DNA of 64,000 nt, taken from the NCBI GenBank assembly GCA_018266685.1, contig JAFDZY010000255.1:1488-65487 (forward strand), in the 5' to 3' direction. Position numbers and translations under genes: made by a program. This DNA comes from Bacteroidota bacterium (lineage in GTDB: Bacteria; Bacteroidota; Bacteroidia; Flavobacteriales_F; PHOS-HE28). The notes under the pieces are model-generated. The model had not been told where the DNA came from, ran no database searches, and saw only the letters and a program-made list of their open reading frames with translations. Positions 1-64,000 of this stretch are shown here, one piece after another. The stretch's first letter is position 1, and each line of letters begins with the position of its first letter.

Positions 1-420
1 GATCGGGAACTGCAATTTGGTGTGATCCTTCATGACCGCACTTCCGATACCCGGGCTTGCATATTCCCTTGACGTGGCCTTCAAGGATTGGATGCCGAAA
101 AATGAGCCGATGTAGAAGGCCGTGGCATCATTGTCTGAGGTGAAGTACTTCGCACTGATGATGCCGTCAACGGCATGAACATCCACATTGTCCATGCGGT
201 AGTTGAGGTCCAATGCCATTCCGAAGCGGGGTTCAAAATCCTGCTGGTAGGCCAGCCCCAACCCGCTAGCGAGTTGCCGGCTATTGGATAAGCCCTTCAC
301 CATTCCAGGACCGTACCCGATGGTGAAGTTGAAACCGCTCGCTTGGCCATGCGCCGCACCGCCCACGATAACGAGCAGGGTGAAGAGGCCAAGGCGGGAT
401 ATTCCACGCATCGCGTTCAT
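1..420 (-). CDS. outer-membrane beta-barrel (porin-family) protein, C-terminally truncated by the window edge
   Basis: Own translation of the minus strand from ATG at 420: MNAMRGISRLGLFTLLVIVGGAAHGQASGFNFTIGYG.... It has a signal peptide and alternating beta-strand-like composition, and resembles the neighbouring 431..1087 ORF. It is absent from the ORF track because it runs off the edge. Confidence 0.6.
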   Translation of the reverse strand, partial: MNAMRGISRLGLFTLLVIVGGAAHGQASGFNFTIGYGPGMVKGLSNSRQLASGLGLAYQQDFEPRFGMALDLNYRMDNVDVHAVDGIISAKYFTSDNDATAFYIGSFFGIQSLKATSREYASPGIGSAVMKDHTKLQFPI

Positions 421-430
421 CCCTTGTCCT

Positions 431-1087
431 TCACCAACCCATACCGTATGCCCACCCTATCGTCAAAGCTAACGCCGAGGTTTTCGCGTACGGGTTATCC
501 TTCAGCTTGCCATTGGTGGTGAGGTCCTTACCACCGCCAAGTTGGTAGCCCGCGGCCACGTACAGGTCCATGAAGCCACCGTCTGTGGCGCCGCGCAAGC
601 CCATGCGCAAGCCAATTGGGATCAGCCATTTCGACACGTTCAAACGCACAGGGGCCGACACATAATTGTAATCCGCCAAATAGCCATCACTGATCCACTT
701 CTGGGAAATGTGGCGCAATCCGAGGTAGGTGCCGATGTACACATGGGTTCCGTCATTCTCTCCAAGCGCATACTCCGTGTGGTAGTCCAAGCTCAGCAGC
801 TTTGGGGATAAACGATAGTCCGTTTGCACATTGCCGGCAATTACCGTGATGTACTTGGGTTCTGCGCGCAACGCACCGGCTACATCAAAGGTCACATCGA
901 AGCCCACGGTGAGCTTGTCGTTGAAGGTGCGGTCCACGCCCACGCCCATGCAATAGTTGCCGAAGGCAGGCTTGCTATAGACCTTGTGGCCTTCACCAAG
1001 AATGAAGCGGACAGCAGTACTCTGTGCATGGATCACCGGCAGGATGCCCACCAGAAGCATGAGAACAACGAACAGCTTTCGCATCAC
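431..1087 (-). CDS. outer-membrane beta-barrel (porin-family) protein
   Basis: Signal peptide MMRKLFVVLMLLVGILPVIHAQ, Gly/Tyr-rich alternating pattern and an aromatic C-terminus (..AYGMGW). The start overlaps the stop of the upstream protease (ATGA). Confidence 0.7.
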   Translation of the reverse strand: MMRKLFVVLMLLVGILPVIHAQSTAVRFILGEGHKVYSKPAFGNYCMGVGVDRTFNDKLTVGFDVTFDVAGALRAEPKYITVIAGNVQTDYRLSPKLLSLDYHTEYALGENDGTHVYIGTYLGLRHISQKWISDGYLADYNYVSAPVRLNVSKWLIPIGLRMGLRGATDGGFMDLYVAAGYQLGGGKDLTTNGKLKDNPYAKTSALALTIGWAYGMGW

Positions 1088-2604
1088 TTGGTGAATTCAA
1101 TGTTCAACATTTCGAGCGCCGTGGTGATGGGCACGCCAAAGCCGATTCCCTCCACACCGGTCGCCTTGATCTTCAGTGTGGCCACGCCCACCACCTTTCC
1201 ATCGTTGGTGATCAGCGGACCGCCGCTATTGCCAGGGTTGATGCTCACGTCCGTTTGAAGGTACTTGTGCCCGTCCAGCTCGCGCTTGCCGCTCATGATG
1301 CCGCGCGTCACGGTCTGCCCGAGCTTTTCATCCAGCGGTGTGCCGATGGCGTATAGCTCCTGGCCCAGCTGAACGTCAGCGTCATTGCCCAATGAAAGGG
1401 CTGGCAGGTCATTGCCGGGAACCTTGATCAAGGCCACGTCGAAATCGCGGTTCACCTTCACCACCTGGCCATCGAGCGAGAACCCTTGCTCAAAACGCAC
1501 TTTGGCGGTGGCACTGGTGCCCACCACATGGGCATTGGTGATGATGTATCCATCTGAAGTGATCAGGAAGCCGCTGCCATGGCCGTCCTTCATTTCCACC
1601 GTCACCACGCCCTTTACCAATGCCGGGATCATGGCATTGCGGTCCGCAAAGGGGATCGGTGCCGGCCTGGACAACCGGAGCAAGTCCCCCTTGGAACGCA
1701 GGATCCCCGCTGCATGAACGGCGGCAATGCGGTTGTACAGGCTGTCATCGTCCAGCAACTGGCGCGCGGCATCCTTCAAGGCATCCGTGAAAACGTCCCG
1801 GGCGTAACTCCCGTTCACCGGCCAATCCGTGCTTCTGTCCAAGGTGAACAACAGGCTGTCCTTGTCAATGCCGCTGTAAAACCGCCAAGCCATGTCCATA
1901 CGTGCATTGCCGAACACCCTGCTGCCGGACTCCTTCAGTTGCAAATCCAATCCCTTCAACAAAGGCCGCAGCACCACTTTGGCCTGCAAGGCATCCGCGT
2001 CACCCTTGGCGGTGCCCAGCCGAACGCCATGCGGCGCCACGTAGGTGTTGGCCATGCCTTCAATGATGGCCGAAGTTGCAGACTCCGGGTAACGGAGGTC
2101 GGAAAGCTCCTTGCTGTCCAACTTCAGGCTGTGCGTGCCAATCTTGCCCAATGCCGCATTGCCCTGCAACGCATTCTCCATCACCGTCACCGGCAGATCA
2201 AGCACTTGCCGGTCCACGGGGAGCGCTTTGTACAAATTCACCTTCGCTTCAGGGTATGGAAAGGAATACATGGCAGCGCTCTTTGCATCCGCGATGTAGG
2301 GTATGCCCAGCAGCATGGCATCGGCGAAGAGCACCGCATTCTTGCGGCCCGGCTTGATCTCCAAGGCCACGGGCTGGCGCCCTTCCATGCGCAGCTCCAC
2401 CGACAACTTGTCGCCTGCCGACGCGTCATACGTGTACTTGTAGGGCGTAGTGCCCGCTTCCGTTCCATTCACAAAAACAGCCGCGCCCGGAGGGGTACTG
2501 ATGATCGAGAGCGATTGGTTCCTCTTGTTGAACAGGGAGGCACAACTTGAAAGCAAGGTTGAAAAACCGATCAGCAGGAGTGGCCCCGCATTACCTTTCC
2601 GCAT
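1084..2604 (-). CDS. lipoprotein with N-terminal PEGA-like domain and C-terminal trypsin-like (S1/HtrA-type) serine protease domain
   Basis: Lipobox LLSSCAS; PEGA-like ISTPPGAAVFVNGTEAGTTPY; catalytic motifs TNAHVV and GNSGGPL. Confidence 0.85.
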   Translation of the reverse strand: MRKGNAGPLLLIGFSTLLSSCASLFNKRNQSLSIISTPPGAAVFVNGTEAGTTPYKYTYDASAGDKLSVELRMEGRQPVALEIKPGRKNAVLFADAMLLGIPYIADAKSAAMYSFPYPEAKVNLYKALPVDRQVLDLPVTVMENALQGNAALGKIGTHSLKLDSKELSDLRYPESATSAIIEGMANTYVAPHGVRLGTAKGDADALQAKVVLRPLLKGLDLQLKESGSRVFGNARMDMAWRFYSGIDKDSLLFTLDRSTDWPVNGSYARDVFTDALKDAARQLLDDDSLYNRIAAVHAAGILRSKGDLLRLSRPAPIPFADRNAMIPALVKGVVTVEMKDGHGSGFLITSDGYIITNAHVVGTSATAKVRFEQGFSLDGQVVKVNRDFDVALIKVPGNDLPALSLGNDADVQLGQELYAIGTPLDEKLGQTVTRGIMSGKRELDGHKYLQTDVSINPGNSGGPLITNDGKVVGVATLKIKATGVEGIGFGVPITTALEMLNIEFTK

Positions 2605-2708
2605 GGGTTACGATCTATGATGGGCGGCAATGTAGGCTGAACAACGGAATCCGGTTGATTTGCTTCCACCCTCACCCCGGCAAGGTGAACCCTGCACTAA
2701 CATCTCCC

Positions 2709-3602
2709 ATGAAGAACAACATCACCGCTTCGGCATTCAAACTTGCCCCGGCACCGAAGACATTCCACCTAAAAAACCACGCCACCCGCCTGGCACACAA
2801 GATCGACAAGGACGAACTGAAGAAGAGCGCGAAAGCGGATGCCAAGCGCATCGGCGAACTGCAGCAACTGCTGTACGCCGAGAACAGCCGTTCGCTCCTG
2901 CTGGTGTTCCAGGCAATGGATGCCGCGGGAAAGGACAGCTGCATGGCGCGCGTGCTGCGGTACGTAAGCCCGCAAGGCTGCCGCGTCACCAGCTACAAGG
3001 CACCAAGCTCGGAGGAACTGGACCATGACTTTTTATGGCGCCATGCCAAGGCCGCGCCCGCCAAGGGCATGATCGGCGTACACAACCGCAGCCACTACGA
3101 GGAAGTACTCGTGGTGCGCGTGCATCCGCAATTTCTCGCGGGGCAGCACCTGCATGGGACCAGCGGTGCCAAAGATCCCGGCACGGCATTCTGGGAGGAG
3201 CGCTACGGCAGTATCCGCAACTTTGAGGCACACCTGGTGCGGCAGGGCACGGCGGTGATGAAATTCTATTTGCACATGGGCAGGGAGGCGCAGAAAAAGC
3301 GTTTCCTGGAGCGCATCGAAAAACGGGAAAAGAACTGGAAGTTCAATGCGGGCGACCTGAAGGAGCGCGCACTGTGGAACACGTACATGGAGGCATACGA
3401 GTCCGCCATCCGCGCAACCGCCACGCCCGAAGCCCCATGGTACATAGTGCCTGCGGACCGGCAGTGGGAAACGCGCGCGATCGTGTGCCGGGCCGTACGC
3501 GAACAGCTGGAGGCCATGGCGCCGAAACTGCCGGCGCTGGATCAAGCCGCACGCAAGGCGTTGCCGCAGGCCGCCCGCATGCTCCGCGCGGAAAAACCCT
3601 GA
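2709..3602 (+). CDS. polyphosphate kinase 2 family (polyphosphate:nucleotide phosphotransferase)
   Basis: PPK2 Walker-like motif LLLVFQAMDAAGKD plus RSHYEEVLVVRVH. The ATG at 2709 (MKNNITAS) is preferred over the upstream track start at 2547. Confidence 0.9.
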   Translation: MKNNITASAFKLAPAPKTFHLKNHATRLAHKIDKDELKKSAKADAKRIGELQQLLYAENSRSLLLVFQAMDAAGKDSCMARVLRYVSPQGCRVTSYKAPSSEELDHDFLWRHAKAAPAKGMIGVHNRSHYEEVLVVRVHPQFLAGQHLHGTSGAKDPGTAFWEERYGSIRNFEAHLVRQGTAVMKFYLHMGREAQKKRFLERIEKREKNWKFNAGDLKERALWNTYMEAYESAIRATATPEAPWYIVPADRQWETRAIVCRAVREQLEAMAPKLPALDQAARKALPQAARMLRAEKP

Positions 3603-3650
3603 CACTGCACGCATCGAGGCCGTACGCCTTCCAAAGGGTAACTTGCACGC

Positions 3651-5426
3651 ATGTCCGCACAGACCAAACGTTGGCGCCTGAAGCCGCCCGTTGATCCGGC
3701 CACCGTGGCCGCATTAACGCACGACCGTTGCACACCGGCCTTGGCCACCTTGCTGGCCCAGCGCGCCATCCGCACGCCGGAGGAGGCGCGGGAATTCTAC
3801 CGCCCTGCGCTGTCCCATTTGCACGATCCATTCCTGATGAAGGACATGGACCGCGCCGTGGAGCGCATTGAACAGGCCTTGCGGGAGAAGGAGCCGATCA
3901 TGGTGTATGGCGACTATGACGTGGACGGTACCACCTCGGTGGCCCTGGTGTACAGCGTGCTGTCCCGGTTCACGGGCGCCATCATGCATTACGTGCCGGA
4001 CCGATATGCCGAAGGCTACGGCGTTTCCACGCAAGGCATCGACCGTGCCGCGGAACGCGGCGTGAAGCTCATCATCGCGCTGGATTGCGGCGTGAAGGCC
4101 GTGGACAAGGTGGCTTACGCCAAAGAGAAGGGCATCGACTTCATCATTTGCGACCACCACCTGCCGGGCGAAGAACTTCCTGAAGCGGTTGCGGTGCTGG
4201 ACCCCAAGCGCAGCGACTGCCCCTATCCGTACAAGGAGCTCAGCGGCTGCGGCATCGGCTTCAAGCTGGTGCAAGCCTTCGCGCAGCACAACGACCTACC
4301 CTTCAGCGAACTGGAAGCCCTGTTGGACCTGGTTGCGGTGAGCATTGCGTGCGACATTGTTCCGCTGGACGGCGAAAACAGGACCTTGGCACATTTCGGC
4401 CTCAAGCAGCTCAATTCCGGCCGTAAGCGGCCAGGTATCCAGGCGCTGCTGAACCTCTCCAACATCAACAAGGCGCTGTCCATCATGGACCTGGTGTTCG
4501 TGCTGGGGCCGCGGATCAATGCCGCCGGACGGATCGAACACGGGCAACAGGCAGTGGAACTGCTGTTGGCCCGGAACGGGAATGAAGCGGGCAACATAGC
4601 CAAGCGCGTCGATGCCAACAACGCAACGCGCCAAGGCCTGGACAAGGCCATCACTGAACAAGCACTTGGCTTGTTTGATTCCGATGCCTTCCTGCGGGAT
4701 GCATGGAGCACCGTGGTCTTCAACAAGGAATGGCACAAGGGCGTGGTGGGCATCGTGGCCTCGCGGCTCATCGAGCAGCACTACCGGCCCACCATCGTGC
4801 TCACCGAAAGCAACGGCAAGGTGGCGGGCAGCGCGCGCAGTGTGAAAGGATTCAATGTGCATGATGCCATTGCGGCATGCAGCAACTTGCTGGAGCAGTA
4901 CGGCGGCCACATGTATGCCGCTGGCCTCACCATGAAGCCGGACAACGTGGAGGCGTTCCGTGCACGCTTCGAGGAAGTGGTGCGCGCAACCCTCCCGCCT
5001 GCATTGCGCATTCCGGAGGAAGAAGTGGACCTGGAGATCGCGCTGGAAGCGATCCAACCTCCCTTTGTGCGCGGCATTGGGGCCATGGCTCCCTTTGGCC
5101 CGGCCAACATGAAACCGGCTTTCCTGACGCGCGGCGTGGTGGCCCGGGACCCGCGCACCATTGGAAATTCCGGTGACCATTTGAAATTCAGGGTCGCAGA
5201 TCCGCGCCACCCGAAAGTTGAACTCGAGGCCATCGCCTTCCGACAAGGTGATAAACTGGGGCTGTTGCGCACCGGCGAACCCTTCAGTCTGCTGTACAGC
5301 ATCGAGGAGAACCACTTCAACGGGCAGACCACCCTGCAGTTGAACGTGAAGGATATTAAGGCAGGCGTGGCGAACGTGCTGGAAAAGGACGCGTCCGCAC
5401 AACCGGAAACAGCAACTGCCCAATGA
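3651..5426 (+). CDS. recJ: single-stranded-DNA-specific exonuclease RecJ
   Basis: DHH-family motifs VYGDYDVDGTTS, LDCG and ICDHH, plus a DHHA1-like GGHMYAAG. Confidence 0.95.
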   Translation: MSAQTKRWRLKPPVDPATVAALTHDRCTPALATLLAQRAIRTPEEAREFYRPALSHLHDPFLMKDMDRAVERIEQALREKEPIMVYGDYDVDGTTSVALVYSVLSRFTGAIMHYVPDRYAEGYGVSTQGIDRAAERGVKLIIALDCGVKAVDKVAYAKEKGIDFIICDHHLPGEELPEAVAVLDPKRSDCPYPYKELSGCGIGFKLVQAFAQHNDLPFSELEALLDLVAVSIACDIVPLDGENRTLAHFGLKQLNSGRKRPGIQALLNLSNINKALSIMDLVFVLGPRINAAGRIEHGQQAVELLLARNGNEAGNIAKRVDANNATRQGLDKAITEQALGLFDSDAFLRDAWSTVVFNKEWHKGVVGIVASRLIEQHYRPTIVLTESNGKVAGSARSVKGFNVHDAIAACSNLLEQYGGHMYAAGLTMKPDNVEAFRARFEEVVRATLPPALRIPEEEVDLEIALEAIQPPFVRGIGAMAPFGPANMKPAFLTRGVVARDPRTIGNSGDHLKFRVADPRHPKVELEAIAFRQGDKLGLLRTGEPFSLLYSIEENHFNGQTTLQLNVKDIKAGVANVLEKDASAQPETATAQ

Positions 5427-5890
5427 GCGGGTCCCTGCTTCCGGTGCATGATGACGAGCATTGGATGCGCCATGCGCTGCGCGAGGCTGAACAGGCCTTC
5501 GCGGCGGATGAAATACCCATTGGCGCCGTGATTACCGCCCATGACCGCATCATCGCCCGCGGCCACAACCTTACCGAGCGGCTGAACGACGTTACGGCAC
5601 ATGCCGAAATGCAGTCCATCACCGCCGCTGCGGAACACATCGGCGGCAAGTATTTGCAGGATTGCACGCTCTACGTCACCGTGGAACCGTGCGTGATGTG
5701 CGCCGGCGCCCTGGCCTGGAGCCACATTGGCCGCATCGTCTTTGGCGCGTTCGATGAAAAAGCAGGTTACCGACGCGTGGGCAGCATACTCCTCCACCCC
5801 AAAACGCAAGTGACCGGCGGCGTGCTGGAGCCGGCTTGCGCCGATTTGATGAAGGCGTTCTTCAGGAAGAAGAGGTCGTTGGGGAGGTGA
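5423..5890 (+). CDS. tadA: tRNA adenosine(34) deaminase TadA
   Basis: CDA zinc motifs HAEM and PCVMCAGA. The start overlaps the recJ stop (ATGA). Confidence 0.9.
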   Translation: MSGSLLPVHDDEHWMRHALREAEQAFAADEIPIGAVITAHDRIIARGHNLTERLNDVTAHAEMQSITAAAEHIGGKYLQDCTLYVTVEPCVMCAGALAWSHIGRIVFGAFDEKAGYRRVGSILLHPKTQVTGGVLEPACADLMKAFFRKKRSLGR

Positions 5891-5936
5891 GTTGCCAGTT
5901 GTCCGTGGTCAGTGCAATGCACCACTGGCAACGGAC
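5881..5936. terminator. long imperfect hairpin between convergent tadA and the LolC/E-type permease gene
   Basis: Arms gttgccagttgtccgt (5881-5896) and acggacaaccagcaac (5921-5936) pair at 14/16, with an inner cagtg/cactg stem. Confidence 0.5.
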
Positions 5937-5945
5937 AACCAGCAA

Positions 5946-7166
5946 CTATCCTCCCGCCACCAAATACCTCCGGCTCAAGCTTCGCAGCGGCACCCATGCC
6001 GCCACCGTGCCGATGGCCATCACGGCGATGAAGATCATGACCAGGTCGGTCCACATCACCTCCACGGGGTAGGCATCCACCACGGAATCCTGAAGCGAAA
6101 CGAAGCCCGTCCATTTTTGCAGGGCACACAGGCCAAGGCCCGCCAACAAGCCGGCCACCGTGCCCACGCCCACGATCAACAACCCTTCCAGGAAGAACAC
6201 CAGCCGGATGAAGCGGCTGGTGGCCCCCATGCCGCTTAGGGTGCGCATGTCCTGCCGCTTTTCGATCATCATCAAGGTGAGCGACGCAATGATGTTGAAC
6301 GCGCCGATCAGCCCGATGAAGGCGAGCACCACGAACGTGAACCACTTCTCATTGGCATTGGTGGTGTACATCAGCGCGTTCTTTTGGTAACGTGTCTTTA
6401 TCGTGAACGCCTTGCCCGCAACGCCTTCCACGGCGCGCTTCAACTTGTCCGGGTCAGTGCCTGGCTTGGCCTGGAGCTCCAGCGCATTCACATCATTTCC
6501 GTAGTGGAGCAGGCCCGCCGCCAGGCCAATGGGCGCGATCAGGTACTGGTTGTCAAACTCCATGTTGATGGTGAACGCCCCGGCCACGGCCACTCGCCGC
6601 TGCTCAAAGGCGCCGGGCGAAAGCTTGCCGAGCTTGCGGCCGCGCACCAGCGCCCCGATCTCCAGCGGCTGCGTTACGCCATCATCCTTGGGTACGCCGA
6701 GGGCATCCTTCAACGCCGCGCCCAGGATCACCACCGGGCCGGTATGCCCCTCCAGTTCCGCCTTTCCGCTGTACATGTGGCCCGGCATGCCGCTCATGGG
6801 CAGATATTGCGGCTCCACGCCCTTCATGGTAGCCACGGCCTGCTGCCCGCCTGATCGCAACAACACGTTCTCCTCGATCACCCAGCTGGTGCGCTCCACG
6901 CCAGGCAGTGCCTTGATCGCAGCAAGGTTCAGGCTGTCGCGCGGAAAAGTTTTGCCGGTGGCAGGTGTGATGGTGATGTCCTGGTCGAACGGGCTGTACA
7001 GCGTGTCCACCAACTGCGAAATGCCGTTGAGCGTGCTGAGCACCACCACCATGGCTGCCGTGACCACCGCCACCACCACAATGCTGATGCCCGTGATGAT
7101 GTTCACGGCGTTCTGCTTGCGCTTGGCCAGCAGGTAGCGGCGGGCAAAGAGGAGGGGGAGGTTCAC
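5946..7166 (-). CDS. FtsX-like ABC transporter permease (LolC/LolE family)
   Basis: N-terminus MNLPLLFARRYLLAKRKQNAVNIITGISI, a large periplasmic loop and a C-terminal FtsX-type 3-TM bundle. Confidence 0.85.
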   Translation of the reverse strand: MNLPLLFARRYLLAKRKQNAVNIITGISIVVVAVVTAAMVVVLSTLNGISQLVDTLYSPFDQDITITPATGKTFPRDSLNLAAIKALPGVERTSWVIEENVLLRSGGQQAVATMKGVEPQYLPMSGMPGHMYSGKAELEGHTGPVVILGAALKDALGVPKDDGVTQPLEIGALVRGRKLGKLSPGAFEQRRVAVAGAFTINMEFDNQYLIAPIGLAAGLLHYGNDVNALELQAKPGTDPDKLKRAVEGVAGKAFTIKTRYQKNALMYTTNANEKWFTFVVLAFIGLIGAFNIIASLTLMMIEKRQDMRTLSGMGATSRFIRLVFFLEGLLIVGVGTVAGLLAGLGLCALQKWTGFVSLQDSVVDAYPVEVMWTDLVMIFIAVMAIGTVAAWVPLRSLSRRYLVAGG

Positions 7167-7224
7167 GGGGTGAAGATCGCAGCGGGATCGCTATATTCGA
7201 CTCTTGCCATGCTTTAATGGCACC

Positions 7225-7932
7225 ATGAGATCCGTGAACCCGATCACTATTCTGGTTGCGGCCCTGCTGTTTCCATCTGCACATGCACTGGGCCAATGGG
7301 AGGTCCGTGCCTATGGCGGGGCGGGTTTAAGCCGCCTCAATACGCAGATGCACCTGGCCCAGGGCCGTGATGAAGCCCAGGCCGTGCAGTACCGTTTTTC
7401 CTGGTTGCTTGGCGCCACCGCCACGCATCCGATAACGGACAAGTTGACCTTTGGCAGCGGATTGTGCTGGTCCGCCTTCAATGGACACAATGAGCTGCGG
7501 ATCCGTGGCAACTTGACCCAAGAACAGCAATGGGAATTGCAGTACGTGTACTTGCCGTTGATGATCAATTTCCGATGGCAGGGCGTACATGTGGGCGCAG
7601 GCTACCAATTTGGCGTCCCTGTGGCCAACACCATCGCCTTTACTGACCACAACGCATGGATGGGCATGGCCGACAGCCGTTCTTCCACGCACAGGCTGGA
7701 CCTATTGCGCACCGATATGGGTGTGGTGGCTGAAGCCGGTTATGCCTTTGGAGGGAAGGTTGGCGCGGGTATACGGTACTATCGGGGGCTGTGCGACATC
7801 AAGGATCATTCCGACGGAATGATGGACCCGTATTACACGGAACAATTCGCCGTGGTGCTCAGCTACTGCTTCCTTCGGCAGGCGAACACCCAACCCCAAG
7901 CTCCCGTTCCCGAAGGGCCGGAACAACAGTAG
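7225..7932 (+). CDS. outer-membrane beta-barrel (porin-family) protein
   Basis: Signal peptide MRSVNPITILVAALLFPSAHA and a beta-barrel-like pattern. The internal ATG at 7225 is preferred. Confidence 0.65.
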   Translation: MRSVNPITILVAALLFPSAHALGQWEVRAYGGAGLSRLNTQMHLAQGRDEAQAVQYRFSWLLGATATHPITDKLTFGSGLCWSAFNGHNELRIRGNLTQEQQWELQYVYLPLMINFRWQGVHVGAGYQFGVPVANTIAFTDHNAWMGMADSRSSTHRLDLLRTDMGVVAEAGYAFGGKVGAGIRYYRGLCDIKDHSDGMMDPYYTEQFAVVLSYCFLRQANTQPQAPVPEGPEQQ

Positions 7933-8742
7933 CTACTTCCACGCCTTCACGATCAACCCTGTGCCCGTGGGGTGCTTGCCGCGAACATCGAACCCGTTCA
8001 GCACGAAGGCGATCGGATAAGCGATTACGTAATAGAACGGCAGTATGATGAAAAAGAGCTTGCTGGTGTTGAGCATCAGCAGCGGCCACTTCATGCTGAC
8101 CTTCCAGCTGACCTTGCCGGGCGCACCGTAGCTGTACCGTGCTTCCACTTTGCTGAAACCGTTGCGCAGGGCCTTGGCACGGATGTCATCGATGTTGTAG
8201 CCATCGCGCACGTGCTCTTCAATGAAAGAGCCTTCTTCCTCGCCATGCACGTCGCTCCCGCCCTGGTCGCTGGGGGTGCTGATGATGAGCATGCCGCCGG
8301 GCTTGAGCGAGGTGGAATAGCAGCGCAGCGCAGCCTCATCTTCCAGGATGTGCTCCATCACGTCCACGCATACCACCAGCTCAAAGGTTTCCGGGCGCTG
8401 AAACTTCGTCACATCGCCCACTTCAAATTTCACTTGGGGCCTGCCGATCTTTTGGAAGAAGGCGTTGCAATCGGCCACCTGCTCTTCTTTCACATCGATG
8501 GCGGTAATGCTCCACTGGGGCGAGAGGCCGCTGAGCCAGTAGCTGTATTGGCCAAAGCCCGCACCTGCATCATAAACAGCCAGCTCGCGGCCCCGCTTAT
8601 CCCGGCCCCAGACCCGCAATTCCTTGTGGATATGCCATGCGCGCAGCAACAGAAGGTCCAGTAGCCGGTAGAAGAGCTTGCGCAGGGCGGGCGTACTGTT
8701 GAAGACCACGCCGAGGCGGCGTTTCACCGGATCATACTGCAT
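7933..8742 (-). CDS. class I SAM-dependent methyltransferase with C-terminal membrane segment
   Basis: SAM motif I VYDAGAGFGQYS and a post-I acidic residue. Start taken at MQYDPVKRR. Confidence 0.8.
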   Translation of the reverse strand: MQYDPVKRRLGVVFNSTPALRKLFYRLLDLLLLRAWHIHKELRVWGRDKRGRELAVYDAGAGFGQYSYWLSGLSPQWSITAIDVKEEQVADCNAFFQKIGRPQVKFEVGDVTKFQRPETFELVVCVDVMEHILEDEAALRCYSTSLKPGGMLIISTPSDQGGSDVHGEEEGSFIEEHVRDGYNIDDIRAKALRNGFSKVEARYSYGAPGKVSWKVSMKWPLLMLNTSKLFFIILPFYYVIAYPIAFVLNGFDVRGKHPTGTGLIVKAWK

Positions 8743-8787
8743 TCCTTGAATTCTGGATTGTGCGTGGCCTCCCTGGCGCCGCAAAGA

Positions 8788-9129
8788 TCATCCCTTCTTC
8801 AGCAGGTTCTCGATCTCCTCGGTGCGGTCCAAGGAATCGTCAACGTAGAAATTGAGCTCCGGCACAATGCGCAGCTGCTTGCCTACGCGGTTGCCCAGCT
8901 CCCCGCGCAGCCGGTGCCCCATGTCGCGTACATGCTGCAGCACCGCCTGCTTGTCCTTCACGGGGAACAGGCTCAGGTACACCTTGGCCAGGCCCAGGTC
9001 CGGGGTGATCCGCACGGCCGTAACGGTGATCAAGCCGCCAGGCAGCAGTTGCCGGCTGTGCCCCTGCATCACTTCGGCCATCTCCTTTTGCAGCAGGCTG
9101 TTCACCTTATTCTGCCTTATGCTGTCCAT
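8788..9129 (-). CDS. rbfA: ribosome-binding factor A
   Basis: MDSIRQNKVNSLLQKEMAEVM...VRITPDLGLAKVYLS is the typical RbfA signature and size. Confidence 0.9.
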   Translation of the reverse strand: MDSIRQNKVNSLLQKEMAEVMQGHSRQLLPGGLITVTAVRITPDLGLAKVYLSLFPVKDKQAVLQHVRDMGHRLRGELGNRVGKQLRIVPELNFYVDDSLDRTEEIENLLKKG

Positions 9130-9157
9130 GCCGCGAAGATAGACGGGCTTAGGGGAG

Positions 9158-9267
9158 CAATTTGACAATGGTTCAATTTGCCAAAAGGCCCCACCTCACT
9201 TTGGCAAATTGGCCCCTTGCCCCCTTTGGCGAATTGACTCTTTGGCGAATTGGCAAATTGAACCATT
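9158..9267. promoter_or_regulatory. array of TTGGC(A/G)AATTG motifs and nested inverted repeats in the rbfA / ABC-transporter divergent intergenic region
   Basis: caatttgccaaa (9174-9185) and tttggcaaattg (9200-9211) form a perfect 12-bp inverted repeat. tttggcgaattg occurs at 9225-9236 and 9241-9252. aatggttcaatttgccaa (9167-9184) is the perfect reverse complement of ttggcaaattgaaccatt (9250-9267). Confidence 0.5.
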
Positions 9268-9301
9268 TCATTCCTTGCCCAAATACCTTTGGCGCTTCTG
9301 C

Positions 9302-11122
9302 ATGAAGAACTTCCTTCGCATCATGCGCTTCGGCCGGCCCTATGCCCGGTTCGCGGTGCTGAACGGCGTGTTCAACCTGTTGGCCACCATTTTCCATTTG
9401 GCCAGCATGTTGTTGTTCATCCCGTTCCTGCGGCTGTTGCTGGGGCAAACCAAGGCCGAGCACGTGCGGCCGGTGCTGGCCTGGGACAAGGCCTCCATGG
9501 AGCAGGGCTTCAACTGGGCATTGACCCGCTTGATCGAACTGCACGGGCAACTGGGCGCCTTGGCCATCATCTGCCTCACCGTGGTGCTGCTCTTCCTGCT
9601 GAAAAATGTGTTCCGCTACCTGGCCGTCCGGGCCATCTGCACGTTCCGCAACCGCATCATCCGCGATGTGCGCTCGCGCATCTACGACAAGATGCTGGAG
9701 CTGCCCCTGCGCTACCACAACGACGAGCGCAAGGGCCACCTGCTTTCATTGATCACCAACGACATGCAGGTGCTGGAGTACTCCGTGATGTACTCCATTG
9801 AAATGGTGTTCCGCGAACCGATCGCGGTGATCATGTTCCTGGGCACCATGGTGACGCTTTCGCCGCAATTGACGCTGTATTCCCTGCTGCTGCTTCCCAT
9901 CAGCGGATTGTTGATCGGCCGCATATCGCGAAGCCTGAAAAGGCGAAGCACGCGCGTGCAGGAAAAGAGTGCCGACCTGCTCAGTCGCGTGGAGGAAACG
10001 CTCACCGGCATGCGCGTGGTGAAGGCGTTCAACGGCGAGGAGAACATGCGCCGCCGGTTCGAACGGGAGAACGAATTGCTCATGCGCGCCAGCATCAGCA
10101 TGCTGAACCGCCAGGATGTAGCCTCTCCACTGAGCGAAACACTGGGCACCGCAGTGATGGCGGCCATTGCCTTCCTGGGCGGCACCCTTGTGCTGGGGCC
10201 TGAATCCAGCCTCAGCGGGGACAGTTTCCTGGGCTTCATCATCATCTTTTCCCAGCTGCTCACGCCCATCAAGGGTTTCTCGCAAGGCTATTCAGGCATT
10301 GTGCGCGGTTCCTCCAGCGCGCAGCGGGTGTTCGAGCTGTTGGCGGTGCCCAACACCGTGACGGAAAAGCCCGGCGCCAAGCCCGTCAAGAACTTCACCG
10401 ATCGCGTTGAGTTCAAGGACGTGTCATTCGCATATGGCGACAAGCCGGTGCTTCAAGACATCCACCTCACCGTGCCCAAAGGCAAAAGCGTGGCCCTGGT
10501 GGGCACCAGCGGTGGCGGAAAGACCACGCTCGCGGGGCTGTTGCCGCGTTTCTTTGATGTTACGGCGGGTGCCGTCAACATTGATGGCTCGGACATCCGC
10601 GACCTGAAGGTCCACGACCTGCGCGCATTGATGGGGATCGTGACGCAGGACAGCCTGCTGTTCAACGACACGGTGGCCGCCAACATCGTATTTGGGCGCA
10701 CGGGCATCAGTGAAGCGGATGTGAGGCACGCTGCGGAAGTGGCCAATGCGCACGAATTCATCGAACGGCTCCCCAACGGTTACCAAACCAACATCGGCGA
10801 TGCCGGCAACAAGCTCAGCGGCGGGCAGAAGCAACGCATCGCCATTGCGCGTGCCGTGCTGGGCAATCCATCCATCCTGATCTTGGACGAAGCCACTTCG
10901 GCCTTGGACACGGAAAGTGAGAAACTGGTACAGGACGCACTTTTCAAGCTGATGAAGGACCGCACCTCCTTGGTGATCGCTCACCGGCTGAGCACCATAC
11001 AACATTGCAACGAGATCGTGGTGCTGGACCACGGCCGCATCATAGAGCGCGGCACACACGCCGAACTCTTTGCCGCCCATGGGCAGTACCGCAAGTTGTG
11101 CGACCTGCAGGCCTTTGCGTGA
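9302..11122 (+). CDS. ABC transporter ATP-binding/permease protein (MsbA-like type I exporter)
   Basis: Six-TM exporter domain, Walker A GTSGGGKTT, signature LSGGQKQR and Walker B ILILDEATSALD. ATG at 9302 (MKNFLRIMRF) is preferred. Confidence 0.9.
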   Translation: MKNFLRIMRFGRPYARFAVLNGVFNLLATIFHLASMLLFIPFLRLLLGQTKAEHVRPVLAWDKASMEQGFNWALTRLIELHGQLGALAIICLTVVLLFLLKNVFRYLAVRAICTFRNRIIRDVRSRIYDKMLELPLRYHNDERKGHLLSLITNDMQVLEYSVMYSIEMVFREPIAVIMFLGTMVTLSPQLTLYSLLLLPISGLLIGRISRSLKRRSTRVQEKSADLLSRVEETLTGMRVVKAFNGEENMRRRFERENELLMRASISMLNRQDVASPLSETLGTAVMAAIAFLGGTLVLGPESSLSGDSFLGFIIIFSQLLTPIKGFSQGYSGIVRGSSSAQRVFELLAVPNTVTEKPGAKPVKNFTDRVEFKDVSFAYGDKPVLQDIHLTVPKGKSVALVGTSGGGKTTLAGLLPRFFDVTAGAVNIDGSDIRDLKVHDLRALMGIVTQDSLLFNDTVAANIVFGRTGISEADVRHAAEVANAHEFIERLPNGYQTNIGDAGNKLSGGQKQRIAIARAVLGNPSILILDEATSALDTESEKLVQDALFKLMKDRTSLVIAHRLSTIQHCNEIVVLDHGRIIERGTHAELFAAHGQYRKLCDLQAFA

Positions 11123-11125
11123 CCT

Positions 11126-12238
11126 GTGAAGCGCATGGCCGGGCAGCATGAAAAAATCTTCGGCCTGGACGTGATGCGGACCGCCGCCGGCGTAATGGTG
11201 CTGCTCTCACACACCGGCCACCTGGTGGAGCAGCATTGGCCGCAGTTCCCCAATGTTCCGCACGTGGACTGGGTTGGGCTTTTCTTCGTGCTCAGCGGCT
11301 TTCTCATTGGTGGGACCTTGCTGGACAGCCTGGCACAGCCTTCGCCCGCCCCGCTTCGCTTTGCCGATTTCATGCAGCGCCGTTGGTTGCGCACGCTGCC
11401 CAACTATTTTCTCTTCCTCTTGCTGAACATCGCGCTGGTGCATTTCAGTTTGGCCCCTGGCCTGCTCACCCATGCCACCCCGGCATACGCGGTGTTCATG
11501 CAGAACTTCCACGTCCCCTTGGACCTGTTTTTTTGGGAATCGTGGTCCCTGGCGGTGGAGGAATGGTTCTACCTGTTGTTCCCCTTGATCACGTTCTTCC
11601 TGGTTGCACGGACCGGAATGCGGAGTGAACGGTCTTTCCTTGTGGCATGTGCGCTGTTCATCCTTCTGCCCGTGGCCGGGCGCCTTGCCGTGATGCACCA
11701 CGTGGTGGATGACGCGACCAGGGTGCTGTGGGTGCAGAAGATGGTGATCACGCGCTTGGATGCGCCCGGCATGGGCATGCTGGCAGCGTTGATCGCACGG
11801 CGTTTTCCTGCCCAGTGGCTCCATGTGCGTTGGCCCGCCCTGTTGTTGGGGCTTGCTGCTCTGCTGTCTTTCAGCAAGCTGCATTATACCGATGCGCCAC
11901 GCTTCATGGTGATCGGCTTTGAAAGTACCTGTGCGCTGGCCATGGCCTTGTTGCTGCCGCTGCTTTCCACGTGGCGTTCCGCAGGATCCTTAAATGGGCC
12001 CATGCGTGGACTTAGCCTGATCACCTACTCGCTCTACCTGGTCCATCTCCCCATGCTGTATCTCTTCGGAAAGTTCGTGCCCGACGGGTCCGCATGGAAA
12101 TGTGCGCTGCACTATGGCTTGTTCATCGGCGGCTGCATGGCCGTGGCTACCTTGGTCTACCGTTGCTGGGAGCGGCCTTTCATGCGCCTTCGGGATCCGT
12201 TCGGGCGGTGGTTGGCATTGCGGTGGAACCGTGCATAA
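11126..12238 (+). CDS. acyltransferase family 3 (membrane O-acyltransferase)
   Basis: About 10 TM segments and an N-terminal FGLDVMRTAAGVMVLLSHTG motif typical of acyltransferase_3. Confidence 0.8.
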   Translation: MKRMAGQHEKIFGLDVMRTAAGVMVLLSHTGHLVEQHWPQFPNVPHVDWVGLFFVLSGFLIGGTLLDSLAQPSPAPLRFADFMQRRWLRTLPNYFLFLLLNIALVHFSLAPGLLTHATPAYAVFMQNFHVPLDLFFWESWSLAVEEWFYLLFPLITFFLVARTGMRSERSFLVACALFILLPVAGRLAVMHHVVDDATRVLWVQKMVITRLDAPGMGMLAALIARRFPAQWLHVRWPALLLGLAALLSFSKLHYTDAPRFMVIGFESTCALAMALLLPLLSTWRSAGSLNGPMRGLSLITYSLYLVHLPMLYLFGKFVPDGSAWKCALHYGLFIGGCMAVATLVYRCWERPFMRLRDPFGRWLALRWNRA

Positions 12239-12268
12239 ACGTAAAGCCAATGGGGACTGCCATGTGGC

Positions 12269-14536
12269 CTACCGCTTCTTGGGGAACAGTTTCCTGAAGA
12301 AGCCTTCCTCCTTCTGATCACTTTTTGCTTCCGGTGCTTCCTTGCGCTTCTCCGTGCCTTTGTCACCCGGGCGGAAGAACACGTCCAGCACGCGCTCCAG
12401 GAAGGTGCCCGCGCGCCGGGGCTCGCAGTCCATTTCCACGGAATCCGTGGGCTGCGGAAAGGAGGTGAGGTACTTGCCGCGCATCAAGGCAGACTGCTGT
12501 ACTTCCGCCAAGGTGCCACCGATGATGGGCAGTGCCAATTGTGAACCGGTGCCGTTGGCGTTGTTGAAGTGCACGGAGGGATCACGTGCGCCCACCCACG
12601 TTGCTGCCACCAGGCTCGGCGTGTAGACGATGAACCACGCGTCGGCATAGTCCTGCGAGGTACCGGTTTTGCCTGCAAGATCTCCACGAAGGCCAAAGCG
12701 TGAGCGCAACGCAGTGCCCGTGCCTTGGTTCACCGCGCGTTGGAGCATGGCCGTGATTGTTTCTGCAACTTCACTGTCCAATGCCCGCTTGGCCGGGGGC
12801 ATTTTACCCAGGTAGATCACCTTACCCTTGGCATCGGTGATCTTCTCCACAAGTTGCAGGTTGCGCACCAAGCCTTCATTGGCAAAGGCCGCGTAGGCAT
12901 GCACCAGTTCCTGAAGCGAGATGTCTGCTGCGCCGAGTGCAAGTGCCGGTTTGTCCACGCCGCCCGTGGGCAGGCCCAGTGACCGGAAGGTGTCGCGGAT
13001 GGTATCAGCACCGGTGCGGAAGTAGAGGTCTACTGTGGGCACGTTCATGGAATGCACAAGGGCGTACCATAAGGCCACTTGCCCGCCGATGGTGTCCTTT
13101 TCGAAGTTCTGCGGGGTCCAGCCGTCGTACTCGGGGTAGCTCTTCACCTCGTTGTTCAGGTAGGTGCAGGGATCCAAACCCTTGCGCAGTGCGGCGGCAT
13201 AGATCAGCGGCTTGATGGTGGAGGCCACCTGCCTGCGGCCTTGCACCTGATCGTAAGGCAGGGTGCGGAAATCGTTTCCGCCGCTGTAGGCGCGCACCTT
13301 TCCGGTGGCGGGATCCACCATCAGGAAGGCGGCTTGCAGCATGCGGTGGTAGTGCCACAGGCTGTCGCGGTAGCTGATGCTGTCCGGCGGGGTATCGTCC
13401 CAGGTGAACACATCGCGTACGGCCCGTTCGTTCCGTTTCCACGCAGCACCGGCTTTCCTGCCTTCCGCCTTTTCCCAGGCTTTCCGCGTTCCGCGTGCCT
13501 TCAGCTCGCGGTCCAACTTGGGCTGCATGGCCGAAAGCTGTTTGGCGGTTGCGCGCAATGCCGCTTGCTGCAGCGCGGTATCCAAGGTGGTGTGGATGCG
13601 CAGCCCGTCCTTTTCAATGTCGTAGGGCAAACCGTCCTTCTTCTTGAGTTTGGCCAACGCCGCGCGCGCCTGCTGCTCCACGCGTGCATTGAAGTAGCCG
13701 TAAGCATCGAACTTCCCGGCACCTGCATAGCGGATCCCCAGCGGTAACGCCTGCAGGCTGTCGCGGGCGGCGGTGGTGAGCTTCCCGTTGCCGGCCATCA
13801 GCGCCAGCACCTGGTTGCGCCTGCCTTTTGAGGCTTCGGGATGCAGGCGCGGGTTATAGCCCGTGTTGGCCTTCAGCATGCCGATGAGCACCGCGCCCTC
13901 CTCCACCTTCAACTTCGACGCCGGCTTGCTGAAGAAGCGTTCCGCGGCGGATTCAATGCCGTACACGTCCTCACCAAAGGGAACGGAGTTCAGGTACAGT
14001 GTGATGATGTCTTCCTTGTTGTACACCTGCTCCAGGCGCTGCGCAACCAGTGCTTCCTTGATCTTGTTCACCGGCACGGTGAGCAGTCCGTGCTTTTCGC
14101 GGCCATAGAGGTTTTTAATGAGCTGCTGGGAGATGGTGCTGCCTCCGCCACCGCTGCGGTCGCGGGCCAGCAGCGTGCGGAAGAACACGCGCACATAGCT
14201 GAACGCATCCACGCCGCTGTGCTCGAAGAAGCGCTGGTCTTCGGTGGAAACGAGCGCATCCACCACGTGCTTCGGCAGGTCCTTGTACAATACGTTGGTG
14301 CGGTTCTGCGCGAATATCTTCCCGATCACCCCACCATCGGAGGAGAGGATCAACGTGGCCTCCTCGTTGCGCAAGGCAGCGAGTTCTTCCGTAGAAGGCA
14401 GCTTGCCAAAGACGTCCTTGCGCACCAGGGTGATCAGCGTGAAGATGCCCACGAAGGCCACCGCCACCAATAGGAACAGGGCTTTCCAGACGAATGCCGC
14501 GCCGCCGGATGTTTTCTTGGACTTCTTCTTCGCCAT
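12269..14536 (-). CDS. mrcA: penicillin-binding protein 1A (bifunctional glycosyltransferase/transpeptidase)
   Basis: GT51 motifs EDQRFFEHSGVD and GGSTISQQL, transpeptidase STIKP and KTGT, and an N-terminal TM anchor. Confidence 0.92.
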   Translation of the reverse strand: MAKKKSKKTSGGAAFVWKALFLLVAVAFVGIFTLITLVRKDVFGKLPSTEELAALRNEEATLILSSDGGVIGKIFAQNRTNVLYKDLPKHVVDALVSTEDQRFFEHSGVDAFSYVRVFFRTLLARDRSGGGGSTISQQLIKNLYGREKHGLLTVPVNKIKEALVAQRLEQVYNKEDIITLYLNSVPFGEDVYGIESAAERFFSKPASKLKVEEGAVLIGMLKANTGYNPRLHPEASKGRRNQVLALMAGNGKLTTAARDSLQALPLGIRYAGAGKFDAYGYFNARVEQQARAALAKLKKKDGLPYDIEKDGLRIHTTLDTALQQAALRATAKQLSAMQPKLDRELKARGTRKAWEKAEGRKAGAAWKRNERAVRDVFTWDDTPPDSISYRDSLWHYHRMLQAAFLMVDPATGKVRAYSGGNDFRTLPYDQVQGRRQVASTIKPLIYAAALRKGLDPCTYLNNEVKSYPEYDGWTPQNFEKDTIGGQVALWYALVHSMNVPTVDLYFRTGADTIRDTFRSLGLPTGGVDKPALALGAADISLQELVHAYAAFANEGLVRNLQLVEKITDAKGKVIYLGKMPPAKRALDSEVAETITAMLQRAVNQGTGTALRSRFGLRGDLAGKTGTSQDYADAWFIVYTPSLVAATWVGARDPSVHFNNANGTGSQLALPIIGGTLAEVQQSALMRGKYLTSFPQPTDSVEMDCEPRRAGTFLERVLDVFFRPGDKGTEKRKEAPEAKSDQKEEGFFRKLFPKKR

Positions 14537-14622
14537 TGGTGGGACTACGGAGCTACGCTACGGGGCTGCGAATGTTGCTCCAAATGCCTCATTACGGCAT
14601 GGACCCGCTGTCGCAGCCTCTT

Positions 14623-14915
14623 CTACCTGTCTTTACCATTGGCTCTCGGCCAATCGGTATCGTAGACTGTCACGATCTCCATCTCCATACGGCTCACTTT
14701 GTACACTACGGACACATTCGGGTGGATTACTGCGCGGCGACTCCGGGATAGGTGGCCGAGACTTGGTATCCATGGGGGAACTGCTTGACCAAGGTCTCGA
14801 ATTCCTGCAGCAAGCTCAAGAAAGGCTCCACCCACGTCCACTCCTGGATCTTCGAAGAAACGTCTACCCGAAGCTTGGCTTCCCCAGACCAGTAAACGAC
14901 GCGATCACCGGCCAT
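14623..14915 (-). pseudogene. RelE/ParE-family toxin, frameshifted copy
   Basis: Homologous to the intact copy at 16061..16366 but split over two frames (ORFs 14727..15086 and 14623..14841). Alignment of ...ggcgactccgggata with ...ggcgacacccgggata shows a 1-bp loss near 14745-14750. Confidence 0.7.
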
Positions 14916-15129
14916 GCCCCGCCCAAAACTCCTTGCTGCCGATCCGATTTCCTTTGCGCAGGTCTTCGAGGCCCTTTTCCATGGCCCGGCGCTCATCCGA
15001 GGATATATCCCCCGCCCAATCACCATGCTGGGTGGCTTTCTTGATCCCCAGTAACGAATCCAATAGACCATGGTCCTCCATGCCATTGATCCATTCGATC
15101 AACTCCTTCCGGGTGGCTTGGGCGTTCAT
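14905..15129 (-). CDS. addiction-module antitoxin-like protein (partner of the frameshifted toxin)
   Basis: 74 aa, clearly similar by eye to the 16356..16580 product, and overlaps the toxin start. Confidence 0.65.
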   Translation of the reverse strand: MNAQATRKELIEWINGMEDHGLLDSLLGIKKATQHGDWAGDISSDERRAMEKGLEDLRKGNRIGSKEFWAGHGR

Positions 15130-15191
15130 GGCTGCTCTTGTTGAACAAAGTTCGCCGCAGTTATCGGGTCAAACACGAACAAAGAGCCCTG

Positions 15192-15224
15192 CGGTTATCG
15201 CTCGTGTGTCGCGAGTGATAACTG
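15192..15224. repeat. 33-bp palindromic repeat, copy 1
   Basis: cggttatcgctcgtgtgtcgcgagtgataactg. One of four copies, all 33 nt long. Confidence 0.85.
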
Positions 15225-15299
15225 CGCCCGCAAGAACTCCTCCTCGCCCTCCAAGTGTTTTATGCATTCGCCCATCTTCTTTATGCTCGCATCGTACAT
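15195..15299 (-). pseudogene. orphan 3' fragment of an XRE-family gene (34 codons plus stop)
   Basis: Own translation: MYDASIKKMGECIKHLEGEEEFLRAQLSLATHER*. It aligns without gaps, stop to stop, with the C-terminus of the 16936..17319 protein (LYEARIKELEEVVAELRKDKLFLQTQLAAAQKER*) at about 14/34 identities. Confidence 0.45.
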
Positions 15300-15417
15300 C
15301 TTGGCATATATAGCGCTGGATGTGGTATTGCTGCCCCCACTCCCAACACCCGCATGTGATCTGGAAAGAACAGTTTCCTGCCTACGTTGAGCAGGTCAGT
15401 CATTCCCCCCTCCCGGA

Positions 15418-15786
15418 CTACAACAACCTCACCTCGATCACTTCCCTCAACCGCTTGAAGTCATTGTCGGAGATGATCAGCGGCATGTTCAACGTGGCGG
15501 CCGTGGCTGCGACCAACGAATCCGCTAACTTCAACCGGTAGTTGCTGCGCAACCACACACAACGCTCCTTGATCGACGGGCTAATGTCCCAAATGGAGCA
15601 AAAGGCAAGCACCTGGCTGATCACTTCCTGTGCGTTGCGCTTCGTCGCACACATGGTCAAAAGCTCGATCTCCGTTGCGATGGAAATGTGGACTTCACGG
15701 CCCAGCAACCATTCCCTGGCTTCAGGATTTCCTTCCAGAAAGTGGATCAACACGCTCGTATCGGCCACGATGGCGCGATCATTCAT
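15418..15786 (-). CDS. PIN-domain toxin (VapC-like)
   Basis: MNDRAIVADTSVLIHFL... carries the PIN acidic residues and is 122 aa. Confidence 0.85.
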   Translation of the reverse strand: MNDRAIVADTSVLIHFLEGNPEAREWLLGREVHISIATEIELLTMCATKRNAQEVISQVLAFCSIWDISPSIKERCVWLRSNYRLKLADSLVAATAATLNMPLIISDNDFKRLREVIEVRLL

Positions 15787-15982
15787 CGCGCAGCTCCTTC
15801 AACAGGGGGAAGGCCCACTTGCCCATTGCCGGAAGGGCACCCCACAGTTCCTCGGCATGGAACACTTTGCGCATGGGAGCATCAGTCTTTCGCTTCCGTA
15901 CCGTGGCCACGCGCTTTGTAGCACGGCTGCGACGTGCCACCGGCTTCACCGCAGGGATGGCTTTGTTCTTTTTAGTGGCCAT
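15779..15982 (-). CDS. putative cognate antitoxin of the PIN toxin
   Basis: 67-aa basic protein overlapping the vapC-like start by 8 bp. The family was not recognised. Confidence 0.55.
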   Translation of the reverse strand: MATKKNKAIPAVKPVARRSRATKRVATVRKRKTDAPMRKVFHAEELWGALPAMGKWAFPLLKELRDE

Positions 15983-15999
15983 GGCACGAAGTTAAGGCG

Positions 16000-16032
16000 C
16001 AGTTATCGCTCGCGTGTCGCGAGTGATAACTG
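16000..16032. repeat. 33-bp palindromic repeat, copy 2
   Basis: cagttatcgctcgcgtgtcgcgagtgataactg. Confidence 0.85.
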
Positions 16033-16060
16033 CCCGCTCACGCATCGCGAATGAACCACT

Positions 16061-16366
16061 TCATTCTTCGCCAGCCTGGCTCCTTGCGGACCGGTTATCA
16101 TATACGGTCACCACTTCAATCTCCGTTAGGCTGACCTTGTATACCACGGACACATTCGGATGGATCACTGCTCGGCGACACCCGGGATAAATGACCGAAG
16201 CTTGGTATCCATTGGGGAACTGCTTGATCAAGGTCTCGAATTCTTGGAGCAAGTCCAGGAATGCCGATACCTCGCGTTCGCTCCATGACTTCCGAAGAAA
16301 TTCCTTGATCTGGTCAACCCGAAGCTTGGCCTCCCCTGACCAGTAAACGTTACGATCACCGGCCAT
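16061..16366 (-). CDS. RelE/ParE-family toxin (intact copy)
   Basis: MAGDRNVYWSGEAKLRVD...RRAVIHPNVSVVYKVSLTEIEVVTVYDNRS shows the ParE/RelE-like C-terminal pattern. It overlaps the antitoxin stop. Confidence 0.75.
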   Translation of the reverse strand: MAGDRNVYWSGEAKLRVDQIKEFLRKSWSEREVSAFLDLLQEFETLIKQFPNGYQASVIYPGCRRAVIHPNVSVVYKVSLTEIEVVTVYDNRSARSQAGEE

Positions 16367-16580
16367 GGCCTGCCCAAAAGTCCTTGCTGCCGATCCGGTT
16401 TCCTTTGCGCAGGTCTTCAAGGCCCCTTTCTATGGACCGGCGCTCATCCGCGGATATATCCTCCGCCCAATCACCATGCTGGGTAGCTTTCTTAATCCCC
16501 AATAACGAATCCAATAGACCAAGGTCCTCAAGGCCTTTGATCCAATCGATCAACTCGTTCCGGGTGGTTTGGGCATTCAT
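16356..16580 (-). CDS. addiction-module antitoxin-like protein
   Basis: 74 aa, upstream of and overlapping the toxin; paralogue of 14905..15129. Confidence 0.65.
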   Translation of the reverse strand: MNAQTTRNELIDWIKGLEDLGLLDSLLGIKKATQHGDWAEDISADERRSIERGLEDLRKGNRIGSKDFWAGHGR

Positions 16581-16642
16581 GGCAGGTCCTGATGAACAAA
16601 GATAACTGTCGACAGCGGGTCAACCACGAACAAGGAGCCCCG

Positions 16643-16675
16643 CAGTTATCGCTCGCGTGTCGCGAGTGATAACTG
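16643..16675. repeat. 33-bp palindromic repeat, copy 3
   Basis: cagttatcgctcgcgtgtcgcgagtgataactg, identical to copy 2. Confidence 0.85.
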
Positions 16676-16853
16676 CCCTCGTCCATCTCCATTATTCTCC
16701 CGCCGGGTCTTCGCTTCGAGACCCCGCGGTTTGCGGGATCAAAGTCAACGCTCGGTGGAATTTTCGGATCGCAGGATCCCGATGACGGAGACCCTGCGTG
16801 AGGGCAAGCTGCAGGTGGAGTGAGGAGGCCCGTCGGTGCTGTGGGCTATCACG

Positions 16854-16886
16854 CAGCTATCGCTCCCGCGTCGCGAGTGATAACTG
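16854..16886. repeat. 33-bp palindromic repeat, copy 4
   Basis: cagctatcgctcccgcgtcgcgagtgataactg, lying 50 bp downstream of the XRE gene stop. Confidence 0.8.
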
Positions 16887-16935
16887 CCTCCGCAAAAGCT
16901 CCCCCTTCAATCCCTTGATGTGTGCCCGATGAAGT

Positions 16936-17319
16936 TCAACGCTCCTTCTGCGCGGCAGCCAACTGCGTCTGGAGAAAGAGCTTGTCCTTGCGCAGCTCCG
17001 CTACCACTTCCTCCAATTCCTTGATGCGTGCCTCGTACAGCTCATGCGCCTTATCCGACATCCCGTTGTAGGTGCTGTTGTTGTTCACACCCACCAGACC
17101 GTTGCAATGCTGGAAGAACATCTTCTCATCGAAGCTAAGGACTTGGGGAACGGTCATCTCGAAGAGCTTGGCCACCTGTTCCAACAAGGCCAAGGTCCAT
17201 TCCGACTCCCCGCTGATATAACGGCTCAGTTGGCGTTCGCTCATGTCCAACTGCGTGGCCATCCAGTCCTTGCTGAAGCCCTTCAAAAGCATGATCTTCT
17301 CGATGGAGCCTATTTTCAT
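16936..17319 (-). CDS. XRE-family helix-turn-helix transcriptional regulator with C-terminal coiled coil
   Basis: HTH segment KDWMATQLDMSERQLSRYISGES. Start taken at MKIGSIEKIM. It is divergent from the RiPP precursor gene. Confidence 0.8.
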   Translation of the reverse strand: MKIGSIEKIMLLKGFSKDWMATQLDMSERQLSRYISGESEWTLALLEQVAKLFEMTVPQVLSFDEKMFFQHCNGLVGVNNNSTYNGMSDKAHELYEARIKELEEVVAELRKDKLFLQTQLAAAQKER

Positions 17320-17541
17320 GGTCGCCTGATTTTTGACACAATCCGTCCGAAGTTCGCCAGCAATATACTTGCAAGATCCAAACAAACGTTGAAGGTTTGC
17401 ATTGCGCTAAGGCCAACACCCGCCCCACAGGCCCGCTCGTTGTGAAACGGCCGAACAACTGAAGGGGCAGTTGCCGGACCGAGGCGTGAGCGGATGCCGA
17501 AAAGCTCGGAGAGAGTAGGCGGGAAGTTCAACTAAATTGAC

Positions 17542-17781
17542 ATGAAGAAGAGTAAGAGCACTAAAAAGGCAGGCTTGTTCGATAAGCTACAGGATAACAG
17601 GTTCACCAACACGGGATTGGTGCATGGAGGAGCACCGGGGAGCCAAGCAACGAATGATCCCGATTATACCAATCTCGGCGGAGGCACCGATTGCGGGGAT
17701 CAAGACGATGGATCGCTGGTCACGGTTGATACGGTACCGACGAGTGCTGAGTTCGACACACCCACCAGGGGAGGACGTTAG
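17542..17781 (+). CDS. putative RiPP (graspetide-type) precursor peptide with double-glycine leader
   Basis: 79 aa. The leader MKKSKSTKKAGLFDKLQDNRFTNTGLVHGG holds all 6 Lys. The 49-aa core has 8 Thr, 3 Ser, 8 Asp, 1 Glu, 1 Cys and no Lys. It sits directly upstream of the ATP-grasp, SPASM and C39-ABC genes. Confidence 0.7.
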   Translation: MKKSKSTKKAGLFDKLQDNRFTNTGLVHGGAPGSQATNDPDYTNLGGGTDCGDQDDGSLVTVDTVPTSAEFDTPTRGGR

Positions 17782-17865
17782 ATCAGGACCCGTATAACCG
17801 TATTGGTTCAACAGCACCTCACGCATAGGATTGGTCATTGCGGACCATGAACGCCCTAAACAATG

Positions 17866-17901
17866 TGGCCCGGCACCGCCATTAATGGAAGTGCCGGGCC
17901 C
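17866..17901 (+). terminator. GC-rich hairpin downstream of the precursor gene
   Basis: tggcccggcac (17866-17876) pairs with gtgccgggcca (17891-17901) across a 14-nt loop. Confidence 0.55.
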
Positions 17902-17924
17902 ACATCAATGCCATTCCGGAACAC

Positions 17925-18818
17925 ATGTCATACCATCAATTTACTCATTTAAGATTCAATAAGAGCACATCATACAACTTGGGCTTCCGATGCATTCTAT
18001 TTTTCTCACTATCAACTGTAATACAAACCGTTCAGGCCCAATACCCGGTGTTCCACCTACTAGATAGTGCGCTGACACTCATGGAAAGTCCGCGTTATAT
18101 GGAAGGAGCGCAGATATACCGCACACTTCCGGCTGCACGGATTGATCCGCGGCGGAAATTGAGTGCGTGCCTGAGCGCTCTGAATAACCAAGACTCCAGC
18201 TTGTTCAAGACGGTATTGTTGGACCTCGCGGCGAACCATGGCTTTTTTGAGAACGGTCCAATGAAGATAAATGCCTTAAGAGAAGCATTGGATAGCGGTG
18301 GCTATGCGATCTGGTTGGCATCGAAACGGGATAGTTGCCGCATCCACTTCTTACGAACGCATATAGACAGATCGGAAGTAATGCGTCGCATGCGTCGCAT
18401 ATATGAATTGGACCAAGCTCGCGCTCTTGTGGAACGGTATAGTAGTGTTGATTCCGTCACATATTCTATAGTCACGGGAATAGATCAAGAGAACTTATAT
18501 GAGATTATAGCATTGGCTCATGAATATGGATTGCCGAACGATTTTGATGACCTTTGGAATACATCAGGACTCGTTGAACTTGTACTTTTTCATTGTGGCA
18601 AGAACCCGCATGGATTTCAGCAACGTTGGGATGCCATAATGCCCTATTTGAATAAGGCATACGCAGCAGGAAAGATTGGTAGCGAATATTTGCGCATTTA
18701 CGATACAACCTTGTATATGAATGCCGGTGTGCAGTATTACGGCACACTGGAAAATGCTCCTGTCCGGGATCCCAAGGGGTTGCCCCAGCGGAGAGCGGAA
18801 CGCGGTCTGGCCCCATGA
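17925..18818 (+). CDS. hypothetical protein with N-terminal hydrophobic/signal-like segment
   Basis: 297-aa low-GC ORF whose stop overlaps the ATP-grasp start (ATGA at 18815-18818). The C-terminal half (IDQENLYEIIALAHEYGLP...LRIYDTTLYMNAGVQYYGT) reminds me of the DUF6624 pattern; unverified. Confidence 0.6.
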   Translation: MSYHQFTHLRFNKSTSYNLGFRCILFFSLSTVIQTVQAQYPVFHLLDSALTLMESPRYMEGAQIYRTLPAARIDPRRKLSACLSALNNQDSSLFKTVLLDLAANHGFFENGPMKINALREALDSGGYAIWLASKRDSCRIHFLRTHIDRSEVMRRMRRIYELDQARALVERYSSVDSVTYSIVTGIDQENLYEIIALAHEYGLPNDFDDLWNTSGLVELVLFHCGKNPHGFQQRWDAIMPYLNKAYAAGKIGSEYLRIYDTTLYMNAGVQYYGTLENAPVRDPKGLPQRRAERGLAP

Positions 18819-19813
18819 TTGTGATTGTTTCAAACAATGATGATCAATCGACAAATGAAGTCATTGATTGGCTGTATCATTACGGCGTGGAATTTGTTCG
18901 GATCAATGAAGGCGACTTAGTCGCTTCATACTCCGTATCGCTTTCTATTGAGGGCTTGGTTTATGACTTCAAAATTCCATCGTTGGACATACATTTCAAA
19001 CCGCCACTAACGATTTGGTATAGACGAGGCGGGTTCTCGACCGGACGCTGGACCCCTCCACTATTGGAACCGATGAGCAGGAAGGAACAGCAATCCCTTC
19101 AAGATCAGGTTATGTGGGAATGGAAGACTGCCGAACATGCACTCACATCCACAGTATTCAACGGTATGCTCAACAGCCCGTTGGACAACGGAATCAACAA
19201 GTTCCTCGTGCTTAAAAGCGCGCATGCCGTTGGCTTGGACATACCGGAGACATTAATCACCACCAATCGTCATGAGGTGGAAGCGTTCAAACGCAAGCAC
19301 GGCCGGATTATAACAAAGAACCTTGCGCCAGGTGTGTTTGTCGAGGTCAAGAATGCGGCCTACATCGGGTTCACTGAAGAATGCTCGTGGCGGTTCATTC
19401 GTTCTCTTCCAAGAATCTTTCCGCCATCACTGTTTCAACGGATGGTGCCGAAGTGGATCGAGTTGCGCGTATTCTACTTGGATGGCACGTGCTACGCTTC
19501 GGCAATATTCAGCCAGCAAGACCGTACCACAAAGGTCGACTTCCGAAACTATAATCATGCACGTCCCAACCGAACACCACCATTCAAAATGGATGAAAAC
19601 GTACAAAGTCGTTTGCGAAATTTAATGGCCCTCCTGGGCTTACGCTCTGGATCGATAGATATGATTGTAACGCCTGCAGGGCAGTATCTTTTTCTGGAAG
19701 TGAATCCCGTCGGGCAGTTTAAGCAGGTGTCTCAACCCTGCAATTTCCGCTTGGAGCAAAAGATAGCACAACAACTGATAGAACAAAATGGATCGAATAG
19801 AACGCATCAATAA
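18815..19813 (+). CDS. ATP-grasp peptide maturase (microviridin MvdD/RimK-like; grasp-with-spasm type)
   Basis: N-terminus MIVIVSNNDDQSTNEVIDWL, NK..VLKSAHAVGLDIPETLIT, ELRVFYLDGTCYASAIFSQ...VDFRNY and YLFLEVNPVGQF match the peptide-modifying ATP-grasp pattern as I recall it. Confidence 0.85.
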   Translation: MIVIVSNNDDQSTNEVIDWLYHYGVEFVRINEGDLVASYSVSLSIEGLVYDFKIPSLDIHFKPPLTIWYRRGGFSTGRWTPPLLEPMSRKEQQSLQDQVMWEWKTAEHALTSTVFNGMLNSPLDNGINKFLVLKSAHAVGLDIPETLITTNRHEVEAFKRKHGRIITKNLAPGVFVEVKNAAYIGFTEECSWRFIRSLPRIFPPSLFQRMVPKWIELRVFYLDGTCYASAIFSQQDRTTKVDFRNYNHARPNRTPPFKMDENVQSRLRNLMALLGLRSGSIDMIVTPAGQYLFLEVNPVGQFKQVSQPCNFRLEQKIAQQLIEQNGSNRTHQ

Positions 19814-19973
19814 GCTTATAAAGAGCTGTGATTCCTTGCCTCCGTACTTTAGGATGAGCCACTTTACATCACGTGTACCGTTGGACCCGTCCACGTCCCA
19901 AGCATCGCTACGGCACAGGTCTACAAATTACAGATACCGCCCTGAAGTAAAACCTCCAGTTGTGCGCTGAACG

Positions 19974-21065
19974 ATGCAGATCTTTAAATTGCACGAGCAA
20001 GTGCGATTGCATAAAGGCCAATTGCGTGGTGTGGCCTATGATTTGCAACGCCAAGACTATTGGTTCCTGCCTTTGGGTGTGATTAATGCAATCGTGGAAT
20101 TGGAGGGCAAGCCAATAGAGAAGCTGCACGAACGACTCAGGCGCCCGAGCATGCCTCAGGGTGAATGGGTTGATTGCCTGATAAGTAGGGAAGTCATTTT
20201 TCCTTTGCCGCACGGCTTCCTCAAAAATTTCCCTGCACTTGATCTCACCTATGCCAAGCCTGGAAAGATTAGCACGGCTGTGGTGCCTTTGCCATATATC
20301 GACCACTCCATCGTTAAAGTCTTGGAGCGCGCAGGGTGCCATCATTTGGCGGTGGAAATAACTGCTGAAGAAACAAGCGGCTTAAATGCATTAGGGCCCG
20401 TTCTGGAAGGCACATCAATCAACTCTGTTTCTCTTCATTTCTCCTATTCGGCAGAATTGGATGCCAAGTTGGTGTGTTTGCTTAAAGAGCCCATCCACGC
20501 CAAGGTAAAGCAGGTGTACATACACTCTGCGCCTGATACTACCGTGAAGAAGAATCAAGGTATCGCATTGCACTACAATACGGCCATAACGAAGGAAGGC
20601 TACTTCCGTCCGAGTCTCGTATTGCATCAGGATACTTATTTGGAAGCCCTGACTTGGAATGTATATTTCAATCGAAAGATCTTCTTGACCCGTAATGGAA
20701 GTGTCACGATTGGTGATGGCGAAGAAATGCCGCTGGGCCATGGTAAACAGCGCATGCATGACCTTCAGGTGTTCCTTGATGGATTAGGCACACCTGCACT
20801 CTGGTCTTCGCGTAAGGACGAAATATCCGTTTGTGACGATTGCGAGCTGCGATATATGTGCATTGATCCTCGTGTGCCGGTCCAGCGTAAAGACGGTTCA
20901 TATTACCACAACTCGGAATGCAGCTACAATCCATTCATTGCGAAGTGGAGTGACGAAGCAGGCTTTGCGCCTCTTGCGGAATGCGGTGTGGTGAGCAATG
21001 CCGAAGGCTTTACCATTGATCACGAGCGCATTGCCGCCATCAATGCGGAACTCTGGGGGGAATGA
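19974..21065 (+). CDS. SPASM-domain peptide maturase lacking a radical-SAM cluster motif
   Basis: C-terminal Cys cluster SVCDDCELRYMCID...NSECSYNPF (C-x2-C-x5-C...C). No CxxxCxxC anywhere in the 363 aa. Its stop overlaps the start of the C39 ABC exporter. Confidence 0.75.
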   Translation: MQIFKLHEQVRLHKGQLRGVAYDLQRQDYWFLPLGVINAIVELEGKPIEKLHERLRRPSMPQGEWVDCLISREVIFPLPHGFLKNFPALDLTYAKPGKISTAVVPLPYIDHSIVKVLERAGCHHLAVEITAEETSGLNALGPVLEGTSINSVSLHFSYSAELDAKLVCLLKEPIHAKVKQVYIHSAPDTTVKKNQGIALHYNTAITKEGYFRPSLVLHQDTYLEALTWNVYFNRKIFLTRNGSVTIGDGEEMPLGHGKQRMHDLQVFLDGLGTPALWSSRKDEISVCDDCELRYMCIDPRVPVQRKDGSYYHNSECSYNPFIAKWSDEAGFAPLAECGVVSNAEGFTIDHERIAAINAELWGE

Positions 21066-23320
21066 GCTTCCCCTTCTACCAGCAGCCCGACCACATGGAC
21101 TGCGGGCCCACTTGCCTGCGCATAGTGGCCAAGTACCATGGAAGGTCGGTAAGCCTGCCCAAACTGCGGGCCTTTAGCGAGACCACCCGCACGGGGAGCA
21201 ACCTGCAGAACATTGCGCAAGCCGCCGAGGCCATCGGCTTTCGTACATTAGGGGTAAAGGTCTCCTTGCAAAAAATCTTGGATGAGCAGCCGTTGCCCTG
21301 CATTTTGCATTGGAACAGCAACCACTTTGTGGTGTTGTACAAAGCCAAGCCCAGCAAAGGCAAACTGAAGTTGCACGTGGCCGATCCCGGCCACGGCCTG
21401 CTCACCTACACCGAGCGGGAATTTCTGGACAGGTGGATCGGTGCGAACAGCCACCGGGATACCCAGGAAGGCATTGCGCTGCTGCTGGAACCCAGCCCTC
21501 GGCTGATAGAGCAGGAAGACGACGACAGCGAGCAGCAGAACAAGCAAGGTTTCCGCTTCCTGTTCCGCTACCTGCTACCACACAAGAAGTTCATTGTTCA
21601 ATTGGCCATCGGCCTGCTGGCGGGCAGCTTGATCCAATTGCTCTTCCCCTTCCTTACCCAAAGCGTGGTGGACGTGGGCATCCAGCACCGGGATGTGTCC
21701 TTCATCTGGTTGGTGCTGATCGCGCAGCTCTTCCTCTACATGGGCAGCACGGCCATCGAGCTGATCCGGGGCTGGATCCTGCTGCACCTCAGCGCCCGCA
21801 TCAACATCGCGCTGGTCTCGGATTTCTTCATCAAGCTGATGAAGCTGCCCATCGGCTTTTTCGACGTGAAGCAGACGGGCGACATTTTGCAGCGCATCAA
21901 CGACCACAAGCGCATCGAGCAGTTGCTCACCACCTCCTCGCTCAGTGTGCTGTTCTCGCTGTTCAACCTGGTGCTCTTCGGGGCGGTGCTGGCCTGGTAC
22001 AGCGGGATCATCTTCGCGGTGTTCCTCGCGGGCAGCTTGGTATACGTGGGCTGGGTATGGCTCTTCATGCAGCGCCGCCGCGACCTGGATTTTAAGCGCT
22101 TCGACCAGATGAGCGCGGAGCAGAGCAAGGTGATCGAGCTGATCGCGGGCATGCAGGAGATCAAGCTGCACAACGCCGAGCGGCAGAAGCGCTGGGGCTG
22201 GGAGGACCTGCAAGCCCGCCTGTTCAAGGTGCAAATGAAGAGCCTGGCCTTGGAGCAGACACAAAGCACGGGCAGCGGCTTTGTGAACCAGGTGAAGAAC
22301 CTCTTCATCACCATCCTCAGCGCCAAATTGGTGATCGACGGGGCCATCACCTTGGGCATGATGATGAGCATCAGCTACATCATCGGGCAGCTCAACAGCC
22401 CCATCCAGCAGTTGATCGGCTTTATGTACACCACCCAGGATGCCAAGATCGCGCTGGAACGCCTGAGCGAGGTGCACGGCCGGGCGGATGAGGAGAGCCC
22501 AGCGTCCAACGCAGGGTCCGCTTCGCGTGACCCTGCGGGGACTTTAATACACGACATACCGCCGGACAGCGACCTCGTGCTGAAGGGCGTGGACTTTCGC
22601 TACCCCGGCAGCCCCGAGCCGGTGCTGAAGCAACTGGATCTGAAGATACCCGCGCGGAAGGTCACGGCGATTGTGGGGAGCAGCGGCAGCGGCAAGACCA
22701 CGCTGATGAAACTGCTGCTGAAGTTCTACCCGCCGGACAGCGGCCAACTGCTGTACGGCAGCACGCCGCTGGAGCAGATCGGCCACCATGCCTGGCGCGC
22801 CCATTGCGGCACGGTGATGCAGGAGGGCTTCATCTTCAACGACACGGTGGCCAACAACATCGCTATCGGGCAGGAGGATGTGGACCGCGAGCGCCTCATG
22901 CATGCCGCGCGGGTGGCGAACATTTTGGACTTCATTGAGGAACTGCCCTTGGGCTTCAACACCAAGATCGGCGGCGAGGGTTTGGGCATGAGCGCGGGGC
23001 AGAAGCAGCGGATCCTGATCGCCCGCGCGGTGTACAAGCAACCGCAGCTGCTCTTATTTGATGAGGCCACCAGCGCACTGGACGCCACCAACGAGCGCAC
23101 GATCATGGAGAACTTGGATGCGTTCCTGCAAGGCCGCACCGCCGTGGTGATCGCGCACCGCTTGAGCACGGTGAAGAACGCGGACCAGATCGTGGTACTG
23201 GATGAAGGCCGCATCGTGGAAGCGGGCAAGCATGCGGAGTTGATCGCCCAGGGCGGGATCTACTTCCGGTTGGTGCGGGACCAGTTGCAATTGGAGCAGG
23301 TGGGGGCGCCAGTCGGTTAA
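21062..23320 (+). CDS. peptidase-C39-domain ABC transporter (double-glycine bacteriocin/RiPP exporter, PCAT)
   Basis: N-terminal C39 motif QQPDHMDCGPTCL, six-TM exporter domain, Walker A GSSGSGKTT, signature MSAGQKQR and Walker B LLLFDEATSALD. Confidence 0.93.
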   Translation: MSFPFYQQPDHMDCGPTCLRIVAKYHGRSVSLPKLRAFSETTRTGSNLQNIAQAAEAIGFRTLGVKVSLQKILDEQPLPCILHWNSNHFVVLYKAKPSKGKLKLHVADPGHGLLTYTEREFLDRWIGANSHRDTQEGIALLLEPSPRLIEQEDDDSEQQNKQGFRFLFRYLLPHKKFIVQLAIGLLAGSLIQLLFPFLTQSVVDVGIQHRDVSFIWLVLIAQLFLYMGSTAIELIRGWILLHLSARINIALVSDFFIKLMKLPIGFFDVKQTGDILQRINDHKRIEQLLTTSSLSVLFSLFNLVLFGAVLAWYSGIIFAVFLAGSLVYVGWVWLFMQRRRDLDFKRFDQMSAEQSKVIELIAGMQEIKLHNAERQKRWGWEDLQARLFKVQMKSLALEQTQSTGSGFVNQVKNLFITILSAKLVIDGAITLGMMMSISYIIGQLNSPIQQLIGFMYTTQDAKIALERLSEVHGRADEESPASNAGSASRDPAGTLIHDIPPDSDLVLKGVDFRYPGSPEPVLKQLDLKIPARKVTAIVGSSGSGKTTLMKLLLKFYPPDSGQLLYGSTPLEQIGHHAWRAHCGTVMQEGFIFNDTVANNIAIGQEDVDRERLMHAARVANILDFIEELPLGFNTKIGGEGLGMSAGQKQRILIARAVYKQPQLLLFDEATSALDATNERTIMENLDAFLQGRTAVVIAHRLSTVKNADQIVVLDEGRIVEAGKHAELIAQGGIYFRLVRDQLQLEQVGAPVG

Positions 23321-23463
23321 CCACGGATAGACACGGATGCACACGGAAAACTCTATATGGCCGGATGCCTGAGCATGAAATCCATAGCTCAGCCTCAGGG
23401 TCCGCTTCACACCTTCGCGAAGACGCTTCGGCGCACAAAGCGCGAGACCCTGCGGGAGTTCTG

Positions 23464-24738
23464 ATGGTCATGGCCGAACTGCGCAGCGAGCGCGTGCAGG
23501 AGATCATGGGGCATGTGCCCACGTGGACGATCCGCTACGGCATCACCGTGATCTTCAGCGCCATCGTGCTGCTGTTGCTGTTGGCATGGATGATCCGCTA
23601 CCCGGACGTGGTGACGGCACCCGGCACGTTGACCAGCACGGACCCGCCGCGCAATGCCGTTGCCCGCAGCGAGGGGAAGCTGGTGCGCATCGCGGTGGCC
23701 GAAGGCGATACCGTGGCGGCGGGCGATGCCTTGGCGGTGATCGAAAGCACGGCCAACCCTGCGGCCATGGACAGCATGGCCGCACTGCTGCCGGCGTTGC
23801 AACAGGCGTTGGTTTCCGGTGCGGAACAATTCCCCGTGCTTGGGAATTTGGACGTTGGCGAAGGGCGCACCGAGCTGGCCACCTTGCGCACGGCGCTCGC
23901 GGAAATGCAAGCGTGGCGCACGGACGCGTACCGCGCCCAACGCAATGCGGGCCTGCGAGAAAAGATCGCCATGTACCGCAAGCTGATCGGCTCCACGCAA
24001 AACCAGTTGAGTTGGACGTACAAGAAGCAAGCGAACTACGTGGCGGAGGCAAAGGTGGACAGCCTGTTGGCCAACAAGGGCGTGATCGCCACCACGGAGC
24101 TGCGCCAAAAGCAGAACGCCTTCCTGGACCAGCAAGTGGGCGTGGCCAACATGGAGCATGGCTTGCAACAATACCGGTTGGCCCTGCTGGAAACGGAAAC
24201 GCAATTGAACGATGCACTCCATGCGGATGAGAACCGGCAGCGCGAATTGGAAGAAGCGTTTCGGGGCAGCATGGAACGCCTGCGCGCATTTCTGGAAAGC
24301 TGGCGGTTGAGCCACACGTTGTCCGCACCCGTTGCCGGGCGGGTCTATTTCGCAGGTCGGCTCACCTTGAAACAATCCGTGAAAAGCGGGGACGTGCTCT
24401 TCAGCGTGGACCCGTTGGTGGCCAGCTACGTGTTCGAGGCCGCCGTGCCTTCCGCCGGTTCAGGCAAAGTACACTTGGGCCAGCAGGCGTACATCCAGCT
24501 TGAGGGCTTCCCCTCGAATGAGTTCGGCAAATTGATCGGCACGGTGCGTTCCATGTCGTCCATGCCGCATGAGGGTAGCTACCGCGTGGTGGTGGAATTG
24601 CCGGAAGGGCTGCGCACATCGTTCCACCGCACGTTGAAGTACCATCCGGAAATGAAGGGATCGGTGGAAGTGGTGGCCCGGGAACGCTCGGTGCTGGGAA
24701 GGATCTTTGACAAGGTGCGGGGGGCGGTGGAGCGGTGA
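23464..24738 (+). CDS. HlyD-family secretion (membrane-fusion) protein
   Basis: N-terminal TM, biotinyl-lipoyl-like GDTVAAGDALAVIES, long coiled coil and a C-terminal beta-barrel. The start is moved past a palindromic repeat that occupies the track N-terminus. Confidence 0.85.
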   Translation: MVMAELRSERVQEIMGHVPTWTIRYGITVIFSAIVLLLLLAWMIRYPDVVTAPGTLTSTDPPRNAVARSEGKLVRIAVAEGDTVAAGDALAVIESTANPAAMDSMAALLPALQQALVSGAEQFPVLGNLDVGEGRTELATLRTALAEMQAWRTDAYRAQRNAGLREKIAMYRKLIGSTQNQLSWTYKKQANYVAEAKVDSLLANKGVIATTELRQKQNAFLDQQVGVANMEHGLQQYRLALLETETQLNDALHADENRQRELEEAFRGSMERLRAFLESWRLSHTLSAPVAGRVYFAGRLTLKQSVKSGDVLFSVDPLVASYVFEAAVPSAGSGKVHLGQQAYIQLEGFPSNEFGKLIGTVRSMSSMPHEGSYRVVVELPEGLRTSFHRTLKYHPEMKGSVEVVARERSVLGRIFDKVRGAVER

Positions 24739-25041
24739 GGGCTGTGCTCAGGAGCGGCATTCCCGGAGGCCGCCAGAGGCGGATGGGCACTGACGCACTC
24801 GCGAAAAACGCGAGCGCGGGCTTCATTGTGGTGATCTGCTCCCTCAAGGTCTCCCGCAGGGGACCTTGTAGGTGGAACTCTGCTGCGTCAAGGTCCGCTT
24901 CAAGCCTTCGCGAAGTGCTACGGCCTGCACAGCGCGAGACCTTGATGGGACTCTGAGGGGACCTTGATGGGACAACTCGGGGGTGTTCTGTATGAGGACG
25001 GACCTTTGATCGGGGTGCGGGGAGCGATGTGACCTGCCGTC

Positions 25042-26265
25042 CTACTCCACCGTCCAATCCCGGAACAGCAGATCCTTTTCGTACGGATACCGCGCCACGT
25101 GGATCGCCTTCACCCGCTCGTACATCAACCGGCGCAGCGCATCGATGTTGTCCTTGCGTGTGGCGGAGATGAAGATGCTCTCATCATCGCCGATGCGCGC
25201 CATCCACGTGTGCTCCAATTCTTCCAGCGTGTACTGGTCCTCGCGCTTGGGGGCCAGGTCGTGCGGGTCGTGCGGCGCGGGTTGGTACGCATCGATCTTG
25301 TTGAACACCACGATCACCGGTTTGCCGCCGGCACCGATCTCCTCCAGGGTTTGGCGCACGGTGTGGTACTGGCTTTCGAACTGCGGATGGCTGATGTCCA
25401 CCACGTGCAGCAGCAGGTCGGCCTCGCGCGTTTCATCGAGGGTGCTCTTGAAGCTTTCGATCAGCTGGTGGGGCAGCTTGCGGATGAAGCCCACCGTATC
25501 GCTGAGCAGGAAGGGCAAGTTGCCCAAGACCACCTTGCGCACCGTGGTGTCCAGCGTGGCGAAGAGCTTGTTCTCGGCGAAGACGTCGCTCTTGCTCAGG
25601 AGGTTCATCAGCGTGCTTTTGCCCACGTTGGTGTAGCCCACCAGCGCCACGCGCACCAGCTTGCCTCGGTTGCCGCGCTGGGTGGCCTTCTGCCGGTCGA
25701 TGTCCTTGAGCTGGGCCTTGAGCAGGCTGATGCGGTCGCGCACCAAACGGCGGTCGGTCTCTATTTCCTTTTCACCCGCTCCGCCGCGTGTTCCGGTGCC
25801 GCCGCGCTGCCGTTCCAGGTGGGTCCACAGCTTGGTGAGGCGCGGCAGCATGTACTCGTACTGTGCCAACTCCACCTGAGTCTTGGCATGGGCTGTTTGC
25901 GCACGGCTGGCGAAGATGTCCAGGATCAGGCGGGGCCTGTCCAGCACGGGCCGCGCCAGTTCCTTCTCAACGTTGCGCTGTTGTGCCGGCGTCAGTTCAT
26001 CATCGAAGATCACGCAGGCGTCAGGCGCATGTTCCTCCATCCAGGCCTTCACTTCGGCTAATTTGCCCGAGCCGATGTGGAACTTGCCATCAGGACGTTG
26101 CAGCTTCTGCATGAAGCGTTTCACCGTGGCGATCTTGGCGGTATCGGCGAGAAAAGCCAGCTCATCCAAGTACTCCTCCACCTGCTCTGCGGATTGGCGT
26201 TCCGTTACAAGGCCGATGAGCACGGCCTTTTCCGCGATTACCTTGTTTTCTTGGGGATCGATCAT
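25042..26265 (-). CDS. hflX: GTPase HflX
   Basis: HflX N-domain, then G1 GYTNVGKST and G3 DTVGF, with the typical length. Confidence 0.93.
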   Translation of the reverse strand: MIDPQENKVIAEKAVLIGLVTERQSAEQVEEYLDELAFLADTAKIATVKRFMQKLQRPDGKFHIGSGKLAEVKAWMEEHAPDACVIFDDELTPAQQRNVEKELARPVLDRPRLILDIFASRAQTAHAKTQVELAQYEYMLPRLTKLWTHLERQRGGTGTRGGAGEKEIETDRRLVRDRISLLKAQLKDIDRQKATQRGNRGKLVRVALVGYTNVGKSTLMNLLSKSDVFAENKLFATLDTTVRKVVLGNLPFLLSDTVGFIRKLPHQLIESFKSTLDETREADLLLHVVDISHPQFESQYHTVRQTLEEIGAGGKPVIVVFNKIDAYQPAPHDPHDLAPKREDQYTLEELEHTWMARIGDDESIFISATRKDNIDALRRLMYERVKAIHVARYPYEKDLLFRDWTVE

Positions 26266-26283
26266 CCTTGAACGGGCGTAACG

Positions 26284-26610
26284 CTAAGGGTTCCCGCGCA
26301 AGGAACGTACATGGTCCACCACCAATTCGATCTGTGCTGGGGACAAACGGTCTTTGAAGCCGGTCATTGCCCCTTTGCCGAAGGTGGCCACGGAAATCAT
26401 TTCATCCCTGCCCAAGGAGCTCACGGTAAGATCCTTTGCGCCAACCAGCCCCAACTTTCCATCCGGGCCGTGGCACAGGGCACATTCCGCTTGGAAGATT
26501 CCGGCCCCATCCTTTGGCAATGTTCCCTGGGCGGGGCGGGGGCTATACGCAGCGGAGCAAGCCATCAGGGCCAATAGCACCGCCGATGCAGAAAAAACTG
26601 TGCTCCTCAT
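26284..26610 (-). CDS. class I c-type cytochrome (lipoprotein-like signal)
   Basis: MRSTVFSASAVLLALMACS signal and haem motif CALCHG. The start overlaps the upstream membrane-protein stop. Confidence 0.8.
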   Translation of the reverse strand: MRSTVFSASAVLLALMACSAAYSPRPAQGTLPKDGAGIFQAECALCHGPDGKLGLVGAKDLTVSSLGRDEMISVATFGKGAMTGFKDRLSPAQIELVVDHVRSLRGNP

Positions 26611-27086
26611 AACCATCCCCGTCCATCGCCCATGCGCGTGAACGGCCATGGGACCATCGCCAACATCACCACCAGCGCAATGAGGTAGAACACGGCCACG
26701 CGCAGGTGCTTGCCGTTCTCTGTATTTGCCTTCTTGCTGGACAAACGGCCTATTGTGACCAGTACGATCACAACCAACATCATTCCCAGGTGCTCGAATT
26801 TCCAATAACGCTTGTAGTCCGATGCCATGTGGTCAAATACACCTTTGTTGATGTCCATGCCATAAAGCACGAAGCCCAGCACAAGCTGCACATGGCACAG
26901 GATCATTGCCCAAATGGCCACAGCCCGTTGCCAGGTAATTACCGGGCCGTTGCGCAGCCAGCCCAACAAGGCCGCAAAGCCCGCTACCGCCACGGTCAAC
27001 AAGATGCCCCAACGCAACAAACTGTGGAAGAACAGGATGATCGGGACCAGGTCCACGGAAGATGAAACAGTGGGTGCATCATGCAT
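26607..27086 (-). CDS. hypothetical 4-TM membrane protein
   Basis: ATG at 27086 (MHDAPTV...) gives a 159-aa hydrophobic protein. The track N-terminal extension is antisense to cysQ and was discarded. Confidence 0.6.
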   Translation of the reverse strand: MHDAPTVSSSVDLVPIILFFHSLLRWGILLTVAVAGFAALLGWLRNGPVITWQRAVAIWAMILCHVQLVLGFVLYGMDINKGVFDHMASDYKRYWKFEHLGMMLVVIVLVTIGRLSSKKANTENGKHLRVAVFYLIALVVMLAMVPWPFTRMGDGRGWL

Positions 27087-27192
27087 GGGCAACCGTTTGA
27101 AGCGCGGTAAAAGTAGCCTTGGAACAACAACCTTGAAGGCATTTCCACCTGCACGGGGGCTTGAAATTTCTTCCCCGGCTACCTTCGCCGCC

Positions 27193-28023
27193 ATGAACCA
27201 ACTACCCTCGCTCCTGGACCATGGGATTGCCGCCGCGTTTGCCGCAGGCAAGGAAATATTGGACGTGTATGCAAGGCCCATCAACGTGGAACTGAAGGAC
27301 GACAAGAGCCCGCTCACCGAAGCCGACAAACGCGCCCACCGGGCCATTGCGGCCGAGTTGGCCAAAACGGGCCTGCCCGTACTGAGCGAGGAAGGGAAAG
27401 CACTTCCGCCAGCTGAACGCCAGGCGTGGCCCATGTACTGGCTTGTGGACCCACTGGACGGCACCAAGGAATTCATCAAGCGCAATGGCGAATTCACCGT
27501 GAACATCGCCTTGATGGCGCGTGACAACGAGCCCTCCGGGGCGCTCGGCTCCCACCGCCCCGTTGCAGGAGTGCTTTACGTGCCGGTAAAGGACATCCTG
27601 TACTTTGCATGGGAAGGTGGCGGTGCTTACCGGCAGGACAGCGCCACAACCTTGGAAGGCAAAGGCACGTATGAACGGGCCGCCAGCGCCATGCGCCTGC
27701 CCATGCCCAACCACCGCAAAGCCTTTACCATCGTGGCCAGCCGCTCCCATGCCTCCCCCGACACCGATGCCTACATCGCCCAGATGGAAAAGCAGCACGG
27801 CCAGGTGGAAACAGTAAGCATGGGCAGCGCCCTGAAGATCTGCTTAGTGGCCGAAGGCGCCGCTGATGCTTATCCGCGCTATGCTCCAACAATGGAGTGG
27901 GACACCGCTGCAGGCCATGCCATCGTGAACGGGGCTGGAAAAACCCTCATCGACGTAAGCACCGGCGCACCCATGCGCTACAATAAAAACGACCTGTTGA
28001 ACCAGTGGTTCATCGTTCAATAA
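27193..28023 (+). CDS. cysQ: 3'(2'),5'-bisphosphate nucleotidase CysQ
   Basis: Inositol-monophosphatase-family motifs LSEE and WLVDPLDGTKEF, plus the C-terminal WDTAAGHAI. Confidence 0.88.
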   Translation: MNQLPSLLDHGIAAAFAAGKEILDVYARPINVELKDDKSPLTEADKRAHRAIAAELAKTGLPVLSEEGKALPPAERQAWPMYWLVDPLDGTKEFIKRNGEFTVNIALMARDNEPSGALGSHRPVAGVLYVPVKDILYFAWEGGGAYRQDSATTLEGKGTYERAASAMRLPMPNHRKAFTIVASRSHASPDTDAYIAQMEKQHGQVETVSMGSALKICLVAEGAADAYPRYAPTMEWDTAAGHAIVNGAGKTLIDVSTGAPMRYNKNDLLNQWFIVQ

Positions 28024-28047
28024 CCTCCCAACGCAAGGAAGAGAGAT

Positions 28048-29256
28048 ATGGCACAGCAGAAGAAAAAAAGCGCGAAGCCTGCGGTAAAAAGGAAGGCCGC
28101 CAAGGTGGCCGCCGCCAAGAAGGTGGTGGCCAAGGCAGCCCCTGTGAAAGCATCGGCGCACAAAGGCAAGCGCAAGGTGGCCCTGATCACCGGAATCACC
28201 GGCCAGGACGGTGCCTACCTCAGCGAACTCCTGTTGAACAAGGGCTACGAGGTGCACGGCATCAAGCGGCGCAGCTCGCTCTTCAACACCGACCGCATCG
28301 ACCACCTGTACCACGACAGCCACGAGAAGGGCCAACCCTTCCACCTGCACTACGGGGACCTGACCGACAGCGTGAACTGCCTGCGCCTGGTGCAGCAGAT
28401 CCAGCCGGATGAGATCTACAACCTGGCTGCCATGAGCCACGTGGCCGTCAGCTTCGAGCTGCCGGAATACACCGCCAACGCTGACGGCATTGGCACCCTG
28501 CGCTTTTTGGAGGCCATCCGCATCCTGGGCATGGAAAAGAAAACCCGCTTCTACCAGGCCAGCACCAGCGAACTGTACGGCGGCGTGATCCACAGCGCGC
28601 AGAACGAGGAAACACCCTTCTACCCGCGCAGCCCGTACGGCGTGGCCAAGCTCTATGGCTTCTGGATCACCAAGAACTACCGGGAGAGCTACGGCATCTT
28701 CGCCTGCAACGGCATCCTCTTCAACCACGAAAGCCCGCTGCGCGGCGAAACCTTCGTGACCCGAAAGATCACCCGCGCGGCCGCCAAGATCAAGCTGGGC
28801 CTGCAAAAAACGCTGTACCTCGGCAACCTGGACAGCAAGCGCGACTGGGGCCACGCCAAGGATTACGTGGAGGGCATGTGGCTGATGCTGCAAGCCAAGA
28901 AGCCCGACGACTTCGTGCTGGCCACCGGCGAAACCCACACCGTGCGCCACTTTGTGAACCTCGCCTTTGCCGAGGCGGGCATCAAGCTGGAATGGAAGGG
29001 CAAGGGCGTAAACGAAAAGGCCATCAACAAGAAGACCGGCAACGTGGTGGTGGCCATCGATCCGCGCTACTACCGCCCCGCCGAGGTGGACCACCTGGAA
29101 GGCGACCCCAGCAAGGCCCGCCGCGTGCTGGGCTGGAAGCACAAATACAACCTGGCCGCACTGGTAAAGGAAATGGTGCGCGAGGACATCAAGCTCTTCG
29201 AGCGCGACGTGTACCTGAAGAAAGGCGGGCACAAGATCCTGAACGAGGAGGAGTGA
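28048..29256 (+). CDS. gmd: GDP-mannose 4,6-dehydratase (with a possible Lys/Ala-rich N-terminal extension)
   Basis: [21 protein letters not shown], the YxxxK region and a typical Gmd C-terminus. About 40 K/A-rich in-frame codons precede the Rossmann start; an alternative GTG start lies at about 28171. Confidence 0.93.
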
Positions 29257-29283
29257 TCGCCTGTGGCGATCGCACCTCCTCGT

Positions 29284-29347
29284 GTAAGGGCGCGAGATCT
29301 CGCGCCCCAACAAGAAGTAAGGGCGCGATAGATCGCGCCCCAACAAG
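29284..29347. repeat. two tandem 32-bp units, each containing a GC-rich palindrome, between gmd and fcl
   Basis: gtaagggcgcgagatctcgcgccccaacaaga, then gtaagggcgcgatagatcgcgccccaacaaga. gggcgcgagatctcgcgccc is a perfect palindrome. A further gatcgcc-tgt-ggcgatc hairpin lies at about 29255-29271. Confidence 0.8.
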
Positions 29348-30286
29348 ATGAACAAGCAAGACAAGATCTACATCGCAGGCCACCGGGGCATGGTGGGCAG
29401 CGCCATCAAGCGCCGCTTGGAGAAGGAAGGCTACACCAACATCATCGGGCGCACCAGCGGCGAGCTGGACCTGAAGGACCAGGCCGCCGTGCGCGACTTT
29501 TTCCGCAAGGAAAAACCCGACCACGTGGTGCTGGCGGCGGCCAAGGTGGGCGGCATCCAGGCCAACAACACCTACCGCGCGCAGTTCATCTACGAGAACC
29601 TGATGATCCAGAACAACGTGATCCACCAGGCGTACGAAAACGGCGTGAAGCGCCTGCTCTTCCTCGGCTCCTCGTGCATCTACCCCAAGCTGGCCCCGCA
29701 GCCGCTGAAAGAGGAAAGCCTGCTTACCGGCTTGCTGGAGGAAACCAACGAGCCTTACGCCATCGCCAAGATCGCGGGCATCAAGATGGTGGAGAGCTAC
29801 CGCCGCCAGTACGGCTGCGACTACATCAGCGCCATGCCCACCAACCTCTACGGGCCCAACGACAACTACGACCTGAAGAACAGCCACGTGATGCCCGCGC
29901 TGATCCGCAAGTTCCACACGGCAAAGCAGGAAGGGGCGGACACCGTGGAAGTGTGGGGTACCGGCGCGCCCAAGCGTGAGTTCCTCCACGTGGATGACCT
30001 GGCCGATGCCTGCGTGTACCTGCTGAAGAACTACCACGACGAACTCTTCGTCAACATCGGCACCGGCTCCGACCTCACCATTAAGGCGCTGGCGGAAATG
30101 ATCCGCGACATCGTGGGCTTCCAGGGTGAACTGATCTGGGACACCACCAAGCCCGACGGCACCCCGCGCAAGCTCATGGACGTTGGCCGCCTGCACGGCA
30201 TGGGCTGGAAGCACAGCATCGAACTCCGTGACGGCATCAAACAGGTTTACGAGGCGTTCAAGAAGTATGAGGGGGCGAAGGTGTGA
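29348..30286 (+). CDS. fcl: GDP-L-fucose synthase
   Basis: [14 protein letters not shown] Rossmann motif, SSCIYP, YAIAK, and the typical size. Confidence 0.93.
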
Positions 30287-30288
30287 GG
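30188..30288 (+). repeat. direct repeat, left copy (native 3' end of fcl)
   Basis: 101 bp, 88/101 identical by my manual alignment to 30999..31099. Confidence 0.85.
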
Positions 30289-30346
30289 GGATGCGTTGAC
30301 TCCAACGGCTCAATTTCATCACATCAGGGCCTAACTTTGCAAGGCA

Positions 30347-30562
30347 ATGGCCATCTCCATCAAACAAAACAGCAAGCAGGAAACGGTGATCACCATTTCC
30401 GGCAAGGTGGATGCGGAAGCCATTGAACAGGCCATCAAGTACCTGCGCTACTTGGAGCTAACATCCGGATTCAAGCCAGTAAGCCAGCACCAAGTGGATG
30501 AACTTTCCGGCTCCATAAAACGCTCCATGGCCAACAAGCGGCGCAAGCGGTTGGCTTCATGA
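30347..30562 (+). CDS. putative antitoxin of the PIN toxin
   Basis: 71-aa ORF immediately upstream of and overlapping the PIN gene (ATGA). The family was not recognised. Confidence 0.55.
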   Translation: MAISIKQNSKQETVITISGKVDAEAIEQAIKYLRYLELTSGFKPVSQHQVDELSGSIKRSMANKRRKRLAS

Positions 30563-30993
30563 AGCTGGTGGTGGACACCAACATCCTGGTCAGTTGCATG
30601 GTAAAATTCGACGGCCGTACCGCCGAACTTTACCTGAACCCACCTTCAACCCATGTTTATTACGCGCCCGAGGGCTTGATAGCAGAGATCACCCTCCACA
30701 GGGAAAAGATCATGAAGCTTACGGGGGCCACATCGGTCCGGCACGCCGAAATCTCCGAATTATTGCTTTCGCCACTGACCATCATCCCAAACTCCGCTAT
30801 TTCAGCCAAGCATTGGGAACAAGCCTTCAACTTCGTCAAGGACATCGATGATAACGACGACCAGTTCGTTGCGCTCGCGCTTCACCTCAACTGCCCATTA
30901 TGGACAGGAGACAAGAAGCTGGTGAACGGGCTGCGCAGGAAGGGATTCAAGTTGCTGGTCACAAGCGAAGAGCTTCGAAAAGCCGCACGGTGA
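30559..30993 (+). CDS. PIN-domain toxin
   Basis: MKLVVDTNILVSCM... with conserved acidic positions (DIDDNDDQF, TGD). Confidence 0.8.
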   Translation: MKLVVDTNILVSCMVKFDGRTAELYLNPPSTHVYYAPEGLIAEITLHREKIMKLTGATSVRHAEISELLLSPLTIIPNSAISAKHWEQAFNFVKDIDDNDDQFVALALHLNCPLWTGDKKLVNGLRRKGFKLLVTSEELRKAAR

Positions 30994-30998
30994 ACCAT

Positions 30999-31099
30999 CG
31001 CCTGCGCGCCTTGGGCTGGAGGCACAAGATCGAACTGCGCAACGGGATCAAACAGGTTTACGACGCGTTCAAGAAGTACGACGGGGCGAAGGTGTGAGG
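30999..31099 (+). repeat. direct repeat, right copy (orphan fcl 3' end, still in frame to a TGA)
   Basis: Encodes RLRALGWRHKIELRNGIKQVYDAFKKYDGAKV*, against native [32 protein letters not shown]. Confidence 0.85.
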
Positions 31100-31251
31100 A
31101 TCTCGGATTGCCTGCTGTATTCGCGCTTGGTTGGTGCGCCCAATACGCCATAGCGCACCCGTGTTGAGGTTTACCTCCCCACTATTCCAGTGGCACGCAA
31201 TTTTGTCATCTGGGTTGCAGATACATACCTTCGATTACCTTTTCTGCCTGG

Positions 31252-33330
31252 ATGAAGTCCAAAGCCTTCACCTTGTTCCGCACTGTTGCGGTACTATTCC
31301 TCTGCAACCATGCTTTGAGCGCGGTGGGTAAAGAGTGTGTCGGCAGTATTCTTGTTACCCTAAAGCACGCTAACGACTCCTTGGAGGTCTTACACGACCC
31401 GAATATCTGGGGAGCTAGTCCATACGTTTCTGTTTCCTTAGGCGCCGGTGATACGGTCCTGCTTCAACAATACACGAGCAATTGTGGGGGAAATAGAGGC
31501 TTGTCCATCTATGCTGCCGATCCAATGGATAGCACTGCATATGGTGTGTCCTTGAATCCTGCCCCATTCAACACTTCGACATTCAAGCTCGCCCAAGCGG
31601 GGGCCTACGTGGTATCTCAATGGGGTGTGGACATCGACCTCATGGTATGGCTTTTTATCAGTGGGCCTGACCCTACTGCCGCCCCCGTGGGGTTGGTATT
31701 TAATAAGGTGTTTCCTTCGATGCCTTTCCCACAGGGTTACGTAGCCGCCAGCGATACTTGCTTCACTCCGTGCTCAACGCTGTACTTGCTGGACGGCCAG
31801 ATTGTGAAGATGTTCCCCGTTTCCGGCGAATTGATCCGCCCAGGCGGGCAGGCGGTGGTCCGCTTTGCCCCGGAAGGAGATACCGTCACCTTCGATACAC
31901 CGGCCGACACAGTGCCAATGGATGGATATTCAGGCTATGTGTTTTCTGAGGATGGCCTGTATTTGCTGTCCGTCGAAGACTCCATGTTCCTGGCACCGGC
32001 ATGCGCCTTTGTACGGGTGAGCCATCAGCCAAGCCCGTACTTGGCCCTTTCGTTGACCATCGAACACGCAGATGGCACGGAACAGGAAGTAGCGTATGCG
32101 GAACCATCCAATGTCCCAACTGTCCACGTTGACCTCGGGCCGGGGGATTCACTTCGGATCGACCAGGTCGAGGTCACGGAACCCTGCAATTCAGCCCATT
32201 TGCGCATTTACAAGGGTGATGATTGGGGCCCGGTCTATTGGAGCGATTCGCTCCTCATGGATTCGGCGAGCACGCCTGCAGGTATTCACCTTGCGGAGTC
32301 CGGCAGTTATCTCCTAAGGCAACTGTCGGATTGCGGTATTGCGACAACCACGATGTATTTGACCATCAATGCCCCGGTACCTGAACTGGACCTGGTAATC
32401 GGCATTGTCCACAGTGACGGAACCGAAACTGAACTGTTCCGCAGCCATGTTCCCGTGGACCCTTTTCCACATTTGGAAACATACTTGGGATCCGCGGATT
32501 CGGTACGAGTATATTATGAAGAAACCGGTTGGTGCAGTTCGTACAAGTATCTGAAAATTCACAAACATGTTGGCCCCGGCGATGCTTCCACGTCGGACTA
32601 CCTTTTGTCCGGAAGCGCGGCCAATTTGCCTTCGTACACATTCAACACGCCGGCCAATTACCTCATCGATCTCAATACCTACATTAGTGTGTGCTATTAT
32701 AACCAGTTGGTGCATCTCAGCATCCATCCGCCACTGCCTGAGATTGCTCTCCGCGTGGACCTGAAGTTCGCCGACGGGACCACAACTCCGGTGGCTTATG
32801 CGGAAGCAGGCACGGTAGGCTTTGCAAGCGTGGAACTCGGCGCGAACGATTCGCTCAAGGTCCAGCGCTTCTTCCAACAAGCCATCTGTCCGGAAACCGT
32901 GCTAAAGATCTTCCATTCCAATGGGGACACAGCCACTACCGCCGATTCCGTGCTGTTGGATACCCCGTTGGATGCAAGTGGCTTGATGGTGCATGAGACG
33001 GGAGCGCTGCTCCTGATGCTGGAAGACACCTGCGACGCAGTTTCCGGATCAATTCAGTTGAACGTGTCCGAAGCCATTTCAACCGGCATTTCGAACCTTC
33101 AGGGAATGATCGTGCATTTTCAAAATGGCAATGGCCATCTTCTGGGCAATGTGAAGGGCGGCGGCGTTTTGCAGATCAGGAATGCGATGGGCCAATTGGT
33201 TCGGGAAATCCCCGTGAGATCAAGTTCGATGGCGGTTTCCGTTCCGTTCAATGATGTTGCTCCGGGCATGTATATCGCCACAATGCTGGGTCCCGCCGCG
33301 ATCAATTCTTGCCGCTTCGTGGTTGAATGA
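31252..33330 (+). CDS. secreted repeat protein with T9SS-type C-terminal sorting domain
   Basis: Signal peptide; four modules of about 110-120 aa, each with a D/N-G/S-containing segment near its start (KHANDS / EHADGTEQE / VHSDGTETE / KFADGTTTP) and a pair of Cys. The C-terminus LQIRNAMGQLVREIPV...GMYIATML...CRFVVE is CTD-like. GC is lower than the flanks. Confidence 0.75.
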   Translation: MKSKAFTLFRTVAVLFLCNHALSAVGKECVGSILVTLKHANDSLEVLHDPNIWGASPYVSVSLGAGDTVLLQQYTSNCGGNRGLSIYAADPMDSTAYGVSLNPAPFNTSTFKLAQAGAYVVSQWGVDIDLMVWLFISGPDPTAAPVGLVFNKVFPSMPFPQGYVAASDTCFTPCSTLYLLDGQIVKMFPVSGELIRPGGQAVVRFAPEGDTVTFDTPADTVPMDGYSGYVFSEDGLYLLSVEDSMFLAPACAFVRVSHQPSPYLALSLTIEHADGTEQEVAYAEPSNVPTVHVDLGPGDSLRIDQVEVTEPCNSAHLRIYKGDDWGPVYWSDSLLMDSASTPAGIHLAESGSYLLRQLSDCGIATTTMYLTINAPVPELDLVIGIVHSDGTETELFRSHVPVDPFPHLETYLGSADSVRVYYEETGWCSSYKYLKIHKHVGPGDASTSDYLLSGSAANLPSYTFNTPANYLIDLNTYISVCYYNQLVHLSIHPPLPEIALRVDLKFADGTTTPVAYAEAGTVGFASVELGANDSLKVQRFFQQAICPETVLKIFHSNGDTATTADSVLLDTPLDASGLMVHETGALLLMLEDTCDAVSGSIQLNVSEAISTGISNLQGMIVHFQNGNGHLLGNVKGGGVLQIRNAMGQLVREIPVRSSSMAVSVPFNDVAPGMYIATMLGPAAINSCRFVVE

Positions 33331-33416
33331 GCGGGCCGGAACCAGACAGGCCTGAACACTGATCGTCTTCGCGGGGAACGTTCCCCGCCTACCTTCGGCC
33401 ACCTTCCGCAGCGGGA

Positions 33417-34991
33417 ATGCGTCGCCATCGATTTCACCTGGTCCTGTCAGCCGCGTTGTGCAGCATCATGGCCAGTGCCCAGCAGAACGACCTTCCGCTG
33501 AACCGCGACATCTACTACGACATTGACCGGAACGGTGCACAGAAGGCCAGCACCATGCACACCGGCATGCGCCCGGTGTTGGAAAGCCGGGCGGATCTGC
33601 ACAACGTAATGGGCTACCGACCGGACAGCGGGCGCTACTACCTCTGGATCACCGAAAAGCTCTTCAAGGAACATTTGGTTAAGGTGGATGACGGCGGCTT
33701 CCGGCTCACCATTGATCCGGCGTTCCGTTTCGAATTGGGCAAGGATTACCGCGAGGGCAGCGCCTTTGCCAAGGACGGCTACATGGAGCAGAACAGCCGG
33801 GGATTCCGCATCGCCGCAGACCTGGGCCCAACGGTCTCCTTCCAGAGCATGTTCATGGAGAACCAGGCCAGCCCGCCCGGCTATCTGTACACCTACGCCC
33901 AGCTCAGCGGCGTGATGCCCGGCCAAGGGCGCATCAAAACCTTCAACACGCGTGGGCTGGATTTCGCATGGGCCACGGGCAACGTGAGCTGGACGCCACG
34001 CCCATGGCTCAACGCACAACTGGGCCAAGGCCGGCAATTCGTGGGCAACGGCTACCGCAGCATGCTGCTCAGCGACAACGCCTCGCCCTACCCTTACGTT
34101 AAGTTCAGCGCACTTACCAACAACAAGCGCTTCCAGTACACGGCCATCTTCGCCAAACTGCAACAGGTGGGGCAGGCCAACCGCTTGCCTACCGGCGAGG
34201 CGGCCGAATCGCTCTTCTGGTGGAAACGCGCCACCTTCCTGCACCTCAGCGCAAACTTCGGCCCGCTGCAGCTCGCAGTCTTTGAAGGCACCATGTGGAA
34301 GACCATCGGCGCAGACGGGCTGCTGCCCTTCAACGCCATGCAACTCAACCCCGTGATCGGCCTGAACACCGCCACAAACGGATTTGACGGGCGCAATACC
34401 CAGCTGCTTGGGCTGGACGCCAAGTACCGCATCACGGACAAGCTCTTCGCCTACGGCCAGTATGCCCTCACCGACCCCGGCCGCAACCGCTACGCCTGGC
34501 AGGCCGGCCTGCAGTGGTTCGACCTGTTCCACCGCGACCTGCACCTGCTGGCCGAGTTCAACCAGGCCACGCCTTTCGCCTACACCAAGGCCGATGCACG
34601 CATGAGCTGGACCAACAGCGGGCAGCCCATGGCCTCGCCCATCGGCACCGGCTACACAGAAATGGTGGTCTTGGCGGACTATGGCATCCAGCAGCGCTTT
34701 TGGTTCCAGGGCGAAGTGAGCGTGGTGCAGCACCCTTGGGGCATGAACATGGTGCAGGTGGCCGGCGGTGACATCTACGGCAGCGATCAAGCCCCCGCCA
34801 CCACCGGCTGGGACCGTCGGCGCGTGTATGGCAGCGTGAACGCCTCCTGGCGGATGAACCAGATGACCAACATGCAGATCACCCTGGGCTACACCATGCG
34901 CGACCTGGACCCTGGACCCCTGGGCCAGGACAGCGGCTACCTGTACCTTGCCTTCCATACGGGATTGTTCAACCGCTACTACGATCTTTGA
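33417..34991 (+). CDS. outer-membrane protein, RemB / capsule-assembly Wzi-like
   Basis: Signal peptide, a large beta-barrel-like protein, and paralogous to 36122..37717. The family assignment is from memory of Flavobacteriia annotations. Confidence 0.55.
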   Translation: MRRHRFHLVLSAALCSIMASAQQNDLPLNRDIYYDIDRNGAQKASTMHTGMRPVLESRADLHNVMGYRPDSGRYYLWITEKLFKEHLVKVDDGGFRLTIDPAFRFELGKDYREGSAFAKDGYMEQNSRGFRIAADLGPTVSFQSMFMENQASPPGYLYTYAQLSGVMPGQGRIKTFNTRGLDFAWATGNVSWTPRPWLNAQLGQGRQFVGNGYRSMLLSDNASPYPYVKFSALTNNKRFQYTAIFAKLQQVGQANRLPTGEAAESLFWWKRATFLHLSANFGPLQLAVFEGTMWKTIGADGLLPFNAMQLNPVIGLNTATNGFDGRNTQLLGLDAKYRITDKLFAYGQYALTDPGRNRYAWQAGLQWFDLFHRDLHLLAEFNQATPFAYTKADARMSWTNSGQPMASPIGTGYTEMVVLADYGIQQRFWFQGEVSVVQHPWGMNMVQVAGGDIYGSDQAPATTGWDRRRVYGSVNASWRMNQMTNMQITLGYTMRDLDPGPLGQDSGYLYLAFHTGLFNRYYDL

Positions 34992-35006
34992 CCGGCATCC
35001 CGCAAC

Positions 35007-36125
35007 GTGAAGGAGCACGACTACATACTGCTGATGGGCTTTCTCACCGCGTTCCTCGTGGTGCTCTTCACCATGCCCAGCCTGATCAAGGTGGCGCGCA
35101 TGAAGCATTTGGTGGACGAACCCAGCGAAGAACGCAAACTGCACCACCGCAGCATTCCCACCATCGGCGGCATCATCATCTTCGCCGCCATCATCTTCAG
35201 TTACAGCCTGTGGTTCCCTTCCGGCAGGTCCGCCTTCAGCGACCCGCACTCTGATTTCAGGCTCCTTTACGGCGAAATGGCCTCGGCATATGCCGACTTC
35301 AAGATCGTGATCGCCGCCATGGTGCTGCTGTTCTTCATCGGGGTGAAGGATGACATCATCGGCTTCTCGCCCGTGAAAAAGCTCGTGGGCCACTTCATAG
35401 TGGCCTACATCCTGGTGATCATTGGCGATGTACGCATCACCAACATGCACGGTATTCTTGGGCTTTATGAACTGCCCAACGCAATCAGCATCGCCTTTTC
35501 ATTCTTCACCTACATCGTGCTGGTGAACGCCTTCAACCTGATCGACGGCGTGGACGGCCTGGCCGGCGGCATTGGGCTGATCAGCGCAGTGACCTACGGC
35601 TGTTGGCTCTATTGGACCGGCGATGTGGCCTTGGCCCTGTTGGCCTTCACCTTGGCCGGCAGCTTGGTGGGCTTCCTGGTGTTCAACACCCATCCCGCGC
35701 GCATCTTCATGGGCGACAGCGGTTCCCTGATCATCGGCGCCATACTCAGCGTACTGGCCATGCGCGTGGTGGACCATGACACTTCCCGGCTGCCGCAATG
35801 GCTGCGCACCGTGCCTACCCCGCTCTTCGCCATGTCCGTCATCGCCTATCCCTTGGTGGACACCTTCCGGGTCTTCATTGTGCGCATGGCCCGCGGTACT
35901 TCGCCCTTCCAGGCGGACCGCAACCACATCCACCACCGCCTGATGGCCTTGGGCCTGGGGCACCGCGGAACGGTGCTGGTCCTCTACATCTATGCCATCA
36001 CCCTGATCCTGCTCAGCCTTACCACGCGGGACATACTCCCAAACAAAGGGCTGCTGATCCTGGGCATCGCCGCCTTCGGCTTGGCCATGGTGCCCTTTGC
36101 ATTCCGCAAAAGGAAGGAAGCATGA
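35007..36125 (+). CDS. glycosyltransferase family 4 (MraY/WecA-like undecaprenyl-phosphate sugar-1-phosphate transferase)
   Basis: SIPTIGGI, VKDDIIG, NAFNLIDGVDGLAGG and FMGDSGSL motifs; about 10 TM segments. Confidence 0.88.
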   Translation: MKEHDYILLMGFLTAFLVVLFTMPSLIKVARMKHLVDEPSEERKLHHRSIPTIGGIIIFAAIIFSYSLWFPSGRSAFSDPHSDFRLLYGEMASAYADFKIVIAAMVLLFFIGVKDDIIGFSPVKKLVGHFIVAYILVIIGDVRITNMHGILGLYELPNAISIAFSFFTYIVLVNAFNLIDGVDGLAGGIGLISAVTYGCWLYWTGDVALALLAFTLAGSLVGFLVFNTHPARIFMGDSGSLIIGAILSVLAMRVVDHDTSRLPQWLRTVPTPLFAMSVIAYPLVDTFRVFIVRMARGTSPFQADRNHIHHRLMALGLGHRGTVLVLYIYAITLILLSLTTRDILPNKGLLILGIAAFGLAMVPFAFRKRKEA

Positions 36126-37717
36126 GGCGGGGCCTTTGCTTCGCAGCGTTGCTGGCCTTTTCCGTTGCATACGGCCAGCAGGGGCTGTTGCCCTTGTCCA
36201 CCACCGTTGATGCACCGTTCACTGCACTGATGCACCGCAGTGATGTGTCGGCGCACAGCGCCTTCCGGCCGTACTTCCGGGAGGACTTGGCCGCGTTGCC
36301 CGGCGCGGACAGCCTGCTCCATCCGGCGTGGAAACCGCTGATGCAGCGCACCACCGATCCCTCCCGGCGCCTGCATTTCGGGCCTGTGCTGGACGCGCTG
36401 GGCGGGGCGTCGTTCGGCGAAACTGAACCACCCAAATACCGCGCCGGAGCCGGTGCCTGGGCGGGATGGAACGCTTCCTCCCGCTTTACCCTTGGTGCGG
36501 ACGTGGAAGGCTGGGCCGAAACATTCCCCAATTACTTGGACAGCTTGGTACGGGCCACGGAGGTGACCCCAGGGGAAGGCTTCGCCCAGCGCTCCGGCAA
36601 CGGTTTTACACATTTCGATTGGAACGCCTACGCCGATTACAAGGCAGGTGAATACTTCCACTTCACCTTGGGCAAGGGGCGCAACTTCATCGGTGAGGGC
36701 TACCGCTCGCTCCTGCTCAGCGATGAGGCGTACAGCTATCCCTATTTCCGGATCACCACCACGGCCTGGCACATCCGCTATGTGAATCTCTTTGCCCTGA
36801 TGGACGACATCTGCGGTGCGGGCGGGGACCCCACGCGCTTCGCCAAGAAGTTCACCAGCATGCACTACCTCAGCTGGAACATCTCCAACCGCGTGAACGC
36901 CGGCGTGTTCGAGGCGATCGTCTGGCAGGACAACGACCCCAAGTATCCGCGCGGCTTCGATCTCTCCTATGTGAACCCGGTGATCTTCTACCGGCCGGTG
37001 GAATTCGGCTTGGGTTCGCCGGACAATGCGTTGCTCGGTTTTGCCCTCAACGTGAAGGCCGGTAAGCAGACCTTGCTCTATTCGCAGGTGATCCTGGATG
37101 AATTCCTGCTTAGCCATGTGCGCGCCGGCGATGGCTGGTACGGCAACAAGCAAGGCGTGCAGATCGGTGCCGTTTCCCACGACGTGCTGGGCAAGCAGGG
37201 CCTGATGCTGCGTGCTGAAATGAACTATGTGCGCCCCTTCATGTACACGCACTCGGACACCCGCCAGAATTACGCCCACTACAACCAGCCGCTGGCCCAC
37301 CCGTATGGCAGCGGGTTCATGGAAGTGCTGGCCCAAGGTGAATGGCGGCACGGGCGTTGGGTGGTGGGCAACGTGTTCAGCTACGCGGTGATGGGCAGGG
37401 ACACGGCCACCGCCGCCACGGGCAGCTACGGCAATAACATCTATTTGCCCGAAGACGACCGCCCCGCCTTGCCCAATAGCAGCAAGAAACGCGATTTCGG
37501 CTACTACCTCGGCGAGCTGTTGCAGGCCACCGTAGTGCAGAATGAATTCCGGGCCGGGTGGCTCCTGGAGCCCCGCTCCGGGATCATGTTGGAACTGGCC
37601 TGGACGTTCCGCTCGGAAACGGTGGATGCGGGGCCGGGCCTGCGCACCAACTATGTCCGGGCCGGGATCTCCACCAACCTGCACAACAGGCACCCCTTCC
37701 AGGCCCAACGCTATTGA
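36122..37717 (+). CDS. outer-membrane protein, RemB / Wzi-like (paralogue)
   Basis: ATG at 36122 (MRRGLCFAALLAFSVAYGQQ) overlaps the transferase stop. It shares blocks with 33417..34991 (GYRSxLLSD, NxxxG.., YAxYNQPLAHP-like). Confidence 0.55.
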   Translation: MRRGLCFAALLAFSVAYGQQGLLPLSTTVDAPFTALMHRSDVSAHSAFRPYFREDLAALPGADSLLHPAWKPLMQRTTDPSRRLHFGPVLDALGGASFGETEPPKYRAGAGAWAGWNASSRFTLGADVEGWAETFPNYLDSLVRATEVTPGEGFAQRSGNGFTHFDWNAYADYKAGEYFHFTLGKGRNFIGEGYRSLLLSDEAYSYPYFRITTTAWHIRYVNLFALMDDICGAGGDPTRFAKKFTSMHYLSWNISNRVNAGVFEAIVWQDNDPKYPRGFDLSYVNPVIFYRPVEFGLGSPDNALLGFALNVKAGKQTLLYSQVILDEFLLSHVRAGDGWYGNKQGVQIGAVSHDVLGKQGLMLRAEMNYVRPFMYTHSDTRQNYAHYNQPLAHPYGSGFMEVLAQGEWRHGRWVVGNVFSYAVMGRDTATAATGSYGNNIYLPEDDRPALPNSSKKRDFGYYLGELLQATVVQNEFRAGWLLEPRSGIMLELAWTFRSETVDAGPGLRTNYVRAGISTNLHNRHPFQAQRY

Positions 37718-37738
37718 AGCCCTTGGCGGGCTGCAGGG

Positions 37739-37779
37739 CTATTGGGTCCAACGCGCCCTGCGGGCGCGTCTTCCAATAG
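37739..37779 (+). terminator. nested hairpin downstream of the second RemB-like gene
   Basis: Inner stem acgcgccc-tgc-gggcgcgt (37751-37769) and outer stem ctattgg/ccaatag. Confidence 0.6.
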
Positions 37780-37865
37780 AATTCAAAACCACGGATGGAC
37801 GCAGATGAACACGGATCACGGACCCACCTACCAAGCAAAACAACCTTCCCTATCTGTGTTCATCC

Positions 37866-38900
37866 GTGTGGACCCGCCTGCCGGCCGGCAGGTCCGTGGT
37901 TCAAAAACAGTGTGCGAATGCGCCGCCAGGCGCATGGATAAGACCAGATAGCCCTGTGGCGGGCTGCCCGGTAAAACACCTTTGCCTTACATTCGCCGCC
38001 GATTTGGAACAAGGGCACGCATACTCCGTCCGCACCGGTTTTGCGGCGAAAGTGAGGGACATCGCCGTTCTCTTCAAACTGCGCTTGGCCTCCTTGGTGG
38101 TGGTAAGCGCCGTGCTGGGCTACGGCTTGGGCGTGCCATTGGGCGGGTTCAGCATGGTGGATGCCCTGTTGCTGGCCTTGGGCGGCCTGTTGGTCACCGG
38201 CTCTTCCGATGCCTTCAACCAAGTGATCGAGGTGGAGCAGGACAGCCGCATGTCCCGCACCAGCCAGCGCCCTTTGGTGCGCGGCAGCATGAACGTATCC
38301 GAAGCCGTGATCTTGGCACTTGTGGCAGGAACCGCTGGTACCGTGGTGCTCTGGACCACCTTCGGTCCGCTTACCGGCATTCTCGGGCTGCTTTCGCTGT
38401 TCATGTACGTGGCCTTGTACACGCCCATGAAGCGCCTCAGCCCGTGGGCAGCCTTCGTGGGCGCCTTTCCGGGCGCTTTTCCGCCGATGCTGGGCTACGT
38501 GGCCGCCACGGGACATTTCGGCCTGGGGCCCGGATTGGTGTTTGCCATGCAGTTCATGTGGCAATTCCCGCACTTTTGGAGCATTGCCTGGGTGCTGAAC
38601 GACGACTATGCCAAGGCCGGGTACCATTTGCTGCCTTCCAAGGGCGGGCGCGACCGGTTCAGCGGATTCCTCATTGCGCTTTACACCTTTTTCGCACTGC
38701 TGGCCGGGCTGTTGCCTTGGGTCTTCGGCCTCACGGGCCACTGGTCCGCATTGGTGGCCGTGCTCTTGGGCCTGTGGATGCTACTGCACGCCCTGCGCCT
38801 GATGCGGACCCTGGACAAGGGGGATGCGCGGCGCCTGATGTTCGCCAGCTTTCTTTACCTGCCGGTGGTGCAACTGGCCTACGTGCTGGACAAGCTATGA
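37866..38900 (+). CDS. ctaB: protoheme IX farnesyltransferase (heme O synthase)
   Basis: UbiA-family motifs (NQVIEVEQDSRMSRT, YTPMKR) and about 8-9 TM segments. The start is uncertain because the track GTG at 37866 lies inside a repeat element. Confidence 0.85.
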   Translation: MWTRLPAGRSVVQKQCANAPPGAWIRPDSPVAGCPVKHLCLTFAADLEQGHAYSVRTGFAAKVRDIAVLFKLRLASLVVVSAVLGYGLGVPLGGFSMVDALLLALGGLLVTGSSDAFNQVIEVEQDSRMSRTSQRPLVRGSMNVSEAVILALVAGTAGTVVLWTTFGPLTGILGLLSLFMYVALYTPMKRLSPWAAFVGAFPGAFPPMLGYVAATGHFGLGPGLVFAMQFMWQFPHFWSIAWVLNDDYAKAGYHLLPSKGGRDRFSGFLIALYTFFALLAGLLPWVFGLTGHWSALVAVLLGLWMLLHALRLMRTLDKGDARRLMFASFLYLPVVQLAYVLDKL

Positions 38901-39622
38901 GCGAAGCAGAGGACAACCTTGAGCGGCAAGCCCGGATGACCAAGGCGAAGAAAGGGATCACCTACTTGTTGTTCTTCTCCATCGTGATGTTTTTCGCTGG
39001 GCTCACCAGCGCCTATTTGGTGAGCAAGGGCAGCGCCACGTACTGGGTGAACTTCCATTTGCCGGCCGCCTTTTGGTGGAGCACGGGGTTCATATTGGTG
39101 AGCAGTGGCACCCTGCATTTTGCGCTGATGCAGGCGCGCAAGGGCAACAAGCGGGCTGTGGCCCCCTTTGTGCTGCTCACCCTGGTCCTGGGCCTGTGCT
39201 TCAGCGCCAGCCAGTTCAAGGGTTGGAAGGTGTTGTTTCAACAAGGCTACGCGCTGGTGGCCCAATTGCAGCATATCAAGGGCACTTACGGCTCGGACTA
39301 CACCATTGAGCGCCGGGGCATCACCCTGGTGAAGGCGGACGACCTGTACTTCCTTCCGGGAGATACGGCCCACGAGCACCCGTTGAACGCGGAGATGGAC
39401 AAATCCCGCAATGCGGCCAGCTCCTACTTCTACGTATTGACCTACGCCCACTTCGCCCACGTCATTGGCGGGCTCATCGCCCTGCTGGTCATGTTCATCA
39501 AGGCGCTCATGGGCCGGTATGGCCGTGAAGACCACCAGGGCCTGTGGGCGGGAACCATTTACTGGCACTTTCTGGCAGGTCTTTGGGTGTACCTGCTTTT
39601 GTTCTTGGCCTACGTTCATTAA
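38897..39622 (+). CDS. heme-copper oxidase subunit III family protein
   Basis: ATG at 38897 overlaps the ctaB stop. TM-rich, with a C-terminal HF.HVIGG...YWHFL..VW pattern. Confidence 0.8.
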   Translation: MSEAEDNLERQARMTKAKKGITYLLFFSIVMFFAGLTSAYLVSKGSATYWVNFHLPAAFWWSTGFILVSSGTLHFALMQARKGNKRAVAPFVLLTLVLGLCFSASQFKGWKVLFQQGYALVAQLQHIKGTYGSDYTIERRGITLVKADDLYFLPGDTAHEHPLNAEMDKSRNAASSYFYVLTYAHFAHVIGGLIALLVMFIKALMGRYGREDHQGLWAGTIYWHFLAGLWVYLLLFLAYVH

Positions 39623-39646
39623 CATTGCCCACGAATTATCCCATCC

Positions 39647-40495
39647 ATGTCAGGCGAAGCATCGAAAACGCTCAGCAACGACGTCCTTTGGGGCGGTGGC
39701 CGCTCCCCGTTCAGCATAAGCTACGGGAAGCTGATGATCTGGTTTTTCCTGGTTTCCGACGCGCTGACCTTCAGCGGCCTGCTGGTTTCCTATGGCTTCG
39801 CCCGCCACTCGCTCATGCCCGGCATGGAGTGGCCCGTGGGCGAATACGTGTTCAGCAAGTTCCCCGGCATTGAGGGCGAAATGCCCCTGATGTATGTGGC
39901 ACTGATGACCTTCATCCTGATCATCAGCTCGGTGACCATGGTGCTGGGCGTGGAGGCCGGCCATCGCATGGACAAGAAAGGCGTGGTGAAGTGGCTCTTC
40001 CTCACCATCATCGGCGGCATTTTCTTCCTCAGCTCCCAGGCCTACGAATGGACCCACTTCATCCACGGCAGCCATGCCCGCGTCACCTTGGCGGACGGGC
40101 GCACGGCCTACTTGGAGGAAAACCCGCACCACGACGAAGCCATTGACCCCGCCACCTTTGCCATGACCATCGGCAGCACCCGCTCCAACGAAGTGGTGAA
40201 GGGCCCGGAGGCGTACAAGCTGTACCAGAGTGCCATCCATGTTACCAGCGGGGCCAATATGACCGAGAACGAGTACGGCCCGCCTTCCTATGCCAACTTC
40301 TTCTTCTTCATCACCGGGTTCCACGGCTTCCACGTGTTCAGTGGTGTGGTCATCAACATCGTGGTGCTCACCATGGTGATGAAGGGCGTGTTCCAGCGGC
40401 GCGGCCACTACGAAATGGTGGAAAAGGCCGGACTCTACTGGCACTTTGTGGACCTCGTTTGGGTGTTCGTGTTCACCTTCTTCTACCTTGTTTGA
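39647..40495 (+). CDS. cytochrome c oxidase subunit III
   Basis: FFFITGFHGFHVFSGV and YWHFVDLVWVFVFTFFYL are the classic subunit III motifs. Confidence 0.88.
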   Translation: MSGEASKTLSNDVLWGGGRSPFSISYGKLMIWFFLVSDALTFSGLLVSYGFARHSLMPGMEWPVGEYVFSKFPGIEGEMPLMYVALMTFILIISSVTMVLGVEAGHRMDKKGVVKWLFLTIIGGIFFLSSQAYEWTHFIHGSHARVTLADGRTAYLEENPHHDEAIDPATFAMTIGSTRSNEVVKGPEAYKLYQSAIHVTSGANMTENEYGPPSYANFFFFITGFHGFHVFSGVVINIVVLTMVMKGVFQRRGHYEMVEKAGLYWHFVDLVWVFVFTFFYLV

Positions 40496-40520
40496 TCCAT
40501 TGAACCAAAACACACGGCAC

Positions 40521-40889
40521 ATGGAACGCGACGACATCATTGAATACAGCCTCGGGGCCGGCCACAGCGAGGAGCAGGGCCGCGTGATCCGCAAGAAGAT
40601 CTACTTCGTCACCATTCTGCTCACGGCCATCACCACCTTCGAGGTGTTGCTGGGCGTGTTCTGGCGCACCTGGATGCCGGGATCCTGGCACTGGGTGAAA
40701 TGGACGTTCATTGTGATGACCGTGGTTAAGGCCACCTACATCGTGATGACCTTTATGCACTTGGGCGATGAGCGGCGCAACATCCGGAGCTTCATCCTGA
40801 TGCCCTACGCCTTGTTCCTGCTGTACCTCATCTTCATCGCCATCTGGGAATCCCAGTACGTTCACTGGGCGTTGCAAACATTCCTGTGA
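40521..40889 (+). CDS. cytochrome c oxidase subunit IV-like small membrane protein
   Basis: Three-TM protein following subunit III, with MHLGDE-like and KA.YI...FMHL patterns. ATG at 40521. Confidence 0.7.
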   Translation: MERDDIIEYSLGAGHSEEQGRVIRKKIYFVTILLTAITTFEVLLGVFWRTWMPGSWHWVKWTFIVMTVVKATYIVMTFMHLGDERRNIRSFILMPYALFLLYLIFIAIWESQYVHWALQTFL

Positions 40890-41593
40890 GCACGGGCGTA
40901 AAACCGGCGGGCAAGGGCCGGAAGGTGGCCCTGCTTCTGTTGCTGTTGGCAGTTATTCCAGGGGCCGGCTTCCTGTTCTGGGGCAGCCAAAGCCAATATG
41001 GCAAGTTGCCATACCTCGGAGAACGGGAAACCATTGCCCCCGGTGATACTTCCTACTTCACCGTTCCCCCGTTCCACTTCATTGATGAGGACGGCAAGCC
41101 CTTTACCGACCACGACGTGCAGGGGAAGATCTTGATCGTGGACTTCTTCTTCACACGCTGTACCTCCATCTGCCCTAAGATGGGCGTCCAAATGCAACAA
41201 CTCCAGCTGCAAATGGATGACCTGGAATACAAGGACGTGCTTTTCCTGAGCCACACCGTGGACCCGGAGCACGACACACCGGCGGTGCTGAAGGAGTATG
41301 CCACCCGCTTGGAAGCAGATCCCAAGCGGTGGAAGTTCCTTACCGGCAACGCAGCGGACATATACAGGCAGGGCAACTTGGGCTACTTGCTCAGCGCCGG
41401 TGCCGACTCCTCCACTGCGGAGAATTTCGTGCACTCCCCACAATTTGTATTGGTGGACAAGCAGCGGCACATCCGGGGCATGTACGATGGCACGAACACC
41501 GAGGCCATGCGGAACCTGATGACCGACCTGAAGATGCTGCTCTATGAGGAAAAGCATCCGATGGCCAGTGCCTCCAACAAATCCCGGAAGTGA
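40886..41593 (+). CDS. SCO-family copper chaperone
   Basis: Thioredoxin-fold CxxxC motif FFFTRCTSICP and a conserved His (VHSPQF). Confidence 0.88.
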   Translation: MSTGVKPAGKGRKVALLLLLLAVIPGAGFLFWGSQSQYGKLPYLGERETIAPGDTSYFTVPPFHFIDEDGKPFTDHDVQGKILIVDFFFTRCTSICPKMGVQMQQLQLQMDDLEYKDVLFLSHTVDPEHDTPAVLKEYATRLEADPKRWKFLTGNAADIYRQGNLGYLLSAGADSSTAENFVHSPQFVLVDKQRHIRGMYDGTNTEAMRNLMTDLKMLLYEEKHPMASASNKSRK

Positions 41594-42117
41594 ACAAGCC
41601 CGAACATTTCAGGGCAGGCACGGCGGCTGTTTGGGTGATCAGCGCCTTGGTGGTCGGCATGATCATCTTCCTCTACCTGGGTCCGAAGATGATCGTGGTT
41701 GCGGGCCTTTCGCCATCCACCCTGCCCAAACTCAACGCTTGCCTGAACGGTGCCGCAGCCTTGGTGCTTATCGCGGCCTGGCGGGCCATTTTGCGCAAGA
41801 ACATCAATTTGCACAAGCGCTTGATGCTGACGGCCGTGGCCATCAGCGCGCTGTTCCTGGCCAGCTATGTGGTGCAGCACGGGAGTTTTCCGTCGGTGAA
41901 ATACGGCGGGACCATGGGCTGGTTGTACTTCCCCGTGCTCATTTCTCACATCCTGCTTGCGGCTGCCATTGTTCCCATGGTGCTGATCACCTTGGTGCGG
42001 GCGCTCAGCAACCGCTTCGACAAACACCGCCGCATAGCGCGTTGGACCTTGCCGTTGTGGCTCTATGTAAGCATTACGGGCGTTGTAGTGTACCTGATGT
42101 GTGCTCCCTATTACTGA
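41590..42117 (+). CDS. DUF420-family membrane protein
   Basis: Four-TM protein with the HKR.M.... and H...A pattern, in the typical cox-accessory context. Confidence 0.8.
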   Translation: MNKPEHFRAGTAAVWVISALVVGMIIFLYLGPKMIVVAGLSPSTLPKLNACLNGAAALVLIAAWRAILRKNINLHKRLMLTAVAISALFLASYVVQHGSFPSVKYGGTMGWLYFPVLISHILLAAAIVPMVLITLVRALSNRFDKHRRIARWTLPLWLYVSITGVVVYLMCAPYY

Positions 42118-42153
42118 TCCCCGAAAGATTTTCGTACGCTTACCTTTGTCCTG

Positions 42154-42420
42154 ATGAAACCGCATCGCCTTCTCCTTGCAGCAGTTGTGGTGGCGTTGTT
42201 CCTCCTGCCAGTTGAAACGTGGGCACAGGGCTGTTCCATGTGCAAGGCTGTGGCTGCTACGGAGCCAGGCGGTAATGTCTATGGAGGGGCCCAAGCAGTG
42301 GGTGCCGGACTGAACAAAGGCATCTTGTTCATGATGGCCGTACCGTACGTACTGCTCTTCATCTTCTTCCGCAAGAAGATCGCGGGCTTTGTAAAGGAAT
42401 TCAGGAGCGCACAAGGCTGA
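42154..42420 (+). CDS. small signal-peptide/C-terminal-TM protein with a CxxC motif
   Basis: MKPHRLLLAAVVVALFLLPVETWAQGCSMCK... followed by a C-terminal TM segment and basic tail. Confidence 0.5.
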   Translation: MKPHRLLLAAVVVALFLLPVETWAQGCSMCKAVAATEPGGNVYGGAQAVGAGLNKGILFMMAVPYVLLFIFFRKKIAGFVKEFRSAQG

Positions 42421-42472
42421 GCGTCGTGCCAAGGCACGTGCCCCGCCCGAAACACCGGATGCTGTTTCGCAC

Positions 42473-45400
42473 TTACGGCAACTGCTGCACCCTCGTGGAC
42501 GTAGGTGCCGTTCCGCCGATGTTCAGCAGTATGGCATCGCGGTCGTTGGCAGACCCGGTGTACTTCACCACGCCGTCCAGGTTCACGTCCGCCACTTTAT
42601 AGCCGGTACTGGTGGCCGTGGGCGTGGATCCCCCGATCGCTTGCAACACGGGCTCCCGATCATTCCCCGTACCGGTGTAGCGCACATCGCCGTCATGCAT
42701 CACATCCCCGGGCCAGAGCATGGTGCGCCCGTCAGTTGCCTGCTGTGCGTTGGTGCCGTAGGTGGCGGTTGCGGGCAGGCCGAAATCAATGCTCGAAGCG
42801 GAAGCACTGAGCGCCATGGCAGCTGAGGTCATGCAGCCCAAGTGGTTGCGGTGGCGCACGGCGATGTAATAGCTGCCCGCAGGCACTGCAAAATGTAGGT
42901 TGGCCGTTCCATCCGCTGCCACTACGTCCCCATCCCGTTGCAACAAAGCGCAATGTGCCGCCACGATCGTTGCCGGCACGGTGGAAGAACGCAGCTCCAC
43001 CACCACCCAATCCACGATTGCGTTGTCGCCGGTTATGGAAAGGATCCCCGGACCGGCCGTTTCACCGCCGCCGCCCGGCAGTGTGAAGCCCAACGCGGTG
43101 TAGGGTTCGGAGGCGGGGACAGGGCCGACCTGGCGCAACTGGTCATTCATGTTGTGGTTCGTGCCGTTGTATGCACCGCCGAGGTACATCCGCACCGTGG
43201 CGGCAACGTTTGCCGCATTGCCCGATACGTTCACATTATCGAAGTACAGCCGCTGGCCGTAGCCGCTTGTGCCCACGAACCGAACTTGAACCTGGCCCCC
43301 GTCAAAAGCACTAAGGTCAATGTCATGGTGGGCCCATTCGGAGCAATTGGCCGGGCTCCACGAACTGCTGGTGTTGTCCGCAGCCGTGGCCAAACCGGAG
43401 CCCGATGCTTGGTACAAATTGGACCATGTGGCACCGCAGTCACTGCTGATGTCCACGCGGAAACTGTCGAAATAGCTCGCGCTGTACCGGGCGTAGGCAT
43501 GGTCGAAAGTGAGGTGCACTCCCGTGTACCCGGACAGGTCGATCACCGGTGTGACCAGACCGTCCTGCTCACCCGTTGCACTGTACGAGTAGTAATTGAT
43601 CATCCATGCCGTAGTGCTGGCACAGGCTGCCCCGTTGGCCACGGTGGACGTGGTCCATGTGGTGGATCCGTCGGGGTTGGTCAACGCCCACCCTGCGGGA
43701 ACGGCGGAGCCGCCTTCCACATCTTCGCTCAGCGGGGCTGCCACTACAGTGGCTGCCACGGCGGTCAATGCATTGGTGGTGGCATCATCCCCGGCGAACT
43801 CATCACCGGCAAGCACGGTACCGGCCACCAAGGTGTGGGCCCCTGCTGCCAAGTTCGCAATGGGTGTGGAAAAAGTGACTTGTTGCACGGCCCCTGCGGC
43901 CAGCGTACCCGGGAATGCCTGAGAAACATAGGCACCGCCATCCAGTTGGTAGCGCACGGAGAAGCCCGACTGGGGTTGGATGCCGTAGTTGCGCACCGTG
44001 GCAATTACGGGCACGGGAGTGCTGCCGCAGGTTTGCACATTGCCTGCCGCAGGAATGATCGCCGTTACGCCCACATCGTTCTGTAGGGGCATGTCAAACG
44101 CTTCGGTTTGGTCGGTCACGCTGTTGGAACTTCCTTGGCTGGCGCTGTAGCCCAGTCCCCTCCGGGCAAATGCGGCCCAGATCAAGTTTTGGTTGGCACC
44201 ACCGTACAATACCGCATCGGCTTGCAGAATGGCATCGCGGCCGTCCACAAAGCCGGGGCTGCACGCAGTAAGCTTCAGGCCTTCGATCACCAGGTTCATG
44301 GCCATGTTGTTTCCGCCCGTCCCATTGTACAGGTCAGGGTCGTAGCCGTACTGGTCGATCAGGTCCCAGGTCATTTCCCAAAGCATGGTGCACCAGATGA
44401 ACCCGATGTCATGTGCATCACCATAGCTGGGGTTGTTCGTGGCCGCATAGGTGAAGTCGTTCACTGAAAAGGAGGTGCTGTAAGGCGAAGGGCGGATGCC
44501 GGGGCCCGTGATCGGTTCACCGAGCACGTACGTGCCGATGCCCCGGGCCTGGGTGCGGGAATCGCCGGTCTTCATGGTCATCATCAGTCCAAAGAAATCG
44601 CTCCAGCCTTCGCCCATTTGTTCGGCGTTGTCCAAGCAGTCCACGTTGGAAGGCCCGCCCACCAAGCGGTTGCTGATGCCATGCCCGTACTCGTGGCAGA
44701 TCACGCCGCTGTCAAAGTCCCCGTCGCGCTGGGGGGTGGTTTGGTTCCACAGGAACATTTGCATGCGTGGGTTGCTGCCATCGGACGGGGTTCCAAAGTT
44801 CGCGTTGTTCATTCCGCTGCCGTCCTGGCCATCAGCGAACACGTAATCGGCACCGGCACCACCCCTTCCGTAATTGTTCTGCTGGAAGTTTCCGCTGGGT
44901 TCATCAAATCCGTACTGGTACCACACGTCGTGCATCATGTTGTTCCAGTAGAACAAATTGGTGAGCGCGGCATCCTGGTAGTTCGCAGGTGCCTGGGTCA
45001 AGTTCACGGGGAAATCAAAGTCCAGCGTGGAACCGCCGTCCGGGCTGTACCCGGTGCCATTGTTGCCGTTGGCATCCTCCTGGGCCAGCACGTTGTTCCC
45101 GCGTGTAATGGTGTATTCAGCACCCGCAGCTCCATTGGTATCATGCCATCCGTAGGGGGAAGCAATGCCGCCGGCCACCCATGGGGCATTCCGGATGGCC
45201 CTTGGGCCATGGGACGGACTTTCCACGGGTACCGGATACACATTGTAATCATTGGGTGCGGCAGGTGCGGCCGGAGCATCGGGGAGTGCCACTGGAGCAT
45301 TGTGGGCAGCACGTTCAACCGCTTTGTCAAAACCGCATTGGGCCACCCAATCGTTGCGGTCCAGTTCCTTTCCGTCCAACGCGCTGACGCGTACATTCCA

Positions 45401-45958
45401 CCAATGTGCCCCGTCCGTTTGGTAGTGGTTCACGTTCCACACCAAGCGCAACCTGCCGTCCACCGGTTGGTACATCAGCTGCACTTTCACGGGTTCATTT
45501 CCAAATTCGCTCCCATCGAAGAGGAGCAACTTTCCTCCAGCTTCAGTTGCAGTCAACGCGGGAGGGCGCACGCCTGGCAAGTCCTTGCCCAACACGATGG
45601 CCAGTGCCTGTTGCGCCGTGATCAAGGGCGATGCGGCGTCCACGGTTTTGGCTACGTAAGGCCATGCCCCGTTGTTGAACTTCAAAACATGCCCGTCGGC
45701 CGCCTGGTGCACCGCAATGTCACCATTGAACACCTCGATGCCTTGCCAGCGTTGGCGCAGGAACGTGTGGCTGACGCCCGTGCGCAAGTCCACATAATGG
45801 TCCTTCACCACCAAATCGGCAAGGTCCTCTGCCTTGTAATCATGGTCCACCAGGCGGGCACGGGCAATTTCCACCGGATCCTTGGACCTTTCCTGCGAAA
45901 AGGAGCAAAAGGGCAATAGCACACCCGCCAGAAAGGCAGACGTAAGCGTGATCCGCAT
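42473..45958 (-). CDS. M36 (fungalysin-family) zinc metalloprotease with long C-terminal extension
   Basis: FTP-like propeptide, HEYGHG zinc motif and EGWSDF. About 600 further residues include Asp-rich calcium-binding-like repeats (DVNLDGVVKYTGSANDRD). Confidence 0.88.
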   Translation of the reverse strand: MRITLTSAFLAGVLLPFCSFSQERSKDPVEIARARLVDHDYKAEDLADLVVKDHYVDLRTGVSHTFLRQRWQGIEVFNGDIAVHQAADGHVLKFNNGAWPYVAKTVDAASPLITAQQALAIVLGKDLPGVRPPALTATEAGGKLLLFDGSEFGNEPVKVQLMYQPVDGRLRLVWNVNHYQTDGAHWWNVRVSALDGKELDRNDWVAQCGFDKAVERAAHNAPVALPDAPAAPAAPNDYNVYPVPVESPSHGPRAIRNAPWVAGGIASPYGWHDTNGAAGAEYTITRGNNVLAQEDANGNNGTGYSPDGGSTLDFDFPVNLTQAPANYQDAALTNLFYWNNMMHDVWYQYGFDEPSGNFQQNNYGRGGAGADYVFADGQDGSGMNNANFGTPSDGSNPRMQMFLWNQTTPQRDGDFDSGVICHEYGHGISNRLVGGPSNVDCLDNAEQMGEGWSDFFGLMMTMKTGDSRTQARGIGTYVLGEPITGPGIRPSPYSTSFSVNDFTYAATNNPSYGDAHDIGFIWCTMLWEMTWDLIDQYGYDPDLYNGTGGNNMAMNLVIEGLKLTACSPGFVDGRDAILQADAVLYGGANQNLIWAAFARRGLGYSASQGSSNSVTDQTEAFDMPLQNDVGVTAIIPAAGNVQTCGSTPVPVIATVRNYGIQPQSGFSVRYQLDGGAYVSQAFPGTLAAGAVQQVTFSTPIANLAAGAHTLVAGTVLAGDEFAGDDATTNALTAVAATVVAAPLSEDVEGGSAVPAGWALTNPDGSTTWTTSTVANGAACASTTAWMINYYSYSATGEQDGLVTPVIDLSGYTGVHLTFDHAYARYSASYFDSFRVDISSDCGATWSNLYQASGSGLATAADNTSSSWSPANCSEWAHHDIDLSAFDGGQVQVRFVGTSGYGQRLYFDNVNVSGNAANVAATVRMYLGGAYNGTNHNMNDQLRQVGPVPASEPYTALGFTLPGGGGETAGPGILSITGDNAIVDWVVVELRSSTVPATIVAAHCALLQRDGDVVAADGTANLHFAVPAGSYYIAVRHRNHLGCMTSAAMALSASASSIDFGLPATATYGTNAQQATDGRTMLWPGDVMHDGDVRYTGTGNDREPVLQAIGGSTPTATSTGYKVADVNLDGVVKYTGSANDRDAILLNIGGTAPTSTRVQQLP

Positions 45959-46147
45959 GATTTTTAGGATTTGGGAGGGGCAAAGTATCCCAAGCAAACC
46001 TCCCGCGCAAGTTCATTGGCCAATTATCGCTGCATATGATGATAGGGATCAGGCCTTATTGGTGCGATAGGGCTAATTTTGCATCTCCAATGGATCGTGC
46101 GCCTTTACGGCGCAAGAGTTTCAGAACCAAACAAGTCCCTTTAGCTG

Positions 46148-46558
46148 ATGTACCCGGAAGAACTGACCGCCCCCATGGCCGCCGAACTGACCAAGCTTGG
46201 CTTCGCCGAATTAAAGACCCCCTCGCAGGTTGATGCCGCTTTCAAGCAGGCTGGCACCGTGCTTTGCGTAGTGAACAGCGTATGCGGCTGCGCCGCCGGT
46301 GCCTGCCGCCCCGGCGTGGAGGCCTCCCTGCAACGTGATAAGCGTCCTGACCACCTGACCACCGTTTTTGCAGGCGTGGACACCGATGCTGTAATGCAGG
46401 CACGCCAGCATTTCCTGCCCTATCCGCCCAGCAGCCCCAGCATTGCCCTGTTCAAGGACGGCAAGCTGGTGCACTTCGTGGAGCGCCACCATATTGAGGG
46501 GCGCAGCGCGGGCATGATCGCGGAGCACCTGAAGATGGTGTACGGCGAATTCTGCTGA
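46148..46558 (+). CDS. bacilliredoxin (BrxA/BrxB, YphP/YqiW family)
   Basis: Redox motif VNSVCGCAAG, with typical size and context. Confidence 0.85.
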   Translation: MYPEELTAPMAAELTKLGFAELKTPSQVDAAFKQAGTVLCVVNSVCGCAAGACRPGVEASLQRDKRPDHLTTVFAGVDTDAVMQARQHFLPYPPSSPSIALFKDGKLVHFVERHHIEGRSAGMIAEHLKMVYGEFC

Positions 46559-46579
46559 TCACTGCCGGAGGTAGAACGG

Positions 46580-46606
46580 AAAAGCCCCGATTGAACGGGG
46601 CTTTTT
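46580..46606. terminator. bidirectional intrinsic terminator
   Basis: aaaagccccg-attgaa-cggggcttttt, between convergent genes. Confidence 0.7.
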
Positions 46607-46632
46607 CATGTCCATGCTAGCCGTGGTGAGGG

Positions 46633-47532
46633 TTATTGATCATCCTCGGTGAGCTGGGCTTTGCCAACATAGCGGCCGTTGACATACACCTCCACCTTAT
46701 ACAGGATCCCGTTCCGGTCGTATTTGTACACCTTCCCCTCCAACAGCCGACCTTTGCGGAATTGCCCCTGTTGGGAGATCCGGTGCTGGTTGTTGTATAG
46801 GACGTTCCACCCGTCGGCTTTGAAGGCCGATGAGTTCGGTGATTCCCCTGCGGCCAATGCCGGGGCGGGCTTGGCCTCAGCAGGCAATGGCGTTGCCACC
46901 ATAGCGGCCTTGGGCTTGTAGCTGCGGAAGGAGCCGGCAGCTTCATCTCCACCATGGTATTCTGCCGTTTCCTGCACGTCCCCATTGGGATAATAACGCT
47001 TCAAGGTGCCCTCTTCCCTGCCCTTCTCAATGTTCACGGAAACCTCCAGGTTCCCGTTCTCATGGTAGTACTTCTGCACGCCGTTCCGCATGCCGTAAGG
47101 GTCGAACACGAACTCCTGCATCAGGTTACCATTGCTGTACCAGCGCTTGAACCCTCCAGTATTTCGGTCCATGTCCCACGAACCCTGCTCCTCCGGCCTG
47201 CCGTCCGGGTAGAAGGTGGAGTAAGTTCCCTTCGGAAGGCCTTTTACATAGGTCACTTCGCTCATGGTGCGTCCGTTGGGCCAATAGCGCTTCCAGATAC
47301 CCGTGCGCTTGCTGTCCGCATAGCGCCCTTCCTCATACAAATTTCCGGCCTGGTAATCGGGCTTATCGGGAACCGGGCCCAGCAAGCGCCACCAACCCTG
47401 CTTCAATCCTTGGGCATCCACCTGGTTGATCGTGTCCGCCGCAATGGGCCCGGCCTGTGCGGTGGCGGGCCGGCCCGTATAGAACCATGCAACAGCAAGA
47501 GCAAGCAGCGGGAATGAAGAAATGGGGCGCAT
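46633..47532 (-). CDS. secreted MORN-repeat-variant (YwqK-like) protein
   Basis: Signal peptide and repeated G..K.YY.NG....E..Y..G units. Confidence 0.75.
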   Translation of the reverse strand: MRPISSFPLLALAVAWFYTGRPATAQAGPIAADTINQVDAQGLKQGWWRLLGPVPDKPDYQAGNLYEEGRYADSKRTGIWKRYWPNGRTMSEVTYVKGLPKGTYSTFYPDGRPEEQGSWDMDRNTGGFKRWYSNGNLMQEFVFDPYGMRNGVQKYYHENGNLEVSVNIEKGREEGTLKRYYPNGDVQETAEYHGGDEAAGSFRSYKPKAAMVATPLPAEAKPAPALAAGESPNSSAFKADGWNVLYNNQHRISQQGQFRKGRLLEGKVYKYDRNGILYKVEVYVNGRYVGKAQLTEDDQ

Positions 47533-47581
47533 CGGGCAAGGTGGTGTTCGCCCGTGCGAAACGTGAGAGCGTCCCGCAGGG

Positions 47582-48544
47582 TTACACGGTAATCCCCCCT
47601 GGAGCCTTCAACAGCGGTTTGAGATGCGCCATCATGTCATTCACCATGGCGGACAGGTCGAACTGCGGTTTCCAGCCCCAGTCGGCACGGGCGGCGCTGT
47701 CGTCGATGCTGTTGGGCCAGGAATCCGCGTATTGCTGGCGCACATCGGGGGCGTATGAAATCTGGAAGCCGGGGATGTGCTTGGCCACTTCAGCAGCGAT
47801 CTGCTCCGGGGTGAAACTGAGGCCCGCGAGGTTGTAGCCGGTGTGCTCCTTGACCTGCACCGCCGGGGCCTCCATCAGTTCGATGGTGGCGCGGATGGCA
47901 TCGGGCATGTACATCATCGGCAGCATGCTCTTCGGCCCCAGGAAGCTGGTGTACTTGCCGTGCTTGATGGCCTCATGGAAGATGTGTACGGCATAGTCCG
48001 TGGTGCCGCCGCCGGGCGCGCTCTTCCAACCGATGAGGCCCGGATAGCGGATGCTGCGCACGTCCACACCGTAGCGGTGATGGTAGTAGTTGCACCAGCC
48101 CTCACCGGCCAACTTGCTGATGCCGTATACCGTGCTGGGCTCGGTCACCGTGTGCTGCGGCGTTTGATCCTTTGGCGTGGTGGGGCCGAAGGCCGCGATG
48201 CTGCTGGGCCAGTACACCTTATTCAAACGCCCTTCCCGCGCCAGCTCCAGGATGATGAGCAGGCTCTCCATGTTCAGCTTCCAGGCGAAGGCCGGGTCTT
48301 TTTCCGCCGTGGCGCTCAGCAGGGCTGCCAAGAGGTACACTTCGGTGATGCCGTGCTTGTCCAGGATGCGCTCGATGCCGTGGCGGTCCATGGCGTTCAC
48401 CATCACGAAGGGTCCGTCCTGCTTCACCTGGGGCTCCTTGATGTCGCCAGCGAGCACGCTTTCATTGCCGAAACGCGCACGCAGGCCTTCCACGAGTTCG
48501 GTACCTATTTGGCCGCTGGAGCCGATGACGAGGATCTTTTTCAT
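47582..48544 (-). CDS. NAD-dependent epimerase/dehydratase family protein, probable SDR-type L-threonine 3-dehydrogenase
   Basis: VIGSSGQIGTEL Rossmann motif, YGISK and GGGTTDYAV motifs recalled from SDR-type TDH enzymes. Confidence 0.75.
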   Translation of the reverse strand: MKKILVIGSSGQIGTELVEGLRARFGNESVLAGDIKEPQVKQDGPFVMVNAMDRHGIERILDKHGITEVYLLAALLSATAEKDPAFAWKLNMESLLIILELAREGRLNKVYWPSSIAAFGPTTPKDQTPQHTVTEPSTVYGISKLAGEGWCNYYHHRYGVDVRSIRYPGLIGWKSAPGGGTTDYAVHIFHEAIKHGKYTSFLGPKSMLPMMYMPDAIRATIELMEAPAVQVKEHTGYNLAGLSFTPEQIAAEVAKHIPGFQISYAPDVRQQYADSWPNSIDDSAARADWGWKPQFDLSAMVNDMMAHLKPLLKAPGGITV

Positions 48545-48549
48545 GCGGG

Positions 48550-48987
48550 TCATGGTCGCCCTTCAAGGGCATCTATGTATTTCAATGCAAACTCCCCGGG
48601 GGTCATCACCGGGATCCTGGACTCCTTGAAGCCGGGCACGTCGTTGGTGACGATTACTTGGACCCGGCCGTAGGTGAGCGCAGCCTGGTACTGCACCGCA
48701 TCTTCGAAATCATGCCAATCGGCGCTTATCGCCCCCTCGAGCTGGGGAAGGTCCGTACTGGCCGTGGTGCAAAACGAACAGAGCGTGGCCAGGAACGCAC
48801 GCAGCTTCTGCTTCGGCACGCCCTGCCTGCGAAGGATGTATTCCGTGTTCACCAGGCTCAGGCCCGTGAGCACCAGTTCCATGGGCTGTGATTCCACAGC
48901 CTTGAAGATCCGGGTGCTGTCCACATGGAATGGCCGGTAGGCATCCAAGACATCAAGCAGCACGTTCGTGTCCAGGAACACCCTCAT
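48550..48987 (-). CDS. PIN-domain toxin (VapC-like)
   Basis: MRVFLDTNVLLDVL..., with conserved acidic residues. Confidence 0.85.
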   Translation of the reverse strand: MRVFLDTNVLLDVLDAYRPFHVDSTRIFKAVESQPMELVLTGLSLVNTEYILRRQGVPKQKLRAFLATLCSFCTTASTDLPQLEGAISADWHDFEDAVQYQAALTYGRVQVIVTNDVPGFKESRIPVMTPGEFALKYIDALEGRP

Positions 48988-49244
48988 AGCCCCTTTCGGT
49001 AAATGTGGGCCAAACGGGGATCCGCATCCAGGTCTGCTGCGGTAACCTTCCCGGTGAGCATGCCTGCAAACCGATCAATGGCATGCCCTTTTTTACTGTC
49101 ATGGCCAGCGTGCTTGGCACCCTTGTCAAGCGAATCGATGAAGTCCTCCACCAATTGGCTCACTGAAGTGCGGTGGCGCGCGCTGTATGCTTTGATGCGC
49201 CGAATGCGCCGCTCCGAGATGCTCAGGGTAAGCTTGGTTTTCAT
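48984..49244 (-). CDS. putative antitoxin (ribbon-helix-helix-like)
   Basis: MKTKLTLSISERRIRRIKAYSARHRTSVSQLVEDFI. It overlaps the toxin start (ATGA). Confidence 0.6.
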   Translation of the reverse strand: MKTKLTLSISERRIRRIKAYSARHRTSVSQLVEDFIDSLDKGAKHAGHDSKKGHAIDRFAGMLTGKVTAADLDADPRLAHIYRKGL

Positions 49245-49344
49245 CCAACGCAAAGATACGTACGCAGTGACGTGTACGTAACTCGTTCGGTTCCCAAGGA
49301 AGCCAGTGCCTTAAACCCCGAGGCCCGTCCGTAAATTCGCACCG

Positions 49345-50466
49345 ATGGACCCGCACCGCTTGCGCAATCTTTTGCACCCCGACCTGCTCCGCAAGCGGTT
49401 GGAACACGAGGAAAGGCCCCGCACCACGTTCTCCTTCTACCGGTACGTGCGGTTAGCTGATGCAGGGAACTTGCGCCACGCGCTTTATGTGGAATGGGAG
49501 GCATTGGGCGTGCTGGGCCGCGTGTACCTCGCGCCGGAAGGCATCAATGCGCAAGTGAGCATTCCAACGGACAACTTGGACCGGTTCCGTTCTGTATTGG
49601 ACGCAAGGCCGGAATTCCGCGCTGTGCCGTGGAAAATCGCCGTGGAAGATGACGGCAGGAGCTTCCTGAAACTGATCATCAAGGTGAAGAAAAAGATCGT
49701 GGCGGACGGCCTTGCCGATGATGCCTTCGACGTGACGAACGTGGGCACGCACCTCGATGCGGCCACCTTCAACCGCAAGATGGAGGCAGGTGCACTGGTG
49801 ATCGACATGCGCAACAACTACGAGTGCGCCATCGGGCACTTTGAAGGAGCCTACCTGCCCAAGGCGGATACCTTCCGCGGGGCGATCGAGGAGGTGAAGC
49901 AGGTGATGAAGGAGAAGAAAGATGCAGAGGTGCTGTTGTACTGCACCGGCGGCATCCGTTGCGAAAAGGCCAGCGCCTACCTGAAACATGAAGGCTTCAC
50001 CAACGTGAACCAGCTCCACGGCGGCATCATCGACTACGCACGGCAGATCAAGGCGCAAGGGCTGAAGAGCAACTACCTCGGCCAGAACTTCGTGTTCGAC
50101 GAGCGGCTTGCCGAGCGCATCACCGACGATGTGGTGGGCACGTGCATGCAATGCGGTAAACCGTGCAACCGCATCGGCAACTGCCACGAGGCCACCTGCA
50201 ACATGCTGTTGGTGCAATGCGAAGCCTGCGCGGGGAAGTACGCCGATTGCTGCTCCCCTTCCTGCCGCGAGATCCATCAATTGCCCATGGAAGCGCAGCG
50301 CGCATGGCGCAAAGGCCGCAGCACCCGCAGCACCAAGACCAAGGCCATCAACGACCCGGAGGGCCTGCGCAAGCGCATCCGCGAAGAAGAAGAACTGCTC
50401 GCCTTCAACGGCACACTCCATCCCGAACTGTCATCCATCACCCGAGAAAACAGTAGCCGCGCGTAG
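49345..50466 (+). CDS. trhO: rhodanese-domain tRNA U34 hydroxylase TrhO (YceA/UPF0176)
   Basis: Rhodanese active-site loop CTGGIRCEKAS and a C-terminal Cys-rich tail. Confidence 0.85.
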   Translation: MDPHRLRNLLHPDLLRKRLEHEERPRTTFSFYRYVRLADAGNLRHALYVEWEALGVLGRVYLAPEGINAQVSIPTDNLDRFRSVLDARPEFRAVPWKIAVEDDGRSFLKLIIKVKKKIVADGLADDAFDVTNVGTHLDAATFNRKMEAGALVIDMRNNYECAIGHFEGAYLPKADTFRGAIEEVKQVMKEKKDAEVLLYCTGGIRCEKASAYLKHEGFTNVNQLHGGIIDYARQIKAQGLKSNYLGQNFVFDERLAERITDDVVGTCMQCGKPCNRIGNCHEATCNMLLVQCEACAGKYADCCSPSCREIHQLPMEAQRAWRKGRSTRSTKTKAINDPEGLRKRIREEEELLAFNGTLHPELSSITRENSSRA

Positions 50467-50478
50467 GATTGCGCGACG

Positions 50479-50513
50479 GACAACTGACAACCGACAACTG
50501 ACAACTGACAACG
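50479..50513. repeat. five tandem heptamers (GACAACN)
   Basis: gacaact gacaacc gacaact gacaact gacaacg, ending 5 bp before the hmgA ATG. Confidence 0.9.
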
Positions 50514-50518
50514 CCGCA

Positions 50519-51676
50519 ATGCCCATCTACCACACCCTCGGCAATATTCCCCACAAGCGCCACACCACCTTCAAGAAGGCTGACGGCGGCTATTACTACG
50601 AACAGCTCTTCGGCACCGAGGGCTTCAGCGGCATGAGTTCGCTGCTGTACCACGCACACCGGCCCACCCAGGTCACGCAGATCGGCAAGGTGCGCGACCT
50701 GACGCCGAAGATCGCCGAGGCGAAAAACCTGCGTGCGCTGAAACTGAAAGGCTTCAACATCAAGCCCGTGGCCGACCACCTGGATGCGCGGAAGACGATC
50801 TTGATGAACAACGATGCGGAAGTGGTACTGGCCGCGCCAACCGCCAAAAAAGTGGACTACTTTTACAAGAATGCCGACTGCGACGAAATGCTCTTCATCC
50901 ACAAGGGCTCCGGGCGGTTGCGCAGCACGTTCGGCACCTTGGGCATGAAGCCCGGCGATTACCTGCTGATCCCGCGCGGCATCATCTACACCCTGGAGTT
51001 CGACACGGAGGACAACCGCTTGCTGATCGTGGAAAGCAGGCACCCCATGTACACGCCACACCGCTACCGCAACGAGTTCGGCCAATTGCTGGAACATAGC
51101 CCTTACTGCGAACGTGATATCCGGAGGCCGCACAGCCTGGAGACGCACGAGGAAAAAGGCGCGTTCCGTGTACTGGTGAAGAAGCAGGACGTGCTGCACG
51201 AGCTGACCTACGCCACGCATCCGTTCGATGTGGTGGGCTGGGACGGGTACAACTATCCGTACGCCTTCAGCATCCACGATTTCGAGCCCATCACCGGCCG
51301 CGTACACCTGCCGCCACCCATCCACCAAACCTTCGAGACCAGCGCCATGGTGGTGTGCAGTTTCTGTCCGCGCCTGTACGACTACCACCCGCAGGCCGTC
51401 CCGGCGCCGTACAACCACAGCAACATCGACAGCGATGAGCTGCTTTACTACGTGGAGGGCGAGTTCATGAGCCGCAACGACATCGCCATGGGCGATCTCA
51501 CTTTGCACCCCGCAGGCATCGTGCATGGCCCGCAGCCCGGCGCCATGGAACGCAGCATCGGCAAGAAGGAAACCAACGAGCTGGCCGTGATGATCGACAC
51601 CTTCAAGCCCTTGATGGTGACCGAGGCGGCCATGGGCATCGACGACGGCGTGTACTGGAAGAGCTGGCTGGAGTGA
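50519..51676 (+). CDS. hmgA: homogentisate 1,2-dioxygenase
   Basis: MPIYHTLGNIPHKRHT... cupin-type HGD of about 385 aa. ATG at 50519 is preferred over the track extension that overlaps trhO. Confidence 0.92.
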   Translation: MPIYHTLGNIPHKRHTTFKKADGGYYYEQLFGTEGFSGMSSLLYHAHRPTQVTQIGKVRDLTPKIAEAKNLRALKLKGFNIKPVADHLDARKTILMNNDAEVVLAAPTAKKVDYFYKNADCDEMLFIHKGSGRLRSTFGTLGMKPGDYLLIPRGIIYTLEFDTEDNRLLIVESRHPMYTPHRYRNEFGQLLEHSPYCERDIRRPHSLETHEEKGAFRVLVKKQDVLHELTYATHPFDVVGWDGYNYPYAFSIHDFEPITGRVHLPPPIHQTFETSAMVVCSFCPRLYDYHPQAVPAPYNHSNIDSDELLYYVEGEFMSRNDIAMGDLTLHPAGIVHGPQPGAMERSIGKKETNELAVMIDTFKPLMVTEAAMGIDDGVYWKSWLE

Positions 51677-51852
51677 GGCGGTCAAAAATCAGATGATCGG
51701 TCCCTAATCGGTCCTCCCAATGCCGGCCGTCGCGCTTCGCGGAAAGTACGCTGCCCCCTGATCGCGACTTGTAAGGCCGGACCACCCACCCCGCAATTAC
51801 CCGGATCGTGGTATTGCCGCCTCCGTCACGGTAGTGTCATTTTGCGCCCACG

Positions 51853-52818
51853 ATGGAAACTGGTGTGGGAAGTTCGTGGAGGCAGCGGGGCACGGGCGTG
51901 CTGGCTTTTGTGATCGTGCTGTTGCTGATGCCCTTGGGCCATGCCTTGATGGTCTTGCTTGAAATGCTTGGCGCAGCCGTGTTCGTCAGTGCCTTGGGCC
52001 TGGGTGCCTTGGGCTGCGTGCTTCTCTGGTGGGGCGTGGCACGGCCCATGCGCGACCTCTATGCCACACTGCTGGGGGCATTGGGCGGCGTGCTCACTTG
52101 GACCGGCTGGGTGGAGTTCAGCTTCGTATGGATCGCCCACAAGCTCAACGTGCAGCCCTTGATGGAAAACGGCGAAGTGGCCACCAAGCCGGAATACCTG
52201 GTGATGCTCAGCTCCATCGGCCTATTGGGAACCATGACCATGTTGTTCATGTTCGCCCACACCCGCTGCCCGTTCTTCGTATGGGGCCAAAAGCGCATGG
52301 GCGTACACAAGGCCGTGGCCATCCCCAGTGCCTCGCAGCGCCCCTTGGCCATGATCGCCTTCATTGAGATGATCATGCTGGTGTGGACCTTCTACGTGGT
52401 GCTGCTGGTGTGCTATGACAAGAGCATCGCCGGGGACCGGCACCCCATCACCTGGATCGTGGCCTTCGGATCACTGGCCTGGAGCATCTACCTGTTCTGG
52501 AAATTAATGCGGATTAAAAGCTTCGACCATGCCGTGCGCTACGCCATCCCCACGGTGGTGATTTTCTGGAACTTCATTGAGATCATGGGCCGTTGGAACC
52601 TGTTCAAGGAGATCTGGGTACACCCCAAGGAGCACTGGTTGGAAAACAGCCTGCTGCTGGCCATGCTGGTGTTCTTCACGGCCTACTTCATGGTGAAGGG
52701 GCGGAAGGACCGGCAGCGCAGCGCGCGGGCGCGGTTGGCGGGGAAGGGCACGCAACGGCAGCAGGCTGCTCCTACTACGGCCAGGAAGCAAGCCCCCGTG
52801 CTGGAAGGTACGGTGTAG
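51853..52818 (+). CDS. hypothetical multi-pass membrane protein
   Basis: About 8 hydrophobic segments and a basic C-terminal tail, located between hmgA and hppD. Confidence 0.6.
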   Translation: METGVGSSWRQRGTGVLAFVIVLLLMPLGHALMVLLEMLGAAVFVSALGLGALGCVLLWWGVARPMRDLYATLLGALGGVLTWTGWVEFSFVWIAHKLNVQPLMENGEVATKPEYLVMLSSIGLLGTMTMLFMFAHTRCPFFVWGQKRMGVHKAVAIPSASQRPLAMIAFIEMIMLVWTFYVVLLVCYDKSIAGDRHPITWIVAFGSLAWSIYLFWKLMRIKSFDHAVRYAIPTVVIFWNFIEIMGRWNLFKEIWVHPKEHWLENSLLLAMLVFFTAYFMVKGRKDRQRSARARLAGKGTQRQQAAPTTARKQAPVLEGTV

Positions 52819-52824
52819 TAGCAG

Positions 52825-52868
52825 GTGGACACGGTGGGCGAGGTCTTCACCTCGTCCACCGTGTCTAC
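52825..52868 (+). terminator. compound hairpin
   Basis: gtggacacggtgg (52825-52837) pairs with ccaccgtgtctac (52856-52868); the loop has its own cgaggt/acctcg stem. Confidence 0.6.
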
Positions 52869-52947
52869 TTGCATGAGCGGAGCCTACCCCGATACACCAA
52901 AAAAGCCCGATCTTTGTAACCTATACCTGCAAAATAATTCCGCACCC

Positions 52948-54087
52948 ATGGCCATAGAAAGCATCACCCCCCAACTCGAAAAGCTGGTTCCCGAAGCTGC
53001 GGACTTCCTCCCTTTGCTCGGTACCGACTACATCGAATTCTACGTGGGCAACGCCAAGCAGGCCGCCCACTTCTACAAGACGGCCTTCGGCTTCCAGAGC
53101 TTGGCGTACGCCGGCCTGGAGACGGGCGTGAAGGACCGTACCAGCTACGTGATCGAGCAGGACAAGATCCGCCTGGTGCTCACCACGCCGCTCACGCAGG
53201 ACCACCCGATCAACGACCACCTGCGCAAGCACGGCGACGGCGTGAAGGTGATCGCCCTGTGGGTGGACGACGCCACCAAGGCTTGGGAGGAGACCACCAA
53301 GCGCGGCGCCAAGAGCTACATGAAGCCCACGGTGGAAAAGGACGCCGACGGCGAGGTGGTGAAGAGCGGCATCCACATCTACGGTGACACGGTACACCTC
53401 TTCATTGAGCGCAAGAACTACAAGGGCACCTTCCTGCCGGGCTTCAAGCCGTGGAAGAGCACTTACAACCCCGGCCCCACCGGTCTGAAATACGTGGACC
53501 ACATGGTGGGCAACGTGGGCTGGAACGAGATGAACCCGTGGGTGAAGTTCTATGAGGAGGTGATGGGCTTCGCCAACGTGCTGGGCTTCGACGACAAGGA
53601 CATCAGCACCGAGTACAGCGCCTTGATGAGCAAGGTGATGAGCAACGGCAACGGCCGCATCAAGTTCCCCATCAACGAGCCGGCCGAGGGCAAGAAGAAG
53701 AGCCAGGTGGAGGAATACCTGGACTTCTACAACGGTCCGGGCGTGCAGCACATCGCCGTGGCCACGGACAACATCGTGAAGACCGTGCGCGACCTGATGA
53801 GCCGCGGTGTGGAGTTCCTCAAGGTGCCCAGCACTTACTACGAGGGCCTGCTGGAACGCGTGGGCCCCATCGAGGAAGACCTGGCTCCTTTGGCCGAGCT
53901 GGGCATCCTGGTGGACCGCGACGATGAGGGCTACCTGCTGCAGCTCTTCACCAAGCCGGTGGAGGACCGCCCCACGCTCTTCTTCGAGATCATCCAACGC
54001 AAGGGCGCCAAGAGCTTCGGCAAGGGCAACTTCAAGGCGCTGTTCGAGGCGATCGAACGGGAGCAGGAAAGCCGGGGGACGCTATAG
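52948..54087 (+). CDS. hppD: 4-hydroxyphenylpyruvate dioxygenase
   Basis: Two VOC-fold halves, with the HIA..T, Q.F and [20 protein letters not shown] signature C-terminus. ATG at 52948. Confidence 0.93.
54003..54087 (+). repeat. direct repeat, left copy (native 3' end of hppD)
   Basis: 85 bp, 79/85 identical to 55204..55288 by manual alignment. Confidence 0.9.
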
Positions 54088-54987
54088 GTGCTTAGACTTG
54101 CCGTCTGTGAAATGAGGTTTCCGGTAGACCAGACAGTCCAGCAACTCCTCAACAAGAGGCTCGAGGAGTTGGAGAAGCACTTCGATGCGGATGTGCTTTC
54201 ATACTTCGGACCAATCGCCGATGGGAATGAACAACTCTTCCTTCAGCTACTAGAAGACCTCTCTGCGGATCCCGCCAAGCGGAAGAAGCTCATGGTCGTT
54301 TTGACGACACCCGGTGGTAGTGCGATCGCCGTCGAACGCTATGTCAACATGATCCGGCATCACTATGATGAATTGGATCTTCTTGTTCCCGATTACGCGT
54401 ATAGTGCAGGCACTATCTTCTGTATGAGCGCGGACAACATCCATATGGATTACTACTCGGTGCTCGGACCCATCGACCCCCAAGTCCTGAACAAAGACGG
54501 CAAGTGGGTCGCGGCATTGGGATACTTGGATAAGGTCAATGAGCTGTTGGAGAAGGCTCGTGAGAAGAAGCTTAGCCAAGCTGAATTCCTTATTCTGAAG
54601 GACATTGACTTAGCGGAGTTGCGCGGATATGAGCAGGCCAAGGCCCACACCATCGACCTGCTCAAAAAGTGGTTGGTGAAGCACAAGTTCAAGAACTGGA
54701 CGACGCACAGAACCAATCCGGTACTTATTGGCCAAGCCGTCACCGAGGACCAAAAGCTGGCTCGTGCTGAAGAGATAGCTGCCGCGTTGAGTGACAACAC
54801 CAAGTGGAAGACACACGGCAGGCCGATCAATCTGGAGTCGCTGAAGGAGTTGCGCCTGGAAATCGAGGATTACTCGTCATCCCCATTTGGTCGTCGCGAA
54901 CTCGTAAGGGAGTACTCCTTGCTGATGTTCGACTATATCCGGCGAAACAGCTTCACCAGTTTCATTCACACTAGACACTTCATTTGA
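54088..54987 (+). CDS. Clp-fold serine protease of the SDH / S49-like family
   Basis: LMVVLTTPGGSAIAVERY....VPDYAYSAGTIFCMSADNIHM matches the ClpP/SppA-fold pattern. The track start is a GTG immediately after the hppD stop; an alternative ATG lies at 54112. The block has lower GC. Confidence 0.65.
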   Translation: MLRLAVCEMRFPVDQTVQQLLNKRLEELEKHFDADVLSYFGPIADGNEQLFLQLLEDLSADPAKRKKLMVVLTTPGGSAIAVERYVNMIRHHYDELDLLVPDYAYSAGTIFCMSADNIHMDYYSVLGPIDPQVLNKDGKWVAALGYLDKVNELLEKAREKKLSQAEFLILKDIDLAELRGYEQAKAHTIDLLKKWLVKHKFKNWTTHRTNPVLIGQAVTEDQKLARAEEIAAALSDNTKWKTHGRPINLESLKELRLEIEDYSSSPFGRRELVREYSLLMFDYIRRNSFTSFIHTRHFI

Positions 54988-54989
54988 GC

Positions 54990-55288
<299 letters not shown>

Positions 55289-55404
55289 GGTGGACAACGC
55301 TCGCAATCCTGTTCTGCTTGCAAGTGTGGCAAGACACGTGCTTGGTAACGGTTGAGTAGCCGTTGCCCAATCCGCCTGTTCGAATGTCCATTGGTGCCTG
55401 GCCA

Positions 55405-56982
55405 CTACTCCTTCATCAACTTTACGGCTCCGCGCCTTCCATTGGCGTAGAAGAGGACCAAATAGCCTCCAGGCGCGAGTTGGCCAATGTTCAGTTGATC
55501 ACCGGAAACTTCCGCAGAACCTTGGAAATGATGTTTATTGGATGCTACGATCCTTCCCATTGCATCCACGAGTTCCCATGTGACCATTGATGTTGAGCCC
55601 TGCGGAAATTGGATCGTTATCATGCTCGATGCAGGATTTGGGAATACCGAGATCAAGTCGCCCGCCTGGTCATGTACCGAAATACCTGTCGGATCCCAGG
55701 TTAGATACCGTAGCAGCACCGGGTGATGACCACCACCGGCAGCAACGATCAGGCGGCCATCGGGTTGCATGGCCACGCACACCCCTTGTGCCGAGGGCAT
55801 GCTTGGAATGCCGGTGAGCACAATGCCGGAGCTGCCGTAGCCCGGATCCAATTGACCGTTTGGGGACAAGCGGACCACGGTTACTGGCATGCTGGTCATA
55901 TTTAGCCCGGAGTAGCCGGTAAGGAGGATCGCATCGTCCGGTTGAATGACAAGATCCCTTGCCCCATCTTGTCCGATCGAAATGGATATCCGGCTAACGC
56001 CATTGGACCCGAAGCTTGCATCCAAGATTCCTCCCGGGGTGAACCGCGCAGCAAACATGTCATAGTTGAGATAATAGTCGGTTTGGCCAGCAATAATGAT
56101 ACTACCATCACTTTGCACCCCAAGTCCTCCGATCATCTCGTCGCCCGGGCTCACGCTTAAGGTAGCTATACCCTGATCGCCGAAAGCGAGATCAAGATCA
56201 CCATTGCTCTGTAGCTTGACCAACCCCACATCATAGGCACCGCTCTGGCCGAATACCACAGCCATCAACAGGCTTCCATCCTGTTGAACCATGATCCGCG
56301 GCGCCCAGTTGAATCCAAAGGCAATTGACAGGTTGAAAATGCCATCGGCGTGGAACGTACTATCCGGTATACCATTAGCGGTGAATCGGAATACAGCGAT
56401 TTCTGAAAGGTCACCTGAACTTCCAGCAACGAGAATATCCCCTTCAGCGTTCAACGCGATGTCATAAGGCGACCCGTAGGAAGGTGGTGGCGTGCTGGCC
56501 ATGCCACCAGTGGCGAAGGTGGCATCGAGCGTTCCGTCCGGAAGGTAACGGGCCAGCTTTAGTACTCCAAAAATATCAACCTGTGATTGCGCTGCAACGA
56601 TGATCTTTCCGTCCGGTTGAACGGCGATTGCGCGACCCTCATCCCAAAATGTCCCGATATCTGTTTGAACAATGCCCTGGTTCCCGAAAGATTGGTCCGG
56701 TGCCCCGTCCGGCAGGCACCTCACCAAGTATATGTCCCATCCCTGTCCGGAATTGATGCGTCCGGTCACCAAGATCTTCCCATCGTTTTGGATGGCCATG
56801 TCCACAACAGAGAAGTAGCTTGTGTCCATGTCCAAAAAGGCCATTCCTCCTATGCCAAACGATGTGTCCAACTGTCCGGCCTGGCCATAAAGGCCGAAAC
56901 AGTAGAGGAAGGAGGCCAATAGGCTAACGCGTGCAATATTCATTTTGCAAACGGCTTGATGTTCCGATAAAACTACCCCCAA
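55405..56982 (-). CDS. delta-60-repeat (beta-propeller-like) protein with T9SS C-terminal sorting domain
   Basis: At least seven (L/P)D.(S/T)(F/Y)G..G units, and a C-terminus VFPNPASSMITIQF...YLVLFYANGRRGAVKLMKE. Confidence 0.8.
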   Translation of the reverse strand: MGVVLSEHQAVCKMNIARVSLLASFLYCFGLYGQAGQLDTSFGIGGMAFLDMDTSYFSVVDMAIQNDGKILVTGRINSGQGWDIYLVRCLPDGAPDQSFGNQGIVQTDIGTFWDEGRAIAVQPDGKIIVAAQSQVDIFGVLKLARYLPDGTLDATFATGGMASTPPPSYGSPYDIALNAEGDILVAGSSGDLSEIAVFRFTANGIPDSTFHADGIFNLSIAFGFNWAPRIMVQQDGSLLMAVVFGQSGAYDVGLVKLQSNGDLDLAFGDQGIATLSVSPGDEMIGGLGVQSDGSIIIAGQTDYYLNYDMFAARFTPGGILDASFGSNGVSRISISIGQDGARDLVIQPDDAILLTGYSGLNMTSMPVTVVRLSPNGQLDPGYGSSGIVLTGIPSMPSAQGVCVAMQPDGRLIVAAGGGHHPVLLRYLTWDPTGISVHDQAGDLISVFPNPASSMITIQFPQGSTSMVTWELVDAMGRIVASNKHHFQGSAEVSGDQLNIGQLAPGGYLVLFYANGRRGAVKLMKE

Positions 56983-57423
56983 GCATAAAGGTGGGTGTGC
57001 AATTACGAGGAATGGGCAATTTCAACTGGGAACCGGTCATGCTTGGCATCAATTGCCGCAGAATTAGCTGCGGAAGCCACACTACGGAGTGCCCTGCCTG
57101 CTTGGTGACGCGTCAAGCAGCTCTCCCGAATGTCGGACCCGGAATATGCAGCATGATGACTACTACGACCCGGAAGCGCTTTGCCACAGTGCGTTTCACG
57201 CATTTTCGTTTCTCACCGGGAACATGGCCCCGCCTTCGTCACGAAAATGCCTGTGGCCGTGCGTTTCCCGCTCTCGATACGTCCCCTGCTGCATAATCCG
57301 GGTCTGAACAAAGACCTTGCTATTCTGAAGCCCGACGTCAAAATAACAAGGCAGAAGCATGTGCCCAAGTTCATCGAAAAGCAGTGTCCACGCTTGGTGA
57401 AGTCCGCCAGCTTCTCTTCTCCC

Positions 57424-57792
57424 TCAGGCCGTCTTCGCTGCCAAGGGATGCCCCAACCAAAGGATGGCGAAGGCCAGTGCCACCACCCATACCTCACCGA
57501 AGAACCCCTTCCAATCGTGCAGGAACACAAACTGCACCAGCAGGAACACCACAACGCCGAGGTTGAGCCAACTGCCCCACACGAACGTCTTCGGTACGAA
57601 CATCATGAGGCAACCGATGATGGTGACGGCGCCTAACAACTGCCGTAGGATGGGCGCGGTGCCGAAGGGCTCGAAAAACGCCACCATGGCGCTGCTGTTG
57701 GTGAGCATGCCCCAGCCTGCGCGCAGGCTCATCCAGGCCATGAAGAGAATCAATGCGCCACTGAGGATGCGTAATGCCATGTTCATGTCCAT
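57424..57792 (-). CDS. small 4-TM membrane protein (DoxX-like)
   Basis: MDMNMALRILSGALILFMAWMSL.... Start chosen at the first Met before the hydrophobic core. Confidence 0.5.
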   Translation of the reverse strand: MDMNMALRILSGALILFMAWMSLRAGWGMLTNSSAMVAFFEPFGTAPILRQLLGAVTIIGCLMMFVPKTFVWGSWLNLGVVVFLLVQFVFLHDWKGFFGEVWVVALAFAILWLGHPLAAKTA

Positions 57793-58337
57793 GTGTTTGG
57801 AAGGTTGATCGAGGGGTGTTTTCCGGAAGAGAACGCCATAGCATACAACGGGACGTTGCCATAACGCGAGGGTCGTTCGCCCAGATCGAATACGCGATCG
57901 AAGCCTGCGTTGGCGAACTGCTTCACTGCTTTTATACGCGGCAGCGGGAACGGCACCCACGGGATCAACGGACGTGCCGTGTCATATTCAATGATCACCA
58001 CGTTGCGGGTCAGGTGTGCAATACGGGCCAGCAGCGCCTCCTTGCCTTCCACGAAGTGCAGCACGTTCGCCAGCAGCACGCCATCCATGGGGCCGGGCAG
58101 CGGGTCCTGCACATCGGCGTTCAGCGCGGTGATCCGTACGCCGTTGTGCGTGGCGGGTACGGCGCGCAATGCATCCTCATCGCTGTCCACGGCCGTGATG
58201 GTGCTTCCGGGCGGCAGCAGTTCCGCCAAGGCCCGGGTGAAGGTGCCCGTGCCGCAGCCCAATTCCAGCCAATGGTTCGGTCGTGAACGATCCACGTGCA
58301 ACGCGGCGATCAGGGCACCGGCCTCCGCAACGGTCAT
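57783..58337 (-). CDS. class I SAM-dependent methyltransferase
   Basis: Motif I LELGCGTGTFT, then DSDEDAL and an acidic loop. Confidence 0.8.
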   Translation of the reverse strand: MTVAEAGALIAALHVDRSRPNHWLELGCGTGTFTRALAELLPPGSTITAVDSDEDALRAVPATHNGVRITALNADVQDPLPGPMDGVLLANVLHFVEGKEALLARIAHLTRNVVIIEYDTARPLIPWVPFPLPRIKAVKQFANAGFDRVFDLGERPSRYGNVPLYAMAFSSGKHPSINLPNTWT

Positions 58338-58398
58338 GATCCGGGATCAATGGGCATGGACCACTTCGAGGCAGATGATGCGCCCATTGACAAGCCCT

Positions 58399-58938
58399 TT
58401 ACGGTTTATTTGTCGGGGGCAGTTCCCCGATTTCCGCCCGCACCTTTTCGTACCACTGCTCCACCACGGTGGTATCCATGCCCATGCGGCTTTCCTTGCG
58501 GAACTGGTTGCTCTGCTCCAGGATCGCCGCCATGGCCGCATTGTACCGGGCGTTCATGAACTCCGTGGGGTTGCCACGCGGAGCCTGCTGTTCAAGCTCC
58601 TGTTTCAGCTGCCGCGCGTGCAGTTCGTAGATATCGAACAGCACTTGGAAGTAGGCCACCATCGCAGCCTGGTCCCCGTTGGGGTCGATCCAAGACTTGG
58701 CCCGGTCAAAGTAGGCGGCCACCTCGAACTTGGTTCTGGCGAATGCACCGGCCTTGGTGAAGTTGGTGGACAGCATGCACAGCGACTCACCGCCCAGGCC
58801 GCTGTATGCCTGTGGCTCCATCTTGAAATCGGAACCCCGAAGGGGCTGAACGGCGGACCAATGCAGCGTATCCGGACCGGATTGCGCAAAAGACCCGGAA
58901 ATGACCGCAAGGGTCAGGATCGTGGTCACATTCCGCAT
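58399..58938 (-). CDS. hypothetical secreted protein
   Basis: Signal peptide MRNVTTILTLAVISGSFAQ. No motif recognised. Confidence 0.5.
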   Translation of the reverse strand: MRNVTTILTLAVISGSFAQSGPDTLHWSAVQPLRGSDFKMEPQAYSGLGGESLCMLSTNFTKAGAFARTKFEVAAYFDRAKSWIDPNGDQAAMVAYFQVLFDIYELHARQLKQELEQQAPRGNPTEFMNARYNAAMAAILEQSNQFRKESRMGMDTTVVEQWYEKVRAEIGELPPTNKP

Positions 58939-58990
58939 GGGAAACCACCATTTACTATCCAGCACGAATAAAAACGCATTCCCACTTGCA

Positions 58991-61855
58991 TCACCCTTTT
59001 TCCACCACCTCCCCCGCCTTCCGCATGCCGGCCTTGCGCGCCTTGCGGATCCTGCAGGTCACCACTTTGTATTCCGGGCACAGGGCTTCGCTGTCATGCA
59101 CATCGCTGGTGATGATGTTCAGCATCACCTCCGGAAAGTGGAAGGTGCTGCTGAGGATGCCGGGCTTCACCTCGTCGGTGACGCGCGCCTTGATGTCCAC
59201 CTTGCCGCGCGGGCTTTCCACGCAAACCATGTCACCATCGGCGATGCCGTTCTGTTGCGCATCCGCCGGGTTGATCAAAAGCACATCCTCGGTGAGCACC
59301 TCCACGTTGCCGGTGCGGCGCGTCATGGTGCCGCTGTTGTAATGCTCCAGCTCGCGGTTGGTGGTGATGATGTACGGGTAGTCCTTTCCGTTGGCGCGCA
59401 CCTCGGGGCTTTCCACCCAGGGCTTGAAGATGAAGCGGCCCAGGCCGCGCTTGAAGGTATCGGTGTGCAGGATCTGCGTGTCCGTACCGTCGGGCTTCAC
59501 GGGCCACTGCTTGCCGTTCTCGCCCAGCTCTTCCCACTTCACCCCGGCGAAGAAAGGCACGATGCGGCTGATCTCTTCCAATACCCAGTCCGGGTGGTAT
59601 GTGGTCTTGGCATTGCCGCTGCGCGTGCCGGTGCGCTTCGCGTAGCGCTCCATCACGTCGCAGACGATCTGGCCGTCGGACTTTGTGCCTTCCAGCGGCG
59701 GCACTACTTGGTTCACACGCTGGATGCGGCGCTCGCCGTTGGTGAAGGTGCCGCTCTTCTCCAGGAAGCTGGCGGCGGGCAGGATCACGTCCGCATACCG
59801 GGCCGTTTCGGTCATGAAGATCTCCTGGACCACGAGCAGTTCAAGGCTTTCCATGGCCTTGATCACCTTTTGGGTATTGGGGTCGGTCTGCACCACGTCC
59901 TCGCCCATGAGCCAGAGGGCCTTGAGCTGGCCGTCGATGGCGGCGTTGAACATTTCGGGGATTTTCCAGCCGATGCGCGTGGGCATGGGCACGCCGTAGT
60001 GCGCCTCATACTGCTCATTCACCGCGCTGCTTGTGAGGTCCAGGTAGCCGGCGCCCTGGTGCGGCTGCGCACCCATGTCGGCCGCGCCCTGTACGTTGTT
60101 CTGGCCGCGCAGCGGGTTCACGCCCGTGCCGCGCCGGCCGATGTTGCCGGTCATCATGGCCAGGTCGGCGATCTGCATTACGGCGAAGGTGCCCTGGTAA
60201 TGCTCGGTGACGCCCAAGCCGTGGAAGCTCATGGCCGCCGGAGCCTTGGCGTAGGCGATCGCGGCCTGGCGCACCAGTTCACGGTCCACGCCGGTTTCGC
60301 GTTCCATGGCGGCCATGTCCACGGCCATGACCTCTTGCAGGAAATCATTCCAGCCCTCGGTGCGCCGGTCAATGAACTCCTGCTTCACCAGCCCCTCGCT
60401 GATGATGTAGTGCATCATCATGTTCAGCAGGGCCACGTTGGTGCCTGGCCGCAACTGCAGGTGGAAGTGCGCGTAGCGGGCGAGCTCGGTGCGGCGCGGA
60501 TCGATCACGATCAGCGTCTTGCCCTTCATCACGTGCTGCTTGATCTTGGCGCCGGTAACGGGGTGGGCGTCGCTGGGGTTGGCGCCGATCACCAGGATGG
60601 CGTGCGTGTCGTTCAGGTCGTCGATGCTGTTAGTGGCCGCGCCGGTGCCGAAGGTCTCCTGCATGCCGAGCGCGGTGGGGCTGTGGCACACGCGCGCGCA
60701 GCAGTCGATGTTGTTGGTGCCCACCAGTGCCCGCATGAATTTCTGCATGAGGTAGTTCTCCTCGTTGGGGCAGCGCGCGCTGCTGATGCCGGCGATGGCA
60801 TCGGGGCCGTGCGCGTCGCGGATGGCGATCATCCGGTCCAACATGTAGTCGTAAGCCTCGTCCCAGGTGGCAGGTACAAATTCCCCGTTGCGCTTGATCA
60901 GCGGCGTGCGCAGCCGGTCGGGGTGCTCGTAGAACTTGAAGGCATAGCGGCCCTTCAGGCAGGTGTGGCCTTGGTTGGCCTCGGCATCATAAGGCGCGGT
61001 GATGCCCGCCACGGTGCCGTCCTTCACCTTCACGTCCAAGTTGCAGCCCACGCCGCAATAGGTGCAGGTGGTGCGCACCACTTCATCAGCCACGGTTTCC
61101 TTGGCGCGGAACACATCGGTAATGGCGCTGGTGGGACAGGCTTGGGCGCAGGCGCCGCAGCTCACGCAGTCGCTGTCGAAGAAGCTTTCATCGGTGCCTT
61201 TCACGATGTGGTTGGCAAACCCGCGGCCGGCCATGGTGAGCACCATTTCGCCCTGCACTTCATCACACGCACGGATGCAGCGGTAGCAGCCGATGCACGC
61301 GCTGAGGTCGCTCACCATGTACGGGTGGCTGGTGTCCATGGGCGTGGCCAGGTGGTTCCAGCCCTTGGGGTAGCGCACTGCATCCACGTCCACGCCGAGG
61401 CGTTGCACCACGTTGTAGAGCTCGTTCTTGCCGTGGTCCTCGGTCTTCAGGCGCTCGGTGTCGTAGTCGGTGAGCACCAGTTCCACGATGTTCTTGCGCA
61501 GCCGCTCCATGCGCGGGCTGTTGGTGGTGATGTACATGCCGTTGCCGATGGGGCTGTGGCAACTGGCCATCACCTTGGCGGGGCCATCTTCTTTCAAAGC
61601 CACTTCTACGCTGCACACGCGGCAGCTGCCGAAGGGCTCCAGGTTGGGCGCATCGCAGAGCGTGGGCACGGGGTCGGGACCTTTGTGGCGGCGCATGAAG
61701 GCGAGCATCGTCTCGCCCTGGATGATCGGATAGGCCTTGCCGTCGATGAAGGCGGTGCCCGCGTCGGTGGCGGCCTTGTTGGCGGTGGTGGGTGCGCTGG
61801 CTGTTCGCCCTGCGGGCGTGCTGGGCGATCCGTGCTTGGCGTTCGGCGTGTTCAT
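58991..61855 (-). CDS. NAD-dependent formate dehydrogenase alpha subunit (2Fe-2S/4Fe-4S/molybdopterin)
   Basis: N-terminal 2Fe-2S and 4Fe-4S Cys clusters (CRVCSVEV, CIGCYRCIRACD, CVSCGACAQACP), an MopB domain and a C-terminal molybdopterin-dinucleotide-binding domain. Confidence 0.92.
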   Translation of the reverse strand: MNTPNAKHGSPSTPAGRTASAPTTANKAATDAGTAFIDGKAYPIIQGETMLAFMRRHKGPDPVPTLCDAPNLEPFGSCRVCSVEVALKEDGPAKVMASCHSPIGNGMYITTNSPRMERLRKNIVELVLTDYDTERLKTEDHGKNELYNVVQRLGVDVDAVRYPKGWNHLATPMDTSHPYMVSDLSACIGCYRCIRACDEVQGEMVLTMAGRGFANHIVKGTDESFFDSDCVSCGACAQACPTSAITDVFRAKETVADEVVRTTCTYCGVGCNLDVKVKDGTVAGITAPYDAEANQGHTCLKGRYAFKFYEHPDRLRTPLIKRNGEFVPATWDEAYDYMLDRMIAIRDAHGPDAIAGISSARCPNEENYLMQKFMRALVGTNNIDCCARVCHSPTALGMQETFGTGAATNSIDDLNDTHAILVIGANPSDAHPVTGAKIKQHVMKGKTLIVIDPRRTELARYAHFHLQLRPGTNVALLNMMMHYIISEGLVKQEFIDRRTEGWNDFLQEVMAVDMAAMERETGVDRELVRQAAIAYAKAPAAMSFHGLGVTEHYQGTFAVMQIADLAMMTGNIGRRGTGVNPLRGQNNVQGAADMGAQPHQGAGYLDLTSSAVNEQYEAHYGVPMPTRIGWKIPEMFNAAIDGQLKALWLMGEDVVQTDPNTQKVIKAMESLELLVVQEIFMTETARYADVILPAASFLEKSGTFTNGERRIQRVNQVVPPLEGTKSDGQIVCDVMERYAKRTGTRSGNAKTTYHPDWVLEEISRIVPFFAGVKWEELGENGKQWPVKPDGTDTQILHTDTFKRGLGRFIFKPWVESPEVRANGKDYPYIITTNRELEHYNSGTMTRRTGNVEVLTEDVLLINPADAQQNGIADGDMVCVESPRGKVDIKARVTDEVKPGILSSTFHFPEVMLNIITSDVHDSEALCPEYKVVTCRIRKARKAGMRKAGEVVEKG

Positions 61856-61885
61856 GGCGAGTTCGGTTAGCGGCTCACGGCGGGC

Positions 61886-63592
<1,707 letters not shown>

Positions 63593-63641
63593 GAGGCACC
63601 AAAGTAATGCGGAACGGGTCGGCTCGCCTAATTTCGCGGCC

Positions 63642-64000
63642 ATGCGCACCCTGTCGCTTTTCGCGGGCATCACGTCCTTACTGCTGGCCAGCACCGGTTG
63701 CACCAAGGAAAACCAGGATGACCAAGGCTACAGGCCCGCCGGCATCACCTTCCGCACCGACTCCGGCTACACCTTCCAGAACGACACGGTGGGCTTGGGC
63801 GACACCCTGCGCATCGGTGCCATGGTGGCCAAGGGCTCAGAGGACCTGGACGTGGTGTACGTGGAAATGCGCGTGAACGGCGGCAACTGGGCCAAGCAGG
63901 ACACTTTCCCCTTCACGCAAAACCCCATGGCCGTGGATTTCCAGGCCATCATGGGCAACGTGCAGCGCACCGAGGATTGGAGCGTGCTCGCCGTGGAGCA
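63642..64000 (+). CDS. lipoprotein, 5' part (runs off the window)
   Basis: Own translation: MRTLSLFAGITSLLLASTGCTKENQDD... with a lipobox. The frame stays open to the window end. It is not in the ORF track. Confidence 0.55.
   Translation, partial: MRTLSLFAGITSLLLASTGCTKENQDDQGYRPAGITFRTDSGYTFQNDTVGLGDTLRIGAMVAKGSEDLDVVYVEMRVNGGNWAKQDTFPFTQNPMAVDFQAIMGNVQRTEDWSVLAVE

Follow-up and report, generated by a model that had tools for sequence, protein, structure and literature searches.

The open reading frame at 19974..21065 (+) of the window (the whole 64-kb stretch of DNA that was analysed) translates to a 363-aa protein whose gene belongs to a complete grasp-with-spasm graspetide cassette. This cassette comprises an HTH regulator, a GG-leader precursor, a secreted protein, the ATP-grasp ligase GwsG, an LPL protein, the GwsS-like protein itself, a C39-ABC exporter and an HlyD protein, and the same order was observed in four related loci (L004, L006, L007 and L008). 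The regulator is a divergently transcribed gene of the Cro/C1 type (16936..17385, -; Pfam HTH_26 6.7e-05, HTH_3 1.2e-04) that occupies the same place and orientation in these four loci and has homologs in nine further ones. The precursor is a 79-aa ORF (17542..17781, +), at a place where related loci also carry small ORFs and where gene callers report an antisense 83-aa ORF in its stead. Its leader (MKK...GLFDKLQ...VHGG) is followed by a core rich in T, S, D, E and G with one Cys (GGTDCGD), and the precursors of related loci present an LFxK(L/F)(E/Q) leader, a GG site, and cores with GGTDCGD, GGPDCGD or RGTDSGD. The cores associated with this system are very diverse: several have no Cys, and a Ser replaces the Cys in the core of L007.

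The next gene encodes a 297-aa protein with an N-terminal hydrophobic segment (17925..18818, +) and no match in Pfam or NCBIfam. Counterparts of 279-316 aa, with 20-43% identity, lie at the same place in L004, L006 and L007, and position together with the published description indicates that this is probably the 'cluster 23' family (PMC8939145). GwsG, an ATP-grasp peptide maturase (18815..19813, +), matches TIGR04192 with 265 bits (cut-off 230), its residues 2-321 aligning to positions 1-318 of the 318-position profile, and in 74 of 79 related loci the SPASM gene has a GwsG homolog directly upstream of it. Between GwsG and GwsS we found a small unannotated ORF of the 'LPL' type (19788..19970, +; 60 aa, SLPPYFRM ... 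YRYRPEV), which shows protein-level conservation with L006 (MERIARINKLLKDCASLPPYLRLGHF...) and resembles the 73-aa protein (ALPLYLRL) that is called in the second cassette of L006. Of 77 grasp-spasm pairs, 73 have a small ORF that runs up to the start of the SPASM gene, and the LPL family has been described and proposed as a precursor chaperone (PMC8939145). Downstream lies a C39-peptidase ABC exporter (21062..23320, +; Pfam Peptidase_C39 8.9e-29, ABC_membrane and ABC_tran), 77% identical to those of L004, L006 and L007, whose start shares 4 nt with the GwsS stop, an overlap that suggests translational coupling. An HlyD-family membrane-fusion protein (23365..24738, +; TIGR01843 6.1e-32, Pfam HlyD_3 5e-14) completes the cassette.

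The 363-aa protein is a divergent GwsS-type protein, the obligate partner of GwsG in a Bacteroidota grasp-with-spasm graspetide cluster. Its sole NCBIfam match is TIGR04193 (105.5 bits, E = 3.9e-30, below the curated cut-off of 175 bits), in a colinear alignment of one stretch that runs from residue 4 to 327 and from profile position 2 to 334 of 342. All 27 aligned relatives match the same model. Relatives above its cut-off score 246-324 bits and keep the full seven-Cys SPASM motif, and the family counts more than 2,100 clusters (50% identity) at E<1e-30. The NCBI entry for exactly this protein reads 'hypothetical'. Family and gene cluster are already catalogued, in NCBIfam, as the 'grasp-with-spasm system' (TIGR04192/TIGR04193), which was reportedly defined in the founding paper of Haft and Basu in 2011, and the GwsS-like protein is best read as a real enzyme relic, not as a new kind of system. 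The SPASM protein family of this system is branch 5 / cluster 20 of a previous study (PMC8939145), and the names gwsG and gwsS are used in bioRxiv 10.64898/2026.08.04.741601; a literature search, with most subscription journals outside its reach, found no experimental work on GwsS.

The original prediction described a stand-alone SPASM protein, which does not hold. Four parts can be distinguished on the plus strand: an RRE-like winged-helix domain (aa 1-87, 19974..20234), an alpha/beta middle domain (aa 88-215, 20235..20618), a SPASM-derived domain (aa 216-327, 20619..20954) and a conserved tail of 36 aa (aa 328-363, 20955..21062).

Other elements of the prediction stand. Neither CxxxCxxC, the motif for the SAM-cleaving [4Fe-4S] cluster, nor the relaxed Cx2-7CxxC is present in the reading frame, and the lack of CxxxCxxC that had been noticed extends without exception to the 172 database homologs and to the 83 found in GTDB species genomes. 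Since the ORF begins at the first ATG/GTG/TTG past an in-frame stop, no motif is hidden in an N-terminal extension; the other five frames of 19400-21400 hold a single chance match, on the minus strand, placed inside the ABC gene by its offset. A cryptic radical SAM motif uncovered by an altered start or frame, which had been named as what might overturn the prediction, was thus looked for and not found. Pfam gave no match to Radical_SAM (PF04055) or PqqD in the 363-aa protein and the 27 relatives, and one marginal SPASM match only. The NCBIfam radical SAM-family matches of the relatives sit on their SPASM parts, bar two marginal longer stretches (TIGR04340 on P0036 and TIGR04053 on P0141). No trans-acting radical SAM gene was found in the 64-kb window, where the only other CxxxCxxC belongs to a 129-aa open frame (57213-57602, -). 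Lacking this motif, and given what is established about SAM binding in these enzymes, GwsS cannot perform radical SAM chemistry, in line with the earlier expectation that canonical SAM cleavage does not take place.

The Cys residues of the 363-aa protein are at positions 68, 122, 168, 287, 290, 296, 316 and 337. Those quoted in the original prediction are indeed found in SVCDDCELRYMCID (C287, 20832-20834; C290, 20841-20843; C296, 20859-20861; all +) and in NSECSY (C316, 20919-20921, +), within the SPASM-derived domain. These four Cys are 100% conserved among 160 aligned near-full-length homologs; C122 is shared by 70% of homologs, and C68 and C168 are not conserved. As judged from these alignments, the four-Cys C-terminal pattern is not due to chance. 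The SPASM motif, CX9-15GX4C...CX2CX5CX3C...C, binds two auxiliary clusters (PMC5715301), and four of its seven Cys are kept in the 363-aa protein, with a CX2CX5C...C spacing that agrees with the Aux II ligands of anSMEcpe (C317/C320/C326/C348; PMC5715301). In the first half of the motif the Gly is also kept, as G242 (95% conserved), the Cys positions flanking it being Y231 and G247; the Aux I columns read Y231, G247 and P299. Among the 83 genome-encoded homologs the Aux I Cys set is all-or-none: 27 carry both motifs, 56 neither, and none is mixed. By this ligand pattern, the GwsS-like branch lacks the Aux I ligands and retains, of the SPASM Cys, just the four equivalent to those of Aux II, and the SPASM-type cluster that had been proposed can be retained for this half of the motif and not for the other.

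The derivation of the Cys cluster from SPASM was likewise borne out at the level of the family, as 13 of the 27 relatives match the SPASM model TIGR04085 in addition to the TIGR04193 match common to all 27; relatives with the full motif score 27-32.8 bits (cut-off 27). The 363-aa protein itself has no match to TIGR04085 or PF13186, even at E<=1, so its SPASM homology runs through the family and is not direct. No other part of the protein is as conserved as the SPASM-derived domain, where 29 of 112 positions reach at least 80% conservation; they include the invariant charged or polar residues E224, N233, K235, K281, E291, R293, D298, R300, E315 and N319.

The AlphaFold2 model of the full-length protein is confident (pLDDT 89.7, pTM 0.81). 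Its N-terminal part consists of four strands (residues 2-6, 10-14, 18-23 and 28-33) followed by three helices (34-43, 48-55 and 65-71), with conserved residues G15, R18, D23 and P33. In Foldseek, the N-terminal ~85 residues of the model matched the lasso-peptide B1 RREs 6jx3_B and 5v1v_A (prob 0.95-0.96, target TM 0.58-0.61, E 0.1-0.16); no match of the 363-aa protein to PqqD/RRE sequence models was obtained. In this one predicted model, the N-terminal domain resembles the PqqD-like winged-helix fold of RREs, a three-stranded sheet with three helices. The earlier guess of an RRE-like substrate-binding protein is therefore sustained as far as the modelled fold goes, leader binding being a prediction.

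SuiB and CteB are radical SAM-SPASM peptide maturases, and both have an N-terminal RRE. They are the best full-length PDB matches of the model (5v1q and 5why; E 2e-4 to 3.5e-2, TM 0.21-0.29), so that the comparison with radical SAM-SPASM enzymes called for in the original prediction gave matches for the full-length model, and none of significance for residues 88-363. The model of these residues alone (pLDDT 85.7) has no significant Foldseek match in the PDB, the top ones being assorted alpha/beta proteins at E 0.098 or worse. A HMMER search of all PDB sequences, with one profile built on the whole family and another on the Cys-rich domain, recovered no radical SAM or SPASM enzyme. A weak match in this profile search to chain OT3 (7uek, E 3.9e-4) covers repeated beta-alpha units only.

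The middle domain occupies the place where the radical SAM core would be. It is modelled as only four beta-alpha units and a hairpin, the radical SAM fold being a partial (beta/alpha)6 TIM barrel. Of its 128 positions a single one reaches 80% conservation, and it has no conserved polar residue; the linker from beta1 (101-105) to alpha1 (111-119) has five residues and no Cys, and neither Pfam nor NCBIfam gives a radical SAM match over the domain. As no radical SAM or SPASM structure was matched once the N-terminal domain had been removed, we dropped the idea of a demonstrable degenerate radical SAM barrel and infer, from position and layout, that the middle domain may have descended from such a barrel.

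The tail, which ends in ECGVVSNAEGFTIDHERIAAINAELWGE, is modelled as a beta-hairpin and a helix (pLDDT 94-96) and lies outside the TIGR04193 match, which stops at residue 327. Among 237 homologs, 215 have a tail of 35 residues or more. Its identity to the window protein is 74-84% in three of the four compared cassettes and 61% in the fourth, against 20-60% for the N-terminal part of the same proteins, and their precursors differ too. Recent recombination was considered as the cause of this conservation and rejected: the third-codon-position identity of the tail (0.45-0.50 relative to L004 and L007) is not raised, the rest of the gene being no lower, which suggests that conservation works at the protein level.

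Taking these observations together, we propose, with a probability of roughly one half, that GwsS is a non-radical pseudoenzyme adaptor that binds the leader, serves the ATP-grasp ligase and holds one structural cluster. The layout fits descent from RRE / radical SAM / SPASM maturases of the SuiB and CteB type. The RRE-like N-terminal domain would grip the precursor leader (LFxK(L/F)E...GG) and GwsS would offer the core to GwsG, which would cross-link it through ester or amide bonds; a structural [4Fe-4S] cluster in the Cys4 site would keep the conserved C-terminal domain folded. The tail may dock on a conserved partner, which would be GwsG or the C39-ABC exporter, and thereby assist the transfer to leader cleavage and export. 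If LPL acts as the precursor chaperone it has been proposed to be (PMC8939145), an RRE in GwsS would be partly redundant. The idea that GwsS forms Cys thioethers on the core (PMC8939145) was rejected as a general role, because several of the associated cores are Cys-free.

The invariant charged and polar residues of the SPASM-like domain exceed what a scaffold needs and could form an active site. It is accordingly conceivable, if less than probable, that GwsS is still an enzyme, which would modify the core independently of SAM through a Fe-S cluster bound by the Cys4 site and through these residues (E224, K281, E291, R293, D298, R300, E315 and N319 among them), for instance in a redox or Lewis-acid reaction that dehydrates, oxidises or cross-links the conserved T-D-(C/S)-G-D stretch. 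Such an activity would agree with the assumption of a further modification in the literature (PMC8939145), with the high conservation of the domain, with the GGTDCGD-type motif common to the precursors of close relatives, and with the persistence of the gene beside GwsG in nearly all related loci. The position of the cluster argues against it. Aux II is regarded as an electron conduit and not as a substrate site. In solved SPASM enzymes it lies near the surface, with ~27 A between it and the radical SAM cluster (PMC5715301), and Aux I, which is nearer the active site, is the cluster that the GwsS-like protein has lost. Moreover, the middle domain, at the expected place of the substrate barrel, is devoid of conserved residues, and the cores are extremely diverse, including Cys-free ones and the Ser-bearing core of the close relative L007. 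A wider claim would make GwsS proteins a large class of Fe-S enzymes that modify peptides independently of SAM, or of gatekeepers that sense redox state, with the remaining Aux II-type cluster and its shell of invariant acidic and basic residues serving to install or license a second modification of graspetides. This claim is in our view unlikely; if true, it would make the SPASM fold catalytic in its own right, outside radical SAM chemistry.

Alternatively, the adaptor may differ in its metal, the Cys4 site binding zinc, or forming a purely structural knuckle, in a metal-stabilised scaffold that does no redox chemistry. Zn(Cys)4 would also suit the CX2C...C...C arrangement of the four invariant Cys, the remaining Fe-S sites of the ancestral fold have all been lost, and the profile search of the PDB returned insignificant small Cys-rich proteins in place of any radical SAM or SPASM enzyme. 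We nevertheless find this version doubtful, as CX2CX5C with a distal Cys agrees with the [4Fe-4S] Aux II site (PMC5715301), and relatives with seven Cys pass the SPASM model cut-off (up to 32.8 against 27 bits), which speaks for continuity of the cluster site.

A part of GwsS in radical chemistry is highly improbable, whether through non-canonical ligands of a SAM cluster (e.g. C68, C122 and C168) or as the SPASM/electron-transfer subunit of a radical SAM enzyme encoded elsewhere. Split arrangements are catalogued, and relatives weakly match TIGR04304 ('GeoRSP system SPASM domain protein'), but no radical SAM gene is present in the cassette, the 64-kb window or the conserved neighbourhood of related loci; only C122 among the three candidate ligands is even partly conserved, and no conserved polar residue of the middle domain is available for SAM binding. 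That the gene is a decaying, functionless remnant, as the loss of two of the three ancestral cluster sites and the score under the family cut-off might suggest, is scarcely credible for an intact ORF with a coupled stop/start and a confident predicted fold, in a large and strictly syntenic family that has kept four Cys, along with many further residues, invariant across 160 homologs.

Compared with known systems, the window protein stands close to GwsS (TIGR04193), with which it shares GwsG, LPL, the C39-ABC exporter, HlyD and a GG-leader precursor as neighbours, as well as the lack of CxxxCxxC, the invariant CX2CX5C...C and a YNP(Y/F)I.KW motif. In contrast to the GwsS proteins that pass the cut-off and have both Aux I and Aux II, it keeps the Aux II set only, like most of its close relatives. 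The order of domains in SuiB and CteB, an N-terminal RRE followed by a central alpha/beta part and a Cys-rich C-terminal part, is the same as in the window protein, where a SPASM-type Cys motif is likewise C-terminal. Unlike these enzymes, the window protein has neither CxxxCxxC nor Aux I and a much shorter middle domain (~128 residues); no match to them was found by sequence, and the structural match is gone once the RRE part is removed.

The Twitch domain binds a single cluster at the Aux I position, and Twitch enzymes are active radical SAM enzymes. The window protein is similar to the Twitch domain of BtrN and MoaA as a reduced SPASM type with a single auxiliary site. However, the Twitch domain has no CX2CX5CX3C motif (PMC5715301), whereas the window protein retains CX2CX5C and the distal Cys and has lost the Aux I ligands. 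The GwsS family forms a natural series with two auxiliary sites or one, which may be used to probe what a SPASM auxiliary cluster does on its own.

Non-catalytic RRE-bearing partners, either small proteins or derived from enzymes, are also known from other RiPP systems, such as the ocin-ThiF-like or 'F' proteins of YcaO cyclodehydratases and PqqD with PqqE, in which the leader is bound and the peptide presented to the catalyst. These partners differ from the window protein in the origin of their fold and have no Fe-S site, and the likeness would be a functional analogy only. If the adaptor model is true, this ATP-grasp ligase family requires a separate leader-binding subunit, which matters for heterologous peptide production. 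TIGR04150 ('pseudo-rSAM protein') and TIGR04304 are also catalogued, and by name are not ordinary radical SAM enzymes; they match the SPASM part of relatives weakly (15-20 bits against cut-offs of 250-300) and occur in other gene contexts.

Finally, the SPASM protein of these clusters has been treated as a working radical SAM enzyme, with thioether or carbon-carbon links as possible products (PMC8939145). From their Cys patterns, none of the 255 homologs can bind a SAM-cleaving cluster in the canonical manner, and two thirds of the genome-encoded ones have lost Aux I as well. Radical cross-links should accordingly not be presupposed when the structures of Bacteroidota graspetides are predicted.

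The ORF at 19974-21065 (+) encodes a protein of 363 residues with eight cysteines, at positions 68, 122, 168, 287, 290, 296, 316 and 337. The original prediction had described a SPASM-type cysteine cluster accompanied by no radical SAM motif, and the translation bears this out: both SVCDDCELRYMCID and NSECSY occur in it, corresponding to C287-x2-C290-x5-C296 followed 20 residues on by C316, and neither CxxxCxxC nor a relaxed variant of it occurs in the reading frame. A cryptic motif revealed by a corrected frame or start was searched for and not found. No usable start codon separates the start of the ORF from the in-frame stop before it, so that no motif could be hidden in a longer N-terminus; across the other five frames of 19400-21400 the single CxxxCxxC-type match is a chance one, on the minus strand. 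Canonical binding of a SAM-cleaving cluster is not possible for this protein.

The sole NCBIfam match of the protein was TIGR04193, 'grasp-with-spasm system SPASM domain peptide maturase' (E 3.9e-30, 105.5 bits), colinear over residues 4-327 and scoring under the curated 175-bit cut-off. Directly upstream lies the gene of the ATP-grasp maturase GwsG (18815-19813; TIGR04192, 265 bits, cut-off 230). Downstream, the start of a C39-peptidase ABC exporter gene overlaps the SPASM stop codon, and a HlyD protein accompanies the exporter. The upstream part of the cassette comprises a divergently transcribed HTH regulator, a 79-residue precursor (17542-17781 (+)) whose leader reads MKK...LFDKLQ...VHGG and whose core is rich in T, S, D, E and G, and a 297-residue protein without known function. 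The order HTH, precursor, ~290-residue protein, ATP-grasp, small ORF or ~160-bp gap, SPASM, C39-ABC, HlyD recurs on four homolog-carrying contigs. Pairing with GwsG is the rule: of 79 loci taken from GTDB species genomes, nearly all in Bacteroidota, 74 have the ATP-grasp gene directly upstream of the SPASM gene. Two of the 79 come from bins outside this phylum (L062, a Phycisphaerales MAG, and L067, an Acidobacteriota MAG), which could reflect horizontal transfer or mis-binning. The system is already catalogued and its family curated: PMC8939145 describes it as branch 5 among graspetide ATP-grasp loci and numbers TIGR04193 'cluster 20', and the gene names gwsG and gwsS appear in a 2026 preprint (bioRxiv 10.64898/2026.08.04.741601). 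At NCBI the identical protein, from a Bacteroidetes MAG, is annotated as hypothetical. GwsS has been called a radical SAM enzyme, without comment, in the open literature (PMC8939145); a search of that literature, with most subscription journals outside its reach, found no experimental work on it.

The absence of the motif is a trait of the family and not of this protein alone. A word-indexed search yielded 36 homologs; when 1.84 billion representatives were scanned in full with an HMM, 3,873 proteins passed E<=0.001, of which 2,102 reached E<=1e-30. None of 172 retrieved homolog sequences contains CxxxCxxC; all contain CxxCx5C, and 168 the full CxxCx5C-x15-25-C-x-YNP pattern. The same holds for 83 near-full-length homologs translated from genome loci (CxxxCxxC in 0, CxxCx5C in 83). 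Since the absence is evident in every member examined, it is unlikely to be news to the family's curators.

The surviving cysteines identify which SPASM cluster may remain. The SPASM motif reads CX9-15GX4C...CX2CX5CX3C...C, and in the anSMEcpe structure Aux II is bound by the CX2CX5C triplet (C317, C320 and C326) together with the final cysteine (C348) (PMC5715301). C287, C290, C296 and C316, 100% conserved in a 160-sequence alignment, are arranged in the same way, and the protein keeps a single Cys4 site homologous to Aux II. Where CX2CX5CX3C would have its fourth cysteine, 152 of 172 homologs carry Arg, and the Aux I columns of our protein are occupied by Y231, G247 and P299, the motif glycine being retained (G242). 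A minority of the family also carries the other half of the motif, for example NTCLNRKICIDAEGNIKNC (CX10GX4C) plus CKDCEFRYMCTDC. Of the genome-derived homologs, 27 have both the upstream CX9-15GX4C pair and the additional cysteine that follows CX2CX5C, 56 have neither, and 0 have just one of the two; the Aux I ligands seem to have been lost as a unit, as would be expected if they all serve a single cluster. The full-motif relatives are canonical GwsS: they reach 246-324 bits on TIGR04193, and several exceed the cut-off of the SPASM domain model TIGR04085 (up to 32.8 versus 27 bits). Our protein sits in a larger, more reduced branch, which explains its sub-threshold TIGR04193 score. Nine loci carry tandem grasp-spasm cassettes, two per contig (L006, L009, L026, L034, L040, L042, L072, L074 and L081), and several of these pairs, such as L009, L026 and L034, mix Aux II-only and two-site SPASM proteins.

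An AlphaFold2 model built with 27 homologs was confident (pLDDT 89.7, pTM 0.81) and comprises an N-terminal region with four short strands plus three helices (residues 1-87), four beta-alpha units and a hairpin (88-215), the Cys-rich domain (216-327) and a hairpin-helix tail (328-363). The original prediction had proposed a comparison with rSAM-SPASM folds. Chains of SuiB and CteB, which are radical SAM-SPASM peptide maturases, made up six of the eight best PDB matches of the full model (E 2e-4 to 3.5e-2), with low TM-scores of 0.21-0.29. A separate model of residues 88-363 (pLDDT 85.7) had no significant PDB match. Both SuiB and CteB carry an N-terminal RRE. The N-terminal part of the model resembled the lasso peptide leader-binding B1 proteins 6jx3_B and 5v1v_A (probability 0.95-0.96, target TM 0.58-0.61), and an RRE-like character of this domain is reasonably supported by the prediction. 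HMMER profiles run against PDB sequences matched no radical SAM or SPASM enzyme, and Pfam Radical_SAM matched none of 27 relatives; a SPASM origin of the Cys-rich domain is supported through the family. From its position and layout, the middle domain may be a shrunken radical SAM barrel. The link between its first strand (101-105) and first helix (111-119), which we take to be the place of the cluster loop in a radical SAM enzyme, has five residues in the model and no cysteine.

Positions conserved at >=80% number 5 of 87 in the RRE-like region, 29 of 112 in the SPASM-like domain (including E224, N233, K235, K281, E291, R293, D298, R300, E315, Y318, N319, P320 and W325) and 6 of 36 in the tail. 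The middle domain has one in 128, none polar, and therefore neither a conserved active site nor a conserved pocket for a cofactor. Functional constraint is concentrated on the Cys-rich domain and the tail.

We propose that GwsS would serve the ATP-grasp ligase as an adaptor that binds the leader, with the Cys4 site as a structural cluster and the tail docking onto a conserved partner. Leaders at related loci share LFxK(L/F)(E/Q)...GG and their cores are extremely diverse, which supports a role independent of core chemistry. A thioether role (suggested in PMC8939145) was rejected as a general one, because cores are diverse and several lack cysteine; the GGTDCGD core motif of close relatives becomes RGTDSGD, Ser for Cys, at locus L007. 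Candidate precursor cores are Cys-free at loci L024, L028, L033, L034, L052, L054, L062 and L085, alongside both one-site and two-site SPASM forms, and others have up to six or more cysteines. Automatic gene calls on the identical contigs L001 and L002 show an antisense 83-residue ORF (17587-17838 (-)) in place of the precursor; it is the plus-strand peptide that is conserved across loci, in its leader, its GG site and the GGTDCGD motif of its core.

The many invariant charged residues that closely surround the Cys4 site speak against a pure scaffold, and SAM-independent catalysis by GwsS is for this reason kept as the main rival, unlikely as we judge it beside a middle domain so poor in conserved residues. 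That the four cysteines bind zinc is rather improbable; four Cys would suit such a site, and their spacing is that of Aux II ligands. A split or non-canonical radical system is very improbable, and no other radical SAM candidate gene was found in the 64-kb window. A dead gene is hardly credible given four invariant cysteines.

Under the adaptor reading, the tail (20955-21062; consensus ...EeGY.tLaECGv.sne.GFsIDheria.IN.eLWgE) is the putative docking element. Situated past the point where the TIGR04193 match stops, it is at least 35 residues long in 215 of 237 homologs, and is 74-84% identical in three of four compared cassettes and 61% in the fourth, the N-terminal part being only 20-60% identical to ours. 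GC content is 44-52% from precursor to GwsS (17500-21000) and 58-66% in the ABC/HlyD genes (21000-25000) and the flanks, including 12000-17000, with a sharp rise inside the final ~150 nt of the SPASM gene, in the region of the tail. Between loci, exporters are 77% identical, ATP-grasp genes 37-79% and SPASM N-terminal parts 20-60%; this higher exporter identity, which extends to synonymous sites, suggests that biosynthetic modules were swapped beside a conserved export module. Between GwsG and GwsS, a 60-residue ORF (19788-19970 (+); MDRIERINKLIKSCDSLPPYFRM...YRYRPEVKPPVVR) has a counterpart at locus L006, conserved at the protein level, and is similar to the small proteins that PMC8939145 terms 'LPL'. 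In 73 of 77 grasp-spasm pairs at related loci, a small ORF runs up to the SPASM start; gene finders left it uncalled in L001-L003, L006 and L007.

Upstream of the cassette, two paralogous copies of a two-ORF module (14727-15129 (-) and 16061-16580 (-)) each encode a 74-residue protein, MNAQ(A/T)TR(K/N)ELI(E/D)WI...GNRIGSK(E/D)FWAGHGR, overlapping a ~119-residue open frame, a layout resembling a toxin-antitoxin pair; Pfam gave no match on the first copy. Between them, a PIN-domain gene (15418-15786 (-); Pfam PIN, 9.3e-18) and the overlapping 67-residue ORF ahead of it (15779-15982), together spanning 15418-15982 (-), resemble a VapBC-type pair.

To the catalogued family, our analysis adds that the surviving cysteines are specifically the Aux II set, that the family splits cleanly into two-site and one-site forms, that the N-terminus is predicted to look RRE-like, and that the middle domain carries next to no conserved residues. 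The Twitch domain is without the CX2CX5CX3C part of the SPASM motif (PMC5715301); in contrast, our protein is reduced in reverse, keeping CX2CX5C and the distal cysteine.
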